In this document: positions 1 through 64,000 of the stretch, one piece after another
Position numbering within the stretch: the stretch's first letter is position 1
Layout of the letters: the number at the start of each line of letters is the position of its first letter
Assembly: GCA_041649575.1 (NCBI GenBank)
Contig: JBAZMW010000003.1
Coordinates: forward strand, 122,102 to 186,101
From: Patescibacteria group bacterium
GTDB lineage: Bacteria > Patescibacteriota > Patescibacteriia > 2-01-FULL-39-33
Direction of reading: 5' to 3'
Length of the DNA: 64,000 nucleotides
Translations under genes and position numbers: made by a program
The notes under the pieces: model-generated
What the model was told of the DNA's origin: nothing
The model's database searches: none
What the model saw: only the letters and a program-made list of their open reading frames with translations

Positions 1-29
1 GAACAAAATTTGTGTTCAATTCTATTTTC

Positions 30-503
30 TTATTTTTTAATCACTCTTTTAAAAATCTTCTCTTCAAAAACAGACATCTTTTGAGCCGTGTGGGCACTCA
101 CCCCCTCGTGTTCAAAGCTAAACAAGTGAGCTACTCCATGAATAATCAACCGAATTAACTCTTGGTTTAATGTTGTTTTAAATTCCCGAGCCTGCTTCTT
201 GGCTTGCGAGACACAAACGACAACTTCTCCTAAATATCCTTGGTCATCGGGTGTGGTTATAAAATTCTGGCTTTGATCGGAAAAACTTAAAACGTCGGTT
301 GTTTTATTTTGTCCACGGTAATTTCCATTCAACTGTCTTATAGTGCGTGGCCCGACAAAAGCCAAGGAAAAATATTTTTTTTTATTTAATCGTAACTCTT
401 TAGCGAAGGCCAAGACAATCAACCTGATCTGCCTGTCTGGCAAAGAGAGCTTGACTTGTTTGTTTACTTCCGCAAATAGCATCATACAAAAACCGATTAA
501 CAT
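30..503 (-). CDS. ybeY: endoribonuclease YbeY (rRNA maturation factor)
   Basis: 157 aa with metal-binding motif HGVAHLFSFEHEG (HxxxHxxxxxH), typical of YbeY; last gene of the long minus-strand operon. Confidence 0.8.
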   Translation of the reverse strand: MLIGFCMMLFAEVNKQVKLSLPDRQIRLIVLAFAKELRLNKKKYFSLAFVGPRTIRQLNGNYRGQNKTTDVLSFSDQSQNFITTPDDQGYLGEVVVCVSQAKKQAREFKTTLNQELIRLIIHGVAHLFSFEHEGVSAHTAQKMSVFEEKIFKRVIKK

Positions 504-509
504 GGAAGT

Positions 510-1604
510 CTAGCTATTAATATTCTCGGGGGTCGAAGAGGAGGTTTCGTTAGTGGTTGGTGTGGTGGCTAACGGTTTAAAACTTTTCACAATCATCTGA
601 AAAAGCGTGGGGTAGCGGAATTCGGCGTCATCAGACATAATGTATTCAAAAGAATATATTTTGGTTCTTTCATCATCGGCTAAATAAACCTTTAATTCAT
701 CGGGAGAAACTATCCCTTCCAAATCACCAACCTTGAGAAGCGACAGCTGGCTCAAATTGACCTGCGGATTTGCCTGGGCATACCAGTTAACGGCGGACAA
801 ACGATCTGGGTTTTCCCTGACTGACACCCTGATTATTTCTCCGGTTTTGGTGGTGATTAAAATTTGACGCGAGGCCTCTATAACATTACCTGACCAGTTT
901 TTGGGCGCTAAAATCTGAAAATTATCCTGGGGAAAGCTGCTAGCCACCACCTGAATGAAGCTGGCGAGTGACAATTTGGCGGCACCGCCGGACTTGAGGG
1001 GATCGTAGCCGTTAACGAGCTCCGAACCATCGAGATAGCTATCCTTATCGGTATCCGGCAGACTGGGACTAGTGCCAATGGCATTTTCTTCCAAATCAGT
1101 CAAACCATCGCGATCTGAATCGCTGCTAACGGGTGGCGGGTTAAGCGAAATAGTTTCGTTGGTATTGTTATTTTTGTTGTTGGTATTTATATTATTATCA
1201 ACATTGGCATTAATTTCACCATTAAGATTGGTTTCTATGTTTTCATTAGCTGCCTCATTAAGATTGCTAGTATTATTATTTTCATTACCATTGCCAAGGC
1301 CGGAGTTAAGGCTGTTGGTATTGATAATAATGTTGCTGTTGGTATTAGTATTAGTATTAACTACGGCCAGAGGCTTGGCTTGATTGCGCTGCCACAAATC
1401 ATAGAAAAAATAAGTGGCCGAAACAGCAACAACGATAATTAAAACAATAAAAACTATTACTAATTTTTTGCCGGACGATCTGTTTTGCAGCGGATGGAAT
1501 TTCTGCGGCATAACGTAGATATCCTGGCTGGGCGGTGTTGCTGACGGTGCTGGATTAGTATTAATTGACTGACTGACTGCTTTTTGTTTTTTAGAACCAA
1601 ACAT
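510..1604 (-). CDS. bitopic membrane protein with Asn-rich linker and thrombospondin type-3-like Ca-binding repeats (DSDRDGLTDLEE.., DTDKDS..NGYDPLK)
   Basis: N-terminal approx 45 aa, a single TM helix (LVIVFIVLIIVVAVSATYFFY), an N/S-rich low-complexity stretch, DxDxDG-type acidic repeats ending in NGYDPLKSGG, then a C-terminal approx 180 aa domain. It lies 7 nt upstream of ybeY. Confidence 0.6.
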   Translation of the reverse strand: MFGSKKQKAVSQSINTNPAPSATPPSQDIYVMPQKFHPLQNRSSGKKLVIVFIVLIIVVAVSATYFFYDLWQRNQAKPLAVVNTNTNTNSNIIINTNSLNSGLGNGNENNNTSNLNEAANENIETNLNGEINANVDNNINTNNKNNNTNETISLNPPPVSSDSDRDGLTDLEENAIGTSPSLPDTDKDSYLDGSELVNGYDPLKSGGAAKLSLASFIQVVASSFPQDNFQILAPKNWSGNVIEASRQILITTKTGEIIRVSVRENPDRLSAVNWYAQANPQVNLSQLSLLKVGDLEGIVSPDELKVYLADDERTKIYSFEYIMSDDAEFRYPTLFQMIVKSFKPLATTPTTNETSSSTPENINS

Positions 1605-1633
1605 AGAAAAGTTAATAATAATTAATCATTTAA

Positions 1634-2380
1634 CTATTGGGGAACCTGAAAGAGGCGGGCGCCGCCGGTCTTTAGAGGGTCGTAACCGTTAATCACTTCC
1701 GAACCATCACTAAAGCCGTCTCCATCGGTGTCTTTATTTAAGGGGTCGGTTTTATAAATACTGACTTCGGCCCGATCAATCAGACCATCGCTGTCGGTAT
1801 CAATTTTATTGGGGTCGGTGCCTAATTGTTTTTCCTCATCATCGGACAAACCGTCACCATCACTGTCTTGAGGCGGAAGTGGGGCGTTAGTGTTAACAGC
1901 CGAACCATTGACGTTGGAGTTGGCATTGGTGTTGGAGGGGGCTGAAGCACTATTGGTATTAACGGTTGCGTTGACGCTGGAACTGGGGTTAGCATTCTGA
2001 TTACTGACAGGCAAGTTGTTTTTCAGAAAGCCTAAACTTGGCTTGAAAAAAACTAAAGATAAAAAAACGCCGATACCAATTACAACTAGTATTAAAATCA
2101 CCAACAAAAAAATAAATAATTTGTTACTCCAGATCGAGCGGCCGCCATAAATGTCTCCCAGCTGGCTTTCTTTTATGGGCAACCGGCTCACCTGCCCTGG
2201 CTGAATCGGCCTGGTGACAATCGGCCTGGTAACTGGCTCACTTTTACTGAAAATGTCATCGACCAAAGAGTCGCCGGGCGGGACTGGCCGATTGGCCGCA
2301 GCTGGCCGCGGCGGCAAAGTCGGCGACAGATTTTCGGAAGCACCAGAGCTTCTGGGCGTTTGCGGTGGCTGATCAAACAT
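1634..2380 (-). CDS. bitopic membrane protein, Pro-rich N-terminus, thrombospondin type-3-like Ca-binding repeats (paralogous architecture to 510..1604)
   Basis: Pro-rich cytoplasmic N-terminus, TM helix LFIFLLVILILVVIGIGVFLSLVFF, Asn-rich linker, repeats DSDGDGLSDDEE / DTDSDGLIDRAE / DTDGDGFSDGSE, and it ends NGYDPLKTGG. Confidence 0.6.
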   Translation of the reverse strand: MFDQPPQTPRSSGASENLSPTLPPRPAAANRPVPPGDSLVDDIFSKSEPVTRPIVTRPIQPGQVSRLPIKESQLGDIYGGRSIWSNKLFIFLLVILILVVIGIGVFLSLVFFKPSLGFLKNNLPVSNQNANPSSSVNATVNTNSASAPSNTNANSNVNGSAVNTNAPLPPQDSDGDGLSDDEEKQLGTDPNKIDTDSDGLIDRAEVSIYKTDPLNKDTDGDGFSDGSEVINGYDPLKTGGARLFQVPQ

Positions 2381-2390
2381 AAATTAAAAT

Positions 2391-5300
2391 TTAATGACAA
2401 AAATCGGCTGTATTTAATCCGCCAAAAATATTGGCGTTATCGGTATTTTTATTTATTAACTCTACACTAGACCAAGCGGGAAGCCATTTTGTGCCATCTT
2501 TATTATATTCTCCGTTGGCAAAGATATTTTTCTTCTTGCCGATTAATCCATCGATCGGATCTTTCAGGACATAATAACTATAAACATAGGCGTCGGTTGG
2601 GCACTGCATTTTTTTGTTTATTTTGTCCCAACAAGTGGCTGGATCATAATCACCGGCACAGCCCTCTAGTTTGTTAAGCGGATCGGCCGGCAGAGCTTTG
2701 CCTAGAGCATTGGCCAGAGTGGCCTGCCAAGAAGGCCAAACGCTATAAGTACGATTAACCACATAAGTACCGGAAAGTAAAGGCGGGTAGTAATTGCCGC
2801 AACTAGCTCCGCCATAGCAACTAAAACTATTATAACATAATTTTTGATGATCGTTGGCGCAACGTTTCTGATTATAATAATTATCGAGTAATAAATTAAA
2901 TTCTTGGATATCGCTAATCCGTTTGGCGTCACGAGTTAGTTTGGCCTTATCCGACGAGCAATAACCAAAACCGCCCTTGGAACACTGGTTATCGACTAAG
3001 CATTTTTTACTATTATCCTTACTGCAGGAACCAAACCTATCCTGCAAACCACCATTAATATCGGCTGTCACGCCAGCGTTGAGCTGAAAATTATTAACCA
3101 GCTGTTTATAAATCTCTTTGGTATCGCCACTGGCGTCTTGGCTATAAGAAACTAAGTAAATACTGGTGTAAATATTATTGGCATTATTGTCTAAATCAGC
3201 GCCAGCGACATAAGTGGTTCTGCCCTCACTAACAGCCTGATAACCGTCAACCGTTAAGCTCTTGGGCTGCCCTTGTTTTTTGGGATCAAAGGTCTGTTGA
3301 TACCAGACTAAGGGAGAATAATGATTGGGGTTCTTGATTACTCTTAAACCGATGGCGTCGCTGGCATCTTCAAAAGAATAATAAGAAATTAATCCGTCGT
3401 CGTCGGTTTGTGGCTCGGCTTTGTTATAAATTTTTACCTCGTCGATATAGCCTTGCCACATACCCTGATCGGCAGTGTCAGCCCGATGACCAATCCTAAA
3501 AGGAACACCGGCCTGGTAAGCGACGCCAGAGATGATGTTGTTTTCTTCTTTGGCTACCTGAATGCCGTTAATAAAAATTTTTAGATATTTTCCGGGCTTA
3601 AAAGCAGCCGTGATTTTCACCCATTTATTGCCGTAATCCCTAAAAAAATTATCGTATTTAACCAACGAGGTATTGCCGCTAGCGTCGAAAACAATGAAAT
3701 CAAGACTGTCTTCTTGGCCAATGGCCTTACCCAGCAGCCAGCCGCGCTCAAGCCTGGGATTTGAATTCCAATAATAGTTGCCAGCTATAACCCTGCCGGC
3801 ACCCAATGAGGCTTCACTTAAATTAACTAAAGCGCTAACCGTTAATTCGCCAGTGATGGCGTTAAAAGGGTTGGTCGGATTGCCGCTCGCATCTATGGCT
3901 GTCAAATAATCGGCAGTGCGACCCAAAAATTTAGCCGCCCGGCCTTGTTCGCCGGTAACCAATTCGACACTGCCCAGTATTGCCAAATTATTAAAACCGA
4001 CCCGATCCTTGACTTGCAGAGGATTGTCCTTGTTGGTCAATAAAAATTCTTTGATGATGTCTTCCCGTCCAGAAATCGCTACTCGATTAAGAGAGGGTAA
4101 ATCATCAACCAGTGCGGCTTCGCCTCGGTCACGGCAATAGTAGGTTTCGAAATTAGTAATGGGAGTGGCGGCGGGAATGCTGGCACTGCCTATAAAATCA
4201 CGAAAAGGGAAATCGCCGATTTGGGGCCAGGGGTTGTCGCAAATAAAGACACGTTCGAAAACACTGGTCGCCGCCGAGCCGGCGCCGGAAACAACTCCGC
4301 TGGCCGTCACTCTAACAGCAGTGCTGCCATTAACGGTATTATTACCATAAGCAGTGACAAAAACGCTTTGAAAACCCTCTACCGTTTGATTCCAATCAGC
4401 TATTTGGGGAGAAGAACTATTATCAACAGCCAAAAGTCTCGGACCGACTATTTCCCACTTATAATTAGCGTTTAAAATGTGATTGCCGGTAACATCGGCT
4501 GCCTTGGCCCAATAAAAATGTTGGTTACCAACCAAGTTAGCGGCTTGATACTGGGCTGGATAATTCGTGTTCCAGTTGGCAGAAACATCGTCGTCTAGTA
4601 GATCTTCCGATGTATTTTTGCCACAATCATCGCCTTTACAGAAAAAAGTGTCATCGGTAACAGGGCCCTTAAATTCTACGGGCGGCTGGGCATAAACAAA
4701 AACTTTTTCAACTCGGCAATATTCCTGATTCAAAGTATGAAAAGTAAACAACTTGTCACCACTCATAGACACGCCCCACTGGCTTAAGACGCCCCGACGG
4801 CTTCCGTCTCCAGTATCACCATCGCCATTAACCCAAACCACGTAATCTTTATTTTTATCAAGCAGTCTTTGTGGGGTAATCAAAAGATGGGTGGCGCCAC
4901 CAAGATTAACAGCGCTGGCTTTTATGGGAATGAGATCGGTGGGATTGGCTTGCGCCGGAAGTCCCTGGCCGAACAGTTTGGCTAAAACATTTCCCGCCTT
5001 GAGAAGAAAACGAGCCAAAAAATTATTTTTACCAAGACCAAAAATGTTCAAGCCGCTAGGCACAGGGCTTTCATATAAACGGACATTGAGATTGTTCCAC
5101 TCCCCGGAAAGCGTTGACATGGTGGTGGTGGTTAGACTTTCCATGTCCATATTAATATTACTACCATCGGCAGCGGTAAATTTAATGTCTATAACCTCGT
5201 TGGGGCAAATATTGGTTGGGCTAATGGGGGTTGCTATAGGTCGCCAGTGACAGCAACAATCCTTGCCAACGCCCTTATTATTTATATCGGAACAAACATT

Positions 5301-8300
5301 GTCTAAATCGCGCTCGCCGCCGGTATTACAAAAAGAGCACTGCACTTCAAGTTCACCACAATCACCCGTATCACCACAAGATTTTCCCCCGCTAATTTTG
5401 GCCGTGATATATTGAATTAAACCATCGGTAATGCTGTCTAGGGCTTTATAATTGGCTCCCCAAGCCAAGGGATGACCGCCGGCGGCGCAGGTTAAATTGT
5501 TACGAACAGCATCTGGCGGCAAATATTTATCAATACTATAATAAGTTCCTAGCGGCCGATTCCAGGTTCCCCAGCTCCAATTGTAGCAGATGGGGCTCAA
5601 GAGCTGACCCTCTTTGTTACAGGCGCTGGAGGCGGAGTAAGGATTAGCCCAATGAGCTTGCGGTAAAACGCCAACACTATTGATGATTAACTTTTGGGGG
5701 AGCACCTGGACTCTGCCAACCTCGCAAGGCTTGTCTAGGGTTTTAAATCGCCAAGAGTAGCTATCGGGTTGGCCGGTTTCAACTTTACCATTACCACAGA
5801 CAGCGCCGGAAGCAGAGCCGGTGCGCAAACAAGTTGGACCACAGCCATCGCCACCGGTTGTATTGCCATCATCGCAGCTCTCGCCGCTTTCTATTTTGCC
5901 GTTACCACAAATTGGGGCGTTGGGTCTAGAGCCGGCCGGCCGGCCGCTTTCTGGCAAACACTTGGAGTCACATCCGTCTCCAGAACTGGTATTGCCGTCG
6001 TCACAACCCTCGCCGGTTTCTATTTTTTTATTGCCACAAAGTGAGCCATATTTTTGATTAGCGCCTTCTAGTTTACAGTCAACGCCACAGCCATCGTCAC
6101 CGGTTGTATTGCCATCATCGCATTCTTCTATTCCTGCTTTAACCAAGCCATCGCCGCAGGAAGCGGTATTATTATTGCCAAGATTATGGCAAGTGGTATC
6201 ACAATAATCAACGGCGTTATTACTGTCGGTATCGGAACATTGTTTAAATCTGCCGCCGGAGATGTTGCATAAATCACTGGCTGGGTTCAAAAGACAATTA
6301 TCAGTACAAACTCCTGAAACCGTATTCCAGGGGTAAGCATTTTTATCACAGTCTTCGCCTCTACCGCCAGTGACGTAATTTAGAGAAGCTAGTTGCTTGC
6401 CGTTCCAAGCTATGACGCCGTCTGCACCGCCCTTCACCACCACCCGATAAGTACTGGTCGAATCAAGAAGGTCTCCGCCCGATCTGGTTAATCTGATGTT
6501 TTTAGTATAACGTTGACTGCCGGCGGTCGGTTCGGTGATTGTTAAACTTTGTTCTCCCCCGACCGCTCCCTCCTTAAATAGAATGATATCGTCATTAGCC
6601 AAGAAAGTGTTCATGTCCACATCAAGACTAAAATCCAAACCAACAACACTATTAGTACAAATGCCTTCAGAAATATAATTAGGATTAACTCCACTATTAT
6701 CGCAAGAAGGGTATCTACTGGTGATTCTTAAATTTTCAAAACCGATGAACAACTGCCCGAAACCCCACCTATCGCCGCAATTACTATCATTCCAAGAGCA
6801 GTCCTGATCGCGAGTATTTTTGGCTCTAGCCTTAATGTTGGTGTCTCCTTCGGTTTTGGCGAAAACCTTAGTCGTATTAACGGCGGGGTCGGCATAGCCA
6901 TCACAACTGGTGGCGTCTTTATTGCAAATACCGGCTACCGCAATACCGGTGCCGCCAGTGCTGTTGGTTTCTTGAGAATCGTCAGCCAGCTTGATAAGCG
7001 AACGCCAATTCCAAACGTAAGAAGCCGGATTTAAAATGTTACAATTGGCTGCTTGGGGCCAAGCCTTGTAAATTTGCGTGTCGTCGGTAAGGGGCATAAA
7101 CTTTAGATGCGGATTAACGCTGACACTATTTATTTTGCCTAATTGATTGCCGGTTTTAAAAATCCAATAATAATCATCTTGACCGTCGCCAGCCGTTTGA
7201 CCCGAAGGGATATAATCCCAACCGGTCCTTACCTCTTCATTGAAACTGTTGTCAGTCATTAATATCCCTTCACTAAGGCCACTAGCCGCTTCTCCTCGAA
7301 CACCATTTTCGCCACCTAAAATAATTATCCGATACCAAGTAAACGCGTCAAAATTACTACTGGGCGTTATTACCACGCCTTCTGGCAAACCGTGCTCGTT
7401 TAACAGGTTTAGGCGATTAATTATTTCTTCACGAGTCAGACCGCTGGCATCTATTTCCGGGCTGTAAGAAAAAATATCTATGCTTGATAAATTAACTTCT
7501 TCATCGCAACCAGAAACGTTGAATTCTGTTTCCGAACCGCATTTTTGCAAAATAAAACTACCGGCAACAAGCGAACCATTAAACATGTTTTTACTAAAAC
7601 GAACGCCTAGCATCGCATTTATATAAGCGTCGCGAGAATTAGGCCAAGGCGTGGGGCTTTGGATGTTGCCGCTACTGCAATTATCATCCTCCACAATATA
7701 AGGATTGGTAAAATCGATGTGGGCTTCACAATAATCATTCTTGCCCGCGCTATTTAAAGAGGCGATCACTTTGGTAAACTTGGGATTATCGTGCATGGTT
7801 TCATTAAGAGCGAGGCCTTTTTCTTCAGCCCCGACCCTATCGTCTAACTGGACCCGGTTGCTGGTGTCTGTACTCCAGGACCAGGAATAACTATTAGGAT
7901 TTAGAATCAGGCAGGCGTTGTCAGCGCTGTCCAAATTAGCGCTGTAATTTGTCTCGGCCGCTGGCCAATACATCCAAGAAGGATCGGGCGAGCATTCCAC
8001 ACAACCTTCCGGGCAAATTTTATCAGAATCGTCATCGGCCCTGGTTTCAAAATTCCAACAATAAGCCGCATTATTGGTATTGCCACCGCCATAATTAACT
8101 TTGCAAAAACGGTCTTCTGCCCTGGCCGAAGCTGCCGTCTCATCCTTTATAACCTTTCCCGCTTCGCTGGAAATACCTTGTAACAAAACAACCTTATACC
8201 AGGAACCGGGATCGAGATTGGTAGTCGGAGTAAAAACAAAATAATCTTTATTGCGGTCATTGTTGTCAGTCTTTACCTTTAAAGCGCCGCTGGTAACCCG

Positions 8301-11300
8301 AACGCAAGAACTCCCCTCACGATTATTGCACTTTAAAACCACTAACCTGCTCTGAGCCGGATTAGTGCAGGTATAAATTCCAGCTTCTTCGGTAAAGTTA
8401 TTATCACCGCAGAAAGACGCAACCCTAACCCCCACATCGAAACGAGCGGAAATAACAGCATTCAAACAGGCTTGAGGGTTTTTGACGCCAGGATGCTCAA
8501 GTGTCCAGCCATCGCTCCAAGGAGTTGGGCTTCCCAAGCGAGAACCGAGAGAGCAACTAAGGCCACGCTGACACTCTTCAACAACATACAGATCGTCATA
8601 AATAATATTTCCACCGAATAGAAAGGACCAAGCATAAATGCCTTGAGTGGCCGAATAAGAAGGCCATTTGCCGCCGCAAGCCGAACAATCAGCTTTACAG
8701 CTACTGCTACAGGCGGCTTGGCAACCGACTTGATTACATTGTTTGTTGACTCTAAACAAATCGCCGTCGCATTCTTCTGGCCAGTCTATTCGGCCATTAC
8801 CACAAAGATTCTCTACTGGAGGAACAAAATTAGTAGTGCTGAAAGCCCAGCCAAACAGAGCCTGGGTGGCCGAACCCCACCCTTCGCTACGAGAACAATT
8901 TTTGATTAAACGACAACTGCTGTCACAACTAACGGTGCCAGCGGTAAATCCCAACGACTTACAGGTGGTATTGTTTAAATTAGCACCGTCGCATTCCTCT
9001 CCGGAATCAATAATTCCGTCATGATCGCAGGCAGTTATAACTTCACAGGTGCAACTGGTGGTATTACAAGTCAATCCCGATCGGCAGATAGAGACATTGG
9101 GGTTACAGGTGTCGCCAAGAACCCAACCACAGGGCTGACCAACGGCTCCAGAACTTAAAAGAAACAGATAATGATTGCTGAATTCTGCGCCATTATAGAC
9201 GCTGACGTCGGCCCAACCAATTTTATTGGCTGGGACGGTTTCGGTTATTTTCAGGCTGGCCCAATTGGGCTGGGTGACGCCAGAAGGAGAGGTGGTGACA
9301 TTGGCAAAAGACCAAGCGTTAGTGTTTTGATTCCATTCTTTAAGATACCAAATTAAATTTTGAGCGACAGCCGTTGCCAGAGGAAAATTAACACCATAAA
9401 TATCGGTATTGTCAGCGGCACCGGTGGCGTTAGGGTTAGCGCCATAACCAGGCTGCATTAAACAGATACTGGGCCGGACTCGACTATTAACGTTAAAATC
9501 ATTAATAAGCGGTCCTAGATAATTATTGGTTACATCGGTATAGCCAAATTCATTTTTGACCCTGATCGGGCCACTAACGGCCTCTGGAGGCACGGCAATA
9601 ATAATCTGATTGTCAACCCAGGTGCTTTCACATTTGTTGTTTAATTCTGAAGGAAATTTACCAAGCTTATCGTCGGCATCATCACAGGGATCGCCGTTAC
9701 CGTCGGTATCAGCACCACAGAAACGAACTTCCCCTTGAGTGGGCATTCTGGCAAAAATAAAATCGTCTAAATACAGATTGGTGCCGTTGGCTCCGGTTTG
9801 GCTATCGGCAATATTAAAGATTAATAAGCGATGAGGGTTGCCATTACGATCCTTTAAACGATCTATTTCTGAAGTATAAGTAAAAATAGCTTCGTATTCC
9901 TGCCAGTTGGTATAATTGCCAGCCACCAGCGCGGTAAGAGTCTGTTGGTTGAACGGTTTGGTCTGTATGGGACTGTTCACGCAACAATTAGAAGTGCTTT
10001 CTGTACATCCGCAACGGCCAGGATTGCTCGCACAGTAAACACCCCCCTGAAGAACGCAATTATTATCGGTGTAAACTCCAGCCATTGCCTTGGGCCAAGA
10101 CTGGGAAGCCCAATCATCGGCGCTATAAGCGATTTTGACACTTGCATTTCTGTCTAAAATGCCTTTGTATTTAAATCTTAAAATATACTTATCGCCCAGA
10201 TTAAAATCTAAACTGGAAATATCATAATAAAAAGAGACGTAATTATTGGTGTAGTGATAAGGCCAGTCGATTAAACTGCCATTATTAAACTTACAGGCGT
10301 GATTGGCGGCCGAGCAACCCATGGGTTGATCAGGAAAATCACATATATTGTTTACACTGTCCCACTCACAGCCACGATTAACACCACCGATGACATTTCT
10401 TTTATAAGGATAGGATAAATAAACTCCTACGCCGTTACACAGATCCTCACTACATCTCACCTGATTGACCTGCCAGTTGTTGGGCGGTTCATTGGCAGAA
10501 CGCCAAATTTTAACACTTTTAGAACCGGAAAAATATTCTTCATCCGAGATGCCAACGGTTGAACGAGATTTGGTCAATTTATACCAGTCGGGCGGCAATC
10601 CTCCAAGAGAACCTGCCTCAAAATCAACGTAGGTTAGGGTATTTACTAAGAGTGAACCGATCTGGGAAAAATTTTTTCCCAAGATAGAAATAAAATTATT
10701 AGGAGCGCCATTGGGGAGATCATCAGACCAGGTAGCGGGATCGTATCTACTGCTATCACCTTGGGGGTCATCGGCGGGAGAAAGATAGTTGATAATCGGA
10801 GGTTCGACACACTTACAGCTCCCGTCCCAGCAATCATAATGACAAATATCATCGTCGGGCTGACAAGCGGCCAGATTTCTATCGGCATCGCAATCAACTC
10901 CGGCACAAGCACCGCAATAATTGGTTCCCAGGATTTTTGGATCACCCCCGCAATCAATTCCCTCTTCACCTTGGCCGGCATCGCGAGTCCCATTACAACA
11001 ATGACCGGGCCTAACGGTAAAAGACTTGGTATTTTCAGCACTGTTGCTGTCATGATCATAGGCCTTGGCTTTTATTTGCACCCGCTCGCCAACATCGACA
11101 CCACTGGCGTTCCAATTGACTTGAGCGACTATTGGCGCGCTGCTGTTGGTATCGACCGGATCAGTGCCTATGGCCTGACTGTTGGCAAAAAAATCTACAT
11201 AAGCCACGCCAGCATCGTCGCTAGCTATGGCTCTAATATTATTAGTCCCCGCCCAATAGCTGTCAGGCTTGCAAATGGAACCGGGCTGAACTCTAACCGT

Positions 11301-12284
11301 CGGAGCGGCGGCATCGATTAAAGTCCCGGTGGAGAAGCTGCCGACGCATTGGCTGGGACTTAAGGAACAATCCAGGAGATAGCCACCGCAATTAATGGCT
11401 GTTCCGCTAATAGCAAGATTATAGGTGGCAGCGGCAGAAAAACATTTTAAATTGCCAAAAGGCCCGGGACAGCTGGTACTAGGGGTAAAAGCGGCCACCG
11501 ATCCAGTAACGACCAGGCTTCCGCCAACAGTATCGCCATTACAAGTATGATTGTTGGTATCACATGATTCCGAAAGACACTCATTATTATTAGTACAGGC
11601 TTGGCCATTGGTTAGGGTGGCTCCAGCCCGAGTAACCTTCAGATTCGAAATATCAATAGTGTTTTGATCCAAAGGATGATTAAAGAAAAACCTCACTACC
11701 ACATTTCTTAAAGCAATGTCATCCTTGGGTGTGATTTTGGTAGCCACACAGGCGCTGAGAAGGCCGCATTGGGGCGTAGTAGTGTCGCAGACGCTCCAAT
11801 AGCCACTCGCCTGACAGACTTTAGTACCGCAATTATTGGGTCCACAGGCAGCAGTCTCTCCGGGGGTGGTGCAAATCTCTAAATTACCCGAACCGGTGCC
11901 AGTAGCATTTTTCAAAAGATTGATGACAAAAGAGGCGATGGAGAAAGCCGAGAGAACAATAATCAATCCTATAACTGCTGAAATAATAATTTTTTTGGCC
12001 TTTTCGATTTTGCTTTCTTCACCCGAGGCCGTCATCCAGAGGAAGCCGGCATACAAAATTAAAATCAGAAGTACTATGCCAATAATGCCCAAAAAGATTC
12101 GAATAAAATTGACAATGACATCGATTAAATTGGAGTGAGCCAAGCCGCTACCACCAATAGTATCCAAACCAAAGTTGGTCTCTGCTTGGGCCAAAGCCAA
12201 ATTAACAAAAGTAAAGACACCGGCGATCACCAACAAGAGAATAATCGCTGTAAAAAATAATTTTTTTTGACTTCCAAAAGTCAT
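2391..12284 (-). CDS. giant (3297 aa) secreted/surface protein: N-terminal pilin-like two-helix hairpin, Myxococcus-type Cys-rich repeats, C-terminal LamG-like domain
   Basis: Single uninterrupted ORF. Signal-like N-terminus, then LILYAGFLWMTASGEESKIEKAKKIIISAVIGLIIVLSAF (two hydrophobic helices around a charged loop). Repeats CGDGLVKAGIEECDDGNTTGDDGCGVDC, CGNKKIETGEGCDDGNTSSGDGCDSKC and CGNGKIESGESCDDGNTTGGDGCGPTC. LamG-like segment near the C-terminus (..WVKITAAFKPGKYLKIFINGIQVAKE..). Many Cys pairs and Asn-rich beta-like segments. Confidence 0.8.
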   Translation of the reverse strand: MTFGSQKKLFFTAIILLLVIAGVFTFVNLALAQAETNFGLDTIGGSGLAHSNLIDVIVNFIRIFLGIIGIVLLILILYAGFLWMTASGEESKIEKAKKIIISAVIGLIIVLSAFSIASFVINLLKNATGTGSGNLEICTTPGETAACGPNNCGTKVCQASGYWSVCDTTTPQCGLLSACVATKITPKDDIALRNVVVRFFFNHPLDQNTIDISNLKVTRAGATLTNGQACTNNNECLSESCDTNNHTCNGDTVGGSLVVTGSVAAFTPSTSCPGPFGNLKCFSAAATYNLAISGTAINCGGYLLDCSLSPSQCVGSFSTGTLIDAAAPTVRVQPGSICKPDSYWAGTNNIRAIASDDAGVAYVDFFANSQAIGTDPVDTNSSAPIVAQVNWNASGVDVGERVQIKAKAYDHDSNSAENTKSFTVRPGHCCNGTRDAGQGEEGIDCGGDPKILGTNYCGACAGVDCDADRNLAACQPDDDICHYDCWDGSCKCVEPPIINYLSPADDPQGDSSRYDPATWSDDLPNGAPNNFISILGKNFSQIGSLLVNTLTYVDFEAGSLGGLPPDWYKLTKSRSTVGISDEEYFSGSKSVKIWRSANEPPNNWQVNQVRCSEDLCNGVGVYLSYPYKRNVIGGVNRGCEWDSVNNICDFPDQPMGCSAANHACKFNNGSLIDWPYHYTNNYVSFYYDISSLDFNLGDKYILRFKYKGILDRNASVKIAYSADDWASQSWPKAMAGVYTDNNCVLQGGVYCASNPGRCGCTESTSNCCVNSPIQTKPFNQQTLTALVAGNYTNWQEYEAIFTYTSEIDRLKDRNGNPHRLLIFNIADSQTGANGTNLYLDDFIFARMPTQGEVRFCGADTDGNGDPCDDADDKLGKFPSELNNKCESTWVDNQIIIAVPPEAVSGPIRVKNEFGYTDVTNNYLGPLINDFNVNSRVRPSICLMQPGYGANPNATGAADNTDIYGVNFPLATAVAQNLIWYLKEWNQNTNAWSFANVTTSPSGVTQPNWASLKITETVPANKIGWADVSVYNGAEFSNHYLFLLSSGAVGQPCGWVLGDTCNPNVSICRSGLTCNTTSCTCEVITACDHDGIIDSGEECDGANLNNTTCKSLGFTAGTVSCDSSCRLIKNCSRSEGWGSATQALFGWAFSTTNFVPPVENLCGNGRIDWPEECDGDLFRVNKQCNQVGCQAACSSSCKADCSACGGKWPSYSATQGIYAWSFLFGGNIIYDDLYVVEECQRGLSCSLGSRLGSPTPWSDGWTLEHPGVKNPQACLNAVISARFDVGVRVASFCGDNNFTEEAGIYTCTNPAQSRLVVLKCNNREGSSCVRVTSGALKVKTDNNDRNKDYFVFTPTTNLDPGSWYKVVLLQGISSEAGKVIKDETAASARAEDRFCKVNYGGGNTNNAAYCWNFETRADDDSDKICPEGCVECSPDPSWMYWPAAETNYSANLDSADNACLILNPNSYSWSWSTDTSNRVQLDDRVGAEEKGLALNETMHDNPKFTKVIASLNSAGKNDYCEAHIDFTNPYIVEDDNCSSGNIQSPTPWPNSRDAYINAMLGVRFSKNMFNGSLVAGSFILQKCGSETEFNVSGCDEEVNLSSIDIFSYSPEIDASGLTREEIINRLNLLNEHGLPEGVVITPSSNFDAFTWYRIIILGGENGVRGEAASGLSEGILMTDNSFNEEVRTGWDYIPSGQTAGDGQDDYYWIFKTGNQLGKINSVSVNPHLKFMPLTDDTQIYKAWPQAANCNILNPASYVWNWRSLIKLADDSQETNSTGGTGIAVAGICNKDATSCDGYADPAVNTTKVFAKTEGDTNIKARAKNTRDQDCSWNDSNCGDRWGFGQLFIGFENLRITSRYPSCDNSGVNPNYISEGICTNSVVGLDFSLDVDMNTFLANDDIILFKEGAVGGEQSLTITEPTAGSQRYTKNIRLTRSGGDLLDSTSTYRVVVKGGADGVIAWNGKQLASLNYVTGGRGEDCDKNAYPWNTVSGVCTDNCLLNPASDLCNISGGRFKQCSDTDSNNAVDYCDTTCHNLGNNNTASCGDGLVKAGIEECDDGNTTGDDGCGVDCKLEGANQKYGSLCGNKKIETGEGCDDGNTSSGDGCDSKCLPESGRPAGSRPNAPICGNGKIESGESCDDGNTTGGDGCGPTCLRTGSASGAVCGNGKVETGQPDSYSWRFKTLDKPCEVGRVQVLPQKLIINSVGVLPQAHWANPYSASSACNKEGQLLSPICYNWSWGTWNRPLGTYYSIDKYLPPDAVRNNLTCAAGGHPLAWGANYKALDSITDGLIQYITAKISGGKSCGDTGDCGELEVQCSFCNTGGERDLDNVCSDINNKGVGKDCCCHWRPIATPISPTNICPNEVIDIKFTAADGSNINMDMESLTTTTMSTLSGEWNNLNVRLYESPVPSGLNIFGLGKNNFLARFLLKAGNVLAKLFGQGLPAQANPTDLIPIKASAVNLGGATHLLITPQRLLDKNKDYVVWVNGDGDTGDGSRRGVLSQWGVSMSGDKLFTFHTLNQEYCRVEKVFVYAQPPVEFKGPVTDDTFFCKGDDCGKNTSEDLLDDDVSANWNTNYPAQYQAANLVGNQHFYWAKAADVTGNHILNANYKWEIVGPRLLAVDNSSSPQIADWNQTVEGFQSVFVTAYGNNTVNGSTAVRVTASGVVSGAGSAATSVFERVFICDNPWPQIGDFPFRDFIGSASIPAATPITNFETYYCRDRGEAALVDDLPSLNRVAISGREDIIKEFLLTNKDNPLQVKDRVGFNNLAILGSVELVTGEQGRAAKFLGRTADYLTAIDASGNPTNPFNAITGELTVSALVNLSEASLGAGRVIAGNYYWNSNPRLERGWLLGKAIGQEDSLDFIVFDASGNTSLVKYDNFFRDYGNKWVKITAAFKPGKYLKIFINGIQVAKEENNIISGVAYQAGVPFRIGHRADTADQGMWQGYIDEVKIYNKAEPQTDDDGLISYYSFEDASDAIGLRVIKNPNHYSPLVWYQQTFDPKKQGQPKSLTVDGYQAVSEGRTTYVAGADLDNNANNIYTSIYLVSYSQDASGDTKEIYKQLVNNFQLNAGVTADINGGLQDRFGSCSKDNSKKCLVDNQCSKGGFGYCSSDKAKLTRDAKRISDIQEFNLLLDNYYNQKRCANDHQKLCYNSFSCYGGASCGNYYPPLLSGTYVVNRTYSVWPSWQATLANALGKALPADPLNKLEGCAGDYDPATCWDKINKKMQCPTDAYVYSYYVLKDPIDGLIGKKKNIFANGEYNKDGTKWLPAWSSVELINKNTDNANIFGGLNTADFCH

Positions 12285-12319
12285 GATTAAAGACTAAGAT
12301 TATCTAAAAACAATTTTGA

Positions 12320-15300
12320 TTAACGCATAACTCCCAAACAACATTCATTGCCGCTGGCCAGTCCCTTGGTGATTATCCATAAACCGGGCTTGTCGTCCGG
12401 ATGAGCCGTATCCTTTTCACAAGCATTAGAATTACTATTGCCTTCCGAACCTCCGACCTCTGAACAAGTCTTCCAATTGGAATCGTTTGTCGGACGACAT
12501 TGACCAAAACAGCAACCGGTACGACCGCTGGCATCGGCCGTGGATTTATCCTTGGAGATTACCCAGCTGCCGGAGAGATAACTAAGAGGAGTGTTGGGAT
12601 TATAATAAGAAACAAAACAAATTTTATTGCTATTATAATCACAGACGCTAGCGCCATTAATACTACTGCAATTTAAACGACCATAAGAGGCCGGGTTGGG
12701 CAATTTGACTTGAGCATTGACCAAATCGGCGTCTCTGACGCAACCAACCGTATTATTACTGCCAACGGATTCATAGCCACAAGCATTGGTTGATCCGGTG
12801 ACCCCGGCTTCAGCAGCATTTTTGGGGCCACCAGCCGGCAAAAAGCAGTTTTGGGTAACCGACTGAACACCCGAACCAGACAAAGGGCCATACTCAACGT
12901 TTGGATCAAAGGGATTATGGCTAATCAAAGCCTCGGTGTACTCGGCCCAACCATCATTATTATTGTCTCGATCGGCCTGGCTAAGCCAATAACCCACCGC
13001 TATCTGATTTTGTGTCAGGGTCTCAAGAGCAATATAGCGCTGGGCCTTGTCTTTGTCAGTAGAACCATAATTCCAACCCGGTTTGATGGTATAACTGCGC
13101 ATCAAGCGATCAAAAGTCAAGTGAATCAATTCGTTACGGTCAGAAACTGACATTTGAGAAACCGGACTAATGGTTTTTAATAGTGGCGCTTTAATGTCAA
13201 TTTCGCTTGATAACTTAAAAGACCAAGTAAAATCATCGCCAAAACCAGAAACGGCAAAAATCGGAGTTGAAGAACTATAACTAATGACTCGATTACCAAG
13301 ACTGTAACAATTGCTAATGCCAATTCCTCCACTACAAATTATGCCTTCATTTAGATTGTAAGCAGTTCGACCCGATTGACCATTGCCATTTTGTGATTTG
13401 CCCTGAGCCAGCCCAACCCGCTGGCCATCATTATCCAAATAATAGTCAAAGCTACCATTAAAAGCGTTTTTGGACATATCCACCAAACCCGAGGCAGAGG
13501 TTCTGGCGAGCGGATAGAAAACGGTTTTAGAGCCAATGGTTTTTTGACAACGACCATGGCCATCACTAGCGCCTCCCCACTGAACGCATTTGGCGTCGGC
13601 ACTATCTATTAGATCAGAGGAGATTAAATTAATGGAATATGAGGTTGAAGTGGCAATCTCTCCGGCAGCCAAGCTGGCTATGGGCCAACAAGTCATCTCA
13701 TCGCCGCAGCTATTAGTCGCTCCACAAGAAGCGCTTGGCTTTAGACCAACGGTGTGATACTGATTGGAAAATTCCAAAACAAACTGGTCGTTATTAAGAT
13801 TTTGCCAAGTGTTATCGCTTTGTCTGAGACCAACTTTTATACTATCGTGCGTTATCGATAGAGGGTTGATGGCCTCGTTGAAGGTAACCTGAAAAATAGT
13901 ATTTCTAAAAGGGTCGGCTAACCCCTTAACCGCTCTTTGGCTAGAGGCGTCCTGCGCCGGAGTAATATTGGAAAAAACTACTGACGCTGGTGTATTTTTG
14001 CCAGTAAATCTTAAATTATATCTATTGGCTATAGAACCGGTGGTCTTGGTTTGCAAATCGCTACCAGCTCCAGCTTCAAAAATATTAGAAGCTATCAGCT
14101 TGTTTTTTATCGCCTGCCTATCGGTAGTGGCATTATTAGTGACTGCGATATCTTTACCAAGAATATAAGTATTGATCGCATTATTATTTTCCAAAATTTC
14201 AATTTTGTCGCCGGCCTGAGAAGCTGTGACATTAAAAGTCCAGTTAGTAACGCCGCTGGGCGAAGCAGCCAGAATAAACGTCAAACCATAGGGACCGATA
14301 TTAACCGTGCGACTAGAGGCGGAATATGGGCCATTATTAACATCGTTCATACCGCCAGGCCAATTGACATCAACTTTATTATTATTAGCGTCAATAGAGA
14401 CAACGACAGCGCCGCTAGCTGAACCACCATAGCTGCCAGTAAGACTGGCGGCTGGAGCATTAGGATTGGTGCTTGATGGTTGTGTGTAACCTTGATCAAC
14501 CTGGGGGGTGATAGTATTAAGAACCGTTAAGTTGAACTTGCTAACCGTGGGGGCGGAGGGAGAACTATAAACATCACCCTCGCCGTCGGGATAAGGATAA
14601 ACACCAGTAATATCGACTATCTCCGGCGGATCTAAGTCTAATTCTCCATTGGTAGTAAAATCCCAAAGATATTGTTTATTGATCAGGGAATTGAAAACCG
14701 AACGATCCGGTTCTTGAACCGATCTGACGCCTTCCTGCAAAGTCACCTGAAAGCGGCGATTAATTTTATCTTCCGCGCCCAGATAGGTCTCTGGCGTAAA
14801 AACAAAAGTCTTGTTGTCACTACTGGCAACCATCGTATTGTCGTAGCTGTCGAAACCAAAAGGATCGGTACTGGGAACGCAATTATTCTGATTGTCGAGT
14901 AAACAAATTTTAACATTTTTTATTCTTTCGTTGTCGCACCTACCATCACTATTAGAGTCATCACAAATGGTATCGGATTTAATTGGTACTTTAAAAGTAA
15001 CCGCTATAATTGTGTTGATTGGCACCTCTGTCTGGCCCGGGGTCGGATAAACGCTTTCGATTGGTCCGCGCCCAATACCCCAGCGACCGGGATCAATCGT
15101 CGGGCCACCGGGAGTGGTTCCCGGACCGCCGCCAAAGGTGGCGCCGGTTAGTATTCTTAAAACAAAAGTTACAATACTGAAAGCCGAAAGAATAATAATA
15201 AAGCCAATAATCGCTTGGGTCATTATCTTTTTGGCCTTTTCGATTTTGCTTTCTTCGCCCGCGGCCGTCATCCATAAGAAACCGGCGTAAAGAATCAGTA

Positions 15301-15553
15301 GCAACAAAATAATTCCTAAAACGCCTAAAATCGCCTGGATAATTCTGGCTATCACTACCCTCAAATCGGTCTGGGGCAAAGCCGAATTAAGGTTGCTTAG
15401 GCCAAAATTAGTATCGACGGGATTGGCCGGAGAAGCTGCTGCTAACTGCGGCACAGCTACTAGTAACAAAAAAACTACCAAAAAAATTGCCAAAAACAGC
15501 TTTCTGGTAGTTAGCGACGACCTTTGCATGGAAAAAAGTCGCGACTTAATCAT
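12320..15553 (-). CDS. large (1077 aa) secreted/surface protein, paralogous N-terminal pilin-like module
   Basis: The N-terminal approx 130 aa parallels the 3297-aa protein (DTNFGL.., LILYAGFLWMTAAGEESKIEKAKKIM..SAFSIVTFV). The remainder is a Cys-containing, Asn/Ser/Thr-rich ectodomain. It sits 35 nt upstream of the giant gene. Confidence 0.8.
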   Translation of the reverse strand: MIKSRLFSMQRSSLTTRKLFLAIFLVVFLLLVAVPQLAAASPANPVDTNFGLSNLNSALPQTDLRVVIARIIQAILGVLGIILLLLILYAGFLWMTAAGEESKIEKAKKIMTQAIIGFIIILSAFSIVTFVLRILTGATFGGGPGTTPGGPTIDPGRWGIGRGPIESVYPTPGQTEVPINTIIAVTFKVPIKSDTICDDSNSDGRCDNERIKNVKICLLDNQNNCVPSTDPFGFDSYDNTMVASSDNKTFVFTPETYLGAEDKINRRFQVTLQEGVRSVQEPDRSVFNSLINKQYLWDFTTNGELDLDPPEIVDITGVYPYPDGEGDVYSSPSAPTVSKFNLTVLNTITPQVDQGYTQPSSTNPNAPAASLTGSYGGSASGAVVVSIDANNNKVDVNWPGGMNDVNNGPYSASSRTVNIGPYGLTFILAASPSGVTNWTFNVTASQAGDKIEILENNNAINTYILGKDIAVTNNATTDRQAIKNKLIASNIFEAGAGSDLQTKTTGSIANRYNLRFTGKNTPASVVFSNITPAQDASSQRAVKGLADPFRNTIFQVTFNEAINPLSITHDSIKVGLRQSDNTWQNLNNDQFVLEFSNQYHTVGLKPSASCGATNSCGDEMTCWPIASLAAGEIATSTSYSINLISSDLIDSADAKCVQWGGASDGHGRCQKTIGSKTVFYPLARTSASGLVDMSKNAFNGSFDYYLDNDGQRVGLAQGKSQNGNGQSGRTAYNLNEGIICSGGIGISNCYSLGNRVISYSSSTPIFAVSGFGDDFTWSFKLSSEIDIKAPLLKTISPVSQMSVSDRNELIHLTFDRLMRSYTIKPGWNYGSTDKDKAQRYIALETLTQNQIAVGYWLSQADRDNNNDGWAEYTEALISHNPFDPNVEYGPLSGSGVQSVTQNCFLPAGGPKNAAEAGVTGSTNACGYESVGSNNTVGCVRDADLVNAQVKLPNPASYGRLNCSSINGASVCDYNSNKICFVSYYNPNTPLSYLSGSWVISKDKSTADASGRTGCCFGQCRPTNDSNWKTCSEVGGSEGNSNSNACEKDTAHPDDKPGLWIITKGLASGNECCLGVMR

Positions 15554-15607
15554 AAATTTTAATTATTTTTATTTAGGTTGTAAAAAATTATCAGCCAGAT
15601 CGCCGGC

Positions 15608-16138
15608 CTACTTATTTAGTTCTTCTTTAACCAGACGAGAAACCAGCTGGCCATCTGCTTGAACGCCTAATTGTTTCATTACTTGCCCCATAACTTTGCC
15701 AAAATCGGCTGGACCGACAGGGCCGGCAGCGGCAATTACCTCTTTAACTATTCCCAAAACCTGCTCCTGGGAGAGCTGCGGCGGCAAATATTTATTTAAA
15801 ATATCGATCTCCGCCTGTTCCTTACCCACCAAGTCATCACGCTTAGCGGCCTGATAGGACTCCACCGAATCCTTGCGTTTTTTTATTTCGCTTTTCAAAA
15901 CCGCTACCACCTCCTCGTCTGGAAGAAAATCTTCTTTGGGCAATGTTTTTTCAATTTTTTTATTTTGCAGAGCGGCCTTCAACATTCTTAAAGTAGAAAC
16001 CAGGGATTCTTCTCTGGCTTTTAAGGCGACGAGAAAATCTTCTTCTATTTTTTTTTGTAAAGACATGATTTTGTTAAAATAATTAACTCCTTTTGGGATG
16101 TCCCTCAAATGGCTGCAAACTTGCCTTGGATAAAACAA
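15608..16138 (-). CDS. GatB/YqeY domain protein
   Basis: 176 aa; the C-terminal half (..LSQEQVLGIVKEVIAAAGPVGPADFGKVMGQVMKQLGVQADGQLVSRLVKEEL) is typical of the YqeY family. Confidence 0.7.
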   Translation of the reverse strand: MFYPRQVCSHLRDIPKGVNYFNKIMSLQKKIEEDFLVALKAREESLVSTLRMLKAALQNKKIEKTLPKEDFLPDEEVVAVLKSEIKKRKDSVESYQAAKRDDLVGKEQAEIDILNKYLPPQLSQEQVLGIVKEVIAAAGPVGPADFGKVMGQVMKQLGVQADGQLVSRLVKEELNK

Positions 16139-16169
16139 ATTTGCAGATGATTTGTGGACTTCCGGAGCT

Positions 16170-16412
16170 TTAACGATCTCTGGAATCTTCTACTAATTTA
16201 CCAATTTTTTTCAGATACTCTCGCTTCTGATTGATCTTATCGCGTCTGGCGGCAGCAGCTCTAACGGCTGTTTTATTTTTTTTACGTTCGTGATAACGTA
16301 TTTTTCGCGACTGAATCAACCGACCGCTTTGCTGAATTTTTTTGTTAAATCTTCTAACCAACGCTTCAAAGGTTTCTCCCCTTTTTCTTCTAACCTCGGC
16401 CACAAAACTCAC
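16170..16412 (-). CDS. rpsU: 30S ribosomal protein S21
   Basis: 80 aa, basic; ..RRKRGETFEALVRRFNKK.. matches the S21 pattern. Confidence 0.85.
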   Translation of the reverse strand: MSFVAEVRRKRGETFEALVRRFNKKIQQSGRLIQSRKIRYHERKKNKTAVRAAAARRDKINQKREYLKKIGKLVEDSRDR

Positions 16413-16434
16413 CTCTCTTTCTAAAAATTTTATC

Positions 16435-17862
16435 TTAATTATTTATTAATTTATTTTGCTTTTCTGAACTTGAACCAGTTGCCGCATTAATTTCCATAAA
16501 ACTATTTTCCTTGTATTTTTCCAAACGTTTTTTTATTTCCAAGACAATTTTATTAAAATCAACCACTTCCTGCACACCGCCCTCCATGTCGCGAATCAAA
16601 ATAGTGCCGTCGCTGATCTCCTTTTGGCCCAAAATCAAGGTAAACTTTACTTTTAGTTTATTGGCTTGCTCCAATTGGTTTTTCAAGCTGTCCTTATAGA
16701 AAGCCTGGGCTAACCGAAAATCACTTTTTCTCAACTTTTCGTATAAAACCATGGCTTTTCTCTTGGCCGGCTCTCCCAGTTGAGCCAAAAAGATATCCGG
16801 CTGATAAATTTCTGGTATGGCAATTTCTTTTTCTCTTAATTTGGCGACCAGGCGATCCAGACCCATGGCCAGGCCCACTCCCGGCGTCTCCTCTCGGCCA
16901 CCCATAATTTTGACCAAACCGTCATAACGACCGCCGCCGCCAAAAGCATTCTTGCCTTCGTTATCATCAATCGACCAATATTCAAAAATAGTTTTGGTGT
17001 AATAATCCAGGCCCCGAACAATATAAGGATTTAAAACATAAGGCAAGTCTAATTCGTCCAGATACTCGACTACCTTCATAAAATGAGTTTTGCATTCTTC
17101 ATCAAGATAATCTAAAATTTGTGGCGCCTCTTCGCGTAAATTGCGACAACTCTCCTCTTTGCAATCCAGTAATCTTAAAGGGTTTTTTGTCAAACGCACC
17201 TTACAGCTTTCGCATAACAATTTGGCTTTGGGACGATAATATTTCACCAATTCTTTTTTGTACTCTTCGCGGCAAGCCGGACAACCAATACTATTAACCT
17301 GAATTATCGATTCTAAGCCCAATTCATTCAAACTATTCCAGCCCATCAGGATTAATTGAGCGTCAAGGGCCGGGCTAATTTCTCCAATGGCTTCCCAGCC
17401 AAATTGATAGAACTGCCGGAACCGGCCGGATTGAGGTTTTTCATGACGAAACATCGGACCAAGATAAAACAGCTTGACGGGTTGCGGCTGATTGATCATC
17501 CCGTGCTGAATATAGGCTCGCACCACCGAAGCGGTCATTTCTGGACGCAGCGCCAGCTGATCACCGCCCTGATCAACAAAGGCAAACATTTCTTTTTCTA
17601 TCACGTCTGTCTGTTTACCAATACCGCGAACAAAAACTTCCAAATTTTCGAGGATGGGAGTGTTGATTAGAGAGTAGCCATAATCTAAACTAATCTTGGT
17701 CGCAATTTTTTTGACCATTTCCCAATACTTTTGATCTTGTGGCAAAATGTCGCGCATACCAGTAACAGTCGAGAGCTCCCTCTTGCCCTTGCGTTGTTTT
17801 TTGCCAGTCTTAGCTTCACTATCTTTGTCTGCTTTTTTTTCTATTTTTTTTGGTCTAGCCAT
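16435..17862 (-). CDS. hisS: histidyl-tRNA synthetase
   Basis: Class II aaRS motifs: GMRDILP, LRPEMTASVVRAY, GGGGRYDGL; C-terminal anticodon-binding domain. Confidence 0.9.
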   Translation of the reverse strand: MARPKKIEKKADKDSEAKTGKKQRKGKRELSTVTGMRDILPQDQKYWEMVKKIATKISLDYGYSLINTPILENLEVFVRGIGKQTDVIEKEMFAFVDQGGDQLALRPEMTASVVRAYIQHGMINQPQPVKLFYLGPMFRHEKPQSGRFRQFYQFGWEAIGEISPALDAQLILMGWNSLNELGLESIIQVNSIGCPACREEYKKELVKYYRPKAKLLCESCKVRLTKNPLRLLDCKEESCRNLREEAPQILDYLDEECKTHFMKVVEYLDELDLPYVLNPYIVRGLDYYTKTIFEYWSIDDNEGKNAFGGGGRYDGLVKIMGGREETPGVGLAMGLDRLVAKLREKEIAIPEIYQPDIFLAQLGEPAKRKAMVLYEKLRKSDFRLAQAFYKDSLKNQLEQANKLKVKFTLILGQKEISDGTILIRDMEGGVQEVVDFNKIVLEIKKRLEKYKENSFMEINAATGSSSEKQNKLINN

Positions 17863-17870
17863 GTTTAGGA

Positions 17871-18497
17871 TTATTTATATTCTGGTGAATTAAAAACTGT
17901 CAGGCGAGTAAAGGGCCAACCTCTCAACCAAGTACGACCAATGATGAAATCGCGTTTAACCGGACCAAAAACTCGAGAATCAAGACTCTGGTCGCGGTTA
18001 TCTCCCAGTAAGAAATATTCATCATTATTTAAAGTGACATTGCTATAGCCTTCGAAGGGCAAATCGGTTTCCATGCCCGGCATGAGATACTCTTCGGTTA
18101 GGGGACCACTAAAACTACCACTGGTAATAAAAACTCGTCCCGACTTGATCTCCACCCTGTCTCCCGGCAAACCCACAACCCTCTTAATAAAATATTGACT
18201 AGGATCTTTGGGGTATTTAAAAACAACTATATCGCCACGTTTGGGTTCGGCGAACCGGTAACTAATCTCGTCGATTATGAGGTACTCATGATCATAAAAA
18301 TTCGGCTCCATGGAAGCACCTTTCACATAGAAAGGCTGAATCAGGAAATAACGAATCGGTAAAATAATAACCAGAGAAATGATCGAGACTTTGACCATTT
18401 CCCAAATAAACTCGACAACCGCCTTGGTTTTTGATCTTCTTACAACTGGCGGGTAGCCGGTCAAACCTAAATTATCATTCGGATCAAAATTATCCAT
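17871..18497 (-). CDS. lepB: signal peptidase I
   Basis: GASMEPNF (catalytic Ser box), RGDIVVF, KRVVGLPGD, YFLLGDNRDQSLDSR boxes. Confidence 0.85.
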   Translation of the reverse strand: MDNFDPNDNLGLTGYPPVVRRSKTKAVVEFIWEMVKVSIISLVIILPIRYFLIQPFYVKGASMEPNFYDHEYLIIDEISYRFAEPKRGDIVVFKYPKDPSQYFIKRVVGLPGDRVEIKSGRVFITSGSFSGPLTEEYLMPGMETDLPFEGYSNVTLNNDEYFLLGDNRDQSLDSRVFGPVKRDFIIGRTWLRGWPFTRLTVFNSPEYK

Positions 18498-18697
18498 GGT
18501 TTGGACTTTTCCCCTTTTTATTAGCGGAAAAATAATATTACTTGATATTTAATCTTATTATAACACAAAATCAATATTTTACAATAGCTAAAATAATTAA
18601 TTTCAAGCATTACTATAACATTTTTCCTTGGCAAATTTCAAGTTATGGTTTATAATGATAATATTGCTAAAATTTTTAATCTAACCAAAAAATAATA

Positions 18698-20281
18698 ATG
18701 CCTAAAATCGAAGTTGATTTGTTGCCACCCCAGGAACCAGGTAGCGACATGCTATTGCCACGGCGCCGCCTAAGCTGGAAAAAAATCATTGCCAGTTTAA
18801 TAATAATCGCTATTATTGTGCTGGCGGTGTTTTCTTCTTCCGTGGTTTTTTCCGACGAAAGTCTAATAAAAAATTTATCAAAATTAAACTTTATTCAGCA
18901 GTTTGGAAGGTTAATCACCTCTCGCGACCGCGAGCTGTATGGCGAAAGCCAGGACCGGATAAACATCTTGATTATCGGCATGGGTGGCAAAAATCACGAA
19001 GGCGGCACACTGGCCGATACGATTATTTTGGGATCTTTCAAACCCAGCACCAAACAGGTGGCCATGATGTCAATTCCCAGAGACCTGACGGTACCCTGGA
19101 AAAACTACGGCTGGATTAGAATTAATGCGGTCAATGCTTATGCCGAAAAAGAACAAGCGGGCAGCGGCGGACCGGCGATGATAGAGCTGTTAGACAAAAT
19201 GCTTAATATCGACATCCATTATTATGTCACCATTGATTTTGACGGTTTTGAAAAAGTAATCGATGAATTCGGGGGCGTTGACATTAATGTAGACAAAGAT
19301 TTAATTGACTATCAATACCCTGTCCGAGGCCGGGAAGATGCTTACCCCATAGAAAGCCGCTTCGAAATTTTGAAAATCAAAAAGGGCCAGCAGCACATGA
19401 ACGGGGAATTGGCCCTGAAATATGCTCGCAGCCGCCACGCTCTGGGGGCCGAGGGTTCTGATTTCGCCCGTTCACAACGACAACAAAAAGTGATTGTGGC
19501 CTTGAAAGAAAAAATTTTTTCGGCTGGCACTTTTTTTAGTCCTAAAAAAATTAATAGTTTACTTAGCGCTTACAACGAAAACATTAAGACTAATTTAGAA
19601 ATCTGGGAGCTGCTACGGCTATCGCAGCTTGGGCAAAATACCGACACCTCGCAAATTATCAGCAAGTCAATAACCGACGGCGCCGACAGCCTGCTCTACT
19701 CGAAAATGATAAACGGCGCTTACGTGCTGTTGCCCAAAAAAGGTAATTTCAGCGAACTAGCCAGCGCCTGGCAAAACATTTTTGGCGACTCTGGCGGCGC
19801 CCAAAACCAAACCAGTGGCTTAAATGTTCCCGCCGAACTGCTTAAAGCAGAAGAACAAAAGGCCAGCTCCAGCGAAACCAAAACTTCTAGCACTCCGGCA
19901 GAAACAAAACCCGAAACAGAGCAAACTGATCAGACAATTGGAGAGCAGGCGGCTAACGAAGAATTACCTTTCACCGAGGAAAAACCAAAAACCCTGCCAC
20001 AACCAGAGGGGGCCACTGTCGAAATCCAAAATGGCACCTTTATCACTGGTTGGGCGGCCAGAGAAAAAACCGCTTTAGAAAATGAGGATTTAAAGGTAGT
20101 CAAAACAGGCAATGCCTCTTTGCGTAATTATAATTCAATAATCATTTACGATTTTTCCGGAGATAAAAATCCGACCACTGCCGAAATTTTACGAAAAAAA
20201 TATGGCGTGGCCATAACTTCTAAAATTCCTAGCGGCCTAAATTCTGTGGCCGACTTTCTAATAATACTAGGCAAAAAATAA
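18698..20281 (+). CDS. LytR/CpsA/Psr (LCP) family cell-envelope protein with C-terminal extension
   Basis: N-terminal TM helix; LCP core (NILIIGMGGKNHEGGTLADTIILGS.., MMSIPRDLTV, GFEKVIDEFGGVDINV). Confidence 0.8.
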   Translation: MPKIEVDLLPPQEPGSDMLLPRRRLSWKKIIASLIIIAIIVLAVFSSSVVFSDESLIKNLSKLNFIQQFGRLITSRDRELYGESQDRINILIIGMGGKNHEGGTLADTIILGSFKPSTKQVAMMSIPRDLTVPWKNYGWIRINAVNAYAEKEQAGSGGPAMIELLDKMLNIDIHYYVTIDFDGFEKVIDEFGGVDINVDKDLIDYQYPVRGREDAYPIESRFEILKIKKGQQHMNGELALKYARSRHALGAEGSDFARSQRQQKVIVALKEKIFSAGTFFSPKKINSLLSAYNENIKTNLEIWELLRLSQLGQNTDTSQIISKSITDGADSLLYSKMINGAYVLLPKKGNFSELASAWQNIFGDSGGAQNQTSGLNVPAELLKAEEQKASSSETKTSSTPAETKPETEQTDQTIGEQAANEELPFTEEKPKTLPQPEGATVEIQNGTFITGWAAREKTALENEDLKVVKTGNASLRNYNSIIIYDFSGDKNPTTAEILRKKYGVAITSKIPSGLNSVADFLIILGKK

Positions 20282-20358
20282 TGCGCGACACCTACTAGCC
20301 TTCGTTTTATTAAACCAATAAAAAAACACCGACCAGTCGCTGTCTCGAGTTTATTTTT

Positions 20359-21699
20359 TTATTTGGAGATTAAATCTTTGGTGAGAAATTCTTCCAAAGC
20401 CGCAAAACTAGCCATAACGTTCGCTGAGTTATTTTTCTCTCTTATGGCCCGTGACAGCTCAATCGTCTCTTCCCTTCTGCCTCGCTGGGCCGCAGCTAGC
20501 AGTAGAGCTAACTTATATTTAGGAACCGGGTCTAAAGCTAACTGAAGCGGGTCCTGATCCATTGCTCTAATAAAATCATCACTGACTTCATTAAGGTCTT
20601 GGCCACCGGTCAAGGCGGCTTCAAATTTTCCCCACGCAGTCATCACCCTTTTACCCCTGCTATCACCAATGGTTTTGAGCAGGGACTGGGCTTCGGTGAT
20701 ATATCTATTGGTTTTTTTAACCATTGATTCTAAAAATTCTACTAGCTGTCCATCTCGCCGCTGATCACCATTTAGGCTTTCATAAACCTCCTTCTCAATC
20801 TCCAACACGCTTTGCCCAGACACCCCCAAAACATCAACTTGCCTGGCCTTATCAAAATCTATTAAAAACAAACGTCCTTCGGCCCGCATTAAATTGCCCT
20901 GGTGTAAATCCAGATGAAAAAAGCCGGCGCCATGTAAAATTCTCAAAACCTCACGTAGAGCATTAATTTCTTCCTGGCTAATAATTCCGCTATTTCTTAA
21001 TTTTTCTTTTATAAATTTATCCCATTGCGGGGCTTCGCGGTGGCCATAAACACTGGAAATTAAAGCCAACAAATCTTCCCTGCCAATTTGAGAGATATAA
21101 TCCTCAACATCACCATTGGGACATTTGCTTCTAAATTTATCGGCTTCTTTTCTGATTAATTCCCGATAAGTGATTACCTCAAAATCATCGCCCTCCACCC
21201 TGTCCATTATGATAACTTCTACCTGGCCTAAATTTTTTGCCCCTAAGCTGGCGAGAAGTTTTTGGGTCTGTTCGCTTTGAATTGAAAGGTTATGATAAAC
21301 GGCTCTGGGAACGGCTACTTTTTGAGCCAGAGGACTATTGGCAATAATTTCTCCGGCTCTTGACTGCATTTGGCATTCCTGTTGACCTCTGCCTTTGGCA
21401 TAAATTTTTATAATTTTTAAAGCCAGCCCCGTTTCCGAACAACCCTCGGCCGTTGTTTCAAATAATTGAGGAAAAAACTCTAGCAAGCTTTCTCTGATAT
21501 TTTGAGGCAAAACTCTTAAATCCATCTCTAAAACTATGCCCGTACCGCCTTCACCGATTTTTTTATCAGCCGCGCCGCTTTTCAAAATAAATTCCAAAAG
21601 GGAGTCAACCGGCTCTCGGTTGCTGTCTTTTTCTTCTGCGTCGACTTCACTGGCCGCCACGCCAGAGAAATCTGGCGATTTTGGAGAAATTTTAGCCAT
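20359..21699 (-). CDS. protein-kinase-like fold protein (putative Ser/Thr or small-molecule kinase)
   Basis: Gly-rich loop IGEGGTGIV, beta3 Lys LALKII, catalytic loop HLDLHQGNLM (HxDxxxxN), and LIDFDKA (DFG-equivalent). Confidence 0.55.
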   Translation of the reverse strand: MAKISPKSPDFSGVAASEVDAEEKDSNREPVDSLLEFILKSGAADKKIGEGGTGIVLEMDLRVLPQNIRESLLEFFPQLFETTAEGCSETGLALKIIKIYAKGRGQQECQMQSRAGEIIANSPLAQKVAVPRAVYHNLSIQSEQTQKLLASLGAKNLGQVEVIIMDRVEGDDFEVITYRELIRKEADKFRSKCPNGDVEDYISQIGREDLLALISSVYGHREAPQWDKFIKEKLRNSGIISQEEINALREVLRILHGAGFFHLDLHQGNLMRAEGRLFLIDFDKARQVDVLGVSGQSVLEIEKEVYESLNGDQRRDGQLVEFLESMVKKTNRYITEAQSLLKTIGDSRGKRVMTAWGKFEAALTGGQDLNEVSDDFIRAMDQDPLQLALDPVPKYKLALLLAAAQRGRREETIELSRAIREKNNSANVMASFAALEEFLTKDLISK

Positions 21700-21795
21700 A
21701 AAAATTTTACCTGTGTTCCCATCTTAACACAAAAAAATCATAACTGACAAGACAAAAAATTGCTAATTGCTGCTTTTTCCGTTATTATTTTATAT

Positions 21796-23160
21796 ATGAA
21801 AGAAAAACTGCCTCAAGTCGCCATTGTCGGCCGCGCCAACGTCGGCAAATCCACTCTCTTTAACCGCCTAATCGAAAGAAACAAGGCGCTGGTTTCGTCT
21901 ATAGGCGGCACTACCCGCGATAGAAATATCGACACGGTAAAATGGCGCGACCGGATTTTTACTTTAATCGACACTGGCGGTTTGGATATTGACAGGGGCA
22001 TCGAAGAGAAAATCGCCCAAGGCATCATCAGACAAGCAGAAAAAGGCATTGCTCAAGCCGATCTTATTCTTTTTTTGGTTGACGCCAGAAGCGGACTCTT
22101 GCCAACCGACAAAGAATTAGCGCAACAACTAATCAAAAACAAACTAAAAAATAAAATTCTACTAGTAGTCAATAAGGCCGATTCTTTGAAATGGCGTCAA
22201 AACACTTCCGAATTTTATAAATTGGGCTTGGGCGAGCCTCTTATGGTCTCGGCTTCCAACGGCTCTGGCAGCGGAGATTTATTGGATGTGATTTTGGAAA
22301 GATTGCCAGCTAAGAGCGCCCGGCCTTTAGCCACGGCCGAGAAGCTGCCAAGCATAAAAATTGCTATCGTCGGCAAGCCTAATGTCGGCAAATCGTCGAT
22401 TATGAATTCCATACTGGGCGAAGAGCGGGTAATTATTACCGACATTCCTCATACCACCAGAGAGGCTCACGACACCGAATTTATCTATCAAAATCACAAG
22501 TTTATTATCATTGACACGGCCGGCATCAGGAAACAAGGAAAAATCCAACCCCGAAGCCTGGAGAGAAAATCAGTGGACAAATCGCTGGCCGCCATTAAAG
22601 AAGCGGAAGTGGTGATTTTGGTAACCGAGGTGCAAAAAAAAATCGATACTCAAGACAAAAAAATATCGCAAGAAATTTTGGAGGCCAAAAAATCGCTGCT
22701 TATCGCCGCTAACAAGTGGGATTTGATTCCCGCCAAAGACGAAAAGACCATTAATAAATACATCAAATATTATCAGGCGGCTTTCCCCTACCTGTGGTGG
22801 GCGCCGCTGATTTTCGTTTCGGCCAAAGACAACCTGAGAACCAAAAAAATATTGGAGTTGATTTTGGAAATAAAAGCGTCGCGGGAAAAAGAAATCTCCG
22901 ACAGCCAGCTAGAAAGATTCTTGAAATCGAAAATCAAGCAACATCGGCCCAGCCGCGGCCAGGGATTAAAAAACCCCTACATCTTCAAAATAGAACAAGC
23001 GGGAATCAATCCGCCGCGCTTTATTGTTTCTGTCAACGACCCAAAGATTTTGCATTTTTCCTATATCAGATTTCTGCAAAACAGCTTGCGGGAACAATTT
23101 AAACTAATTGGCACGCCTATACAAGTAGAAGTAAAAAAGTGGCAAAGAAAAAATTTATGA
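21796..23160 (+). CDS. der: ribosome-biogenesis GTPase Der (EngA), two GTPase domains + KH-like domain
   Basis: Two P-loops, GRANVGKST and GKPNVGKSS; DTGG/DTAG; NKWD/NKAD. The start is set at the internal ATG (MKEKLPQVAIVG); the ORF track begins at 21760. Confidence 0.85.
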   Translation: MKEKLPQVAIVGRANVGKSTLFNRLIERNKALVSSIGGTTRDRNIDTVKWRDRIFTLIDTGGLDIDRGIEEKIAQGIIRQAEKGIAQADLILFLVDARSGLLPTDKELAQQLIKNKLKNKILLVVNKADSLKWRQNTSEFYKLGLGEPLMVSASNGSGSGDLLDVILERLPAKSARPLATAEKLPSIKIAIVGKPNVGKSSIMNSILGEERVIITDIPHTTREAHDTEFIYQNHKFIIIDTAGIRKQGKIQPRSLERKSVDKSLAAIKEAEVVILVTEVQKKIDTQDKKISQEILEAKKSLLIAANKWDLIPAKDEKTINKYIKYYQAAFPYLWWAPLIFVSAKDNLRTKKILELILEIKASREKEISDSQLERFLKSKIKQHRPSRGQGLKNPYIFKIEQAGINPPRFIVSVNDPKILHFSYIRFLQNSLREQFKLIGTPIQVEVKKWQRKNL

Positions 23161-23723
23161 AATTAATCATCGGGCTGGGCAATCCCGGCAAAAAATACCA
23201 AAAGACTTGGCATAATCTGGGTTTTCTAATACTGGGGGAGTGGCAAAAAATTTTGGCCTTTCCCGCTTTCAAAAAACAACTTAAATTTCAAGCGGAAACC
23301 AGCGAAGGAAAACTGGGCGAAGAAAAGATAATCCTGGCCAAACCATTGACCTACATGAATAATTCGGGAGAAGCCGTAGCTAAAATAAAAAACTACTACC
23401 AGCTAGACCTGGATCAGATAATTGCCATTCATGATGATATCGACTTACCGCTAGGCAAGATCCGATTGGCCAAAAATTCATCGGCCGGCGGCCATAACGG
23501 AGTCAAATCGCTGATAGAAACTTTGGGCTCGCAAAATTTCTGGCGCCTAAAAATCGGCGTCAAGACGCCACGACTGGAAAAGATTAAGGCGGAAGATTAT
23601 GTTTTGGAAAAATTTAATAAACAACAAGAACTAGAAATCGCCAAAATAAAAAAAACAGCCGTAGCCGCGCTGGAAACCGGCCTGGACAAAAACTGGGAGA
23701 CGGCCATGAATCTTTACAATTAG
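23157..23723 (+). CDS. pth: peptidyl-tRNA hydrolase
   Basis: MKLIIGLGNPG.., HDDIDLPLGKIRL, GGHNGVKS motifs. The probable start is the internal ATG at 23157; the ORF track starts at 23139, overlapping the der stop. Confidence 0.85.
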   Translation: MKLIIGLGNPGKKYQKTWHNLGFLILGEWQKILAFPAFKKQLKFQAETSEGKLGEEKIILAKPLTYMNNSGEAVAKIKNYYQLDLDQIIAIHDDIDLPLGKIRLAKNSSAGGHNGVKSLIETLGSQNFWRLKIGVKTPRLEKIKAEDYVLEKFNKQQELEIAKIKKTAVAALETGLDKNWETAMNLYN

Positions 23724-23886
23724 AAAAGGCCTCGTTTCACCTGGGCTTGGCCTCGGGCGGTTGCCTAAGGCTAATTAAAGTGAAATGAGACCTCGCGAAA
23801 GTGCTTGGAGATGGAGGCAGGTATTCCGATTGCCCGTCTCGCCGAAGACGAAGCCGAGGCGGAAGCTACCCCCTCACTGAAAACCT

Positions 23887-23962
23887 TGGTGGACGCCGAC
23901 GGGATCGAACCGCCATCTCTCCTGGTGCTAGCAGGCCGCTCTACCAATTAAGCTACACGTCC
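23887..23962 (-). tRNA. tRNA-like gene, possibly degenerate; anticodon loop CUAGCAC gives apparent anticodon AGC
   Basis: A 76-nt cloverleaf can be folded by hand: T-loop GGTTCGATCC, D-arm GCTT/GAGC, CCA encoded. There is a G.G mismatch at 7:66 and a G.A at 27:43. A34 and A3:U70 are both unusual for a bacterial tRNA-Ala, so the identity is uncertain and it may be a pseudogene. Confidence 0.5.
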
Positions 23963-23973
23963 ACCAAATAGCT

Positions 23974-24051
23974 TGGCTCCCCGGGGAAGGATTTGAACCT
24001 CCGACCTAGTAGTTAACAGCTACCCGCTCTACCGGGCTGAGCTACCGGGGA
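23974..24051 (-). tRNA. tRNA-Asn (GUU), copy 1 (one extra nucleotide at T-stem/acceptor junction)
   Basis: Anticodon arm GGTAG-CTGTTAA-CTACT; T-loop TTCAAAT; CCA encoded. A hand fold leaves one extra C between the T-stem and the acceptor 3' strand. This may be real or a folding ambiguity. Confidence 0.65.
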
Positions 24052-24098
24052 ACATGAGAACACGAGTACTAATTCAACTAGCTACCTAGAGAATAGTT

Positions 24099-24173
24099 TG
24101 GTTTCCCGGGGAGGGTTCGAACCTCCGACCTGGTGGTTAACAGCCACCCGCTCTACCACTGAGCTACCAGGAA
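24099..24173 (-). tRNA. tRNA-Asn (GUU), copy 2
   Basis: Clean 75-nt cloverleaf: acceptor TTCCTGG/CCGGGAA, D-arm GCTC-AGTGGTA-GAGC, anticodon loop CTGTTAA, T-arm GGAGG-TTCGAAC-CCTCC, discriminator A, CCA encoded. Confidence 0.8.
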
Positions 24174-24414
24174 ACACGAGAACGAGTGTAGAAGGAGGAT
24201 GCTCGCCGAAGCGAGAGTCAGCCACCAGCTGGGGTCGACTATTGGTGGGTGTTCCATCCTCCAACCAGTAACGGATCCCGGCAGTTTTCCCGGAAATCCT
24301 GCCCCAAACAAAGATGCGGCAAGGGAGGAGCGTCGTGGGGTTGCCCGTGGGTGGCTTCACGGGGACCGCCAGGAGCACACCTCCCTTGCCCGACCCGACC
24401 GATGATGTCCTCAG

Positions 24415-24805
24415 CGAGAGTGAGATCCTGCTACCCGACAGGGGGAGGGCGGCAGAAACAATCATCCGATCGGTGGAACTGGCCAGGGCAAACAGTATTT
24501 CCGTTCGTGGAGAGCGCGCTGGGTGCTCTACTGATACGGAGAATGTTGCCCTGTTAATGGCTTTAAAGGAGGACGGAGCTGGGCTTGGGCGGCCCAGTAA
24601 GGCTACTACCGACATTGGGTGAAACCAGCTGGTCATTGGCGCCGGTAAACCTCTCCGTCCACAAGAACACTGATAACGGCCACAATTCTGTCCACTAGTA
24701 TATGGCTCCATCCATAAGGATAGAAACATAATTTGCGATGAACAACTGTTAGGAGGGAAACAGCTATCCACCAACTAGCAGACAGAATTATGGCCGTTAA
24801 TGATT
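24415..24805 (+). ncRNA. rnpB: probable RNase P RNA (rnpB), reduced bacterial type
   Basis: A GC-rich, ORF-poor block in an AT-rich genome, next to tRNAs. A P4-like pairing with a bulged U is present: 5' strand GGAAC-U-GGCCAGGGCAAACAG (24475-24495) pairs with the CR-V-like ACAGAAUUAUGGCCGUUA (24782-24799). There is a P2-like CUGCUA/UAGCAG pair. GGGUGAAAC (24618-24626) and GGUAAAC (24644-24650) match conserved regions III and IV. The ends are approximate. Confidence 0.45.
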
Positions 24806-24916
24806 ATCAAAGAACTTTACAGGATTCAGACAATATTTTATTTTATCATCTTAAATAAAAAAGTCAAGGGTATAAAATAAATGATTATTTTTTTAGCTAA
24901 ATTTAAATAAAAAATT

Positions 24917-26029
24917 GTGAGTGATAATAAACACGAAAAAGATCGAGAGTTAAAATACTGGCTGGCGCTAGCTCAAATCAAAAAAATCGGTCCGGTAAGC
25001 TTTAAAAAAATAATCGATTATTTTGCCTTAGGAGAAAACGCCTGGCGAGCCAATCTGGCAGACTTGTTGACGGCTGGTTTGGATAAAAAGCTGGCTGAAG
25101 AAGTTGTTGTTGAAAGGAGCCAAATCAATCCCGATGCCGTCTGGGAAAAAGTCAGCCAAAGCGGAGTCGGTTTTATTTTTATCCAAGACAAAAATTATCC
25201 GCAACTCTTAAAAGAAATATACAATCCGCCGGCACTGTTGTTTTTCCGCGGCTCGCCGGAAGCCATAAATAATTTTTGCTTGGCGGTGGTAGGCACGCGG
25301 AAATATTCGCCTTACGGCCAACAAGCTACCGAAGAAATCGCCGGCCAACTGGCCAGAGAACACCTGACAATAGTTTCCGGTTTGGCTTTGGGCATCGACG
25401 CCCTGGCCCATGAGGCGGCGCTAAAGAATAACGGCCTGACCGTGGCGGTTCTGGGAGCGGCGGTGGAAGAAAAAAGTATCTACCCGGCAGAAAACAGACG
25501 ACTAGCCGAAAGAATTGTCGCTAGTGGCGGCGCTCTGATCTCCGAGTACCCGCCCGGCACCCAACCGGCTAAATTCACTTTTCCTATGCGCAACCGGATA
25601 ATCTCCGGCTTGTCCAGAGGTGTGGTGGTGGTGGAAGCGCCGGAAAACTCCGGGGCGCTGATTACCGCCAAATACGCCTTGGAACAAAACCGTGAAGTTT
25701 TTGCCATACCGGGCAGTATTTATAGTAATAATTCTCAAGGCACCAATAATCTGATAAAGCTCGGCGCTAAAATGGTCACCCGGGCCGACGATGTTTTAGA
25801 AGAACTAAACTTGCAACAAGTGGCCAGATTTATGGAGAACAAAAAAATCTTGCCAGCCAATTCGGAGGAAGAATTGATTTTGAAAGCCTTGTCCAAAGAG
25901 CCGACCCATGTTGACAAAATCGCCAAAATCAGTAAACTAAAAATTAATGTGCTCTCGGGGCTGCTGACACTAATGGAAATGAAAGGATCGATCAAAGACC
26001 TGGGAGGAAAAAATTATATTTTAAGATAA
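24917..26029 (+). CDS. dprA: DNA-processing protein DprA (Smf)
   Basis: Rossmann-like DprA core ..AVVGTRKYSPYG.., SGLALGIDALAHEAAL, PMRNRIISGLS, EAPENSGALITA; GTG start in the ORF track. Confidence 0.85.
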   Translation: MSDNKHEKDRELKYWLALAQIKKIGPVSFKKIIDYFALGENAWRANLADLLTAGLDKKLAEEVVVERSQINPDAVWEKVSQSGVGFIFIQDKNYPQLLKEIYNPPALLFFRGSPEAINNFCLAVVGTRKYSPYGQQATEEIAGQLAREHLTIVSGLALGIDALAHEAALKNNGLTVAVLGAAVEEKSIYPAENRRLAERIVASGGALISEYPPGTQPAKFTFPMRNRIISGLSRGVVVVEAPENSGALITAKYALEQNREVFAIPGSIYSNNSQGTNNLIKLGAKMVTRADDVLEELNLQQVARFMENKKILPANSEEELILKALSKEPTHVDKIAKISKLKINVLSGLLTLMEMKGSIKDLGGKNYILR

Positions 26030-26042
26030 TCCCATCACCATA

Positions 26043-28244
26043 ATGAAAAGCCTGGTAATCGTCGAATCGCCGACTAAAGCCAAAACCATTTCCAAATTTT
26101 TGACCAAAGACTTCCAAATAGAATCGTCTTTTGGCCATGTTCGTGATTTGCCGGAAAAAGAATTGGGGGTGGAAGTAAAAAATAATTTTGAACCTAAATA
26201 CGTGATTTCCCCGCGCGCCAAAAAAAGAGTGACCGAATTAAAAAATTTGGCGGAAAAAGCCGATTTGATTTATTTTGCTACTGACGAAGATCGCGAAGGC
26301 GAGGCCATTTCTTGGCATTTGGCGCAGATCTTTAAAACACCGACCGATCAGGTAAAACGCATCACCTTTCACGAAATTACCGAGGAAGCAGTCAAAGAAA
26401 GCCTGAAACATCCCCGAACCATCGACCTTAATCTGGTCGACGCTCAACAAGCCCGACGCGTCCTTGACCGCTTGGTAGGTTATGAGCTTTCGCCTTTCTT
26501 ATGGAAAAAAGTGGCCAAAGGGCTATCGGCCGGCCGCGTTCAGTCGGTAGCCGTCCGTCTGGTGGTAGAAAGAGAAAGAGAAATTAAAAACTTTAAAATT
26601 CAGGAATACTGGGAAATTTTTGGAGAATTTAAAACCCTTAAAGCGCCGGACAAACTAAAGGCTAAATTGCAAAAAATTGACGGCCGGGTGCTGGAAAAGA
26701 TGGCCATAACATCGGAAAAACAAGCCGCTGATTTGACCGCCGCCTTAAAGCCGCTCCAATACTACGTGGCCGATAATCAAAAAAAACAAACCAAAAAAAA
26801 TCCCCTGCCACCCTTTACCACCTCCACTTTGCAACAAGAGGCCAATCGTCGACTGGGCTACAGCGCCAAACAAACCATGATGCTGGCCCAACAGCTTTAC
26901 GAGGGAGTGGAAATAACTGGCGAAGCCACCGGACTAATAACCTACATGCGCACCGACTCACTTAACCTGTCGGAAAAATTTCTGCAGGAAGCGGCGCAAT
27001 ATCTTGATAAAAATTTAGGAAAAAATTACTTAGAAACCAAAACTTTCAAAACCAAAAGCAAAGGCGCTCAGGAAGCGCACGAGGCAATCCGGCCGACTTC
27101 CGCTTCTAGGTCGCCGGAAGAGATAAAAGCTTCTTTGGATCCAAAACAATTCAAGCTCTACCAGCTTATCTGGCAGAGAGCGCTGGCCAGCCAGATGCCG
27201 CCGGCGATTCTGGAGGCCACGGTCATCGACATCAACAGCCAGAATAATAAATATACTTTCAGGGCGACCGGCCAAACTATAAAATTTGATGGTTTTCTAA
27301 AAATTTATCCCTCGCCGACCAAAGACGAGCTGCTGCCAACCGTCTCTTTAAAGGAAGAGATGTCTTGCTTAAAAATAGAACCGGAACAAAAGTTCACCCA
27401 ACCGCCCGCCCGCTATAACGATGCTACGCTGGTTAAAGCGCTGGAAGAAAAAGGCATCGGCCGACCTTCTACCTATGCTCCAACCATCGCCACTATTATC
27501 GAAAGGGGCTACGTTGAAAGAAACCAAGACAAAAGATTACAACCTAAAGAAATCGCTTTTTTGGTTAATGATATTTTGGTAGAACACTTCAAAGACATCG
27601 TCGACTATGATTTCACGGCCAAAATGGAAACGGATCTGGACGAAATCGCTGAAGGCCAAAAAGAGTGGCAGCCGGTCATTAAAGAATTTTACGAACCCTT
27701 TAAGGAAAATCTGGTTTTAAAAAATCAAGAATTAACCAAAAAAGAATTAACCGAGGAAAGCAGCGACGAGATCTGCGAAAAATGCGGTTCGCCGATGGTG
27801 ATAAAATTGGGGCGTTATGGAAAATTTCTGGCCTGCTCCAATTACCCGAAATGCAAAAATACCAAAAAATTAAAGAGTGATGACAAGGCAGCCAAGTCCG
27901 AGCCACAAATCCTGGAAGAAACTTGCCTGGATTGCGGCGCTAAACTAGTCTTGCGCCAAGGACGCTATGGCAGCTTCAAAGGCTGCTCACAATATCCAAA
28001 ATGCAAATACATCAAAAAGGAGCAAGCCGAGGATTTAAATCTAACTTGCCCGGCTTGTCATGAAGGGAAAATCGTCGCCAAACGCAGCCGTAAGGGAGTT
28101 TTTTATGCCTGCGACCGCTATCCTGATTGCCAGACCGCCTTCTGGGGCAAACCTAAGGACGAGAAGTGCTCCAGCTGCGGTTGGCCGCTAGTGGACAGTA
28201 AGAATGGAGTTAAGTGTTCCAACAAAGAATGCCAGAACTCTTAA
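26043..28244 (+). CDS. topA: DNA topoisomerase I with C-terminal Zn-ribbon repeats
   Basis: Toprim start MKSLVIVESPTKAKTI, FGHVRDLP, catalytic region ITYMRTDS; three to four CxxC..CxxC zinc ribbons at the C-terminus. Confidence 0.9.
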   Translation: MKSLVIVESPTKAKTISKFLTKDFQIESSFGHVRDLPEKELGVEVKNNFEPKYVISPRAKKRVTELKNLAEKADLIYFATDEDREGEAISWHLAQIFKTPTDQVKRITFHEITEEAVKESLKHPRTIDLNLVDAQQARRVLDRLVGYELSPFLWKKVAKGLSAGRVQSVAVRLVVEREREIKNFKIQEYWEIFGEFKTLKAPDKLKAKLQKIDGRVLEKMAITSEKQAADLTAALKPLQYYVADNQKKQTKKNPLPPFTTSTLQQEANRRLGYSAKQTMMLAQQLYEGVEITGEATGLITYMRTDSLNLSEKFLQEAAQYLDKNLGKNYLETKTFKTKSKGAQEAHEAIRPTSASRSPEEIKASLDPKQFKLYQLIWQRALASQMPPAILEATVIDINSQNNKYTFRATGQTIKFDGFLKIYPSPTKDELLPTVSLKEEMSCLKIEPEQKFTQPPARYNDATLVKALEEKGIGRPSTYAPTIATIIERGYVERNQDKRLQPKEIAFLVNDILVEHFKDIVDYDFTAKMETDLDEIAEGQKEWQPVIKEFYEPFKENLVLKNQELTKKELTEESSDEICEKCGSPMVIKLGRYGKFLACSNYPKCKNTKKLKSDDKAAKSEPQILEETCLDCGAKLVLRQGRYGSFKGCSQYPKCKYIKKEQAEDLNLTCPACHEGKIVAKRSRKGVFYACDRYPDCQTAFWGKPKDEKCSSCGWPLVDSKNGVKCSNKECQNS

Positions 28245-28253
28245 GAAGCTTCT

Positions 28254-28281
28254 CCCCCTGCCGATTGGCAGGGGGTTTTTG
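28254..28281 (+). terminator. rho-independent terminator after topA
   Basis: CCCCCTGCC-GATT-GGCAGGGGG followed by TTTTT. Confidence 0.7.
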
Positions 28282-28295
28282 CTTAAAAAGAAGGT

Positions 28296-29789
28296 TTGAA
28301 TTATAATACAAAAACAGAAATTGTATTATTTATGAACCGGGCGGAAAACGAATTTAATCAGTGGCTAGAGACTTTACAAAAGAGCTATTCGCCAAGCGAA
28401 TTAGAATTATTAAGTTTGGCGTATGATTTTGCCCAAGAAGCTCACCGGGGGCAAAAACGCGCTTCCGGAGAAGATTATATTATTCATTGTCTAGCCACAG
28501 CGCAAAAATTAGCTGAAATGAATCTGGATTTGTCTACCATTATCGCCGGTCTGCTTCATGACATACCGGAGGATACCAAGCTGACTCTTCAAGATATCGA
28601 AAAAAATTTCGGAGCCGAGATTGCCAGACTGGTTGAAGGTATTACCAAGCTTGGCAAAATAAAATACCGCGGCCTGGAACGCTACGCGGAAAACCTGCGC
28701 AAAATGTTTGTAGCCATGAGCGATGATATTAGAGTAATCCTGATCAAATTCGCCGACAGATTGCATAATCTGAAAACTCTAGAAGCGCTGGCTCCAGAAA
28801 AACAGCTACGCATTGCCAAGGAAACCCTGGAAATCTACGCGCCGATTGCCGATCGATTGAGCATGGGAAAAATAAAAGGAGAACTGGAGGACTTGGCCTT
28901 TAAGTATGTGTACCCCGATGATTATAATTGGATCAGCCAGACTATCCCCAAAGAATACAAAACCAAAGAAACGCGTCTGCAAGAAGTCAAGGAACGGACG
29001 AGAAAGAAACTGGCGGAACACGAAATTATTTCTGCAGAAATATCAATACAAGGCCGCACCAAACACCTTTACAGCCTTTATCGCAAACTGCTTAAACCGC
29101 ATATCAACAAAGACCTGTCCAAAGTTTACGATTTACTGGCCTTGCGCATTATCGTGCCGACCATTTCCGATTGTTATTCGGCTCTAGGAATAGTCCATAG
29201 TCTTTACAGGCCGCTAGTTGGCAGGATAAAAGATTATATTGCCCAACCCAAGCCCAACGGCTACCGCTCACTACATACCACTGTCTTTACCGCCGATGGA
29301 GAAATTGTTGAGTTTCAAATTCGCACCAAGGAAATGCATGAAGAAGCGGAGTTTGGCGTGGCTGCCCATTGGCGCTATAAAGAAAATGGCGGTAAAATTA
29401 ATGTTCAAAACATCAAATGGCTGGAAGAGTTGATTAAGTGGCAAAAACAAATCAAAGACGACGAGCAATTTTTACAAACCGTTAAATTTGACATCTTTCA
29501 AAATCGCATTTTCGTCTTCACGCCCAAAGGCGATGTTATTGATTTACCCGAAGGGGCCACGCCAATTGATTTTGCCTATCACCTGCATTCTTGGCTAGGT
29601 AACAAATGCGTTGGCGCCAGAATTAACGATCAAATGGTCAACCTGGGAGCCACTTTAAAAAGCGGGGACATTGTAGAGATAATTACCGACAAAAATCGTA
29701 AAGGCCCCAGCCCGGATTGGCTGGAAACAGTGAAAACCTCCATGGCCAGAAATAAAATACGCTCAGCTTTGAATAAAATTAAAAACTAA
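28296..29789 (+). CDS. short RelA/SpoT homologue: HD hydrolase + (p)ppGpp synthetase + TGS domains (no ACT/RRM)
   Basis: HD motif LLHDIPED; synthetase region RIIVPT..GYRSLHTTV; TGS region FVFTPKGDVIDLPEGATPIDFAY. The protein ends about 40 aa after TGS. Confidence 0.8.
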   Translation: MNYNTKTEIVLFMNRAENEFNQWLETLQKSYSPSELELLSLAYDFAQEAHRGQKRASGEDYIIHCLATAQKLAEMNLDLSTIIAGLLHDIPEDTKLTLQDIEKNFGAEIARLVEGITKLGKIKYRGLERYAENLRKMFVAMSDDIRVILIKFADRLHNLKTLEALAPEKQLRIAKETLEIYAPIADRLSMGKIKGELEDLAFKYVYPDDYNWISQTIPKEYKTKETRLQEVKERTRKKLAEHEIISAEISIQGRTKHLYSLYRKLLKPHINKDLSKVYDLLALRIIVPTISDCYSALGIVHSLYRPLVGRIKDYIAQPKPNGYRSLHTTVFTADGEIVEFQIRTKEMHEEAEFGVAAHWRYKENGGKINVQNIKWLEELIKWQKQIKDDEQFLQTVKFDIFQNRIFVFTPKGDVIDLPEGATPIDFAYHLHSWLGNKCVGARINDQMVNLGATLKSGDIVEIITDKNRKGPSPDWLETVKTSMARNKIRSALNKIKN

Positions 29790-29790
29790 A

Positions 29791-29816
29791 AAGCCCGCTG
29801 TCGAGGCGGGCTTTTA
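29791..29816. terminator. bidirectional terminator between convergent rel-like and parB genes
   Basis: AAGCCCGC-TGTCGAG-GCGGGCTTTT hairpin with flanking A/T runs on both sides. Confidence 0.6.
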
Positions 29817-29825
29817 AAAAAGGAG

Positions 29826-30707
29826 TTAAATAATTTTTCCTAAAATATCGCTTAGTTCTTCCTCGGAAAAAAACCGAACTATAATCTGTCCCTGCCCGCC
29901 ATGTTTTTTTATTTCCACCTTAGTGCCCAGATACTGCTCCAGCGCTTCTTCCTGGGCCTTAAGCTCGGGATCAAAACTCACTCGGCGCAAATGCTTTTTT
30001 ATCACCACTTCTTTGGTGGCCTTTTCCGACTCGCGGACATTCCATTTATTGTTAAGAATCTGGTCCAAAATCCCCATCTGGTCTTCCGAGGGCAAGGCCA
30101 CCAAAGCACGAGCATGGCCGGCAGTGATTTTGCCACTGATAATCGCTTCCTTGACCTCGGTTCTGGCGCCTAAAATCCTCAAGGTGTTGGACACGGCTGG
30201 CCGGCTCTTGCCGACTCTTCTGGCCAATTGATGTTGGCTAAGATTAAATTGGTCGATTAATTTTTGGTAAGCTTTAGCCACCTCCAGAGCATTGAGATCC
30301 TCGCGCTGTAGGTTTTCGATTAATGCTAATTCCAATCTTTTTTGCTCACTTAAGTCGCGCACTATGGCTGGCACGGTTTCTAATCCCAATTTTTTGGCTG
30401 CCCGCCATCTTCTTTCGCCGGCTATTAATTGCCAGTGATCTTCACCGATTTTAGTGACAATTAGTGGCTGAATAATGCCATGCTCTTTTATTGACTGGCT
30501 TAATTCTTCCAGCGACTCTTCATTAAAACTATCACGCGGCTGATGTGGATTGGGCGAAATTTTGACAACCGGCAAAGCCAATACCTTTTCCGTTTCTTCC
30601 AAAACAGCGGCCACTCCCTGATAGCCAGCGGCTTCGTCTGAAATTTTATTTTTCTTGCTGGGGATCAGTGAACTTAGACCTCTGCCCAGCCCGGACGGCT
30701 TTTGCAT
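29826..30707 (-). CDS. parB: chromosome partitioning protein ParB (Spo0J)
   Basis: ParB box ..IAGERRWRAAKKLGLETVPAIVRD.. and an HTH region. Confidence 0.85.
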   Translation of the reverse strand: MQKPSGLGRGLSSLIPSKKNKISDEAAGYQGVAAVLEETEKVLALPVVKISPNPHQPRDSFNEESLEELSQSIKEHGIIQPLIVTKIGEDHWQLIAGERRWRAAKKLGLETVPAIVRDLSEQKRLELALIENLQREDLNALEVAKAYQKLIDQFNLSQHQLARRVGKSRPAVSNTLRILGARTEVKEAIISGKITAGHARALVALPSEDQMGILDQILNNKWNVRESEKATKEVVIKKHLRRVSFDPELKAQEEALEQYLGTKVEIKKHGGQGQIIVRFFSEEELSDILGKII

Positions 30708-30725
30708 AAATGATTTAAAAAATAA

Positions 30726-31493
30726 TTAATAAGAACTGGTGTAATCCAAAAACTCCCTGGCCAGACGTTCATAGGATTTACCGCCCTTAGACTTGGGATC
30801 ATAGCCCAAAATAGTTTGGCCGTAACTCGGCGCTTCAGACAGACGAATACTCCTGGGAATAACCGAGCGAAAAATCTTGCCGGGAAAATGGCGATATAAT
30901 TCGGTCAGGATATCGTTGGACAATTTAAAGCGTTTGTCATACATGGTCAAAACTGCGCCCAGAATTCCCAACTCCGGCTTGATGTTCTCTCTAATTAAAT
31001 CGATGGTTGACATTAGTTGCCCCAGGCCTTCCAAAGAGAAATATTCTGCCTGGACCGGAATTAGAACCTGGTCACAAGCCACCAAACCGTTAATAGTTAA
31101 CAGCCCTAAAGACGGCGGGCAATCGATAAGAATATAATCAAAATCATTTCTGACTTCTAGTAAATTGTCATGCAGACGAAACTCCCGCCTTTCCAAATTT
31201 ACTAATTCCACATTAGCCCCAGCCAAGGAGATGGTTGAAGGGGCAAGTTTATAAAACTCATGCTGGGTATCGACTAAAATATCACGAAAAGAATAGGGGC
31301 CAGTCAAGACTTCGTAAACACCCTTATCCAAGTTACGCGAGACACCCAAATTGGAAGTGGCATTGCTCTGCGGATCCAAATCCACCACTAAAACAAATTT
31401 TCCTAATCTGCTTAAATAGGCGGCGAGATTAACGGAGGTGGTGGTCTTGCCTACCCCACCTTTTTGATTGACGACCGAAATAATTTGTCCCAT
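30726..31493 (-). CDS. parA: chromosome partitioning ATPase ParA (Soj)
   Basis: Deviant Walker A VVNQKGGVGKTTTSVNLA; typical ParA length of 255 aa. Confidence 0.9.
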   Translation of the reverse strand: MGQIISVVNQKGGVGKTTTSVNLAAYLSRLGKFVLVVDLDPQSNATSNLGVSRNLDKGVYEVLTGPYSFRDILVDTQHEFYKLAPSTISLAGANVELVNLERREFRLHDNLLEVRNDFDYILIDCPPSLGLLTINGLVACDQVLIPVQAEYFSLEGLGQLMSTIDLIRENIKPELGILGAVLTMYDKRFKLSNDILTELYRHFPGKIFRSVIPRSIRLSEAPSYGQTILGYDPKSKGGKSYERLAREFLDYTSSY

Positions 31494-31606
31494 ATTAAAT
31501 ATATTATACTAAAAATCCCGCTACTAAACAAATAAATTGAGTAAAAAATCCAACAAATATTGCTAAAAAAATAATTATGTGTTAAAATGAGATGGTTAAT
31601 AAATGA

Positions 31607-31680
31607 CGCGGGGTAGAGCAGTCTGGCAGCTCGTCGGGCCCATAACCCGAAGGTCGCTGGTTCAAATCCAGCCCCCGCAA
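31607..31680 (+). tRNA. initiator tRNA-fMet (CAU)
   Basis: Nearly identical to the E. coli tRNA-fMet core. C1xA72 is unpaired; three G-C pairs close the anticodon stem (TCGGG/CCCGA); anticodon loop CCCAUAA, with C at position 33; T-loop TTCAAAT. The 3' CCA is not encoded. Confidence 0.85.
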
Positions 31681-31774
31681 CAAGAAATAGCATATAGCTT
31701 ATAATTTATAGCATATAACTTACGGCGCTCCTGATTTAATATATGCCTTAAGTTAAAAAGCTATATGCCATCTT

Positions 31775-31846
<72 letters not shown>

Positions 31847-31859
31847 CTACTTGCTACCT

Positions 31860-31943
31860 GCCGAAGTGGCGGAATTGGTAGACGCGCACGACTCAAAATC
31901 GTGTGGTCGTAAGACCATGAGGGTTCGATTCCCTCCTTCGGCA
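31860..31943 (+). tRNA. tRNA-Leu (CAA), type II long variable arm
   Basis: Acceptor GCCGAAG/CTTCGGC, anticodon loop CTCAAAA, long variable arm GGTCGTAAGACC, T-loop TTCGATT, discriminator A; CCA not encoded. Confidence 0.85.
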
Positions 31944-31981
31944 AAATCGGTTAAACTTTTCATCTTAAATTATTTTTACAC

Positions 31982-32473
31982 ATGTTTATTACCGTTCATG
32001 CGGCAGCAGCTGCCATCTTGGGCCGTCAAGCGGCAAATCCGGTTATCGCCTTTATTTTGGGACTAATTTCCCATTTTGTTTTGGATGCGATTCCTCACGG
32101 CGATGAGCATTTGGGTAAAAAATTCCTGGGTTTTGGCATTAAAGAAAAAGAGGATTTCCGCATCATGGCCCTTTATGGTAGTATTGATAGTTTTTTCTTG
32201 GCGGTGTTTTTGATTTTTTTATTCAAAAATTTTGAATTTAACAATAACGGCGACAATATCGCCTGGGCCATAGTCGGTGGCATTCTGCCAGATATTCTAG
32301 TGGCGATTTATAAGTTAAAAAACTTTAAACTGCTTAGATGGTTCTCTAACCTACACATGAGAAATCATCGGTTGATAATTAAAGAAACTGCCGCCGACAT
32401 TCCTTTGAAATATGGAGTTTTAATGCAAGTGTGTTTTTTAATCGCCCTGATCTGGTTAATTTACTTCATCTAA
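31982..32473 (+). CDS. small integral membrane protein with His-rich motif (possible membrane-bound metal-dependent hydrolase family)
   Basis: 163 aa with several hydrophobic helices; HFVLDAIPHGDEH motif. Family assignment is by weak resemblance only. Confidence 0.45.
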   Translation: MFITVHAAAAAILGRQAANPVIAFILGLISHFVLDAIPHGDEHLGKKFLGFGIKEKEDFRIMALYGSIDSFFLAVFLIFLFKNFEFNNNGDNIAWAIVGGILPDILVAIYKLKNFKLLRWFSNLHMRNHRLIIKETAADIPLKYGVLMQVCFLIALIWLIYFI

Positions 32474-32485
32474 ATATCTTAAATA

Positions 32486-32516
32486 AAACCCTCCCGACAC
32501 GTCGGGAGGGTTTTAT
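32486..32516 (+). terminator. rho-independent terminator (CCCTCCCG..CGGGAGGG family)
   Basis: AAAACCCTCCCGAC-AC-GTCGGGAGGGTTTTATTT. Confidence 0.7.
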
Positions 32517-32544
32517 TTCTTTTATACCACCAGGCTGACCACCG

Positions 32545-33858
32545 CTAAGAGACGGAGTTGGACTTATTGGCTTTGGCGGCCACCGCCTCATAAACAGCCA
32601 GAGTTTCCTCTGCACACTTCTTCCAGTTGAATTCTTTGGCTCGCTCTTGGCCGTTAACGGCCAAGGATTCTCTAAGACCACTGTCGGTAAAAATTTGCTG
32701 CAGAGCATCGGCGATTTCTGATTCTTTATTCGGATTGACCAATAATGCATTATCTTCGCCGGCCACTTCAGGCAAGGAACTAACATTAGAAGTGATTACC
32801 GGCACGCCCAGCGACATCGCCTCCAGGATCGGCAGGCCAAAGCCCTCATAAAGACTGGGGAAAACAAAACAGGTTGCGTGTTTTAAAATTAAAATCTTTT
32901 CGCAATAAGAAATATAACCTAAGTGTTTGATTGGCTGGCCAAAACGACGGTCGAAATCATGACGCCGTTCGCCTTGTTTGCCTTTCTTGGCCTCACTTCT
33001 AATGTCAAAACCGCTTCGTCTTTCTTTGCCGCTCCGACGTTTTTTTTGTCCTATAATACTGGCATTGGCATCAGCTATCGCTTCAAAAATTCCCTCATTG
33101 CTCCAACCGGAAGCGCCAGCGATAATCAACTGACAATCTTTGATCGGTGAATCATAAACCAGTTTTAAGTTACGGAAAGCCTTCACCAGGTTAATCAGAT
33201 TTTTGCGCGGCTCAATGGTGCCAACAAACAAAACGTAATTATCGGTTAGCCCGTATTTTTTCTTGAGATTTTTAAACTCACCGTCACCAGGGCAATCCTT
33301 ACTGTCAATTGTCACTCCATTATAAACCACCTCTATCTTATTTTCTTCGATACCGAATTCCTCTATAATATCTCTTTTGGTATTCTTGGAAATAGCGATA
33401 ATCTTTTCGGCCCTGGTTAATGAGCTGGGCACTAAAACTTTTGTGGCAAAAGTCTGCCGATTGAGAAAAGTGGAAGGGAAAAATCTGGGATATTTATAAA
33501 TAGCCAAATCATGAACCGTGACCACTGAAGGACGCTTGTAAAGTAGTGGGGTGGTATTGGCCGGCGAATGGAAAACATCCAGTCTTTCACGACTCAAAAA
33601 GGCGCTGATGAGCATTTGAGAATAGGCCAGCGGTAAATATTTTTTGTATTGATAGAAAGGGAAAAATCTTATTTCGACGTTTTTGTAATTTTTAAACTCA
33701 TTAACACCCCTGAAGCGCTTGTCAAAAAATAAAACAAAAACATGATCCTGACCGAGATCAATCAGATTTTTTACCAGGAAGTGAGTGTAGTGGCCGACAC
33801 CGGCCGCTTCTCCCGCTCCAGGACTTAGGATTGTCCGACAATCGATGCCGATGCGCAT
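32545..33858 (-). CDS. GT4-family (group 1) glycosyltransferase
   Basis: C-terminal GT-B signature ..FVFPSLYEGFGLPILEAMSLGVPVITSNVSSLPEV..; carries an unusual basic insertion (RRSGKERRSGFDIRSEAKKGKQGERRHDFDRR). Confidence 0.8.
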   Translation of the reverse strand: MRIGIDCRTILSPGAGEAAGVGHYTHFLVKNLIDLGQDHVFVLFFDKRFRGVNEFKNYKNVEIRFFPFYQYKKYLPLAYSQMLISAFLSRERLDVFHSPANTTPLLYKRPSVVTVHDLAIYKYPRFFPSTFLNRQTFATKVLVPSSLTRAEKIIAISKNTKRDIIEEFGIEENKIEVVYNGVTIDSKDCPGDGEFKNLKKKYGLTDNYVLFVGTIEPRKNLINLVKAFRNLKLVYDSPIKDCQLIIAGASGWSNEGIFEAIADANASIIGQKKRRSGKERRSGFDIRSEAKKGKQGERRHDFDRRFGQPIKHLGYISYCEKILILKHATCFVFPSLYEGFGLPILEAMSLGVPVITSNVSSLPEVAGEDNALLVNPNKESEIADALQQIFTDSGLRESLAVNGQERAKEFNWKKCAEETLAVYEAVAAKANKSNSVS

Positions 33859-33863
33859 AAAGC

Positions 33864-35126
33864 TTAGAAAGAATTGATAATACTCTTAAAATTTTTGTCT
33901 TGTTTGAAGGGTCCGATGACAGCCAAATTAATTTTTTTAAAATCAATTATCTCCTTGGCGGTTTTCTTTATTTGTTCCAAAGAAACCTGACGAAATTTGG
34001 CGATTTTTTCTTCCGGCGCAAGTAGTTTGCCGGTCATCAGTTCCTGTTGGCCAAACCATTGGGCTAAAGGCAACGGATCTTCCAGCTCCAATAGAATTTT
34101 ACCGGCTAAATATTCTTTGGCCCGATTCAACTCTTCTGCTTTGATGTCTTTTTTTATTTTTTTTAGCTCTGTTAAAATCAATCTTAAAGCCTGCTCTATT
34201 CTTATTTTATCCAAGCCGGCTTGAATGATCAGAGAGCCGGTATCCTGATAAAAATTAGGCCAAGCACGAACAAAATAGGCCAACCCCTGTCGCTCCCGAA
34301 CTTGCAAAAACAAACGAGAGCTCATATTGCCGCCCAAAATTACCGACAACAGCTGCAAGGCATAGATTGAACGATGGAAATAAGAATAAGCGGGAAAAGC
34401 CAAGGCCAGTTGAACTTGCTCGGTTTCTTTGAAATAAACCTTCAATCGTGACTGTTTTTGCCCTGAGTTGAAGGGTAAAAACTTTTTTGCCACCTTAGCG
34501 GCAGAAAAATTAATTTTTTTCTCTATTTCTTTAAGGTGCCGTTGGGAAAAACAACCAGCCAAAGCTATGACCATGTTTTGACCGCAATAGAGCTGATGAT
34601 AATAATCAGTGATTCTGGAGGGGGTAATTTTTTTGATAATTTCCTTGGTGCCAGCTACTGAATAACCCAGAGGGTTACCAGAAAACACCAAACCTTCTAC
34701 CAACTCTTCGACATACAACAGGGGGTTGTCTTGATACATGTTGATTTCTTCCATGATCACCTGTTTTTCCCGCTCGATTTCTGAATGGTCAAAGAGTGAG
34801 TTAAGCAACATGTCGGAGAGAATCTCGATCGCCAAGGACAAATGCCGACCATCGGCTTTGATATAATAGCCTGTATAATCCTTACCGGTAAAAGCGTTAT
34901 ATTCAGCGCCCACGCCGTCTAATTCTTTGGCTAATAATAGCGTTTGCGGTCTTTTTTTGGTGCCTTTAAACATCAGGTGCTCGACAAAATGAGAAACGCC
35001 GTTATTGGCTTTGTTTTCATAACGAGAGCCAGCACCAATCATCACCAATAGAGCGGCAGTCTTGGCCTGAGGCAGAGGCAAAGCAATCAAGCGGGCTTTA
35101 TTTTTTAAAACCGTCTTCAAAAACAT
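33864..35126 (-). CDS. M16-family (insulinase/pitrilysin-like) zinc peptidase
   Basis: Inverted zinc motif HFVEHLMFKGT (HxxEH) near the N-terminus; about 420 aa, two-domain size. Confidence 0.8.
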   Translation of the reverse strand: MFLKTVLKNKARLIALPLPQAKTAALLVMIGAGSRYENKANNGVSHFVEHLMFKGTKKRPQTLLLAKELDGVGAEYNAFTGKDYTGYYIKADGRHLSLAIEILSDMLLNSLFDHSEIEREKQVIMEEINMYQDNPLLYVEELVEGLVFSGNPLGYSVAGTKEIIKKITPSRITDYYHQLYCGQNMVIALAGCFSQRHLKEIEKKINFSAAKVAKKFLPFNSGQKQSRLKVYFKETEQVQLALAFPAYSYFHRSIYALQLLSVILGGNMSSRLFLQVRERQGLAYFVRAWPNFYQDTGSLIIQAGLDKIRIEQALRLILTELKKIKKDIKAEELNRAKEYLAGKILLELEDPLPLAQWFGQQELMTGKLLAPEEKIAKFRQVSLEQIKKTAKEIIDFKKINLAVIGPFKQDKNFKSIINSF

Positions 35127-35128
35127 AG

Positions 35129-36505
35129 CTACTTTTCTAAATTTTTTCTAAGGTAGTCAACCAAATCCTTTTCGGATACTCTAGTCTGCTCCATGCTATC
35201 GCGGTCGCGGACAGTGACTGTCCCCTTTTCCAACGTGTCAAAATCAACAGTGATGCAATAGGGTGTACCAATTTCATCTTGATAACGATAACGTTTACCG
35301 ATATTGCCGCGATCATCAAAAAAAACATAAAAATTATTTTTCAACTTTTCATAAATCTCCCGCGCTTTTTTAACTAAATCCGGTTTGTTTTTCAGTAGTG
35401 GGAAAACCGCTGCTTTGTAAGGCGCCAGGGCCGGCTTAAACTTCAAAACCACGCGAGTCTCGCCACCGGCCAATTTTTCTTCTTGGTAAGCTTCGCCTAA
35501 AACGGCCAGCACTGTACGATCGACCCCAAAAGTAGGTTCGATTACATGGGCCAAATATTTCCGGCCCTCCTCTTCGGAAAAATATTCCAAATTCTCGCCG
35601 GAATATCCCTGATGCCGAGACAGGTCATAATCGGTGCGGTAGGCAATCGCCCACAACTCGTCCTGACCAAAAGGAAAGTCGTACTCTAAATCTATGGTGC
35701 GCTTGGAATAGAAAGCCCTCTCCTCGGCGGGAATTTCATGATTAAACATTTTTTTCTTATCCAGACCTATTTCTGCCATAAAACCGTACATCGACTGCAA
35801 CCATTCCTCAAAAATATTATTCCAAGCGCTAAAAGGAGAAATAAAATATTCAATTTCCATCTGTTCAAACTCAAAAGTACGAAAGATGAAATTGCCAGTG
35901 GTAATTTCGTTTCTAAAAGCCTTGCCGATCTGACCGATACCGAAGGGAATTTTTTTGTTGGTTGAGTTTAAAACGTTTTTATAATCGGCAAAAATAGCTT
36001 GAGCCGTCTCGGGACGAAGATAGACCGTCAACCCCTCTTCTTCTACGGCGCCAATGGTGGTTTTAAACAAACCACTAAATCTCTTTTCCGCCGTAAATTG
36101 TCCGCCGCAATTAGGGCACTTGGTGGCGTTGTCTAACTTATCGGGACGAAAACGCTGATGACACTTTTTGCACTCTACCAGAGGATCGGTGAAGTTGGCC
36201 ACATGACCAGAGGCCTCCCAGACTTTTGGACTCAAGATGATACCGCCGTCGATTCCCGTCATATCTTCACGATCCTGAATAAAATACTTCCACCAGGACT
36301 TTTTGATGTTATTTTTCAATTCGACTCCCAAGGGGCCGTAATCGTAAGCACTGGCCAGACCGCCGTAAATTTCGGAGTTAGGAAAAACAAAACCACGCCT
36401 TTTGCATAAAGCGACAATCTTATCCATTAAATCATTTTTATTTTTGGCCATAGAATTTAAAATTAATTGAAGTTTTTTATTCAAACCACTTGGCCTGCCG
36501 CTCAT
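35129..36505 (-). CDS. glyQS: glycyl-tRNA synthetase (dimeric class II, GlyQS type)
   Basis: ..CKRRGFVFPNSEIYGGLASAYDYGPLGVELKNNIK.. and a C-terminal anticodon-binding domain. The true start is possibly the internal M (MAKNKND, around 36451). Confidence 0.85.
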   Translation of the reverse strand: MSGRPSGLNKKLQLILNSMAKNKNDLMDKIVALCKRRGFVFPNSEIYGGLASAYDYGPLGVELKNNIKKSWWKYFIQDREDMTGIDGGIILSPKVWEASGHVANFTDPLVECKKCHQRFRPDKLDNATKCPNCGGQFTAEKRFSGLFKTTIGAVEEEGLTVYLRPETAQAIFADYKNVLNSTNKKIPFGIGQIGKAFRNEITTGNFIFRTFEFEQMEIEYFISPFSAWNNIFEEWLQSMYGFMAEIGLDKKKMFNHEIPAEERAFYSKRTIDLEYDFPFGQDELWAIAYRTDYDLSRHQGYSGENLEYFSEEEGRKYLAHVIEPTFGVDRTVLAVLGEAYQEEKLAGGETRVVLKFKPALAPYKAAVFPLLKNKPDLVKKAREIYEKLKNNFYVFFDDRGNIGKRYRYQDEIGTPYCITVDFDTLEKGTVTVRDRDSMEQTRVSEKDLVDYLRKNLEK

Positions 36506-36570
36506 TGGCAGAATAAAGGAAATTGTTGTTTGATTTTAACTTAAAAAACAATTTCTGGCAACTCCGGCCT

Positions 36571-37224
36571 TTATTTAGAAAAAAGCTTCTCAATCGCTCC
36601 GGCCACATCGCCAGGAACCGCGGTATCAGCTGCGGCGGGATAACTTTTGGACCTTACAAAACTCTGCCAAAGAGTGGTTATTTTTTCATCAGAAATACTC
36701 AAGCCAGGACTATTTTTTACGGCCAAGCCAAAGCTGATAGGCAGGCTGTAAACCTGGCTGATAAGGGTTAGGGTTTTGTGTCCGGCTAGCAGTTTCTTTT
36801 GTTGGAGATCAAAGGCCAGGCCACTAGTTGAACCTTGCCTATAATAAGGAATGAGTGAAACGGCCAATAGATAAAAAATCGCCCAGCAAGAGATGAAGAC
36901 GGCCAAGACTAAACCGATTATAAAATCAAAAACTTCGCCGCCATTTCGCTTTTGATAATGCGGTAATCTCCGAATCCACTTGGCGTCTTGATGGTGAGGC
37001 TCAACCTCTTGTTCTAACTGTTTTTTGATTTTGTTTTTGAAATCTTCCCACCAGGAAACCGTGGTCAGCCAATCATCGCCGAATTTGAAAGCTTTTAATT
37101 TACCGCCGCGAGCGGCTGCGGTTAAGTAGTCCAGACTGTAAATGCCATCTTCGGCAATAACCGAAAGCGGCCAATATTTTTGGCCGGCCAAGCTAACGGC
37201 TCGATTATCGTTTTTAAAACCCAT
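36571..37224 (-). CDS. hypothetical membrane protein
   Basis: 217 aa, one central TM helix (FDFIIGLVLAVFISCWAIFYLLAVSLI); no recognised motif. Confidence 0.5.
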   Translation of the reverse strand: MGFKNDNRAVSLAGQKYWPLSVIAEDGIYSLDYLTAAARGGKLKAFKFGDDWLTTVSWWEDFKNKIKKQLEQEVEPHHQDAKWIRRLPHYQKRNGGEVFDFIIGLVLAVFISCWAIFYLLAVSLIPYYRQGSTSGLAFDLQQKKLLAGHKTLTLISQVYSLPISFGLAVKNSPGLSISDEKITTLWQSFVRSKSYPAAADTAVPGDVAGAIEKLFSK

Positions 37225-37312
37225 TGATTAATTTTATCGTTTTAATTATACCATAAAATCCAAACAAAAACAGAGGTTGAACTAACCCCTGTTTTTGTTT
37301 TTTATCCTCCAA

Positions 37313-37876
37313 CTATTTGGTTTTTTTCTTGCTCAGATAATCGTTAATCGCCTGAACCACCTTGGAGTCACTTTTTAATTTTTCCGTCAGCAGAACATAA
37401 TCCCGATTTATCACCATTTCATCGGTCGGGCCATGCAGCTCATTGCCCAATTTAAACAAAGAGAGTTCTTGTTGGGTTTGTTGCTGATTGGCTGCGGTTT
37501 CCCCTTGTTGAGTGCTTTGCAGTGGCTTGGTGATCACCTGAAGATAATAGATATTAGCTAGAGTCAGGGTCTCTCTACTGGTATCCTTGACCTTACCAAA
37601 ATAGACCTGCCCGTTAGACAGAAAAACGGCATACCAGCTGTTTGATGAATAACTGGTTTCGCTGAAGCTGGGCAAATTCAAGCTGGTAAAACGGTCCAGG
37701 ACAAACCAACCCAAAAAGACCACCACAATTATTACCACTATGGTAATTATAATTTTAAACCAACCCGACCTGCCTCCTCTTTCATAGGCCAACTCGTCGG
37801 CCATTTCTACTCCGCCGATTTCTGAATTATCCAGATCGACGTCTGACTTTCTTTTGATATTTTTTCTGTATTCCAT
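37313..37876 (-). CDS. hypothetical bitopic membrane protein
   Basis: 187 aa, N-terminal TM (WFKIIITIVVIIVVVFLGWFVL), Gln-rich stretch. Confidence 0.5.
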   Translation of the reverse strand: MEYRKNIKRKSDVDLDNSEIGGVEMADELAYERGGRSGWFKIIITIVVIIVVVFLGWFVLDRFTSLNLPSFSETSYSSNSWYAVFLSNGQVYFGKVKDTSRETLTLANIYYLQVITKPLQSTQQGETAANQQQTQQELSLFKLGNELHGPTDEMVINRDYVLLTEKLKSDSKVVQAINDYLSKKKTK

Positions 37877-37965
37877 TTTACCCTCATTTTTTAAACAGAG
37901 TGAACCCTGTTTAAAATTATTTATTAAATATGTTAATTTTATTAATGTCTCGCTTTTCTATTTTA

Positions 37966-39012
37966 TTATATTTCTTTCTTTGTTTCAAGCAAGTCTTCCA
38001 CTGCCACGCTAAGTGCCGTAGCCACCGGCACCGAGAGTAAAACACCCAAAACGCCGGCCAGCCTGGCGCCGATTAAAACCACGATAATCACGATAACCGG
38101 ATTTAAACCAACCGCTTTCTGCATTACCTTTGGCACTAGAACAGTGTTTTCTAATTGCTGGATGACAATATACAGAATAAATACCCACAGAGCCAAAATC
38201 GGCGATTGGGTAAAAGCCACAAAGACAGCGGGTATTGCCCCCAAAAAAGGCCCCAGATAAGGAATAATCTCCGTCACGCCGGCAAAAAGGGCCAAAACTA
38301 AAGCATACTTGACCTGCAAGGCACTCAAGCCAATTAAACAAGCCAGAAAAATAATTAGCGATAAGGCCAGTTGCCCCCGAAACCACAACCCGATTTTTTC
38401 CTGCATGCGATTAATCAACTGGGAGACGTAAGGCTGGTATTTCACCGGCACCAAAAAACGTAGAGATCTTTTCAGGGCCTGCTCCTCTACTGTCATGTAA
38501 AAAGTGAGCATGATAATGATAAAAAAGGAAACAACGCCGCCGAAAAAAGAAAAAATCGTACCTAAAACGCTATTGGCGGCCAGACCGATATTAGATTGTA
38601 GAGCAGCCAGCGAATCGGAGACGCTTTTACCCCAGCCCTGCTGGTCGGAAAAATTTTGAATAGTACTAAATCCATTGTTAATTTTTTCCCAATAAAAGGG
38701 AAAATCTTTGGAAAGCTCGTTCACTTCGATGACAATCGGTGGTATGATTAAATAAATCGCTCCAGCAAGAACAGAAAAAAGAACCAGATAAATCAATAAG
38801 ATGCCCACTACCCGAGGAATCCGATGCCTATGCAGCCACCCCACCCAAGGATCAAAAGCCGAAGTTAGAATTACAGCCACAAAAACTATCAAAATAATGT
38901 TTCTGATATAAAACAAAAAAACCAGAGAAATAACAATTACCAAAATTTTAATCAAGGTGACGGAAGAAATATTGATCGTTGTTTTTTTGTTTTCCTCTGA
39001 CATTTTTGGCAA
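37966..39012 (-). CDS. AI-2E family (PerM/UPF0118-like) transporter
   Basis: 348 aa with about 8 TM helices; length and topology are typical of the AI-2E family. Family call is by overall resemblance. Confidence 0.65.
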   Translation of the reverse strand: MPKMSEENKKTTINISSVTLIKILVIVISLVFLFYIRNIILIVFVAVILTSAFDPWVGWLHRHRIPRVVGILLIYLVLFSVLAGAIYLIIPPIVIEVNELSKDFPFYWEKINNGFSTIQNFSDQQGWGKSVSDSLAALQSNIGLAANSVLGTIFSFFGGVVSFFIIIMLTFYMTVEEQALKRSLRFLVPVKYQPYVSQLINRMQEKIGLWFRGQLALSLIIFLACLIGLSALQVKYALVLALFAGVTEIIPYLGPFLGAIPAVFVAFTQSPILALWVFILYIVIQQLENTVLVPKVMQKAVGLNPVIVIIVVLIGARLAGVLGVLLSVPVATALSVAVEDLLETKKEI

Positions 39013-39085
39013 AATTTGATTAAACCTTGATTAAATTATAAGCTAGAGTAAAAATAATGTCAATCGGTCGGCTGGGTGAAATTCT

Positions 39086-39535
39086 ATGAAAATAATCAAT
39101 AAAAACAAAGAGGGTCTGTTCAATTACCAGGTACTGGAAAACTTCGAGGCCGGCGTTGTTCTGACCGGCCCGGAAGTCAAATCGGTCAAGAGCGGACAGG
39201 TCAGTCTCAAGGGCAGTTATATTCGACTGGACAAAAATAATGAAGCCTGGCTGATAAATTGCCATATTTCTCCCTACCAACCGGCGGCCGGCAGTGTCAA
39301 AAATTATGAGCCAACCCAGCCGAGAAAACTGCTACTAAAAAAGAGGGAGCTGCTTTCGCTGGTGGGCAAAAGCAAGCAAAGCGGCTTGACAATTATACCA
39401 ACCAGTGTATATACTAGAAAAAGATTAATTAAGGTGGGTCTGGCTCTGGCCAAAGGCAAACGAGAAATCGACAAACGCGAAACCATCAGAAAACGAGAAG
39501 CCGAGCGCCAGATCCAAAGAACCTTAAAAAGATAA
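39086..39535 (+). CDS. smpB: SsrA-binding protein SmpB
   Basis: ..GVVLTGPEVKSVK.., ..WLINCHISPYQ.., and a basic C-terminal tail; 149 aa. Confidence 0.9.
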   Translation: MKIINKNKEGLFNYQVLENFEAGVVLTGPEVKSVKSGQVSLKGSYIRLDKNNEAWLINCHISPYQPAAGSVKNYEPTQPRKLLLKKRELLSLVGKSKQSGLTIIPTSVYTRKRLIKVGLALAKGKREIDKRETIRKREAERQIQRTLKR

Positions 39536-39566
39536 AAGTGCTTAACGGTTATTTGATAATAATTCT

Positions 39567-39958
39567 GGGGATGTTTTGATTCGATAGCTTGAAATAGCCA
39601 AGAGGCAGGCCGAGATTGGCAATTGCTCGTTAACTAACAGCCAAACATATAAGTGCCAAAAACTTATTAGCTAAAGTCAAAACTGCTTTTAGCGGTTTAG
39701 CTTTGGCGCCAGCTGTTGCCTAAACAGGCTTAACAGCCATCGCCTTGCCGACGCCTAATAGGCAAATAAGCGGTGTTATATTTTTAGGCTCGACCGGAAC
39801 CATAGTCTGGAGTTCTGGTTAAAATTTTGACCAGACCGTAGGCCGCCAGTGTTTTGCTTCTTTCCAATTGGCGGCTGAAACCCAAAGAAGCAAAAGCCTG
39901 TAAACCGCTGGGCCAATTTTACAGCTAGACAGGAGCTCATTACTCCTCATCTCCACCA
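39567..39958 (+). ncRNA. ssrA: tmRNA (ssrA)
   Basis: The 5' GGGGAUGUUUUGAUUCGAUAGC pairs with the 3' ..CAUCUCC-A-CCA acceptor, including the G3:U70 Ala identity pair, and CCA is encoded. An internal tag-like frame ends ..GLALAPAVA* before TAA (about 39660-39745). The T-arm is AGGAG-CUCAUUA-CUCCU, which is an atypical T-loop. It lies immediately downstream of smpB. Confidence 0.8.
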
Positions 39959-39992
39959 AAAAAATAATCAACAGTCATAAAAAAACTACTTA

Positions 39993-40550
39993 ATGAGAAA
40001 AATTTTTCGGGGCAGAAACTTTCAAGCCGATAAAACTAAATTTTTTCGCGTTAACGAAAAAATCTTTGCCAAGGAAGTAATGGTGATTGACGAGCAGGGC
40101 CAAAAACTGGGTGTCTTGGACAAATGGCAGGCCTTGCAAGAAGCCAAAAACCGCGGCTTCGACCTAGTGGAAGTCTCACCCAAAGAAAACCCGCCGATTT
40201 GCAAAATCATGGATTATGGCAGTTTTAAGTATCAACAAAAAAAGAGTGAAAAAAAACAGCGGGCCAAAAATAAAACAACGGAAATAAAAACCATCAAACT
40301 ATCCAGCCGAATTAGCCAGCACGATACTGATTTCCGCGTCAATCAGGCGTTGAAATTCTTGGAAGAAAAAAATAAAGTTAAGATTGAGTTGCAATTGCGA
40401 GGCCGAGAAAACCAACATGCCGACCTGGCTCGAGAAATGCTGGGAAACTTCGTTAAGGAAGTCCGGCTGCGCCTGCCAGAAAACAGCTTGAAAGTGGAAC
40501 AAGAAGTCAAAAAACAAGGCGGCAATCTTTCCGCCATTATCTCTTCGTAA
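39993..40550 (+). CDS. infC: translation initiation factor IF-3
   Basis: ..INEKIFAKEVMVIDEQGQKLGVL..NRGFDLVEVSP..PPICKIMDYGSFKYQQ..; start of the infC-rpmI-rplT operon. Confidence 0.85.
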   Translation: MRKIFRGRNFQADKTKFFRVNEKIFAKEVMVIDEQGQKLGVLDKWQALQEAKNRGFDLVEVSPKENPPICKIMDYGSFKYQQKKSEKKQRAKNKTTEIKTIKLSSRISQHDTDFRVNQALKFLEEKNKVKIELQLRGRENQHADLAREMLGNFVKEVRLRLPENSLKVEQEVKKQGGNLSAIISS

Positions 40551-40571
40551 AAATAAAATTTAAAAGTTATT

Positions 40572-40775
40572 ATGCCTAAAAAAATAAAAACCAGACAAGC
40601 GGTCGCCAAAAGATTCAGAGTAACCAAAAAGAAGAAACTGATGAAAAGAACCGGCGGCCAGGATCATTTCAATGCCCGCGAGAGCGGCAAGACCAAGCGC
40701 GGTAAACGGCGTGACACTCAAATTGCCAAAGCCGACCGCAAAAATGTCCGGCAGTTTATGCCTTATAATTATTAA
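40572..40775 (+). CDS. rpmI: 50S ribosomal protein L35
   Basis: MPKKIKTRQAVAKRFRVTKKKKLMKR..; 67 aa. Confidence 0.9.
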   Translation: MPKKIKTRQAVAKRFRVTKKKKLMKRTGGQDHFNARESGKTKRGKRRDTQIAKADRKNVRQFMPYNY

Positions 40776-40792
40776 TCTAATTTTAATTAACT

Positions 40793-41137
40793 ATGCCCCG
40801 GGTCAAACGAGGAGTAATTCATACTAAGAATCGCAACAATATTTTGCGCCGCACCAAAGGCTTTCAGGCCGGCCGCAAAAAACTTATCAAACTAGCCAAA
40901 ACCGCAGCCACCAAGGCCGGCGCTTACGCTTACCGCGACAGAAAAACCAAAAAAAGAAACTTTCGTCGGCTTTGGCAAATTCAGCTTAATGCGGCCGCCC
41001 GAGAACACGGCTATTCTTACAGCCGGTTTATGGCCGGACTGAAGAAAAACAAGATCGAGCTCGATCGTAAAATCCTGGCTCAACTGGCTCAAAAAGAGCC
41101 CAAAATTTTTGCTCAAATAATAGAAAAGATAAAATAA
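40793..41137 (+). CDS. rplT: 50S ribosomal protein L20
   Basis: MPRVKRGVIHTKNR..AYAYRDRKTKKRNFRRLWQIQLNAAAREHG; 114 aa. Confidence 0.9.
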   Translation: MPRVKRGVIHTKNRNNILRRTKGFQAGRKKLIKLAKTAATKAGAYAYRDRKTKKRNFRRLWQIQLNAAAREHGYSYSRFMAGLKKNKIELDRKILAQLAQKEPKIFAQIIEKIK

Positions 41138-41146
41138 TTCTTCACT

Positions 41147-41181
41147 AAAACCGCGCCCTTTCTAAAGGGCGCGGTTTTTTT
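41147..41181. terminator. bidirectional rho-independent terminator
   Basis: AAAACCGCGCCCTT-TCTA-AAGGGCGCGGTTTTTTTG between convergent rplT (+) and the 1948-aa gene (-). Confidence 0.8.
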
Positions 41182-41195
41182 GTAAATCAGAAAAT

Positions 41196-44100
41196 TTAAG
41201 CTGTCACTACCTTATCTTGTAAAGGCCGAACCGCCTCTATTACTTTTTTCAAGACAGCGGCGGGATTTTTACCGGCATAAGGAGCCGAGCGGCTGACCGC
41301 CTCGCCAGTGCCCCCCTGATGGCTGGCTTCCATCACCAGTTCGGCGGGGTTGATTCGGACATCGATATTACTCTCTGCCAAAGTAAACTGCAGGACACCT
41401 TTGGTCACCTTGGCCGCCGAGGCCTGGCCAGTTATACCGGCCTCAGAAAGAATCTTGGCAACTTCTTTGCTGGGAGCGGTGCCGGCTTCAACCAGTCTAG
41501 TTAACTTAACCCAGCTTTCAAGGTTTGGAGAGTTTAAGACTTCAGTACCGCTAATTAGCTTGCCAACCGCCGAGTCGGGAGCGACTTCTCCGCCAGCAAA
41601 AGTCAGAACCTTTTTGGCCAAATCGGCGCCATGACTTTCTACCAAACCGTTAAGCGTCTCGCCAGGAACAACTTTGGGGTTCCCGCTATAGAAACTAACC
41701 ACTTCTTTGGCCACACCCTTGACTCCCGATGATAAAATTTCGGCCGCTCGGCCTGGTTCAAGTCCGGCCTCATGCGCCTGACCCATCAGGTCGTAGGCGG
41801 ACTGATCTAAACTGACACCAGAACCTTTGACCAAGCCGACTACCTGACGCAAATAAGCATTATTAGACTCTATTTGCGATAGAGTTTTCTCGCTTAGCTT
41901 GCCGGCGGCCTGTAAAACCTTTCCTGTATCACCGGTTTTCGGATCAAAAAAGGTGCTGGCCACTAATTCATTAAACTTATCATTACCGGCTAGTTTGGCC
42001 AGATCTTCAGGAGTGACATGATCGATATTAGCCGGTAAACCAAACTCGGTTGGACTTTTGGCAACCGCGTCTTTGATGGAATCAACCAAATAGGTAATCT
42101 TGCCTTCACGAAAGACAGGTAGCTTTTTGAGAGCTTCCGAAGTCATTTTACTAATATCTACATCCTTCGGCAGTCCAAGTTCGGCGGGATAGGTCTGGCC
42201 GCTTTCTATGGCCTTTTTGACTGTTGATCCGAGCGCTGCTTCGCATTTCTTTTCGATAACTCCCCAGACAGTATGCGAACCTTTAGCCTCAACTCCTTCG
42301 ACGACTTCCAGCGCTTGCTCAAATTCAGTCAATTTTTCCGGCGCTTCCGGCCCAGGCGCGGTTTCCGTCGTGGCAGATTCTGCTGGCGCGGCACCTGGGG
42401 TATGTTCTGTTGGCGCACCGCCCGAAGCGGCTTCTGGCGCACCGGCGTCCGGCACTCGCGGAGCTCCTTCTGCTGGTGGGTTGCTCCCTTCAACTGTTGG
42501 TTGCTCTGCCGGCGCGGCGCCAGGAGTATGTTCTGCTGACGCTCCACCAGGAGCGGCTTCTGGCGCACCGGCGTCTAGAACTCGCTGAGCTCCTTCTGCT
42601 GGTGGCTGGCCTTCCGGCGAAACGCCGGCATGAGGGGCTTCCGCACCGCTTCCGCCGCTTCCGGCTTCAGCGGCGCCAGTGGCCGCGCCATGACCACGGA
42701 GCCATTGCCAAGGCTGAATACCGACAACCAGGCCAGCGGCGGCGGCTATCACGCCGCGTTGTATTTCTTTTCTTCTTTCAGCTCGGCCGGTTTGCTCTTC
42801 AGCTTGATGGGAAGTGCTAATATAAAAATCCAATTGATTAGACAAGGCATCGGCCAAAGAATAGCCGCTGGTATCAATGGCAGTCAATCTCTCCTCCATT
42901 CTAGCCAAACTGGCTTGATACATTTGATCAATAACCGGCTTCATTCTATCGCCAAAAACATCTACTTGACGCTTGCCTTTTCTTTCGGCCAAGGCCGTTA
43001 TTCTGGCCAACTCTTCCTTTAAATCCTTATCGCTTAAACTTCCAAACTTTTTTTCTAACCAAGCTTTGGCAGCTTTAGGATCTTTCCTTTTCTCTTTAGC
43101 GTATTCTTTATAAATCTTCTGGGCTAATCCTTTATCTCCAAAACGTTTAGTAAATCTTTCCAGAGCGGCGTCAACACCCATGGCGGTACCGGTACCGCCA
43201 AGTATTCTTCTGGCAAAAAAGACAGCGGTCAGCAACGGCGCCGAAGCGGCGAAAGAAGTGGCAACGGCCGGAGTGGCCAAAGCCACAGCGGCTCCCAACA
43301 AAGCGCCGGAAACAATCAGTCTGCCAGTGGCATGACGTTGCCACCATCCTTTAAGTCTTTCTCCTCTGCTTTTTTCCTTACCTTCAAACTCGGCCCAGAC
43401 TAGTTGGTTTTCCTTATCATACAAATCAACCAGTCCCTGAGCTAGACGATCTGGAAACATGGCCAGAGGACTAAGTTCACCGGTCTGTACTTTGGATCGG
43501 ATCGACTCTTGCAAAGTCGCTTCATAAGAACGCCTTAACTGCTCTAACTTCTGCTCGCCCTTCTTGCCGCGGAATTCGGATTTGCCAATAAGTTTCATCC
43601 TCTCTCGCCTGGCTTGATAATAGGCCTTGCGGGCTTGATCTAGGGTTGGTTTGTCTTCTTCAGTCTCAATTATTATAGGTCCTTCACCAGTTTTATCTGA
43701 TGGAGGAAAAGGAGCGGCATCATCTTCCTCTTCATGAGACTTTAGTGTCGATTCTTCCGATTCATCTTCTAATTCATCTTCCGGCTTCTTTCCTGATTCC
43801 TCAAGCTCACGCACAAGACGTTCAGCCTCAGCTAGATCAAGAGGTGCTGACTCTGACTCTAATGGAGGCGCTATTAATTCCACATCAAGAACCGACTCAA
43901 TCCAAGTCGCGTATGCCTTATTATCGACAAAATTAAAGGTACGTATATAGGGTTTTTCTCCCTCTTCCACTAAACCAAGAAATTTTTCTTCATAGGTCGC
44001 TGATAAATAAGTGACTCTTATCATGCTCCCTGGCTTAATACCCCTAAATTTTTCCAAAAGTCTTTCTGTTCTTTCGGCCGGACTTTCCTCTGGCAACGGT

Positions 44101-47042
44101 GAAGGTCTTTCTGCTTCTTCGTCTGGATTTTCACCCGACTCCGGAGCTGGCGGCGGTGGAGGAGGGAGAACTTCCCCAGATAAATCCCCAAGCGGTGCTT
44201 CTGAATCATCTGGCCGCATCACTTCAACGCTCTCTATTCTATTGGTATTTTCTTGCCTGCCATCTTCAAAAAGCAACAGCATCCCGGCTGTGGTATCCAC
44301 CAATCCCCTGAAGTCTCCGATAAAACTCGATCCGTCCGTACAGACCCCTGCTAGTTTATCGCCAGGCTTACAACCGCGAAGTACTGCAAGTACTCTTTCT
44401 ATTCTTTCTTTATCTTTTTTATCTTTATCTTCGGCGTCAGACTCTACCGGCGCAGGCCTAGGCGTTTCAACCGCCTCACTGGTCGCCGTCACCCTAGCTC
44501 TAACAATCTCGCCACCCGGCTTAGTAAAACCCATAGTAACAACCGCAGCAACTTTTAGATTACGGCCCTTGGGACCTTCAGTAAATGTAACCTCATGATA
44601 CTTCTCATTAATATTATCGCCCAGCTGAACTAGCCAAAGTCTAAAACCAAAACTTTGCATTAACCCTGATAAATATCCGACTTTTGCGGTTTCAAAAACG
44701 GGACCATTAACCGCATCACAATATTCTCTGCCAATTTCATCTACCAAAACTTGCACCGCGTGCTCTCTGCTTTCTGTTTCTATTTTGTCTTGTAATCCTC
44801 TAGCGCCAGCAGCTAGCTGTCTCATCCCCAAGGCTTCTGCTCTGCTAAGAATTGCTGAGAGCATGGCTTGCAGCTCTTGCTGTTCCGCGCTAAGCTCTGC
44901 TTCTGCTTTTTCGTCTCCTTTTGGTGTTTCTGGCGCCGGCTGTTCGATGGCCGGTGCTAACACCTCAATCTTTGTTATTAAAGAAAGAAGGATCTTTTTT
45001 GGCTTTAAGTCACTTGGTTTGCCTTTGATCTTTACGCGGTCACCTTCCACTCCATCAAAAAAGCCCTCTTCTTTCATTCCGCCCAAATCTACCAAAATCC
45101 TAGTGCCAAGCGGCAAATCTTTTAATTGATCGGCTGTTACTTCCCGTCCTGACTGCTTAGCGCCTAACCGCTCGGCTACCTCATTCATTATTTGCAAAGC
45201 ACATTCCCGAACCAAACCTCTGGCGGTTTCTTCTTCGGCGCTTTCTTTTTTGGGCCGATAACGAGCCTCTTGGCCGGCTGCGTTTGCAGCTGTTCTAAAA
45301 AGAGTATTTTCTAAAGCAACCAAATCTTTAGGAAGAACTTTTTCTTCCTGCTCTGTCATGTTCTGGATGATTCTTTGTTTTGTTTCCTCTAAAGCCTTTT
45401 TGAAAGCAGGCAAAAATTTAGTCTCAGATTCACCACTTCCTTCTCCTTTTAATTCTTGATCTTTCGAGCCATTCACTTCGGCCATAATTTGCTCCGCGCA
45501 CGCGCTAACCAGATTTAGAACAGCCGGCTCCTCGGCATGCTTCCAGCCTTTTGTCGCCCTGATAGTTTTGTCGAGAATCGACTTTTCTAATTTATCTTTT
45601 TCTTCCGGCTTAATCCTTCTTCTCTCACTCTTCATTCTTTTGACTATCTCCTCTCGCGTCTGGTCTAATGCCTCTTTAAAAGCTTCCAAGAATGCCTCAA
45701 ACTCATTTTTTTCCTCCCCCTTTCTGATAATTTCAGTGTCAATGCTTTCGCCAACCTCGCACTGGGCATTACCCTGTAATAGAATACGACAATTTTTGGC
45801 TTTTCTAATAGCCAGCTTAGCGCCATCCTCAACGACAAATCTGCTATCTGTCGCACTCTCGACTTCCATGGATATCCCGGCTCCGATCTTTTCTCTGCGC
45901 CTGTCGTTCATCTCTCTTCTTCTTACTGTTTTGAGCCCCGATCCTGGCTTTTCTTCTATAGATCCGCCATTCTTCCCGGTGGTATCAAGCTCGGCTTCAA
46001 TTTGTTCAGCGAAATTTTGGGATGCTTGGCGCACCAGGTCTTTTTCGGCTGCCGACTGCGCCTCCAAGCCGGTTTCTTTTTGGACGTCACGCTCAACTGT
46101 CCCAAAAAATATAGTTTTTTGCATATCATTGGCTTCTTGCGCATCATCAGCGCCAGCTCTAATTATGGTTATAAATTCTTGCCTTCTTCCATTTAAAACC
46201 CTCTCAAAAACAGGCAAAAACCTGTCTCTAAATTCCGGTCTGATTTCTGGCGACTCGGCCGCTGGAGCCCCTCCTTTTATTTCTCCTTTAAACGCGGCAT
46301 GGGTTTCACGCAGCCCCTCTAATTCAGCTACAACTGCTTCTAACTCTTTATATAAAGGATTAAATTCATCTCTTAAAGCTTCTATATCTTCACCTATACT
46401 CTCTAAAGCCTGCACACTAAAAACCTTATTTATTAAAAAACCCAAAAAACGTTCAATTATTTCAATCTCCTGATTAATGATTTTTTGAGCCCACTCCGGC
46501 TTGGCCTCTACCTTGGCCCTGACACTCGATAAAATAGTTTTGCCTTCAACTATGCCTGATCTCTCTTTGGCCGCGTTAACTTCTGCTCTAATTTGATCAA
46601 GAGCAATTTCGGCTTCTGCCGTCTCGGCCGGTGGCGGCGGGATTTCAACGCCAACTACGGGGAGATGTAATCCTAAAACTGATCTGGCATTATCAATAAC
46701 CCACCGAGCATTTGCCTTGTTGATTACTCCACCACGCCCTTCTTTCTTGAAAGTGTCAGACATATCCAAAATGTGCTCCAGTCCGGCTAAGAGCTCATCT
46801 AATTCCGGCGCCTGCAGGTCGGACAAATCGGACAAAGCATTAAAAGAATCTACAGCAGCCCTGAATTCTTCTACTTCTGGTTCCTTTCTTCCTGAAAGAT
46901 TAGTCTTTATTCTCAAAAGAGCCCTATTTATTCTTTTTCTTTTTTCCTTGTTCTCTTTTCTCTCGGCCTCTGTTGCCTCTCCTTCGGCTCCGGGCTCAAG
47001 CTCGTCTTCTTTGTCTGGAGTTTTTGGTTTATAATCTCCCAT
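41196..47042 (-). CDS. giant (1948 aa) acidic, coiled-coil/low-complexity protein with central TM segment, tandem Pro/Ala-rich repeats and repeated small beta-domains
   Basis: Single ORF; E/K-rich, predicted coiled-coil N-terminal half; three copies of a small module (..LRGCKPGDKLAGVCTDGSSFIGDFRGLVD.. / ..FRGIKPGSMIRVTYLSATYEEKFLGLVEEG.. / ..LPLGTRILVDLGGMKEEGFFDGVEGDRVKIKG..); a hydrophobic stretch LIVSGALLGAAVALATPAVATSFAASAPLLTAVFFA; a tandem approx 36-aa repeat (GAQRVLDAGAPEAAPGGASAEHTPGAAPAE x2), which is a 108-bp DNA repeat at about 42366-42590; and a C-terminal approx 400-aa globular region. Confidence 0.75.
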   Translation of the reverse strand: MGDYKPKTPDKEDELEPGAEGEATEAERKENKEKRKRINRALLRIKTNLSGRKEPEVEEFRAAVDSFNALSDLSDLQAPELDELLAGLEHILDMSDTFKKEGRGGVINKANARWVIDNARSVLGLHLPVVGVEIPPPPAETAEAEIALDQIRAEVNAAKERSGIVEGKTILSSVRAKVEAKPEWAQKIINQEIEIIERFLGFLINKVFSVQALESIGEDIEALRDEFNPLYKELEAVVAELEGLRETHAAFKGEIKGGAPAAESPEIRPEFRDRFLPVFERVLNGRRQEFITIIRAGADDAQEANDMQKTIFFGTVERDVQKETGLEAQSAAEKDLVRQASQNFAEQIEAELDTTGKNGGSIEEKPGSGLKTVRRREMNDRRREKIGAGISMEVESATDSRFVVEDGAKLAIRKAKNCRILLQGNAQCEVGESIDTEIIRKGEEKNEFEAFLEAFKEALDQTREEIVKRMKSERRRIKPEEKDKLEKSILDKTIRATKGWKHAEEPAVLNLVSACAEQIMAEVNGSKDQELKGEGSGESETKFLPAFKKALEETKQRIIQNMTEQEEKVLPKDLVALENTLFRTAANAAGQEARYRPKKESAEEETARGLVRECALQIMNEVAERLGAKQSGREVTADQLKDLPLGTRILVDLGGMKEEGFFDGVEGDRVKIKGKPSDLKPKKILLSLITKIEVLAPAIEQPAPETPKGDEKAEAELSAEQQELQAMLSAILSRAEALGMRQLAAGARGLQDKIETESREHAVQVLVDEIGREYCDAVNGPVFETAKVGYLSGLMQSFGFRLWLVQLGDNINEKYHEVTFTEGPKGRNLKVAAVVTMGFTKPGGEIVRARVTATSEAVETPRPAPVESDAEDKDKKDKERIERVLAVLRGCKPGDKLAGVCTDGSSFIGDFRGLVDTTAGMLLLFEDGRQENTNRIESVEVMRPDDSEAPLGDLSGEVLPPPPPPAPESGENPDEEAERPSPLPEESPAERTERLLEKFRGIKPGSMIRVTYLSATYEEKFLGLVEEGEKPYIRTFNFVDNKAYATWIESVLDVELIAPPLESESAPLDLAEAERLVRELEESGKKPEDELEDESEESTLKSHEEEDDAAPFPPSDKTGEGPIIIETEEDKPTLDQARKAYYQARRERMKLIGKSEFRGKKGEQKLEQLRRSYEATLQESIRSKVQTGELSPLAMFPDRLAQGLVDLYDKENQLVWAEFEGKEKSRGERLKGWWQRHATGRLIVSGALLGAAVALATPAVATSFAASAPLLTAVFFARRILGGTGTAMGVDAALERFTKRFGDKGLAQKIYKEYAKEKRKDPKAAKAWLEKKFGSLSDKDLKEELARITALAERKGKRQVDVFGDRMKPVIDQMYQASLARMEERLTAIDTSGYSLADALSNQLDFYISTSHQAEEQTGRAERRKEIQRGVIAAAAGLVVGIQPWQWLRGHGAATGAAEAGSGGSGAEAPHAGVSPEGQPPAEGAQRVLDAGAPEAAPGGASAEHTPGAAPAEQPTVEGSNPPAEGAPRVPDAGAPEAASGGAPTEHTPGAAPAESATTETAPGPEAPEKLTEFEQALEVVEGVEAKGSHTVWGVIEKKCEAALGSTVKKAIESGQTYPAELGLPKDVDISKMTSEALKKLPVFREGKITYLVDSIKDAVAKSPTEFGLPANIDHVTPEDLAKLAGNDKFNELVASTFFDPKTGDTGKVLQAAGKLSEKTLSQIESNNAYLRQVVGLVKGSGVSLDQSAYDLMGQAHEAGLEPGRAAEILSSGVKGVAKEVVSFYSGNPKVVPGETLNGLVESHGADLAKKVLTFAGGEVAPDSAVGKLISGTEVLNSPNLESWVKLTRLVEAGTAPSKEVAKILSEAGITGQASAAKVTKGVLQFTLAESNIDVRINPAELVMEASHQGGTGEAVSRSAPYAGKNPAAVLKKVIEAVRPLQDKVVTA

Positions 47043-47067
47043 ATAAATTAATTATTTTTATAATCAA

Positions 47068-47385
47068 TTATTTTAAATTCTCGCGCCAAGCCGCGACATC
47101 GCCGGCCAGCTGTTCTTTGAAATTGGTGACCTCTTCCAAAATTATCGCCTGCAGATCAACCTTGCCGTTCAAAAACTGTCCGATTTCTTCGTCGGAGACG
47201 CCTTTGGCGGTGAGTTTGTCAAACTCCAACTGATCCGGCTCGGAGAACTCATCCATCAGACGGAAAGAAACGCGGTCGCTAACCACCTCGTTTAGTTTGG
47301 TGAGTAAAACTTGTTTTTTGGCTTCATCCAGGTTTTCCAGGCCCAAAATGTTGAAAACATTCTGATCCAAAAAGAGTAAATTCAT
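47068..47385 (-). CDS. small acidic hypothetical protein, co-operonic upstream partner of the 1948-aa gene
   Basis: 105 aa, pI clearly acidic (many D/E); 25 nt upstream of the giant gene on the same strand. Confidence 0.5.
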   Translation of the reverse strand: MNLLFLDQNVFNILGLENLDEAKKQVLLTKLNEVVSDRVSFRLMDEFSEPDQLEFDKLTAKGVSDEEIGQFLNGKVDLQAIILEEVTNFKEQLAGDVAAWRENLK

Positions 47386-47602
47386 AAATTTTATTTATTT
47401 TTTATTGTTAATTATTGAATTTTGTTTAAAATAACAGTATTCCAGCTAGAGCTTAATCTGGCTGTCTGAATATATTATACCAAACAAAGAGAATTGGTGA
47501 AAGGGTGGCAAAATAAATAATTATTAACTAATTTTATTTATACTTTTTGGCTAAAATTAGATAATATTCTTGATAAAAAAGAAGCTTTTTTCTCAACTAC
47601 TA

Positions 47603-47631
47603 TTGACAAATTATTTATGGTATGCTATAAT
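47603..47631 (+). promoter_or_regulatory. perfect sigma70-type promoter TTGACA-17-TATAAT (cassette copy 1)
   Basis: TTGACA at 47603-47608, a 17-nt spacer, TATAAT at 47626-47631; embedded in the conserved context TACTATTGACAAA...GTATGCTATAAT. Confidence 0.75.
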
Positions 47632-47716
47632 GAGTAGTTCGGTAAGTAACCGAAAGCACATCACAAAGGCAGCCCTGGTAATGACACCGGGGTTCGCAAG
47701 AGAAAAGGAGAAGACG

Positions 47717-48697
47717 ATGGGTACGGACACAGGAATAGAGGACGATGTGGTGATTATTGGTGAGGACACCGGCATCGCTGACACCGGCATCGCTGACACA
47801 AAGACGAGTCGGCCGAAGCGTAAAGTCGGAATCTGGCGGATCGTGCTGGGCCTGATCGGCCTGGCGCTCATCGCCTTCGCGGCATTGACCGCGTACGGCC
47901 TGATCGTCAAGACCGACGCGATTGACCGGCGTGTCGTCGTGCTGGAAAATCGCGTCGACGGTTTCGACGAACGCATCAAGGCCGGTGACGAGGCGGTCGA
48001 GGACATCTCCAAAGCCACCGACGATCTGTGGAGGCGAATGGCGAATGTCGAGAAACGCTTCGACAAGGATGGAGAATTCGCGAAGACCGTGGCCGCGGTT
48101 GCCAAGACCGCCGAAGACGTGACGGCGCTGCAAGCCGCGGTCGATGAAATCCCCGATGCCATGGCCGAGGCCACAGCTGGAATCGAAGGCCGGGTCAAAG
48201 CCCTCGAAGACGGCGCCGCGCAGGCACAGGAGAGGGCCAGCCGCGAGCTCCTGATGCTCAAGGTTGCCGAGATCCGCCGCGCGAATCCGGCGAGCGATGT
48301 CAGCGCCATGAGCGACGCGGACATTGGCAAGACGCTGGCTGGCAAGGGCGGCAACGATTTTCGCAAGAAGATTGAGGCCGCATACGTCAGCCTCGGAGCC
48401 AAGCCTGTCGTCACGGCACCAGCTCCGGCTCCAGCACCGGCACCAGCGCCAGCGGTAAATCTGGCTGAGGTAGAACGCCGGCTGGACGCGGCCGAGAAAG
48501 AAGTAAAACTTGTCGGGCAAGCCGCCAAAACCTTGGCGACGAATCCTGACAAGCCGAAGCACCTGGTGCGTGGCGCCAAGGCGAGGGCGCTCAAGCTGTT
48601 GGTGGATGTCCCCGACGACTTGCCACCCGCCTCCGCAAGACCGGCATCCCCGAAGAAGGACAACGTCATCCGGCCGGAGTTCGGGGACCGGCCGTAA
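47717..48697 (+). CDS. GC-rich island gene: coiled-coil protein with N-terminal TM helix and (PA)n repeat
   Basis: Start chosen at the ATG with strong RBS (AAAAGGAGAAGACG-ATG) downstream of the promoter; the track ORF starts upstream of the promoter at 47570. TM WRIVLGLIGLALIAFAALTAYGLIV; long Ala/Glu-rich helical region; PAPAPAPAPAPA run. Confidence 0.6.
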   Translation: MGTDTGIEDDVVIIGEDTGIADTGIADTKTSRPKRKVGIWRIVLGLIGLALIAFAALTAYGLIVKTDAIDRRVVVLENRVDGFDERIKAGDEAVEDISKATDDLWRRMANVEKRFDKDGEFAKTVAAVAKTAEDVTALQAAVDEIPDAMAEATAGIEGRVKALEDGAAQAQERASRELLMLKVAEIRRANPASDVSAMSDADIGKTLAGKGGNDFRKKIEAAYVSLGAKPVVTAPAPAPAPAPAPAVNLAEVERRLDAAEKEVKLVGQAAKTLATNPDKPKHLVRGAKARALKLLVDVPDDLPPASARPASPKKDNVIRPEFGDRP

Positions 48698-48730
48698 CAC
48701 GTACCTTTGATCGCGCACCTCGTGCGTTAG

Positions 48731-48780
48731 CCCCCCCAGACTCTGGCAGTTTCATAGAGTCTGGGGGGTGAATTATTTTA
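48731..48780 (+). terminator. stem-loop terminator after island coiled-coil gene
   Basis: CCCCCCAGACTCT-(loop)-AGAGTCTGGGGGG, an 11-13 bp stem, followed by a U-poor tail TGAATTATTTT. Confidence 0.55.
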
Positions 48781-49160
48781 GAGAGATTTTGCTTTTATAT
48801 ATTGACTAAACAAGACAAAACTGATAAAATTATTTTTGATATTTATGGATTACTGCCCCCGCCAGAATGACTCTGTCGGGCTGGCGCCCGACTGAACGGC
48901 GTTCAGCCGTTCGGGCGGGGCTCAGTCTTGCCCCGTAGAATACTGCTAAAGCAGTAGCGCCAGAGGCGCTATTCTACGGGGTGAAGTTAGAGCGCTCCCC
49001 CTGTCACGGAAGAGGGTCGCCGTAGGCGACGGGCAGAAGCGAGCCATGAGCAAAGCGAATGAAACGAGCGTAGATGAATGCGACCATGGGAGCATTCGGC
49101 TCTGCCAGGAAACATCGGGTGCAACCCGCGACCGTCAAACTTTTTACAAGTTAATATTTA

Positions 49161-49234
49161 TGGATTGGTAGCTCAGTTGGTTAGAGCGCTCCCCTGTCAC
49201 GGGAGAGGTCGCGGGTTCGAGTCCCGTCCAGTCC
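49161..49234 (+). tRNA. tRNA-Asp (GUC)
   Basis: Acceptor GGATTGG/CCAGTCC, D-arm GCTC-AGTTGGTTA-GAGC, anticodon arm CTCCC-CTGTCAC-GGGAG, T-arm GCGGG-TTCGAGT-CCCGT, discriminator G; CCA not encoded. It is followed by the hairpin ATCACCC-TTGC-GGTGATTTTTGTTTT. Confidence 0.85.
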
Positions 49235-49413
49235 GCTGGATAAAACAAAAATCACCCTTGCGGTGATTTTTGTTTTACTACACGAAGTGGAGAGGGGCTC
49301 GAACGGGTTGGCAGCGAGGCAAATCCGAAGGATGCAGCCGAGCGTCAAAAATTGCGAGCTGGCGCAGCAATTTTTGCCAACCCAGGACAGAGTGAGCAAA
49401 GCGAACGCCGAGA

Positions 49414-49430
49414 AGTCCCGTCCAGTCCGC
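49414..49430 (+). repeat. 17-nt direct repeat of the tRNA-Asp 3' end (AGTCCCGTCCAGTCCGC), att-like scar
   Basis: Exact copy of tRNA positions 49219-49235, about 180 bp downstream. Confidence 0.7.
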
Positions 49431-49539
49431 ATTTTTCTAGTCAGCCCCAAGTGGGCTGATTTTTGAGAATAAAAAAGAGCGGCGATCCACACGACGGTGA
49501 ATCTCCCGCTCTACAATGTCCTGATAGCCTTTCAGCGGT

Positions 49540-50268
49540 TTATCCTCTGCCACCGCCGACCAGTGCGCGTAACGCGTTGAACATGCCATCAGCCACTTGT
49601 GTCCTTCGCGTATCCATGGACTCAAGCATGGCATCGATCCTGTCGAAGCCGTCTCGACCGTACTCAAGAAGTGTTGGGCCATAGAATAGCCGCGTGAACA
49701 GTTCATTACCGACAAAACTCCATTCGGTGTAAGGCGTCTCTGAGTAACCGTCAGAGTTGTCGTGGATGTCGAAAACCCTGTTGGTGTGCGTACCGGCGAT
49801 GAGAATATCGCCACCCTCGACTTGTCCGGTTACAGTCACCAACGCCTGTTGAAGCCTCTCCATAAAATACTCCTGGTACCACTCCCTGACTTTCGTCAGG
49901 ACAATGTTTCTCGATTCCTCCGGAAGATTGGTGACAATGTGCCCGGTCTGCCTCGGACTGAGCCTGACCATCGAGTTGCTGCTCAACTTGTCCAAGAACA
50001 CGCCCAGACCGATGTTCAACCAGAGGCCATCCGTGAGGTTGAGAATGGGAGAGTTGATGATAAAGATGTGTGTCCTAGCTTGATCTGGGTCCTGGGCAAT
50101 TCGACGAATGACCTCCAGTCCGTCTTGTTGGTTGAGACAAAGGTGGGGACGAAAACAGCTTTCTTTCGCTTGCACTAGGGCAGCAATTCCCCTGTTAAGA
50201 TCCTGGTGCAACTGTGACCGGTCGTCAAAGTCAACCAGTAGGGTGTGGCTTTTCTTCTGATCCGACAT
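49540..50268 (-). CDS. GC-rich island gene: hypothetical alpha/beta protein (242 aa from ATG with GAGGAG RBS)
   Basis: Alternating beta-alpha pattern (HTLLVDFDD.., THIFIINSP.., DILIAGTHTNRVFDIHDNSDGY); no motif recognised. The track ORF uses an upstream TTG (to 50292). Confidence 0.55.
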   Translation of the reverse strand: MSDQKKSHTLLVDFDDRSQLHQDLNRGIAALVQAKESCFRPHLCLNQQDGLEVIRRIAQDPDQARTHIFIINSPILNLTDGLWLNIGLGVFLDKLSSNSMVRLSPRQTGHIVTNLPEESRNIVLTKVREWYQEYFMERLQQALVTVTGQVEGGDILIAGTHTNRVFDIHDNSDGYSETPYTEWSFVGNELFTRLFYGPTLLEYGRDGFDRIDAMLESMDTRRTQVADGMFNALRALVGGGRG

Positions 50269-50478
50269 ATTCTTCTCCTCGATGTTGACCAAAGAATGTA
50301 CGATTGTTAAAAAGGTATACTAAATTAAGTATTTTGTCAAATACTAAAACATAATAACTCATTATTACTATTGACAAGCCTAATATCTTGTGCTAAACTT
50401 ACCAGTTATCGATTTTGAGTCAGTACTTTGTGTAGAGCACGACAAACCGGTTCCGTGACATGAACAGGAGGACGACCA

Positions 50479-50856
50479 GTGAAAAACCACAATAGTTATG
50501 CCACTTACCAACCGAGCGACCAGCGGCTTCGCGAAGCCGACCACTGGGAGGTCTGGGATAAGCTACCGCCCGAGCTCAAGTTTGAGGCAGTGGCGGCTCG
50601 CGACCCCTCTCTGACCGCTCTGTGTGCCCGAGACAAGGGCGTGTACGTCTGGGTATTCCCGCACGCTGTACCTTCGGTCCAAAGTGGCATTGGACCATTC
50701 ATGGCTCTAGGGTCGCGACGCGGCAAGGATCGCATGGACTTCATCGTGACAACTCCTTCGGCGGATGACCCCATCGCGTTCGCCAAAGCCGAGAATGCGA
50801 GAAAGCTGAGGGAGCTGTCAAAGGGCGCCAAGGGTCCGAAGAACCATCAGAAATGA
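50479..50856 (+). CDS. GC-rich island gene: hypothetical 125-aa protein, GTG start with AGGAGG RBS
   Basis: Divergent from 49540..50268; preceded by TTGACA-17-TAAACT (50373-50401) in the ACTATTGACAA context. Confidence 0.5.
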   Translation: MKNHNSYATYQPSDQRLREADHWEVWDKLPPELKFEAVAARDPSLTALCARDKGVYVWVFPHAVPSVQSGIGPFMALGSRRGKDRMDFIVTTPSADDPIAFAKAENARKLRELSKGAKGPKNHQK

Positions 50857-51203
50857 GATGGGCGGTCGTCAAAGCCGCTACCGTCTCAACAACGCCGCAT
50901 CAGCTACCTGGTGCGGCCGTTTTAAATAATAATTTTGTTATACAGATACCAAAAGAGTTAATTTCCATCCACTCCAGAGTCCTCCGCCTAAGCTAAAGTT
51001 TTGGCGGACAAGTAAAACCTGCCTTGACTCGCGTCAGGCCTGGCGTCGCCGAAGGCTATGCCAAAGGCGCGTGAGGCAGGTCGTCCCGCAAGTCTCGGCA
51101 AAATAAACTCAGGACTCAATCACTTCCAAATCAATAAAATTTGCAAAAAGCGCTTTATATTTGATATAATAAAAACACGACTTAAAAAATAATTTATCTA
51201 ACT

Positions 51204-51407
51204 ATGCAAAAAATAGCTACAAGCATCTTTATCTTCGCGTCAATTGTTTTCGGCGTTATAGGAATTTTAGTAGTTTTAACAATGCCAGGACCCGGCAGAA
51301 CGAATTCGGATCTGAATGAATTATTTATTAGGCTTCTGTTCGCGACTGCCTTTATTATACTGCCTTCATTTGCATTAAGCATCGCCGGTAAGTATCTAAA
51401 AAAATAG
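51204..51407 (+). CDS. small (67 aa) two-TM membrane protein in AT-rich insert
   Basis: Two hydrophobic helices; AT-rich codon usage, unlike the surrounding island. Confidence 0.4.
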   Translation: MQKIATSIFIFASIVFGVIGILVVLTMPGPGRTNSDLNELFIRLLFATAFIILPSFALSIAGKYLKK

Positions 51408-51644
51408 ATTCCGATTTTAAACTTCCTTAGTCCAGTCTTTATATCAGATGTTCTTCTTTTTTTAATTCCATTGGAATATCAACAATACCCCCGTGCTCTT
51501 AAAAAATTTACAATCTCAAAATTAATAAAAAAATCCCCATCAATGGGGGTATTTTTATTTTCTGTCTTCTCTGGCGCCTATAATTACTGCCGCTATTACC
51601 AAAATTGTTAAAACCATAACTCCAAACAACATCATACCAAAATT

Positions 51645-52016
51645 TTACTTAATCTGTTTTTTCTTTTTAAACCAGCCGACGAGAAACAAGATGCCGATCA
51701 AAAACGCGACGCCGGAAAATTGTGCCGCCCATAATAATAAATACCACTCGAATTGATTTCTCGCTAGCGCGGCCAGATACAACGCGCCAGCTAAAATAAA
51801 AATAGTTCCCCCAACAATTTCATATTTCCAAGAGATTATCAGAATAACCAGCAGCACCAAGGCGGGAATATTGTGCATGAACAAACCGACAACCGTTCCC
51901 CAGAAACCCAGCTTCATATCGAAAATGTCCAGCGAAAACAACATCAAAAACAAAATAAACAAAATCGACAATATCCTTGGAATCCAATATATAAATCTAT
52001 TAACATTATTCCTCAT
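51645..52016 (-). CDS. hypothetical 4-TM membrane protein (123 aa) in AT-rich insert
   Basis: Four hydrophobic segments; no motif. Confidence 0.5.
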   Translation of the reverse strand: MRNNVNRFIYWIPRILSILFILFLMLFSLDIFDMKLGFWGTVVGLFMHNIPALVLLVILIISWKYEIVGGTIFILAGALYLAALARNQFEWYLLLWAAQFSGVAFLIGILFLVGWFKKKKQIK

Positions 52017-52318
52017 ATTTATTGTTTTATTTATATAATCAGTCTTTGAGTTTATTATACCACTTCCTGCCCGTCTCGCCCAATCCGGAATTTTAAAACC
52101 CGCCCCGACTCAACGAGGCTGGTGCGAGGCAGGTTGTCCCGCGGTCAGAACAGCTGCCGGTCGGCGCCAAGGCGGCTGCTTTAAAAATTTTAATTTTTTG
52201 CAAGCTGCACCAATGAATGTTAAAAATATTTCTTAAAAATAAATCAACCTTAAAATTTCTGGTAAATGAAAAAGGCCACCGCGACGTGCGATGGGCCTGT
52301 AGTCACTTCGCCACCTGT

Positions 52319-53098
52319 TTAGGCGGCTTCGTAAAGGTTCTGGTTGTAGTACTCCAACCGCAGACGGCCACGGCTGCCCTCGCCCGGTACGCCGACATAC
52401 TTGGTGACGCCGCAGTTGCGAGGCTTTTGTTCTTCGTCCAGTACGATGAACTCCTCGGCCGAGAGACGTTCGTAGTTGGCGCGCAGAGCCAGAATGTTCA
52501 AGTGATGGGTGACGGCCAAAACCCTCTTGCCGGAAAATTCCCGGACCAGGGTGTTGGCCCAATCGCGGTTACGCTGGCGCACATCAGGAACATTCTCACC
52601 CTGAGGGTAGCGATACCAGTAGCGACCCTCCAATTGATACAACGCGCGCTGTTCCGGATGAAGAGCAAAAAACACTCTCAAATCGTTGTAGACGTTGACC
52701 AGGCCGTGTTCCTGTTCCCGAATCCTTTCCTCTTCGTAGTACTTCACTCCTGCCAACTCCGGCCAACCGGCAATTAGCCCCCGCCAGGTCGCCTGCGTGC
52801 GAGCGTAGGGAGAAACGAAGACTACATCAGGCAGGTCTTCTATCTTACTAAGCGCCAGCCCCGTCTTCGTTGCCCGCGTGGCTTCGGCATCAGCTAGAGG
52901 TGCATTGGCATCGCTTACACCGAGACGATACTTCTGCCACACCGCTATAGCCAATGCCCTACACCTATCAGTTTCTGGGTTTTCGTCATACTTTCTGACG
53001 AACTGCCGATAAAGATCGTCCGCCTCCTTCATCCACTTGAGCTGGTTGTAGGCAGAAACATCGTGCCTTATGGCAATGATACAGGCTGGCCATTTCAT
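52319..53098 (-). CDS. histidine phosphatase (phosphoglycerate-mutase-like) family protein, GC-rich
   Basis: RH(G)-type motif IIAIRHDVSAYN near the N-terminus and a second His region VLAVTHHLNILAL. Start set at the internal ATG with GAAGGAGG RBS; the track begins at 53125. Confidence 0.6.
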   Translation of the reverse strand: MKWPACIIAIRHDVSAYNQLKWMKEADDLYRQFVRKYDENPETDRCRALAIAVWQKYRLGVSDANAPLADAEATRATKTGLALSKIEDLPDVVFVSPYARTQATWRGLIAGWPELAGVKYYEEERIREQEHGLVNVYNDLRVFFALHPEQRALYQLEGRYWYRYPQGENVPDVRQRNRDWANTLVREFSGKRVLAVTHHLNILALRANYERLSAEEFIVLDEEQKPRNCGVTKYVGVPGEGSRGRLRLEYYNQNLYEAA

Positions 53099-53321
53099 GG
53101 GCGTCAAGCCTCCTTCAAAAGTCACTCTCGCTGCTCTGGCAATCTGTCGTTACCGCCAGAAACCCAGAAATCCCTCTCGTCTATAAACCACATAAAGAAC
53201 GGTTCCAGTTCATCGATCGCGTCGCTCCAAACGTCCTAATATTAAACGTTCAATCTCCCTTGTGTTGGAGAATAAATTATTTTATTATATAAATTCCTTT
53301 TTGTCAACTGTCAAATTTTCT

Positions 53322-53350
53322 AAAACCCTCCCGATTAATCGGGAGGGTTT
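53322..53350. terminator. bidirectional terminator (CCCTCCCG..CGGGAGGG family)
   Basis: AAAACCCTCCCG-ATTAAT-CGGGAGGGTTT; a T-run on the minus side follows the pilin-like gene. Confidence 0.7.
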
Positions 53351-53374
53351 CAATTTTCAAACTCCGAGTTGCTT

Positions 53375-53890
53375 TTATTTTATTCCCAAAATTTCAAAAA
53401 TCATTTTCAGAATAACATAGGAGAGAAAAATAATCACCAGGCCGGCAATCGCCCAGATCATGGTGTTTTTGCCTTTAGTCACCCGGCCGGAATCGCCGCC
53501 GGAAACCATCCAGAGCAAGCCGCCGTAAATGAAAGCGATCAAAGCCAAGACTCCGGTGAACCCCAAGGCGGCGGTGATAATGTTTTTGGTGATGACTTGC
53601 ACCGCCTCAATGCCTTTTTTGCCGCCGGTAATGCCCTCCAGGGGATCTTTCAGACTCTGGGCCGAACCAGCGCTGCCGCCAGAAACACCTGTACCTTCTG
53701 GAGCGGAAACACCTGTACCTTCGGCGACACATTCCCCAACCTCAGAAAAAGGGTCGGCAAAACTACAGATTTGACCAGGGCCGCAATCGGCTTTAGTAGT
53801 ACAAGCTAAAACGATATTAGTGAGAGATAAAAATAAAAAAACAGAAAAACCAAAGAATGTTAATATCAACCAACCGCTTTTTCTTTTCAT
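53375..53890 (-). CDS. small secreted TrbC/VirB2-like (T4SS-pilin-like) protein
   Basis: Signal peptide, Cys-containing approx 60-aa segment, then a C-terminal two-helix hairpin LIAFIYGGLLWMVSGGDSGRVTKGKNTMIWAIAGLVIIFLSYVI. This shares the (Y)xG(F/L)LWM(T/V)xxG..K..SAF/LSY pattern with the N-termini of the two giant proteins. Confidence 0.65.
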   Translation of the reverse strand: MKRKSGWLILTFFGFSVFLFLSLTNIVLACTTKADCGPGQICSFADPFSEVGECVAEGTGVSAPEGTGVSGGSAGSAQSLKDPLEGITGGKKGIEAVQVITKNIITAALGFTGVLALIAFIYGGLLWMVSGGDSGRVTKGKNTMIWAIAGLVIIFLSYVILKMIFEILGIK

Positions 53891-54051
53891 AATATGTTAT
53901 TAAATGGTATATATTAATTCAATTATAGCTAATGGCAAAAATAAAGTAAATAACAATTTTAACAAAAAGAAAAACGGCCCGAGTTGCGCGATGCAACCCT
54001 GGCCGTTGTAGAACCGGTTGGAATTGGAATAGGTGGGTGATACAAGGCCGA

Positions 54052-54639
54052 CTATGAGAAGCGTATTCTCCTGATATGGACCTCTCCAATGGAGAGGCCG
54101 TGGAGAACCAGCTGACCCTCACCGTCGATCTTGATCACCTCGTCGCTGGCGATCGTCTGATAACCGCCCGCCTTCTGCTTGATCTTGAAAGGAGCGGTTA
54201 CGCGACTAAACTCCACGACGTCACCCGGGAAGATGGCCAGGCCGGAGCTGATCGGCTTACCAGGGCAGAACTTGATGTCCCTTTCCTCCACCGATCTGAT
54301 CGTCTTGGCCTTGGGCAACGAGGGCAAGCGAATGGCGCTGACTTTCGCCGCCACCTTCGCCTTGGCGTCGACCAGGTACGCGGGACGATAGATCGTCACC
54401 AGGACCAAGGCCAGGCCTAGTCCAGCAGTGACGTAGAAAGCCTTTTTCTTGCCCATGGCCTCCCAGACGATCCCGCCGATACCCAGAAAAATCATCAGGG
54501 CAATAGTCGCCTGAATCGGAATCCTCGCATGCTGGTCGTCTTCCTGTGACCAGAAGAAGACGCCCAGGATAATCCCGATAACTACGGCGAAGGCAATCAC
54601 CTTGCCAACCTTCTTAAGAAAACCCCAGGCTTCCTTCAT
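54052..54639 (-). CDS. GC-rich island operon gene 3: membrane protein (3 TM) with C-terminal beta-rich domain
   Basis: The start ATG overlaps the upstream stop (ATGA) and carries a GGAGG RBS. The track ORF extends to 54729. A compound hairpin plus T-run terminator lies downstream (about 53955-54000, minus). Confidence 0.55.
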   Translation of the reverse strand: MKEAWGFLKKVGKVIAFAVVIGIILGVFFWSQEDDQHARIPIQATIALMIFLGIGGIVWEAMGKKKAFYVTAGLGLALVLVTIYRPAYLVDAKAKVAAKVSAIRLPSLPKAKTIRSVEERDIKFCPGKPISSGLAIFPGDVVEFSRVTAPFKIKQKAGGYQTIASDEVIKIDGEGQLVLHGLSIGEVHIRRIRFS

Positions 54640-55208
54640 GGCAGCATCCTCCTTCCTAGTAGCTTCCGCAAGATTTCGACTATGCCTTGGCCAGCCAGTT
54701 CGGACTTCAGATCCTTCCAGAATGTCCAACTCCCGGCACCCGTGGCACTTCCGGCACCACCAGCACTTCCGCTGACCGTACCACGTTTGGTAGCACCGGC
54801 CAGGGTATTGTGTATAGCGTCAGCCAGCTCTTCGCGAAAGCTGAGTATCAGATACACAATGGCTACTGGCCAAGTGAAGAAGGCCGCCTTCCACCACCAC
54901 CATGACGGACAGTTATTGGCCGGTGACGGTGGCGTCTCATAGCCAAACACTTTGTCGAGCTGATGGAATATGTCTCGGCTGGCCGAGAAGAATAGCCCTT
55001 CGCCAAAGCCAACGAAGAATGCTTCCGCCGTGAAGACGATGGCGACGATAACCAGTCCGCAGGCACGGTAGTTATTGTTATACACCAGCCGCGCCGCCAG
55101 GTAGCCACAGTCGTAACTGATTCTCTCTGTCGTCATGCATGCCAGAAAGAGAAACAGCCCGACCGCTCCCGCCAAGAAGGCGAGATTGAGTATTATCCAG
55201 TTGATCAT
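54636..55208 (-). CDS. GC-rich island operon gene 2: 4-TM membrane protein with WWWW motif and Gly/Ser-rich tail
   Basis: Start ATG overlaps the stop of the upstream gene (ATGA); 190 aa. Confidence 0.55.
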   Translation of the reverse strand: MINWIILNLAFLAGAVGLFLFLACMTTERISYDCGYLAARLVYNNNYRACGLVIVAIVFTAEAFFVGFGEGLFFSASRDIFHQLDKVFGYETPPSPANNCPSWWWWKAAFFTWPVAIVYLILSFREELADAIHNTLAGATKRGTVSGSAGGAGSATGAGSWTFWKDLKSELAGQGIVEILRKLLGRRMLP

Positions 55209-55708
55209 GACCGCGTCTCCTTTCTGTTCTTCTCTGCCTTGGGCCGTATTACCCCACGACGAACCAGTTCGTATTCGCGAACTTCCCTAAATGCGCCCCA
55301 AAAACCACCCATGTAGGACTTCTTGAATCTCGGTCCCAATATCGTGACGGTCTTGGTGTTCGCCTGGCTGCCCTTGTCCCTGAAGGTGAACATTTCACGT
55401 TTACCTCTGACTTGGTGCTCGTGGTGCCCACTTCCCTTTTCATCGGTAATGATGATCTTCTTCTTCCCGTCGTGGAGCATCACGATTTCGGTGCGTGGAA
55501 TGGGTCGACCATCCTCGGTGAACTGAACGACGAATGCGGTTTGGCCGTCATCGTCCGTGTCAAAGGTCACCTCAATATCGTACTCCGCAGCCGCCGGCTT
55601 CTTCTCTTCTTTCTTGGAATCGCCTCTCGACTGGCCGCACTTCACGCACCTACCGGCCTTGAAGAAATTCACATTTCCACAGCCGCACGTCCAACTCTCG
55701 TTTGCCAT
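55205..55708 (-). CDS. GC-rich island operon gene 1: zinc-ribbon protein (CxC..CxxC) with unknown C-terminal domain
   Basis: Start at the ATG with AAAGGAGAG RBS (MANESWTCGCGNVNFFKAGRCVKCGQ..). The track ORF extends to 55807 but has poor RBS spacing. Confidence 0.55.
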   Translation of the reverse strand: MANESWTCGCGNVNFFKAGRCVKCGQSRGDSKKEEKKPAAAEYDIEVTFDTDDDGQTAFVVQFTEDGRPIPRTEIVMLHDGKKKIIITDEKGSGHHEHQVRGKREMFTFRDKGSQANTKTVTILGPRFKKSYMGGFWGAFREVREYELVRRGVIRPKAEKNRKETRS

Positions 55709-55832
55709 GGCCTTACTCTCCTTTCCTAATCCAACCGTTCTGTTAAAGAACTGGGCTGGAAACCGTTTTCCCTTGTTATACCCCTCTTCGCCTTGAAAAG
55801 GAGTCATTTCAGGGGAAAGCCGTTCCTCCAGC

Positions 55833-55861
55833 CTAACATATAATTATAGCATACTATCAAT
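55833..55861 (-). promoter_or_regulatory. perfect sigma70-type promoter TTGACA-17-TATAAT (cassette copy 3, minus strand)
   Basis: On the minus strand the sequence reads TACTATTGACAAAATATTGATAGTATGCTATAAT. It shares the TACTATTGACAA and GTATGCTATAAT blocks with the 47603 promoter. Confidence 0.75.
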
Positions 55862-55944
55862 ATTTTGTCAATAGTAAATTAAATAAATAAAAATAGCTAA
55901 ATTTAGCTAAAAACTTAAAACGCAAAGGTTAAAAAAATATAGAG

Positions 55945-56781
55945 TTAATCTTCTGCTTTAGGTTTTGAATTTTTACGCCTCGACTCGCCGAAGGCGAGAC
56001 AAGTAGCTTTGACTTTCAATATCCCTACGCCAGCTATGATTAATAGAACACTGATTATTTGCGGCAGCCTGATTCCCCACCACAGAGCCGTCTCGTCGAT
56101 ACGGATAAACTCCATAAAAAATCTGATCAGCCCATAGCCGATAAAATAAATGGCCAAGAGCGACCCTGGCCGGCAGTTGTTTTTTCTGGCCAAAAGAAAC
56201 AAGATCAAAAACAAAACAAAATCCAAAACAGATTCATACAAAAAAGCGGGCTGGAAATATCGGTTTGACAAAAAAATTTCCGGACGATTTTTCGGTTCGA
56301 TGGGAATGCCCCAGGGCAAGTTGGTGGGCCGACCAAACAACTCTTGATTGAAATAATTGCCCCAGCGGCCAATGGCCTGGCCCAGGGCCAGAGCGGGAGC
56401 AGCCAAGTCGACTACTTGCCAAAAGGAAATTTTCTTTTTTCGGCTCCAAAAAATTACCACGATGATGCCGCCAATAATGGCGCCATGAATCGCCAGGCCG
56501 CCTTGCCAAATTTTAAAAATCTCCGGCAAGTTGTGACTGTAATAGGACCAATCCAAAACAAAAACCTGATAAAGACGGGCGCCCAAAATACCGCCGACAG
56601 CCAGCCAAAGGCCCAGGTCTAAAGCCAGCTCAAATTTTAGGCCTCTTCTTTTGGCCAGAGAGCCGGCGACCAGAATGCCCAGAAGCAAGCCCAAGACGAT
56701 TATCAGACCATACCAGCGAAACGAGAGCGGCCCAAACTGGAAGATAATCGGCTGCGGATAAAAATAATGAAAAAAATTCAT
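55945..56781 (-). CDS. lgt: prolipoprotein diacylglyceryl transferase
   Basis: WYGLIIVLGLLLG.., QGGLAIHGAIIGG, GRWGNYFNQE signature. Confidence 0.85.
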   Translation of the reverse strand: MNFFHYFYPQPIIFQFGPLSFRWYGLIIVLGLLLGILVAGSLAKRRGLKFELALDLGLWLAVGGILGARLYQVFVLDWSYYSHNLPEIFKIWQGGLAIHGAIIGGIIVVIFWSRKKKISFWQVVDLAAPALALGQAIGRWGNYFNQELFGRPTNLPWGIPIEPKNRPEIFLSNRYFQPAFLYESVLDFVLFLILFLLARKNNCRPGSLLAIYFIGYGLIRFFMEFIRIDETALWWGIRLPQIISVLLIIAGVGILKVKATCLAFGESRRKNSKPKAED

Positions 56782-56811
56782 ATCTTAAAGTATAACAGAA
56801 AAATAAAAAAA

Positions 56812-56840
56812 ATCGACCCCCGAACCGGAGTTCGGGGGAA
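56812..56840 (-). terminator. terminator hairpin for the small GC-rich cassette gene
   Basis: CCCCCGAAC-TCCG-GTTCGGGGG, followed on the minus strand by TTTTTTTT. Confidence 0.65.
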
Positions 56841-56882
56841 TTAAAGCTTTGACCAAAGAAGTTCGCTTGGAGCAGTACAGGA

Positions 56883-57200
56883 TTACGTGGTGCCGCAATA
56901 GGCTGGCCGGTGGGAGCTGCGTCGCACAGTTCCTCTTGGCGGCCTTTCGGCTCTCCTGATCCGAGGGCGCTGAAGCGTGTTGGAGACTATCTGGTAGCCT
57001 CTCGCGACCAAGTCGCGGATGAATGCCTTCACCCTTCCACGTCCTTTCACCAGTGCCATATGCAGCTGATCCTTCAAATCCCGATACCTGACAAGATACC
57101 TTCTCATGCGCCATCGCTCCTTATGTTTTCCTCTGCCAGAATGCCCTATACTCATTTTCGACCAATCGGTTATGACCCTCCTTTCCAATGTCCACAGCAT
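56883..57200 (-). CDS. small (105 aa) basic protein in a self-contained GC-rich cassette, possible toxin-like/leaderless gene
   Basis: The ORF is flanked by its own TTGACA-17-TATGAT promoter (57209-57237, minus), with the ATG only 8 nt downstream of the -10 (leaderless-like), and by its own terminator. The protein is Arg-rich (..RRYLVRYRDLKDQLHMALVKGRGRVKAF..). The alternative plus-strand ORF 56910..57215 cannot be excluded. Confidence 0.4.
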   Translation of the reverse strand: MLWTLERRVITDWSKMSIGHSGRGKHKERWRMRRYLVRYRDLKDQLHMALVKGRGRVKAFIRDLVARGYQIVSNTLQRPRIRRAERPPRGTVRRSSHRPAYCGTT

Positions 57201-57259
57201 GATTGTTTATCATAGCACCAGGCAGGAGGTTTGTCAAACTTATCTTAAAGAAACTACGT

Positions 57260-58720
57260 TTAAACGGTTTCCACCTTGACCAAATTGGTCTTGCCCTGGC
57301 GGCCAAACGGATGGCCGGTGACAATAATTATGGTCTCGCTTTTTTTGGCCAGCTTGGCTGTTTGCACCAATGTCTTGATTTTGGCAATCAGGGCTTCGAA
57401 AGAATTAACCAGCGGCAAAACAAAAGCGCTCACCCCCCAGCTTAGGGACAGCTGATTGGCGGTAAAAACTGAGGGAGTCAGGGCAATGATAATGGCTTTG
57501 GGTCGAAAGCTGGAAATGTTTCTGGCGGTGGCGCCGGAAACCGTGGCGCAGGCAATCAACTTGACCTTAGTCAAATCCTCGGCCAAATCCTGGGCCACAA
57601 AACTCATTATTTTATTAAGCGATTGATTTTTGTATTTGTTTTCTTTGGCTTCTTGCTCCTCTATCTCCCTGGCCTCGATTTCTTTGGCAATGCGCGACAT
57701 CGCCGCCACGGCTCTAAGCGGATACTGACCGGTGGCGGTCTCTCCCGAAAGCATGATGGCGTCGGTGCCGTCTAAAACGGCGTTGGCCACATCGGAAACT
57801 TCGGCGCGCGTCGGCAAAGGATTTCTGATCATCGAATCGAGCATTTGGGTGGCGACAATCACCGGCTTGCCGGCTTGCCGGCATTCGTCGATAATCTTTT
57901 TTTGAATCAGAGGCAAGTCCTCAAAGGGCAGCTCGATGCCCAAGTCGCCGCGGGCGATCATAATGGCGTCGGCCGCCGCCAAAATTTGCGAAAAATTCTT
58001 CACCGCTTCGCGGCGTTCGATTTTGGCAATAAGCTTGGTGTGCGCGCCACTAGTCTTGCTGCTGCCAGCCGGATAATATTTTTTTTCCAGAGCAAAAATC
58101 TTTTTTCTTAAATTGACAATGTCTTTGGCGTCTTTGACAAAAGAGAGGGCGATAAAATCAACTTTGTTTTTGACGCCAAAATCGACATCGGCTAAATCCT
58201 TTTTGGTCAGTGGCGGACACTTGATAAGCGATTTAGGAAAATTCATGCCTTTGTGGGATTTGATGATGCCGCCGGTGATCACTTTGCAGACAATAGTGTC
58301 ATTTTTGATTTTGGTGACGCTTAACTCAATGGTGGCGTCGTCGATTAAAACCGGCTGACCCGCCTTGAGGTCGCGGTATAGCTCTTTATATTGAATGGGA
58401 ACGACGACAGCGGATTGGGACGACACTTGGCGCTTTGGGGGCACTAAAAAAACTTCCTGGCCGCGGCTGACTTTCAGGCCGGCTTGGCCCACTTCGCCGA
58501 TACGAATACGCGGCCCCTGCAAATCCTGAATAATGGCCAGCTGGCTTTTCAGGCTTTTGGCCACGGAACGCAAATTACCGATAAGCAACCGGTGGTGCTT
58601 GTAGCTGCCATGGGAAAAATTAAGACGCGCCACATTCAGGCCGGCTTTGATCATTTTTTCCATAATGATTTTGGTCTGAGAAGCCGGGCCAATGGTGGCT
58701 ACGATTTTGGTGCGTTTCAT
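57260..58720 (-). CDS. pyk: pyruvate kinase
   Basis: MKRTKIVATIGPAS.., NFSHG, MIARGDLGIE, MLSGETA motifs. Confidence 0.9.
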   Translation of the reverse strand: MKRTKIVATIGPASQTKIIMEKMIKAGLNVARLNFSHGSYKHHRLLIGNLRSVAKSLKSQLAIIQDLQGPRIRIGEVGQAGLKVSRGQEVFLVPPKRQVSSQSAVVVPIQYKELYRDLKAGQPVLIDDATIELSVTKIKNDTIVCKVITGGIIKSHKGMNFPKSLIKCPPLTKKDLADVDFGVKNKVDFIALSFVKDAKDIVNLRKKIFALEKKYYPAGSSKTSGAHTKLIAKIERREAVKNFSQILAAADAIMIARGDLGIELPFEDLPLIQKKIIDECRQAGKPVIVATQMLDSMIRNPLPTRAEVSDVANAVLDGTDAIMLSGETATGQYPLRAVAAMSRIAKEIEAREIEEQEAKENKYKNQSLNKIMSFVAQDLAEDLTKVKLIACATVSGATARNISSFRPKAIIIALTPSVFTANQLSLSWGVSAFVLPLVNSFEALIAKIKTLVQTAKLAKKSETIIIVTGHPFGRQGKTNLVKVETV

Positions 58721-58732
58721 AAAAATTAATTT

Positions 58733-59056
58733 TTACAACTTGATGGTTTTGACAATCCAATCGCCCAGGCTTTTGGCTGGCTGGGCTAAAAGGGGCAGGC
58801 CCCATTTCTCTCCCTGCAATGCCTTGATGATGCCAATGATAGCCAAAATGCCAATCAAAATATTGATCATCCAGCCAAAGACCGGGATCAGCATCAAGAC
58901 CACGGAAACCACAAACAACAAAACTCCCTGACTGGCGTGGAAGCGGACGAAGTCGCTTTTTTTCCTGACGGCCAGAGCCACCAGGCTTAGGATCCAAAGA
59001 TAGCTAATGGCACCCCAGATTTTTTCTTCTTGAGAGACGGATTTTTGTTCCGGCAT
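58733..59056 (-). CDS. small 3-TM membrane protein (DUF4870-like, hedged)
   Basis: 107 aa; ..WGAISYLWILSLVALAV..FHASQGVLLFVVSVVLM.. Confidence 0.5.
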   Translation of the reverse strand: MPEQKSVSQEEKIWGAISYLWILSLVALAVRKKSDFVRFHASQGVLLFVVSVVLMLIPVFGWMINILIGILAIIGIIKALQGEKWGLPLLAQPAKSLGDWIVKTIKL

Positions 59057-59073
59057 AGTTTTGAAATTATTTT

Positions 59074-59502
59074 TTAATTTTTGTTTTTGGAATGAAAAAT
59101 AAAAACTACCAGTAGCGGCACCAGCGCTCCCACTACAGCCACCAAAACGGTTTCGGTAATCAGATTAAAAAGTTTCCACAACTGGAAACCGTCGAAAAGC
59201 CTGAAAATCGCGACTACCAAGCCGATGACCAGGCCGGCGCAACCGCCAGCGATGGCGGCAATAGGCAAGCTGCGGCCAAAAACCTTAATCACCCGCCAGC
59301 CGATAAGCAAAAAAATGATTAGTCTGATAATCCAGGCCAGCAGCTCGTTTTGGCTAAAAATGATTCCCGCCTCGAAATTTCTGGACCAGCTGCGGAAAGC
59401 CAATTCCAGAATCAGAGCCAAAAGCAGCCACCATTTGATAAAAGAAAAATAAACGGTGAAATCTATCGGCTCCCAGGTTTTTTTTGCTTTGATTTCTGAC
59501 AT
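59074..59502 (-). CDS. hypothetical 4-TM membrane protein
   Basis: 142 aa, hydrophobic throughout. Confidence 0.5.
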   Translation of the reverse strand: MSEIKAKKTWEPIDFTVYFSFIKWWLLLALILELAFRSWSRNFEAGIIFSQNELLAWIIRLIIFLLIGWRVIKVFGRSLPIAAIAGGCAGLVIGLVVAIFRLFDGFQLWKLFNLITETVLVAVVGALVPLLVVFIFHSKNKN

Positions 59503-59532
59503 CCACTATTATTATAGCTTATCGGCGGGAAT

Positions 59533-59567
59533 AAAAAAACCCTCCCGCTTAAGCGGGAGAATTTTTT
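59533..59567 (-). terminator. terminator after groEL (CCTCCCGC..GCGGGAG family)
   Basis: CCTCCCGC-TTAA-GCGGGAGA with an A7 run (a T-run on the minus strand). Confidence 0.65.
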
Positions 59568-59583
59568 ATTCTTAAAAAATTTT

Positions 59584-61284
<1,701 letters not shown>

Positions 61285-61288
61285 TTAA

Positions 61289-61564
61289 TTATTCAATCAC
61301 CGCGAGCACATCCTCGTGGCTAAGAATCTTGTATTCTTGCTCGTCGACCTTAACCTCTTCGCCGGCGTATTTGCCGAACAAAACGCGCTGACCCGCTTTT
61401 AATTCCAGTTTATCGATTTTTTCTCCCTTGCCGAGGGCGACAATTTCACCCTCCGCCTTTTTTTCCTTGTCAATCGTCTCGGGCAGCACGATGCCGGATT
61501 TGGTGACTTCCTCTTCTTTTAACGGCTTGACCAAAACACGATCGCCAATTGGTTTGATAGTCAT
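61289..61564 (-). CDS. groS: co-chaperonin GroES
   Basis: MTIKPIGDRVLVKPLKEEEVTKSGIVLPE..; 91 aa. Confidence 0.9.
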   Translation of the reverse strand: MTIKPIGDRVLVKPLKEEEVTKSGIVLPETIDKEKKAEGEIVALGKGEKIDKLELKAGQRVLFGKYAGEEVKVDEQEYKILSHEDVLAVIE

Positions 61565-61598
61565 ATTTTCTGTTTAAATTATTAATTATTTTAGAAAG

Positions 61599-61625
61599 TT
61601 TAGCACTCTATTATTTAGAGTGCTA
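61599..61625 (-). promoter_or_regulatory. CIRCE operator (HrcA box) TTAGCACTC-N9-GAGTGCTAA upstream of groES
   Basis: Perfect inverted repeat with a 9-nt spacer (TATTATTTA). It is preceded on the minus strand by TTGACA-17-TAAAAT (61640-61668). Confidence 0.9.
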
Positions 61626-61701
61626 ACACTTGACTTTGGTATTTTAAACCATAAAAAAACACCTGTCAAGAGGCGGTTTTTGGGCTTAATTTCAAAAATT
61701 T

Positions 61702-62730
61702 TCAGACCAACCGATTTTTGACAACTTCTCTTATTCCCCTCGAGAAATTGCAACCGATGATTCGGCAATACTTCCGGCAAGAAACAATTTGCTTTCTTTC
61801 GGCTTTAGCTGGATGGCTGTTTAAAATATTTTTTAAAGAATTATTTTTCAAATTGCCAATGGTCGCCCCCTTGAAACATAAAGCCACCGCGCCAGCAGGA
61901 TAAACCACCACGCTGCGCTGGCCGGCAAAACAACGAAAAGCCAAAACGCTTGGCGGATTCAAATAATAATTTTCTATCGCCTTAATGTTGGCCGGAGAAT
62001 TTTTGATTTTGGGGCGATGAGCGTAGAGCCAGGAAAAAAATTTTTTGACTTCTGCGGCAGACGGCCAGAGATCGTTTAATAAAAAAATATGTTTTCTGTC
62101 CTTGGCGGCCAGCGATTCCACGCTTTCATCCAGCGGCTGCAAAATGACAGCCGTATTGGTCAGGGAATTCAAATGCTCAATCAGTTCCGGCAAACCGTCA
62201 ATATTTTGTTTGGCGATCAAAATACCAACCTCCAGTTTTATCCGGCTTTTTTCTAACAAACCGATTGCCCGCCTGGCCGCTTCATAACTGGTGCCGGTGC
62301 CGCGCAAAAAATTGTGAGCTTCCTGCTCCAAGCTGTAGAAAGAAATTTTAATGGCGTCCAGGCCGGCGTCCTCCAACTCTTTGACCAGCTCAGCGCCCAG
62401 CAGCAACCCGTTAGAATTTAGAGTGACCAAAAAAAAGTGTTTTTTGAGTTCTTTAATTAAAGCCAAGGCCAATTCCGGCCTGGTCAGCGGCTCTCCCCCG
62501 TTTAATTCGACAAAAGTCCGCGGCGGCAGAGTGGCCGCTAAATCTTTGACGATTTTTAGCCAGTCGGCGACAGTCAGCTCGTCGGAATTTTCTTGCTGCC
62601 AAATAGAGCAAGTCCGGCAACGGAGATTACACCTGAAAGTAAGCAGCAAACTCAAAGATTCCGGCGGAACAAAACTCCTGTTAGTGGCATAGCCGGCTGC
62701 TAAAAAAATTTTTTTTAAAGCTTTATTCAT
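61702..62730 (-). CDS. radical SAM domain protein (possibly SPASM-type maturase)
   Basis: CNLRCRTCSIW (CxxxCxxC) near the N-terminus; C-terminal Cys-rich region. Confidence 0.7.
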   Translation of the reverse strand: MNKALKKIFLAAGYATNRSFVPPESLSLLLTFRCNLRCRTCSIWQQENSDELTVADWLKIVKDLAATLPPRTFVELNGGEPLTRPELALALIKELKKHFFLVTLNSNGLLLGAELVKELEDAGLDAIKISFYSLEQEAHNFLRGTGTSYEAARRAIGLLEKSRIKLEVGILIAKQNIDGLPELIEHLNSLTNTAVILQPLDESVESLAAKDRKHIFLLNDLWPSAAEVKKFFSWLYAHRPKIKNSPANIKAIENYYLNPPSVLAFRCFAGQRSVVVYPAGAVALCFKGATIGNLKNNSLKNILNSHPAKAERKQIVSCRKYCRIIGCNFSRGIREVVKNRLV

Positions 62731-63994
62731 TTAGTTTTTGATTGCTAAGAGACAGGGCGCCGGCCAGAAAAAAAGCGGCCAGACCGGCCAACTGGGTTAT
62801 CAGATAATGATCGAACAAACCGACAAGAAGCAACGCCAAGAAAGCCGGCAGAAAAAAATAATTTTTTTGGCGCCAAGCCAGCATAACGGCAGTGACAACA
62901 AAAATTAAAAAAGCCGTCAAGCCAAAAATTCCCGTCTCGGAAAAAATCAACAGGTAAATATTATGTACCGGCTGAAAATCATAAGCCGGCAATTTTGGAT
63001 TGTTTTGATAAAGCTGATAGGTGTAGTTGCCGCCACCGACACCCAGGAGCCAATGACCGGCTATAAACTTTTTGGCCTGGGATAAAGAAACCGTCCTCTC
63101 GGCGATTGACTTTTGTTCCAAGCGGCCTTGGGCTTCGAGCCTGGCAGACGCCAAGGGCCAATAAATCAAAACTAGAATCAAAGACAAGGCAGCCAGATAA
63201 ACAGTGAGTTTCGCTAAGTTCGCTCTGGCTGTTTTGACTCGGAAAAAATAAATCAGCAAAAAAATTAGAAAACCAAACAACAATCCCAGCCAAGCGCTGC
63301 GGGAAAAACTAAAAAATAAGCCGGCTAGATCCAAAATCAGAAACAGCAAAGCCAGTAATCGCGCCTGGCTCTTGGCGCTGTTGAAATATAAAAATAAAGT
63401 GGCGAAGATGGCCAGGAGCAAAAAACCGCCCAAGATATTGGGGTGGGCAAAGGCGCCGTAAGCTCTTAGCCAGCGGCCGTCGGCAGTCTCCACCACCATC
63501 GCGCCCAGCTCGCGCGCCAAGTGCTGGGAAATTCCCAGCCACTTGTTGGCAACGATGGTTTGAGTCAAAAATTGCCAAATTGCCAAGACAGCCTGTAGCG
63601 CTCCGCCAGCCGCCAGGGCCCAACAAATTTTTTGTTTTTTGACTCCGGAGGTTAAAATGATAAAAAACAACAAAACCGCTTCTACCAGATGAAACCAACT
63701 GTAAAAAGCGGCGGCCGTATCTGATGACCAAAAAATAGACAACAAATTCCAAATTACAAAAAATAAAAGACTCAAGACAACGGCAGAACTTAAAGTTAAA
63801 AACTTAAAATTTAAAGCTTTTTGTTTTAAGCTTTGAATTTTTAATTTTACGTTTAACCCGGCCCATAAAAAAATTATCAGCCACAATAAAATCTCCGTGG
63901 CAAAAATCAGCCCCGTGCCATACTGCCACTTGGCGCCGTTTAAGACTCTTTCCTGAAAAATCCAAACAGTTTGCCAAGGCAACAGGAAAACCAA
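62723..63994 (-). CDS. polytopic membrane protein, O-antigen ligase/polymerase (Wzy_C)-like
   Basis: At least 10 hydrophobic helices with a large loop; overlaps the radical SAM gene by 8 nt. The N-terminus may extend beyond the window end. Confidence 0.5.
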   Translation of the reverse strand: MVFLLPWQTVWIFQERVLNGAKWQYGTGLIFATEILLWLIIFLWAGLNVKLKIQSLKQKALNFKFLTLSSAVVLSLLFFVIWNLLSIFWSSDTAAAFYSWFHLVEAVLLFFIILTSGVKKQKICWALAAGGALQAVLAIWQFLTQTIVANKWLGISQHLARELGAMVVETADGRWLRAYGAFAHPNILGGFLLLAIFATLFLYFNSAKSQARLLALLFLILDLAGLFFSFSRSAWLGLLFGFLIFLLIYFFRVKTARANLAKLTVYLAALSLILVLIYWPLASARLEAQGRLEQKSIAERTVSLSQAKKFIAGHWLLGVGGGNYTYQLYQNNPKLPAYDFQPVHNIYLLIFSETGIFGLTAFLIFVVTAVMLAWRQKNYFFLPAFLALLLVGLFDHYLITQLAGLAAFFLAGALSLSNQKLNE

Positions 63995-64000
63995 GGCCAG

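Follow-up and report, generated by a model that had tools for sequence, protein, structure and literature searches.

Gene content and features of the locus

The window, by which we mean the whole 64-kb stretch of DNA that was analyzed, is an ordinary segment of a chromosome from the Patescibacteria, part of the candidate phyla radiation, and the locus described here is flanked in it by lgt, pyk, groESL, infC, and rplT. Two predicted promoters, P1 and P2, converge (that is, face inward) and enclose 8.2 kb (Table 1). The distance to the start codon (ATG) is 85 nt from P1 to gene A and 134 nt from P2 to gene I; each promoter is on the same strand as its gene, and both genes carry AGGAG-type ribosome-binding sites. 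Downstream of lgt, gene I heads an operon of four genes, whose products are a zinc-ribbon protein, two membrane proteins, and a VirB2-like pilin. The left half of the region holds genes A, B, and C, with a tRNA-Asp among them.

Table 1. Features at and near the locus (positions are those of the window)
Feature	Positions	Strand	Description
Third perfect TTGACA-17-TATAAT site	39035–39063	−	Predicted promoter of AI-2E family transporter gene (37966–39012)
P1 core promoter	47598–47631	+	−35 TTGACA 47603–47608; 17-nt spacer; TATG (TRTG) 47621–47624; −10 TATAAT 47626–47631
Gene A leader	47632–47716	+	~80 nt; two hairpins, fold z −2.9; AAGGAG ribosome-binding site 7 nt before ATG
Gene A	47717–48697	+	326 aa; membrane anchor, coiled coil, PAPAPAPA linker; GC3 0.74; orphan
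Divergent promoter of gene B	50312–50340	−	TTGACAAAATA..., 17-nt spacer, weak −10 TACCTT; gene B at 49540–50268
P3	50366–50399	+	TACTATTGACAA context; −35 50371–50376; −10 TAAACT 50394–50399; 10/12 hexamer match; predicted promoter of gene C (50479–50856)
VirB2-like pilin	53375–53890	−	Pfam T4SS_pilin PF18895
Additional own promoter of pilin gene	53922–53950	−	TTTACT-17-TATAAT
Gene G	54052–54639	−	195-aa membrane protein, C-terminal beta domain; orthologues ~364 aa
Gene H	54636–55208	−	190-aa multi-pass membrane protein; start overlaps gene I stop
Gene I	55205–55708	−	167 aa; N-terminal CxCG...CxxC zinc ribbon, beta-rich domain, C-terminal GFWG motif
P2-operon leader	55709–55842	−	134 nt; pyrimidine-arm/purine-arm hairpin 55819–55765, CUCCUUUUC / GAAGAGGGG, outer UUUCCC / GGGAAA
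P2 core promoter	55843–55876	−	−35 55871–55866; TATG 55853–55850; −10 55848–55843

The P1 and P2 core promoters

Exact matches to TTGACA-N17-TATAAT occur three times in the window, against 0.01 expected from shuffled sequence. One, at 47603–47631 (+), is P1, exactly where the original prediction had placed it; a second, P2, exists as predicted but lies at 55843–55871 (−), 10 nt from the 55833–55861 first given; the third, at 39 kb, had been missed. This last site precedes the AI-2E transporter gene, so perfect promoters evidently serve resident genes. At both P1 and P2 the hexamers match consensus at 12/12 positions across a 17-bp spacer, and both sites carry an extended −10 element (TATG C TATAAT); the tracts upstream of their −35 hexamers are A/T-rich, as are all intergenic regions of the genome.

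The two 34-nt cores (47598–47631 and 55876–55843) are identical at 31/34 positions, and at 19/22 outside both hexamers. This is greater sharing than had been noted from the 12-nt blocks, which are themselves exact: TACTATTGACAA (47598–47609; 55865–55876 on the minus strand) and GTATGCTATAAT (47620–47631; 55843–55854). When 69 near-consensus Patescibacteria promoters were compared, P1–P2 stood at the top of the 2346 pairs, with P ~8e−7 per pair under a position-specific background, or ~0.002 after multiple testing. The likeness ends at the core edges, the flanks being not significantly similar in shuffle tests (p 0.17 upstream, 0.14 downstream). Among the DNA examined (64 kb of this genome plus relatives), the exact 34-mer was found only at P1 and P2. 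Because all known sigma-70 elements are at consensus, because a gene bearing a ribosome-binding site follows each site, and because the core is found twice beyond the generic consensus, P1 and P2 are very probably strong promoters, with activity, strength, and start sites predicted from these features.

A third copy of the cassette had also been proposed, at 50373–50401 (+). The site, P3, does share the 12-nt TACTATTGACAA, but its coordinates were 2 nt off (50371–50399 is correct), and it matches the P1/P2 cassette at only 23/34 positions, the same score as an unrelated signal-peptidase promoter at 18590 (−). P3 is thus no nearer to the cassette than unrelated house promoters are, and the third copy is best regarded as generic, leaving two confirmed.

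A probable house promoter of Patescibacteria

The premise that perfect consensus promoters are rare in natural genomes fails in this phylum: 715 kb of related DNA contained 17, where shuffled sequence gives an expected 0.4, a roughly 40-fold excess over chance. The profile of the 69 near-consensus Patescibacteria promoters carries T/R/T/G at −18 to −14 and AA after the −35 hexamer, and therefore most of the blocks shared by P1 and P2 are house consensus. TRTG at −17 to −14 is the extended −10 consensus of Gram-positive promoters (PMC2613000). Near-consensus promoters in the window precede groES, a signal peptidase gene, a LytR-family gene, a tRNA synthetase gene, and the AI-2E transporter gene; in relatives, perfect promoters precede rpsO and genes for envelope coiled-coil proteins, and a near-perfect one (11/12) precedes nusA. 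It had been allowed that a motif ubiquitous upstream of housekeeping genes would be just the house promoter, and this is what was found for the general motif (groES, rpsO, nusA), though not for the exact 34-mer. P1 and P2 probably belong to this ordinary strong house type, a known kind of element, and are resident on the chromosome.

Full-consensus sigma-70/sigma-A extended −10 promoters share with P1 and P2 all elements at consensus, the 17-bp spacing, TRTG, and upstream an A/T-rich tract, here of the kind general to intergenic DNA; the best known of them are the strong early promoters of phages. The early promoters of T4, for instance, are of the UP / −35 / TGn or TRTG / −10 type (PMC2613000). 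The 21 specified bases of the cassette, CTATTGACAA-N11-TATGCTATAAT, have more than 120 matches in phage contigs, where the same extended consensus is abundant. The spacers of these matches are unrelated, however, whereas in P2 the spacer is conserved too, along with the −40 to −36 context; and unlike phage early promoters, P1 and P2 are chromosomal and serve resident genes, with an orthologous position kept across genera. At the level of promoter class, the likeness to phage early promoters is genuine, and arises through convergence on the RNA polymerase optimum.

Patescibacteria promoters have hardly been described so far, and a full-text literature search returned no paper pairing the phylum name with the consensus hexamer. 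P1 and P2 reveal no new mechanism; the locus instead offers a concrete comparative view of the strong promoter of Patescibacteria, full sigma-70 consensus plus TRTG. Since perfect promoters are common in these organisms, they should not be taken there as a mark of foreign or engineered DNA.

The P2 operon and its leader

Operons of the I–H–G–pilin type also lie downstream of lgt in relatives from other genera (L010, L015, and L090–L096). The promoters orthologous to P2 match it at 31/34 (L090), 29/34 (L015), 25/34 (L010), and 24/34 (L094) positions. Compared with its L090 counterpart, the core promoter of the window shows 91% identity. The figure is at the ~50% baseline for upstream DNA, leader, and 5′ coding sequence, 15–38% for the operon proteins, and 51% for Lgt. 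Even the closest relative has an Lgt only 62% identical to that of the window, a distance at which recent history is invisible.

VirB2-like pilins are widespread and highly variable in Patescibacteria (PMC12102498). The last gene of the P2 operon, encoding a PF18895 T4SS_pilin, resembles the VirB2-like pilin genes and arrays of the phylum; here, however, it and three uncharacterized partners form a fixed unit of four genes downstream of lgt. The window genes scanned, which comprised part of the ORFs, yielded no virB4. Patescibacteria live attached to hosts, and the conserved unit of promoter, leader, and operon around a VirB2-like pilin is candidate surface machinery that would evolve fast and be highly expressed.

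The leader of this operon has its own pattern of conservation. Its hairpin recurs in three lineages together with the motif AGAGGG-N-AGGGAA, which is common to the P2 leader and the orthologous leaders. Folding gives a z-score of −2.7 for the window leader and −4.6 for that of L015, and between L090 and L015 the leaders are 82% identical as against 30–50% for the proteins. The P2 leader had no Rfam match. Within the hairpin, AGAGGGG lies at 55787–55781, ~75 nt upstream of the gene I ATG. STAB-SD is a 5′-UTR mRNA stabilizer (Agaisse and Lereclus 1996, as cited in PMC7509114). As in STAB-SD and 5′ stem-loops, Shine–Dalgarno (SD)-like purine tracts (AAGAGGG, AGGGAA) are found in the P2 leader far upstream of the real ribosome-binding site, in a stable 5′ hairpin; it differs from STAB-SD in that the SD-like tract pairs with an anti-SD-like pyrimidine arm. 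In sequence terms, then, the leader qualifies as STAB-SD-like, having an SD-like sequence and stable hairpin far from the start codon, and the most likely function of the hairpin is to protect or tune the mRNA.

Origin of the paired promoters

What the analysis shows directly is that the sequence elements are present and exceed chance expectation, that there is conservation at orthologous loci, and that the ORFs scanned include no mobile-element genes. The explanation that we favor, with reasonable confidence, is that P1 and P2 are resident promoters of sigma-70/sigma-A type, P2 being the ancestral promoter of the operon downstream of lgt and P1 a second instance of the same core. Both would then sit at the optimum of each element recognized by the housekeeping RNA polymerase: an A/T-rich upstream tract, TTGACA followed by AA, a 17-bp A/T-rich spacer, TRTG at −17 to −14, and TATAAT. 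The P2 transcript would open with a leader of ~130 nt carrying the conserved pyrimidine/purine hairpin, which would protect or tune the mRNA, so that fast-evolving envelope or pilus proteins are made in large amounts. P1 would place the 34-nt core before a lineage-specific orphan gene for a membrane coiled-coil protein, its origin being either a copying event from P2 or selection toward the same optimum.

Whether P1 is a physical copy of P2, produced by short-patch recombination or gene conversion before a new gene and thus a cassette reused within the resident chromosome, is a question on which we lean slightly toward the negative. The rank of the pair argues for copying, and an identity above that of every other promoter pair examined would be not fully comfortable for simple convergence. 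P1 also shares two of the three P2 states (34-mer positions 2 and 21) that are specific to the window relative to the L090 orthologue, and the TACTATTGACAA promoters, three in all, fall in a span of 8.3 kb. On the other hand, the likeness is limited to the functional core, with flanks lacking homology, and P2 matches its orthologue from another genus equally well (31/34). Unrelated Patescibacteria promoter pairs reach 17/22 outside the hexamers, and more than 120 unrelated phage promoters share the 21 specified bases; convergence is therefore demonstrably easy. A bolder form of the copying idea, rather unlikely in our judgment, would treat the 34-nt core and hairpin leader as a clade-specific expression module, near-invariant while the envelope or pilus proteins diverge beyond 25% identity, with P1 a transplanted copy switching on a newly born or acquired orphan surface protein. 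If so, promoter capture would be a route by which minimal-genome bacteria express new surface genes highly, and the leader would be an undescribed cis-regulatory RNA.

The original prediction pointed instead to phage, plasmid, or selfish-element promoters driving a horizontally acquired island, an origin that now appears improbable. In its favor, region genes have a GC3 of 0.63–0.74 against 0.41–0.51 for most of the window, and the extended consensus is, as noted, abundant in phage contigs. Intergenic spacers and leaders are also unusually long, and a 17-nt repeat of the 3′ end of the tRNA-Asp lies inside the region (49220–49236 and 49414–49430). GC3 is raised in groEL, groES, and pyk of the window as well, however, and since I–H–G are GC-enriched relative to neighboring genes in relatives too, the composition of these operon genes is no island mark. 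P2 and its operon are syntenic at the same lgt-adjacent position in several genera, which largely refutes an acquired-island origin for 53.3–55.9 kb. Protein-coding ORFs of at least 67 aa in 47.0–55.8 kb were scanned against Pfam, except a 67-aa ORF at 51204–51407, and eight of the ORFs, including that one, against PHROGs, NCBIfam, and PADLOC; no integrase, recombinase, transposase, phage, plasmid, or defense family was matched. The PHROG matches consisted of weak coiled-coil noise and one family of unknown function matching histidine phosphatase. The locus resembles tRNA-integrated genomic islands in having a tRNA with a duplicated 3′ end and compositionally deviant orphan neighbors, but it lacks an integrase, and the two repeats, 194 nt apart, bound a small structured element and not the 8-kb region; no further copy of the repeat was found with up to three mismatches.

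The inverted orientation of the two 34-mers could also suggest terminal inverted repeats of a transposon or invertible segment, and a repeat finder reported 56-nt arms at 77% complementarity. This we consider very improbable: the repeat is exactly the promoter and no more, each copy sits where a promoter of the adjoining gene should, no transposase or invertase was found, and P2 occupies the orthologous site in relatives, in whose examined flanking DNA the P1–gene A unit was not detected. Least credible of all is an assembly chimera or engineered DNA, for which composition might speak, coding and intergenic DNA differing sharply and GC-rich ORFs lying between AT-rich consensus promoters. The region is reproduced at 100% identity, and joined to host genes, in two Logan contigs that are independent of each other and come from a single public sequencing run, and its architecture is shared by orthologous loci of other samples; together these refute a chimeric or engineered origin.

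The left half of the region

This half (47.7–53.1 kb) could, on its own account, be acquired DNA, given the orphan genes A, B, and C, their strongly deviant GC3 (0.64–0.74), and the tRNA-Asp with att-like repeats among them. No relatives of these three genes were detected, viral or otherwise, and no counterpart of 47.7–53.1 kb was seen in the relatives compared, all at or below 62% Lgt identity. A covarying structured element flanks the tRNA-Asp here, and other tRNAs in relatives.

Promoter sequences and the resemblance of P1 and P2

Exact TTGACA-N17-TATAAT promoters occur three times in the window, against 0.01 expected from shuffled sequences. The original prediction described perfect promoters here as a reused cassette, of the kind carried by phages, plasmids or selfish elements, that drives the genes of an island. 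Both of its perfect promoters exist (P1, before gene A, and P2, before gene I), although the second had been placed 10 nt away from its correct position, and the two blocks that it reported, TACTATTGACAA and GTATGCTATAAT, are exact at both. The proposed third copy, before gene C, is also present, but its position (50371–50399) had been given 2 nt off and, at 23/34 identities, it is no true copy; an unrelated signal-peptidase promoter at 18590 (-) has the same score.

Over positions -40 to -7, P1 and P2 are identical at 31/34 positions. The two sites are inverted and inward-facing, with 8.2 kb between them; in local alignment their similarity starts and stops exactly at this 34-nt core, and the likeness of the flanks is not significant. 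Our comparison set comprised 69 promoters from the window and approximately 0.7 Mb of Patescibacteria loci, with hexamer matches of at least 11/12 and a 17-bp spacer. Its profile has AA behind the -35 hexamer and T/R/T/G at -18 to -14, and much of both blocks is therefore house consensus; the same T/R/T/G is found in the TRTG extended -10 of Gram-positive type (PMC2613000). P1 and P2 nevertheless share 19/22 non-hexamer positions, the top value among 2346 pairs (P ~8e-7 per pair against a position-specific background), and the runner-up pairs, one of which is P2 with its own orthologue, share 17/22. Both sites are real and very probably act as strong promoters, and they resemble each other beyond what generic consensus accounts for.

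Features of the window and of related loci
Feature	Position	Strand	Remarks
P1 perfect promoter	47603–47631	+	exact TTGACA-N17-TATAAT
P2 perfect promoter	55843–55871	-	exact TTGACA-N17-TATAAT
Third perfect promoter of the window	39035–39063	-	exact TTGACA-N17-TATAAT; missed by the original prediction
Gene I, zinc-ribbon protein	55205–55708	-	downstream of P2
Genes H and G, membrane proteins			downstream of P2; start codons overlap preceding stops
PF18895 VirB2-like pilin	53375–53890	-	downstream of P2
Left half of the region	47.7–53.1 kb		A, tRNA-Asp, B, C, 67-aa ORF, DUF7670, histidine phosphatase
Structured element, window	49290–49430	+	core also at 49032–49106
Structured element, L010	9005–9148, 9301–9467
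Structured element, L019	882–1046, 1114–1277, 1301–1464
Structured element, L033	18750–18915	-
Structured element, L044	10480–10650, 10697–10867
Structured element, L065	11755–11900	-

The house promoter

The window, a chromosome segment of 44% GC, carries tmRNA, seven tRNAs, the genes smpB, infC, rplT, topA, dprA, relA/spoT, hisS, der, lgt, pyk and groESL, and the Patescibacteria-typical families T4SS_pilin, DUF5663 and DUF7670; an exact-protein look-up of its pyruvate kinase returned no record. Near-consensus promoters stand before groES, before genes for signal peptidase, an AI-2E transporter and a class II tRNA synthetase, and before a LytR-family gene. The premise that perfect promoters are rare fails in this phylum: 715 kb of related Patescibacteria loci hold 17, versus 0.4 in shuffles, and the genes behind them include rpsO and several secreted coiled-coil proteins, while nusA in such loci follows a near-perfect (11/12) promoter. 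In its general form the motif is therefore the house promoter. P1 and P2 are part of the resident transcription system.

The P2 operon and its leader

A metagenome scan for Lgt relatives and then a gene I profile search brought up loci orthologous to the P2 operon. In these other Patescibacteria, whose Lgt is 51–62% identical to that of the window, the same four genes (I, H, G and pilin) stand behind lgt with their order kept, and pyk and genes for two small membrane proteins are often found close by. The orthologous promoter matches P2 at 31/34 positions in L090 (TGCTATTGACAAAATATTTAAAGTATGCTATAAT), 29/34 in L015 and 25/34 in L010. Between the window and L090 the promoter core is 91% identical, whereas the upstream 100 nt, the leader and the first 150 coding nucleotides lie at the alignment baseline of approximately 50%, and the operon proteins are 15–38% identical. 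P2 is thus an old promoter, maintained by selection, that belongs to a resident operon; it is ancestral to the conserved pilin-containing operon. AlphaFold, given 7 sequences, modelled gene I with a mean pLDDT of 60.6.

A possible operator palindrome in the P2 spacer (TACTAT...ATAGTA) was rejected, since the orthologues do not conserve it. A perfect 16-nt palindrome, TAGCTAAATTTAGCTA (55894–55909, -), sits 23 nt before the -35 of P2 and could be an operator or a weak lgt terminator. Look-alikes occur upstream of P1 (GCTAAAATTAGAT, 47549–47561, +) and in L010 (TGGCTAATTTAGGCCA, ~5560–5577); the distance to the -35 is not constant (23, 40 and 28 nt), and shuffled sequences show that the likeness is not significant. 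Several independent assemblies of relatives (Logan contigs L091–L094) break within the AT-rich spacer behind lgt, which contains repeats, at a point approximately 300 nt upstream of the gene I orthologue, and a 34-nt segment, agcttgattttgtcactgaatttccaaaggcggc, is duplicated within the post-lgt spacer of L015 and L095.

The leaders behind P2 and its orthologous promoters are 134–247 nt long, and every one holds a long hairpin whose arms are a pyrimidine tract (CCCUUUU or CUCCUUUU) and a purine tract (AAGAGGG), with AGGGAA after it. Between L090 and L015 the leaders are 82% identical, versus 30–50% for the proteins. The purine tracts look Shine-Dalgarno-like and the pyrimidine arm anti-SD-like; by analogy with STAB-SD elements and 5' stem-loop stabilisers (reference cited in PMC7509114), we infer that the leader may protect the mRNA or tune its translation. 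Rfam at permissive thresholds gave no credible family for the region or for one orthologous leader; MAFFT/RNAalifold misaligned the window sequence, and the three independent lineages are too few to judge covariation. In the L010 leader (5680–5840) a 78-nt unit, which includes the AAGAGGG..AGGGAA..UUCCCU module, is duplicated in tandem.

P1, the proposed island and phage promoters

Gene A (47717–48697; GC3 0.74) codes for a coiled-coil protein that has a membrane anchor and a PAPAPAPA linker. Pfam, PHROGs, NCBIfam and PADLOC assign it to no family, and an exhaustive HMMER search recovered zero relatives, a weaker negative in that the query itself was missed despite its presence on a Logan contig. 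Viral scans found no relatives of A, B or C, and a PDB sequence search no match to B and C. On an independent contig gene A is linked to host genes, and its leader is without the P2 leader motif. P1 is either a copy of P2 or a convergent optimum before an orphan surface gene. The pattern CTATTGACAA-N11-TATGCTATAAT matched more than 120 viral contigs, mostly low-GC phages, with unrelated spacers and downstream sequences; a similar pattern gave 8 single matches, near chance level, in 596 Gb of genomes, a collection from which the source genome is absent. The extended consensus is therefore favoured by phages, and the variety of these matches argues for repeated convergence on the RNA polymerase optimum, not a shared mobile cassette.

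A selfish-element origin of the promoters finds no support. Family scans, including PHROGs, NCBIfam and PADLOC, detected no integrase, transposase, phage, plasmid or defence families among the ORFs scanned in the region (the output of these three was weak coiled-coil noise, with histidine-phosphatase matches in PHROGs and NCBIfam), and synteny is conserved across the right half (53.3–55.9 kb), with the P2 operon. For the left half the relatives compared, all distant, offer no counterpart, and no att repeats bound it; its GC3 is deviant and its spacers are unusually long, each with its own near-consensus promoter. In L010, tRNA-Asp lies directly behind the pilin gene, so the 4 kb that separate them in the window may be a variable insertion. 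GC content need not point to recent import: in L015 and L010, too, genes I, H and G are richer in GC than the genes around them, and in the window GC3 is raised in groEL, groES and pyk as well, so high GC is probably a property of the genes. The GC3 rise is broad, extending over 47000–61600, beyond the supposed island (DUF5663 0.58, lgt 0.54, pyk 0.61, groEL 0.56, groES 0.58, two small membrane proteins 0.56–0.64; 0.35–0.51 in the first 47 kb); expression-linked codon bias or a regional effect is possible.

A structured element beside tRNA genes

A covarying, GC-rich structured-element family of approximately 140–170 nt lies directly 3' of tRNA genes (Asp, Glu, Gly, Ala and Met), after the tRNA terminator hairpin and often in tandem, and recurs in other Patescibacteria. 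Where its ends were read (window, L010, L033 and L044), the 3' end exactly repeats about 17 nt from the flanking tRNA's 3' end (AGTCCCGTCCAGTCCGC, 49414–49430, in the window) and the start is antisense to the same tRNA's T-arm, as also fits the L019 start; the closing helix thus covaries with tRNA identity. Unpaired AAGCGAG and CGAGCG are conserved, compensatory changes occur in 28/39 pairs, and 84% of cells are paired, versus 34–40% with partners slid, in an alignment fitted to the model. The covariance model detects copies outside its training set; Rfam holds no match and the viral contigs no copy. The element is arguably a greater novelty than the promoters; it could represent an sRNA family or a miniature tRNA-integrating element that accretes where an att site is regenerated.

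tRNA-Asp appears to be transcribed from a putative promoter 330 nt upstream (TTGACT-17-TAAAAT, 48802–48830, in the region 48802–49277). The leader of approximately 300 nt (48838–49161) is GC-rich and highly structured (fold z -4.9). It holds part of the tRNA's anticodon arm as a second copy (48985–49020), and also a 16-nt repeat of the tRNA's own 5' flank (48836–48851 and 49151–49166). What separates tRNA and promoter looks like an insertion; the ends or starts of two Logan contigs from the same organism fall exactly here (~48914 and ~49207).

Other observations

Two giant proteins of 3297 and 1077 aa (2391–12284 and 12320–15553, both -) have an N-terminal T4SS_pilin (PF18895) domain, with Ig-like and lectin-like domains behind it, and look like pilin-anchored surface adhesins. 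The 478-nt pyk-lgt gap (56782–57259, -) holds an 11/12 promoter with TG (57209–57237), a strong terminator (56817–56838) and doubtful small ORFs of 74–109 aa that match no family. Despite the strong promoter and terminator, 56805–57203 (-) was rejected as a non-coding RNA (fold z -0.27, no Rfam match). In L090 and L096 a 23S rRNA IVP gene adjoins pyk, and L090 also has a PPDK gene before lgt.

Follow-up and report, generated by a model that had tools for sequence, protein, structure and literature searches.

The 64,000-nt stretch of DNA analyzed here (hereafter "the window") contains one functional tRNA-Asp gene, around which small non-coding inserts are nested. Two of these inserts carry a three-way junction (3WJ) of a previously undescribed family, which is new in its constant small size, its conserved junction, its two-sided arrangement and its CPR host. 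We estimate a probability of about one half that the 3WJ inserts are small, non-autonomous and structure-dependent elements, which integrate at tRNA genes, produce a second copy of the tRNA end and leave the tRNA expressed. tRNA genes are classical landing pads of mobile DNA, and the known landers are kilobase elements with an integrase of their own. The 3WJ landers measure ~180 nt, are non-coding, have a conserved fold and are found upstream as well as downstream of the tRNA, next to more than one tRNA species. To our knowledge, the mobile elements and small RNAs of the CPR are almost unexplored.

The window belongs to a metagenome contig of 189 kb (ENA ERZ27247363). It stems from a cellular genome, as indicated by smpB, tmRNA, infC, groEL and pyruvate kinase as well as by the CPR hallmarks T4SS pilin and DUF5663.

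The tRNA-Asp locus and its displaced fragments

The intact tRNA-Asp gene, whose 75-mer is identical in two Candidatus Buchananbacteria MAGs (L003 and L004), is accompanied by displaced pieces of itself on both sides (Table 1). Upstream, a first-pass annotation of the window had recognized a copy of the D-arm, anticodon and variable region. This copy is indeed present and consists of the 3′ part of the D-loop, the 3′ strand of the D-stem, the anticodon arm and the variable loop, with two single-base insertions and one substitution (93% identity over 30 nt, positions 48986-49015). A second upstream piece, TTGATATTTATGGATT, had escaped that annotation and matches TTAATATTTATGGATT at the start of the intact gene in 15/16 positions. 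Downstream, the exact 17-nt repeat noticed earlier was recovered and extends from A58 in the T-loop to one base beyond the discriminator. The block described as recurring near 49050 and 49393 is the 13-nt sequence TGAGCAAAGCGAA, located at 49047-49059 and 49393-49405. A T-arm-like sequence had been placed at about 49293; GGGGCTCGAAC does occur there, but represents antisense sequence to the T-loop and T-stem rather than a T-arm. L011 carries GGGACTCGAAC at the same place.

The repeats are more extensive than expected by chance. The longest exact matches between the tRNA and its left and right flank were 15 and 17 nt long, respectively, and beat every one of 1000 dinucleotide shuffles (maxima 11 and 12 nt), and the 13-nt repeat shared by the left and right side compares with a maximum of 12 nt in 300 shuffles. 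BLAST E-values of the tRNA-Asp fragments were 9e-8 and 2e-5 (within ±1.5 kb). No comparable flanking fragments were found at the window's other six tRNAs or its tmRNA. Three repeat pairs are connected by spacings of 193-194 nt. A 194-nt tandem triplication of the tRNA was considered and rejected, because the rest of the putative units does not align.

The region's only sigma-70-like promoter lies 5′ of the displaced 5′ fragment and 330 nt before the intact tRNA, a layout with analogues in L005, which has a plain tRNA-Asp site, and in L003 (TTGCCA-17-TAAAAT). The hairpin T2 probably served the tRNA gene as its terminator in the original state. Together with the outer promoter and the outer fragments, T2 has the appearance of the original gene, and the intact tRNA is now located between two inserts, which span about 49016-49161 on the upstream side and 49237-49413 on the downstream side. 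As read from the sequences, a GTCG/GACG...CGAC/CGTC hairpin occupies the position of H0 in L003 and in both L006 copies. Equivalents of H4 with a GCA or GATA loop are present in L003 and L006, and AACCCGCGACC (49123-49133) is a perfect antisense of tRNA nt 46-56. The tail of the downstream insert has GAACGC..GA..AG in common with the tail in L011. The upstream 3WJ copy of the window follows tRNA nt 50-53 and not nt 19, and its junction is unlike that of the clean upstream type described below. Hence this copy has been rearranged, possibly via the GGTCG common to H0 and the tRNA variable loop.

Both palindromic features reported by the first-pass annotation were found, namely a 12-bp perfect inverted repeat (48931-48942 / 48970-48981) and palindromes at about 48887-48919. 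They had been included in a pattern ascribed to attachment-site (att) scars, but belong to X1, which is unrelated to the 3WJ inserts and is not an att site but a structured insert of its own within the displaced 5′ fragment. The segment 48847-48985 has a folding energy of -80.5 kcal/mol (z = -8.0). X1 is composed of a four-way junction (~48852-48926) and a three-way junction (48928-48984), the latter closed by a 12-14-bp inverted repeat. No second copy of X1 was detected in the 124 kb searched. Homology with a 33-nt insert in L008 was rejected, as only faint similarity of the ends was found.

Table 1 Features of the tRNA-Asp locus in window coordinates, listed in 5′ to 3′ order.
Feature	Position	Strand	Basis or remark
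Sigma-70-like promoter TTGACT-17-TAAAAT, extended -10 TG	48802..48830	+	Promoter prediction
Displaced leader (11 nt) and tRNA nt 1-5	48836..48851	+	Direct repeat of 49151-49166
X1, very stable two-domain structured insert	48852..48985	+	Replaces nt 6-18 of the displaced tRNA copy
Degenerate tRNA-Asp copy, about nt 19-50/53	48986..49020	+	Repeat and BLAST comparison
H0 hairpin GTCGCC-GTA-GGCGAC	49016..49030	+	Read from sequence; directly 5′ of the upstream 3WJ
3WJ-up, upstream three-way-junction copy	49029..49114	+	Covariance models R1, R2
H4 hairpin CGGGT-GCA-ACCCG (49116-49128)	49116..49133	+	Inverted-repeat list
AT-rich spacer, ends in the duplicated leader	49134..49161	+	No promoter, no terminator predicted
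Intact tRNA-Asp(GTC)	49162..49236	+	ARAGORN; Rfam 69.6 bits
Terminator-like hairpin T1, 16-bp perfect stem and T run	49241..49277	+	Right behind the tRNA; opens the downstream insert
GGGGCTCGAAC, antisense of T-loop and T-stem 3′ strand	49294..49304	+	Abuts the downstream 3WJ
3WJ-dn, downstream three-way-junction copy	49303..49391	+	Covariance models R1, R2
Tail of the downstream insert with second TGAGCAAAGCGAA block	49392..49413	+	Repeat list
Displaced 3′ end of tRNA-Asp	49414..49430	+	Exact 17-nt repeat AGTCCCGTCCAGTCCGC of 49220-49236
Terminator-like hairpin T2, TCAGCCC-CAAGT-GGGCTGA and TTTTT	49441..49465	+	Resembles T1

The three-way-junction family at filled and empty sites

The window was compared with thirteen further tRNA-Asp loci from Candidatus Buchananbacteria and relatives. 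The 3WJ family comprises six copies from four genomes, of which two are located in the window, one in L003, one each before tRNA-Asp and tRNA-Ala in L006, and one in L011. Each 3WJ core of 86-96 nt lies inside a non-coding insert of 175-199 nt, which is bordered by a displaced tRNA end (nt 1-19, or T-loop to 3′ end) on one side and by the intact tRNA on the other. The fold consists of a P1 of ~7 bp, a P2 that opens with a GC/GC step beside a tandem GA...GA, and a P3 hairpin; the motifs AGCGA, GAGCG and AGGA are conserved in single-stranded positions.

A covariance model built from the L003, L006-Asp and window downstream copies (R1) recovered the upstream copy of the window, which was not in its training set (19.7 bits, E = 0.0045), and also the tRNA-Ala copy (E = 5e-5) and the L011 copy (E = 2e-7). 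A second model (R2) was built from all six copies and scored 3WJ-up, a member of its training set, at 48.2 bits. 3WJ-dn, which was used for building both models, scored 81-82 bits in the searches with R1 and R2. No seventh copy was found by R2 in 124 kb searched on both strands, and all six copies in this DNA are located ≤200 nt from a tRNA gene. A search of IMG/VR for further copies gave 0 true hits. Using rpsP homologues, 10 further tRNA-Asp-linked loci and one new 3WJ copy were obtained, and the L003 neighbour protein as query retrieved itself only and no further loci. In the window, L006 and L011, Rfam searches at gathering and permissive thresholds detected tRNA and tmRNA only, and no match overlapped with the junction even at E ≤ 5-10. 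The families covered include tRNA-like RNAs, ribozymes, OMEGA/HEARO, ROOL/GOLLD and group I/II introns.

Pairwise identity among the six copies is 43-68%. The two window copies are 50% alike, and 3WJ-dn is nearest to the upstream-type copy of L003 (68% identity). In an alignment of only these six sequences, which was fitted to the model, 95.5% of the pairing cells over 19 modelled pairs contained standard pairs, compared with 33-37% for slid partners, and double compensatory changes occurred in 15/19 pairs; 0/500 shuffles reached the observed values. On the tRNA-sense strand, G-U and A-C pairs occur in a ratio of 5 to 1. The DNA between the repeats measures 176, 182, 175, 177 and 199 nt in five inserts. 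No ORF was found within the 3WJ inserts and no terminal inverted repeats were detected, with the best end-to-end inverted match scoring 4-7 over 40 nt.

The inserts occur in two arrangements. The upstream type has the order promoter, tRNA nt 1-19, H0 (GTCG...CGAC), 3WJ, (A/T)GGAyAGAGCG.TCC (resembling tRNA nt 18-31), H4, spacer and intact tRNA. Its H4 shows a compensatory change (CCGACC/GGTCGG versus CCGCCC/GGGCGG) and is followed by ~45 nt of AT-rich spacer, and neither a terminator nor a promoter of their own was predicted in upstream inserts. In the downstream type, the intact tRNA is followed by a terminator, GGGRCTCGAAC, the 3WJ, CAGGACAgAG with the tail, the displaced tRNA 3′ end and a second terminator. 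The block identical to the tRNA end extends from A58 in the T-loop to +1 in the downstream type and from nt 1 to G19 in the D-loop in the upstream type. These direct repeats are identical at 17/17 positions in the window and at 19/19 positions in L003, L006-Asp and L006-Ala, and the 5′ fragments have remained identical while the spacers diverged.

In both L003 and L006, the exact nt 1-19 of tRNA-Asp stand behind a promoter or an upstream terminator and are separated from the intact tRNA by 176-182 nt of structured non-coding DNA. The tRNA-Ala(GGC) of L006 shows the same upstream architecture, with the exact 19-nt 5′ end of tRNA-Ala, and the L006 unit is 100% identical across three independent assemblies. 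The structured DNA of L011 lies downstream, from a terminator to the partial 3′ end CAGTCCGC, and resembles the right side of the window. L008, which is syntenic with L003, carries a tandem pair of 5′ fragments, both of which have a 33-nt hairpin insert in the D-arm; the two loci share the promoter and differ in their inserts. L004 contains a decayed 18-nt 5′ fragment. Plain tRNA-Asp sites were found in L005, L007, L010, L012, L014/L015, L016 and L019.

Corresponding sites were thus filled in some relatives and empty in others. The site between rpsP and tRNA-Asp is filled upstream in L006 and downstream in L011, and is empty in L012, L014/L015, L016 and L019, whereas the p105-tRNA-Asp site is filled in the window and empty in L005. 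Because L005 has homologues of p1948 and p105, the two genes to the left of the window's locus, directly beside a plain tRNA-Asp, we conclude that the window gained the GC-rich gene p375 and the structured leader. Some loci have perfect repeats and others decayed ones (the upstream fragment of the window, L004 and L011), a picture expected if the insertions differ in age. Mobile genes adjoin tRNA-Asp in L012 (large serine recombinase), L005 (PrimPol-helicase) and L010 (LAGLIDADG ORF). Pfam searches detected no recombinase in the 20 window ORFs scanned (39-64 kb), and none was found in the flanking ORFs (PHROGs and NCBIfam for p375, p250 and p125; PDB sequences for p250 and p125). Neither the 124 kb of related loci nor IMG/VR yielded a parent element with the junction.

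Mobile elements, integration scars or host RNAs

We favor small mobile elements as the explanation of the 3WJ inserts, because compensatory changes preserve the fold whereas the spacers have diverged, several loci have perfect repeats, relatives have either filled or empty sites, and two different tRNAs are matched by cognate repeats. The family would insert into tRNA genes on the D-loop or the T-loop side, and each insertion would leave a duplicated tRNA end, which comprises nt 1-19 in the upstream case and everything from the T-loop to the 3′ end in the downstream case, so that one intact tRNA would always be left. Since upstream inserts lack a terminator, the tRNA would still be read from its original promoter, and the insert would be transcribed along with it; downstream inserts would supply their own terminator directly behind the tRNA. 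As the inserts encode nothing, their movement would need a recombinase in trans or a mechanism at the nucleic-acid level. Candidate routes are a trans-acting recombinase that uses the att-like repeats, or movement via a folded strand or at the RNA level. Subsequently, X1 would have entered the displaced 5′ fragment of the window, and the displaced pieces have begun to decay.

Several observations speak against mobile elements. Domain and sequence searches found no recombinase, transposase or reverse transcriptase beside the copies, and a double-stranded circle of ~200 bp is awkward for recombination. Neither an excised form nor a circular junction nor an empty allele of the same strain was seen. 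The number of copies and genomes is small, and the pair counts stem from a model-fitted alignment. Moreover, the upstream copy of the window stands behind tRNA nt 50-53 rather than nt 19, and the window repeat, with its 11-nt leader, resembles a local duplication more than an att site brought in by an element. A host RNA, too, would be expected to show selection on its fold.

The first-pass annotation had regarded the locus as an integration hotspot with the scars of serial integration and excision. The hotspot part of this interpretation is in line with our data, as the 17-nt repeat has the extent of a classical att block and mobile genes of relatives adjoin the same tRNA. Plain scars do not fit, because the inserts are discrete units of 175-199 nt with a covarying 3WJ in four genomes and at two tRNA species, and because the upstream duplicated piece is the 5′ end of the tRNA, a polarity that is rare in bacteria. 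A refined version, in which large integrative elements (plasmids, viruses or islands with tyrosine integrases) integrated in either the 5′ or the 3′ part of the tRNA and were subsequently lost or deleted, with the 3WJ being an att-proximal non-coding part left as a CIME-like remnant, appears unlikely to us. In its favor, the 17-nt repeat, which reaches from the T-loop to the 3′ end, corresponds to a textbook att identity block, and tRNA fragments are common as attR sites (PMC9897764). Both accretion at tRNA genes and remnants with retained attL and attR have been described (PMC5704250), and integration in the 5′ half with restoration of the tRNA has been documented for pTN3-like integrases, but is rare in bacteria (PMC8371274). 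The mobile genes beside tRNA-Asp in L005, L010 and L012 would also fit. However, the constant insert size in five sequence-diverged copies argues against independent deletions, and dead remnants would not retain compensatory base-pair changes. No full-length element carrying the junction was found (0 hits in IMG/VR), and the integrase that the first-pass annotation had proposed to look for was not detected in the window ORFs scanned (39-64 kb).

Ranking just behind these scars, and likewise improbable, is a non-mobile host RNA: the 3WJ unit would be a functional tRNA-derived leader or trailer, which arose by partial tandem tRNA duplication, is co-transcribed with the tRNA and released by RNase P, and whose tRNA-end copies are kept identical by selection or gene conversion. 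The covariation demonstrates selection on the fold, and the promoter 5′ of the unit, the lack of an internal terminator and the coincidence of the structured strand with the tRNA-sense strand all agree with such an RNA. Moreover, parts of the unit resemble tRNA-Asp when the letters are compared by eye: P1 (GGGTTGG/CCAACCC) is similar to the acceptor (GGATTGG/CCAGTCC), GC..GAGCG to the D-stem (GCTC..GAGCG) and GTC to the variable loop. The post-junction GGAYAGAGCG.TCC copies tRNA nt 18-31, and the 5′ fragments are 19/19 identical despite diverged spacers. On the other hand, the unit is patchily distributed among orthologous sites, with most rpsP-linked tRNA-Asp loci being empty, and it is located either upstream or downstream of the tRNA, in the latter case behind a strong terminator and without a promoter. 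A purely local duplication also does not explain the presence of the same family at tRNA-Ala with a cognate fragment, and the fragments have decayed in the window, L004 and L011.

Doubtful, and the boldest of the explanations, is that the 3WJ inserts represent a new class of non-coding mobile element specialized on tRNA genes. Here, a tRNA-derived, structure-dependent module would insert at the D-loop or T-loop and duplicate the stretch from that loop to the gene end, via a folded single strand or an RNA-mediated step and perhaps with the help of tRNA-processing or tRNA-shape-recognizing enzymes, rather than by a conventional element-encoded integrase. Such an element would survive because its essential target is never inactivated and because it is expressed from the tRNA promoter.

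Chance similarity or an assembly artefact is effectively refuted: the window is a single MEGAHIT contig and a second assembly of the same strain was not found, but the repeats beat all shuffles, are far shorter than the final k-mer (141) and therefore cannot cause a mis-join, and the same architecture occurs in independent NCBI, JGI and Logan assemblies, with an identical L006 unit in three samples.

Comparison with known systems

If the 3WJ inserts are small mobile elements, their closest counterparts include integrative elements that target tRNA genes, for which sublocation classes have reportedly been described by Williams in 2002. Like the 3WJ inserts, tyrosine-integrase elements of this kind regenerate an intact tRNA, and the displaced fragment forms a direct repeat with the gene end. 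Their downstream repeat reaches from the T-loop to just past the 3′ end, as in the window, and the 3WJ inserts also have the identity block of these elements, which runs from a loop with flanking dyad symmetry to the gene end. In contrast to them, the 3WJ inserts are ~180 nt long and non-coding, possess a covarying 3WJ core and duplicate the 5′ end in their upstream copies. An insert length of 175-199 nt leaves no room for a recombinase gene inside. The general theme is known, because tRNA fragments as attR sites are well documented (PMC9897764).

The pTN3-like integrases of Thermococcales use the 5′ half of a tRNA gene as attB (PMC8371274). They share with the upstream 3WJ inserts the 5′-half polarity, the displaced 5′ fragment and a restored tRNA that is expressed through or from the inserted DNA (PMC8371274). 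However, the pTN3-like elements are archaeal plasmids or viruses of kilobase size, in which the integrase promoter drives the tRNA (PMC8371274), whereas the 3WJ inserts occur in a CPR host, carry no gene and apparently leave the tRNA to be read through from its original promoter. Cis-mobilizable elements (CIMEs) are att-flanked remnants without integration genes (PMC5704250). The 3WJ inserts are similar in having att-like flanking repeats and no recombination genes, and possibly in being mobilized in trans or accreted at a tRNA gene; they retain the attL/attR-like repeats and lack integration and transfer genes. They differ in their constant small size, their conserved fold and the lack of a known parent, whereas CIMEs are size-variable decay products of identifiable ICEs or IMEs.

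Recognition as a folded strand, in the manner of attC, would explain the selection on structure in the 3WJ inserts. Integron cassettes can be short non-coding units, and their attC recombination site is recognized as a folded strand. Different from integrons, the target is a tRNA gene and a duplication of 17-19 nt is present, and no integron integrase was found and no R''/R' core sites were recognized. MITEs and the palindrome-associated elements of the IS200-IS605 group resemble the 3WJ inserts in being small, non-autonomous, structured and GC-rich in AT-rich intergenic DNA. MITEs have terminal inverted repeats and a short target-site duplication (2-10-bp), and IS200/IS605 elements, as far as we know, make no duplication. 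An assignment to MITEs or IS200/IS605 was rejected, as the 3WJ inserts lack terminal inverted repeats and their repeats are 17-19 nt of the cognate tRNA.

Other candidates were also dismissed. A tRNA intron (group I or bulge-helix-bulge) is incompatible with the interrupted copies in L003 and L006, which have no proper anticodon loop, T-arm or 3′ acceptor strand and adjoin an intact tRNA. For a guide RNA or omega RNA of the IscB/TnpB type, neither a nuclease ORF nor a HEARO match was found, and the intact gene next to it would itself be a target of the 19-nt tRNA piece. The tandem GA beside P2 recalls a hammerhead core, but CUGANGA and GAAA were absent on inspection, and neither a conserved start codon nor an ORF follows the conserved AGGA, which speaks against a Shine-Dalgarno sequence of a small peptide. 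Pairing of the displaced 5′ fragment with the 3′ strand of P1 works in L003 only and is not conserved.

If mobile, the 3WJ inserts provide a minimal model of a parasite that uses an essential gene as a safe site, and would indicate a so far undescribed recombinase acting in trans or else a mechanism based on RNA. Should the 3WJ units be host RNAs instead, they constitute a new tRNA-derived RNA family. The inserts also create tRNA fragments and assembly breaks, and can confuse the tRNA annotation of metagenome-assembled genomes.

The GC-rich block around tRNA-Asp

The tRNA-Asp gene of the window lies in a GC-rich block (GC content 0.50–0.60 compared to ~0.43 elsewhere), which comprises the tRNA-Asp locus and the flanking ORFs p375, p250 and p125. 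No family match was found for any of these three ORFs. In the related locus L005, p105, a gene left of the locus in the window, directly adjoins tRNA-Asp and p375 is absent, which suggests that the DNA flanking the window tRNA-Asp on both sides was acquired.

Features of the window and of related tRNA-Asp loci
Feature	Sequence	Position	Remarks
Giant ORF	window	2391-12284	3297 aa
tRNA cluster	window	23887-24173	Ala, Asn, Asn
tRNA cluster	window	31607-31944	Met, Met, Leu
smpB, tmRNA gene immediately after	window	39086-39958	tmRNA by Rfam, 111.6 bits
Giant ORF	window	41196-47042	1948 aa
GC-rich block	window	~47900-50900	
p375	window	47570-48697	coiled-coil protein with AP repeat
X1	window	48852-48985	134 nt, predicted fold
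AACCCGCGACC	window	49123-49133	in tRNA leader
p250	window	49540-50292	
p125	window	50479-50856	
Two tandem units	L008	~1150-1290	- strand, ahead of intact tRNA-Asp
LAGLIDADG endonuclease ORF	L010	2520-3188	free-standing, between rpsP and tRNA-Asp
Large serine recombinase	L012	1952-3201	- strand, ~650 nt downstream of tRNA-Asp
PrimPol-helicase gene	L005	30-2225	downstream of tRNA-Asp
3' piece of a different tRNA in inverted orientation, GTTCGAGTCCCGTGCGGGTCGTC	L005	~2365-2390	downstream of tRNA-Asp

Structured and antisense elements upstream of the tRNA

The insert X1, located within a displaced 5' copy of the tRNA, is predicted to form an extremely stable fold (−80.5 kcal/mol, z −8) composed of a cloverleaf-like four-way junction and a three-way junction. 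It shows no kinship to the 3WJ family of three-way-junction elements found beside tRNA genes, and no second copy was detected in the 124 kb searched, which included the window and related loci.

The leader of the intact tRNA contains a perfect 11-nt antisense match to nt 46-56 of the tRNA, in the variable loop and the T-stem; the chance expectation for such repeats is ~0.08 per 800 nt. This sequence could pair with the tRNA inside the precursor; alternatively, it could be a tRNA fragment in inverted orientation.

The tRNA-Asp locus in related genomes

In each tandem unit of L008, a 33-nt hairpin insert separates tRNA nt 1-13 from nt 14-21, and an AT-rich spacer (~45-50 nt) containing GTTAAT repeats follows. 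The ends of X1 bear a faint likeness to this hairpin insert. L008 and L003 have a common promoter, and L003 carries a 3WJ insert in place of the tandem units.

Mobile genes were found beside tRNA-Asp in three relatives. The LAGLIDADG ORF is bordered by AAAATAAGTTAG and AAAGTAAGTTAG, and the recombinase- and PrimPol-bearing loci share the post-tRNA sequence GAAATAGTATCGRATGACCCGAAG. The Logan contigs L018, L020 and L021 terminate within tRNA-Asp, just past rpsP, which suggests that this locus, variable or repeated, is a frequent breakpoint in assemblies.

Other RNA genes and large ORFs of the window

No flanking fragments were found at the window tmRNA or at either tRNA cluster. A Pfam scan of the 1948-aa ORF yielded no match; this ORF is partially conserved in L005.

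Follow-up and report, generated by a model that had tools for sequence, protein, structure and literature searches.

Members of the CPR/Patescibacteria rely on host-cell contact, and no function has been assigned to most of the proteins in their envelope. VirB2-like pilins are abundant in the clade, their genes being common in these genomes, and how they are assembled is poorly understood. The module described here, which lies next to such a pilin gene, is a testable candidate for part of a surface apparatus. It consists of a cassette of three genes (g1, g2 and g3) within a window of 64,000 nucleotides, by which we mean the whole stretch of DNA analysed, itself part of a 191-kb contig. To our knowledge no type IV secretion system (T4SS) described so far includes a cytoplasmic zinc-ribbon partner. 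The T4SS components of Patescibacteria are very diverged, about 40% of the VirB4-containing assemblies with VirB2-like pilins have no pilin gene near virB4, and orphan pilin genes distant from virB4 have been reported in many of these organisms (PMC12102498).

Several described groups of proteins resemble parts of the locus. First, the VirB2/TrbC-like pilins of Patescibacteria (PF18895) share with the window pilin a signal peptide and two hydrophobic helices; the window pilin differs in having an extra N-terminal four-cysteine segment and a short EGTGVS repeat, and it adjoins lgt and the cassette rather than virB4. Secondly, the VirB3/PrgI, VirB6/PrgH and VirB8/PrgL components of monoderm (MPF-FATA) T4SS are small and polytopic membrane proteins encoded beside a pilin-type gene, as in the cassette, and include one member with an extracytoplasmic domain, as is predicted for g3. 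However, no sequence or profile similarity to these components was found, the cassette has no VirB4 neighbour, and the C-terminal domain of g3 is modelled as a cupin-like jelly roll in contrast to the NTF2-like fold of VirB8. Thirdly, the DZR (PF12773) and RanBP2-type zinc ribbons have in common with the g1 N-terminus a four-cysteine ribbon, but the likeness stops after about 35 residues, and those families show neither the beta domain and GFW tail nor an obligatory pairing with g2 and g3. Finally, the C-terminal domain of g3 (residues 114–194) has its best cupin/double-stranded beta-helix match in the designed protein 6e5c (E 4e-5, TM 0.64, target-normalised), and many cupins also match its fold in Foldseek, with sequence identities of just 6–21%; unlike cupins, it is joined to a membrane anchor and probably lies outside the cytoplasm.

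Organization and expression signals of the locus

The features of the cassette and of the pilin unit all lie on the minus strand (Table 1). The initial annotation had described one translationally coupled three-gene operon with a pilin-like gene as a separate unit directly downstream, and this organization is upheld throughout. The consensus promoter to which it attributed the expression of the three genes is a perfect sigma-70 site, and promoters scoring 11–12 of 12 are found 113–276 nt 5′ of g1 in nine further cassette loci. The ATGA overlaps join the g1 stop to the g2 start (55208–55205) and the g2 stop to the g3 start (54639–54636), and Shine-Dalgarno sequences occur 7–9 nt 5′ of all three starts (AAGGAG for g1, AGGAG for g2 and GGAGG for g3), so that both the overlaps and the GGAGG-type ribosome binding sites first reported are present as described. 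The start of g1 required correction. We place it at the ATG at 55708 and not at that of the longer ORF from 55807, because Met-Ala stands at the aligned start position in 10/10 g1 homologues, the Shine-Dalgarno spacing is compatible with 55708 alone, and the Logan gene caller likewise gives a protein of 167 aa.

Table 1. Features of the cassette and of the adjacent pilin unit.
Feature	Coordinates	Strand	Properties
Cassette sigma-70 promoter, TTGACA-17(TG)-TATAAT	55843..55871	-	score 12/12, perfect hexamers, TG extension
Operon 5′ leader, ~128 nt	55709..55836	-	folding z = -2.7
Conserved leader hairpin	55780..55804	-	pyrimidine 5′ arm ACUCCUUUUCA, purine 3′ arm CGAAGAGGGGU
g1, 167 aa, predicted cytoplasmic	55205..55708	-	N-terminal CxC...CxxC zinc ribbon, beta-rich middle, C-terminal GGFW amphipathic motif
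g2, 190 aa, 3-TM	54636..55208	-	motifs NNNYR, GFGEG, PSWWWWK, FREE; C-terminal amphipathic helix
g3, 195 aa, 3 TM helices	54052..54639	-	C-terminal all-beta domain, residues ~114-194
Cassette intrinsic terminator	53960..54006	-	bulged 13-bp hairpin 54006-53974, then UUUUUCUUUUUGUU at 53973-53960; -25 kcal/mol, z = -2.3
Pilin promoter-like site, TTTACT-17-TATAAT	53922..53950	-	identical hexamers in L082 and L096
VirB2/TrbC-like pilin, 171 aa	53375..53890	-	signal peptide, 4-Cys segment, EGTGVS repeat, two hydrophobic helices
Pilin terminator, 14-bp perfect stem	53321..53352	-	-28.6 kcal/mol, z = -5.4

Between the promoter and g1 there is a long leader, and leaders of 78–241 nt are present in every cassette locus examined. 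The leader hairpin comprises 11 base pairs, four of which show compensatory changes among six loci (RNAalifold), and 86% of its cells are paired, compared with 75% after shuffling (0/500) and 54–62% in slid controls. The leader has no match in Rfam at gathering thresholds. A small upstream ORF (in the window from the ATG at 55807, in frame with g1) was considered as an alternative to the leader hairpin and rejected as the main explanation, because the loci share no conserved start codon, whereas the base pairing is conserved.

The operon ends, as had been proposed, at a compound hairpin followed by a T-run. A spacer in which a terminator is followed by a promoter also precedes the pilin gene in four other loci (L082, L096, L002 and L009). 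The promoter-like site within it agrees with the earlier view that the pilin gene has a promoter of its own, and in L082 and L096 identical promoter hexamers lie 55–60 nt 5′ of the pilin start.

Properties of the encoded proteins

At least 90% of the g1 family retains the four cysteines C8, C10, C21 and C24, which form two pairs with the spacing of a zinc ribbon (CxxC-type knuckles about 10–15 residues apart). DZR/Zn-ribbon Pfam models match 7 of the 11 g1 family members (CarboxypepD_reg matches one), and window g1 alone falls below the Pfam thresholds, with an E value of 0.12 for DZR. A profile search of the PDB with g1 matched zinc ribbons alone (RanBP2-type fingers). The conserved cysteines and the DZR matches within the family agree with the initial assignment of g1 as a CxC..CxxC zinc-ribbon protein; its AF2 single-sequence model is poor (pLDDT 43). 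For g2 the hydropathy profile defines three transmembrane helices and a C-terminal amphipathic helix, not the four transmembrane helices given previously. Its alignment (A1) has 19 members, among its homologues is P0004 (43% identity, E 2e-28), and it has no match in Pfam, NCBIfam, PHROGs, PADLOC or, by profile search, the PDB.

The description of g3 as a protein with three transmembrane helices and a beta-rich C-terminal domain agrees with hydropathy, AF2 and Foldseek. The C-terminal domain is modelled by AF2 with a pLDDT of 80–90 and matches double-stranded beta-helix/cupin-like folds in Foldseek (E 4e-5 to 1e-3), and we are confident that the predicted structure is a generic cupin-like jelly roll. 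The g3 alignment (A3) contains no conserved His or Glu columns of the kind that form the metal-binding motifs of cupins; its invariant residues are G133, G139, D140, F151 and G181. Homologues of the domain are P0007, P0011, P0013, P0020, P0023 and P0030. Window g3 is a shortened relative of long g3 forms of 300–460 aa, whose additional beta-rich segments are placed extracytoplasmically. A PDB profile search with g3 gave no match.

The pilin matches PF18895 (T4SS_pilin) with an E value of 2.6e-9 and 37.5 bits (cutoff 26.6) over model positions 4–70 of 71, and PF04956 (TrbC) weakly. Its hydropathic segments, at residues 12–30, 104–122 and 147–165, correspond to a signal sequence and two helices. 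The pilins of other loci are 35–51% identical to it, and tblastn with the window pilin matched 22 of 80 lgt loci, or 23 of 81 when the window's own Logan contig (L001) is included. A lipoprotein link between the pilin and lgt was considered and set aside; the window pilin contains the sequence VLAC, and the L002 and L003 pilins have no Cys there.

Relatives of the cassette and its chromosomal setting

Word-index searches with g1, g2 and g3 against an index of 5.8 billion clusters returned only the query sequences, giving the three genes the appearance of ORFans. Exhaustive HMMER searches nevertheless recovered 29 relatives with conserved motifs, and together with locus comparison identified divergent homologues (20–43% identity) in at least 14 distinct Patescibacteria contigs, in all of which the order g1-g2-g3 is kept with short or negative spacers. 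With profile HMMs the complete trio is detected in its usual order in further loci, at E values of 1e-20 to 1e-60. Further ties come from gene fusions: P0010 joins the g1 beta-domain to g2 (its source contig was sought and not found), and P0032 joins g2 to a long g3 and is a single uninterrupted ORF in L086. The initial annotation would have fallen had homologues never been found together elsewhere; they do occur together in other genomes, in the order seen in the window, so that this check leaves it standing. A possible g1-g2 fusion seen by eye in L068 (Uhrbacteria) falls below significance with the HMMs and is left out of the counts. Scanning metagenome contigs with a g2 sub-alignment yielded two loci, both already known, and a single-sequence search, which gave about 30 clusters at 50% identity, makes the module seem restricted to a narrow clade. 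Beyond the zinc ribbon, none of the Pfam, NCBIfam, PHROGs or PADLOC families or PDB sequences matches the cassette proteins. Judged by these sequence comparisons, the cassette is a conserved and so far unnamed module of predicted membrane proteins. There is also a lesson of method here, in that apparent singletons of a word-index search became a family through exhaustive HMMER searching and synteny.

The window, L082 and L096 share the backbone groEL-(MamF)-pyk-lgt-cassette-pilin, and in L096 the genes beyond the pilin (L20-IF3-SmpB-AI-2E) are the same as in the window. In all, seven genomes have the cassette in the groEL-pyk-lgt-cassette-pilin setting. We read the region as two transcription units within a chromosomal block that is conserved in a Patescibacteria clade related to Buchananbacteria. 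When the window is compared with L082, amino acid identity is 78% for GroEL, 56% for pyk, 55% for lgt and 43% for the pilin, and 40%, 39% and 27% for g1, g2 and g3, a pattern that would fit exposed, fast-evolving envelope proteins.

The pilin adjoins the cassette in 7/7 lgt-linked loci, on either side of it; in L003 and L086 the order is flipped to lgt-pilin-cassette. In one relative, L004, neither the cassette nor the pilin follows lgt, and in L008 and L043 lgt and the pilin are neighbours with no recognisable cassette. The cassette of L088 has no pilin gene for about 10 kb around it, and that of L090 is separated by 4 kb from its closest pilin gene, which is on the opposite strand; both of these cassettes adjoin DUF5663 and a giant protein. 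The adjacency of pilin and cassette could be inherited synteny, since the seven adjacent cases are all in the lgt neighbourhood and lgt and the pilin also adjoin where no cassette is recognisable.

Possible roles of the cassette

From these data we infer a topology, a physical complex and a function for the cassette products. We give about an even chance to the reading in which the cassette products form a platform, abundant in the envelope or at the cell surface, that would anchor or assemble a VirB2-type pilin or cooperate with it. The partners would be the neighbouring pilin or other pilin-domain surface proteins, and the platform would not in itself constitute a T4SS driven by a secretion ATPase. 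The conserved gene order and fusions, the pilin linkage, and the conserved promoter, leader, hairpin and spacer all point in this direction. Weighing against it are the possible inheritance of the adjacency as synteny, the L088 and L090 cassettes, and the commonness of VirB2-like pilin genes in these genomes. Translationally coupled, with a strong promoter and a structured leader, the operon would provide g1, g2 and g3, which would assemble into one complex at the cytoplasmic membrane. In this complex g1 would be a cytoplasmic adaptor, made of the zinc ribbon and a beta-sandwich, that docks through its C-terminal GFW helix. The three-TM g2 would have its NNNYR loop and FREE tail in the cytoplasm and its variable loop and tryptophan belt at the outer face, and the polytopic g3 would display its small jelly-roll domain outside the membrane. 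The second unit, directly behind the terminator, would produce the VirB2-like pilin. The predicted topology is derived from the fusions, hydropathy and the positive-inside rule; a point against it is that the tail after the third transmembrane helix of g3 is itself basic.

A less likely but fair possibility is that the cassette acts on its own in the envelope or membrane, for instance as a membrane-wall link or a sensor, and has no functional tie to the pilin, with their adjacency reflecting conserved synteny in streamlined genomes. The L088 and L090 cassettes favour this, as do the separate promoter of the pilin and its insulation by a terminator, the occurrence of lgt-pilin pairs with no detectable cassette, and the extra extracytoplasmic beta-rich segments of the long g3 forms. 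Against it, the cassette and pilin remain neighbours in L003 and L086 despite the flipped order, and they are jointly absent from L004; a sensor is further disfavoured by the lack of an output domain (kinase, HTH or cyclase) in the cassette proteins.

A bolder form of the pilin-associated platform, which we regard as unlikely, is that g1-g2-g3 forms a VirB4-independent CPR membrane machine that inserts, anchors or polymerises proteins with the two-helix pilin module of VirB2 type. Its clients would be the pilin encoded alongside and perhaps also the giant adhesins with pilin domains that this genome encodes, and the conserved leader hairpin would serve to control its expression. Such a machine, if true, would be a new minimal surface-display or pilus-assembly system for host-cell attachment.

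The initial annotation had suggested a minimal surface-appendage, secretion or conjugation-like system. A surface or appendage role stays a reasonable proposal, but the secretion and conjugation part is not sustained. We consider it quite improbable that what is seen here, cassette plus pilin, belongs to a minimal apparatus for type IV secretion or a conjugation-like process, with its VirB4 ATPase encoded elsewhere and with g2 and g3 as extremely diverged analogues of VirB3, VirB6 or VirB8. The VirB2-like pilin does adjoin polytopic membrane proteins, and Patescibacteria have both diverged T4SS components and pilins far from virB4 (PMC12102498). Nonetheless, no VirB4, VirB6, coupling protein or relaxase was recognised among the main window ORFs scanned against Pfam, a scan confined to the window within its 191-kb contig, or among the precomputed Pfam labels of five annotated cassette loci (L082, L086, L088, L090 and L096). 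Alignment of the g2, g3 and long-g3 profiles to pCF10 PrgH, PrgI and PrgL with hhalign gave probabilities below 1%, the use of single templates limiting the sensitivity of this comparison, and the predicted jelly roll of g3 also argues against a VirB8.

It is more improbable still that the cassette is horizontally acquired cargo, either an anti-phage defence or abortive infection system, as the initial annotation had allowed, or a remnant of a prophage or lysis module. The GC and GC3 contents of the cassette (0.53–0.56) do exceed those of its flanks (0.45), and it borders a variable segment that contains a restriction-modification system in L096, a transposase in L082, and ORFans and a tRNA-Asp gene in the window. 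But the cassette proteins have no PADLOC or PHROGs match, and no relatives were found on phage or viral contigs: 50,697 phage records searched by tblastn with the three proteins concatenated gave no match, and a viral-contig scan with the g2 alignment was negative too. No integrase or repeat boundary is present at the cassette, and it occupies the same chromosomal site even between genomes with no more than 78% GroEL identity. The earlier label of an island does not hold either: the composition is atypical, but the cassette sits in the conserved groEL-pyk-lgt-cassette-pilin backbone and the orthologous cassettes of four other genomes have a like GC excess, so that the offset belongs to the family and does not testify to recent transfer. 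High GC that hinted at an island thus proved to be characteristic of the family, a second lesson of method.

The idea that these ORFs arose by chance in GC-rich DNA and encode no protein, as the self matches of the word-index searches might have suggested, has practically no likelihood and is already refuted by the homologues: their conserved motifs in other genomes mark the ORFs as real genes, and the called frames of the cassette show GC3 > GC1 > GC2 and come complete with ribosome binding sites, coupling, promoter and terminator.

Operon organization and the leader hairpin

The cassette comprises genes for a zinc-ribbon protein (g1), a tryptophan-belt membrane protein (g2) and a membrane protein with a beta-rich C-terminal domain (g3), and lies with a 171-aa VirB2-like pilin gene downstream of lgt (see Table). 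NCBI locus tags WC518_03205/03210 place this region on the minus strand of a 191,558-bp contig of the Patescibacteria MAG, and the cassette sequence is also present on an 8.7-kb Logan contig (L001). The operon described in the initial annotation was recovered in all of its parts: ATGA coupling at both junctions, AGGAG-type Shine-Dalgarno (SD) sequences 7–9 nt upstream of each gene, a consensus promoter, a hairpin and T-run terminator, and a separate promoter-like site for the pilin. That description stands except for the start of g1, the number of transmembrane helices in g2, and the label of 'island'. The g1 start is placed at ATG 55708, giving 167 aa, because the homologues all begin with Met-Ala there and both the SD spacing and the Logan gene caller agree with it.

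Coordinates of features in the window and in related loci
Feature	Position	Strand	Details
lgt	55945-56781		PF01790
groEL	59584-61221
Cassette promoter	55871-55843	minus	perfect extended -10, TTGACA-17-TG-TATAAT
Operon leader	55709-55836	minus	~128 nt
Leader hairpin	55804-55780	minus	11 pairs
g1/g2 overlap	55208-55205	minus	ATGA
g2/g3 overlap	54639-54636	minus	ATGA
Cassette terminator	54006-53974; 53973-53960	minus	bulged hairpin; U-run
Pilin promoter-like site	53950-53922	minus	TTTACT-17-TATAAT, immediately after cassette terminator
Pilin gene	53375-53890	minus	171 aa
Pilin terminator	end of pilin gene	minus	14-bp perfect stem
Variable DNA past pilin	~41.2-53.3 kb
Variable segment, pilin to DUF5663/giant pair	~47400-53300
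His_Phos_1 protein	52319-53125
DUF7670	51645-52016
GC-rich ORFs without family	50479-50856; 49540-50292; 47570-48697		last is coiled-coil
tRNA-Asp	49162-49236	plus
DUF5663-type protein	47068-47385	minus	weak match, E 0.0028
1948-aa protein	41196-47042	minus	no Pfam match
tmRNA	39567-39958	plus	RF00023, 111.6 bits
Pilin-domain giants	12320-15553; 2391-12284	minus	1077 aa; 3297 aa
DUF5663/giant protein in relatives	L088 5912-9534; L090 6874-7194
Interrupted long g3	L088 4222-5699		transposase-like ORF, 249 aa
Duplicated leader	L002 ~5640-5880		upstream of g1

An 11–12/12 extended -10 promoter lies 113–276 nt upstream of g1 in every cassette locus examined, and a YTTGACAAY motif, 35–60 nt ahead of the g1 start, recurs in most loci. 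Six leaders (those of the window and of loci L082, L096, L090, L088 and L002) have a hairpin in common, with a pyrimidine, anti-SD-like 5′ arm and a purine, SD-like 3′ arm. Four of its pairs show compensatory changes, and 86% of its cells are paired, versus 75% in shuffles (0/500) and 54–62% in slid controls; with six sequences this conservation is suggestive and not proof. The hairpin has no match in Rfam and may be a cis-regulatory RNA. The L002 leader carries a ~95-nt tandem duplication that repeats the hairpin 3′ arm and the next small hairpin. The g3–pilin spacer is likewise conserved, with a GC hairpin, a T-run, and the promoter-like site ~55–60 nt before the pilin start.

Homologues and gene neighborhoods

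None of the three genes matches Pfam, NCBIfam, PHROGs or PADLOC, and each of three word-index searches, run on 5.8 billion clusters, found the query protein alone; this seeming ORFan status was overturned by relatives found through locus comparison and exhaustive phmmer. In tblastn against 80 loci fetched around Lgt homologues, L002 showed a weak match to g2 at a site flanked by lgt and a pilin; L002 and L009 both encode, in this order, a zinc-ribbon protein, a g2-like protein with YPSWFWWK and AFREE motifs, a polytopic protein with a beta-rich C-terminus, and a pilin. Searching concatenated g1–g3 against 1.84 billion representatives gave 29 relatives spanning all three families: g1-like P0006, P0022 and P0031; g2-like P0004 (43% identity) and about 17 others; g3 C-domain relatives P0007, P0011, P0013, P0020, P0023 and P0030; and two fusions, P0010 (g1 beta-domain with g2) and P0032 (g2 with long g3). 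With profile HMMs made from these relatives, the three genes were recovered in order in the other loci (E 1e-20 to 1e-60). Database members are all named only 'hypothetical protein', those with a named organism are Patescibacteria, and the distribution is narrow.

Co-location in other genomes was borne out, the g1-g2-g3 order being kept in all of at least 14 distinct contigs (contexts by exact look-up) with short or overlapping spacers. Loci L082-85 read groES, groEL, a 140-aa gene, MamF, pyk, a 103-aa gene, lgt, the cassette, two pilins and a transposase; L096-98 share this backbone, followed by a pilin, a restriction-modification (R-M) system and L20-L35-IF3-SmpB-AI-2E. In the window, groEL, pyk and lgt are followed by the cassette and the pilin, and these by a variable segment and then L20, IF3, tmRNA, SmpB and AI-2E; its tmRNA gene, adjoining smpB, is ordinary and marks the conserved backbone. 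Loci L003 and L086 have the order lgt-pilin-cassette. In L004 (Buchananbacteria, GroEL 85% identical) convergent unrelated genes follow lgt, and cassette and pilin are both missing. Loci L088 and L090 have the cassette without a nearby lgt, and a pilin within 4 kb only in L090, on the opposite strand. From this survey the cassette is the conserved core, and pilin linkage is frequent, not universal.

A DUF5663 gene lies downstream of the cassette in L088 and, directly, in L090, with a giant protein too in L088. The C-terminal part of the 1948-aa protein, which follows the DUF5663-type gene in the window, is homologous to a 1037-aa protein directly after the L088 cassette (33% over 270 aa, E 5e-27), making the DUF5663/giant pair a second recurrent neighbor. 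In L088 the long g3 is broken off after 108 codons and a 249-aa transposase-like ORF follows, apparently because an IS element inserted there.

Predicted features of the cassette proteins and the pilin

The g1 N-terminus is a CxC...CxxC ribbon with C8, C10, C21 and C24 conserved in the family; DZR or Zn-ribbon Pfam models match 7 of 11 members, and PDB matches are to RanBP2 or DZR-type ribbons only. A linker, a ~90-residue beta domain (one member matches CarboxypepD_reg, E 0.0015) and a conserved amphipathic GFW-x-NF end follow. The g2 protein, initially annotated with four transmembrane (TM) helices, has three and an amphipathic C-terminal helix, in the order TM1, GQLLSNNNYRW loop, TM2, GFGEP, variable hydrophilic loop (0–60 residues), YPSWWxW into TM3, AFR(D/E)E, low-complexity linker and amphipathic helix; it has no relatives in Pfam or PDB. 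The g3 protein has three TM helices and ends in a C-domain (AF2 single-sequence pLDDT 80–90) whose model matches double-stranded beta-helix/cupin folds in Foldseek (E 4e-5 to 1e-3); cupin metal motifs are absent. It is the short form of a longer protein (300–460 aa) that has five TM helices and further beta-rich segments. Because P0010 has two extra TM helices between its g1 part and NNNYR, the NNNYR loop and FREE tail of g2 are probably cytoplasmic; by the g2-g3 fusion, the N-terminus of g3 would then also lie inside, and its C-domain, three or five TM helices later, outside.

The pilin scores above threshold for PF18895 (T4SS_pilin) and adds one more ordinary member to that family. A VLAC motif closes its signal peptide, and it has a four-Cys segment (C30, C36, C42, C54) as well as a directly repeated EGTGVS ahead of the pilin domain. 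Lipidation by the neighboring Lgt was rejected as a conserved feature because the related pilins of L002 and L003 lack that Cys. Two consecutive giants in the window have a T4SS_pilin domain first, followed by Big_5, DUF4215 and Laminin_G_3 domains, which suggests that the VirB2-type two-helix module may be an anchor or incorporation module of large adhesins in this genome.

Possible roles and the island question

The operon, its conserved order, the two fusions, shared regulation, and frequent pilin adjacency and co-absence support a single strongly expressed membrane complex of g1, g2 and g3. The reading we favor, an envelope or surface platform that would cooperate with the VirB2-like pilin, we regard as about an even call, and the pilin link taken alone as somewhat less likely than not. 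The main alternative, to which we give a substantial minority chance, is an autonomous envelope module whose adjacency to the pilin reflects synteny only, as the pilin-poor L088 and L090 loci would allow. A diverged T4SS sub-assembly, in line with the initial suggestion of a secretion or conjugation-like system, is improbable: neither the scanned window ORFs nor the Pfam labels given to annotated genes flanking five cassette loci include a domain of a VirB4-like ATPase, of VirB6 or VirB8, of a coupling protein or of a relaxase, and hhalign of g2, g3 and long-g3 profiles against pCF10 PrgI, PrgH and PrgL was negative. A survey of Patescibacteria T4SS looked for PF18895 pilins and found them near virB4 in 1,135 of 1,948 assemblies (PMC12102498); it appears not to describe such a module, as the words 'zinc' and 'lgt' are absent from its main text. 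Defence, also suggested initially, or mobile cargo is very improbable, with no PADLOC or PHROG match, no phage or viral-contig relatives found, and a fixed site and GC excess shared across genomes. Non-coding ORFs can be dismissed given the 29 relatives and the ordered profile matches. Apart from a zinc ribbon and a jelly-roll fold, both generic, the three cassette families match no described family or solved structure, and no known kind of system fits, so the cassette rates as new at the family and system-membership level.

Cassette GC is 0.53–0.56 (GC3 0.63–0.75) versus a window mean of 0.45, and an excess over the surroundings occurs in all examined cassettes: 0.53–0.58 against 0.45 for the whole locus in L082, 0.46–0.51 against 0.42 in L002, 0.44–0.46 against 0.38 in L009, and 0.54–0.58 against 0.48 in L090; a GC3 excess is usual. 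Because orthologous cassettes share this offset and a fixed chromosomal position, the cassette is probably long resident and not recently transferred, and the 'island' label is withdrawn; high-expression codon bias, amino-acid composition or gene conversion are possible causes of the GC excess. Identities between the window and L082 are 78% for GroEL, 56% for pyk, 55% for lgt, 43% for the pilin, 40% for g1, 39% for g2 and 27% for g3, and the module evolves fast, a behavior common among exposed envelope proteins. It is the stretch past the pilin that is truly variable; at the position of its pilin-proximal segment, L096 has an R-M system and L082 a transposase.
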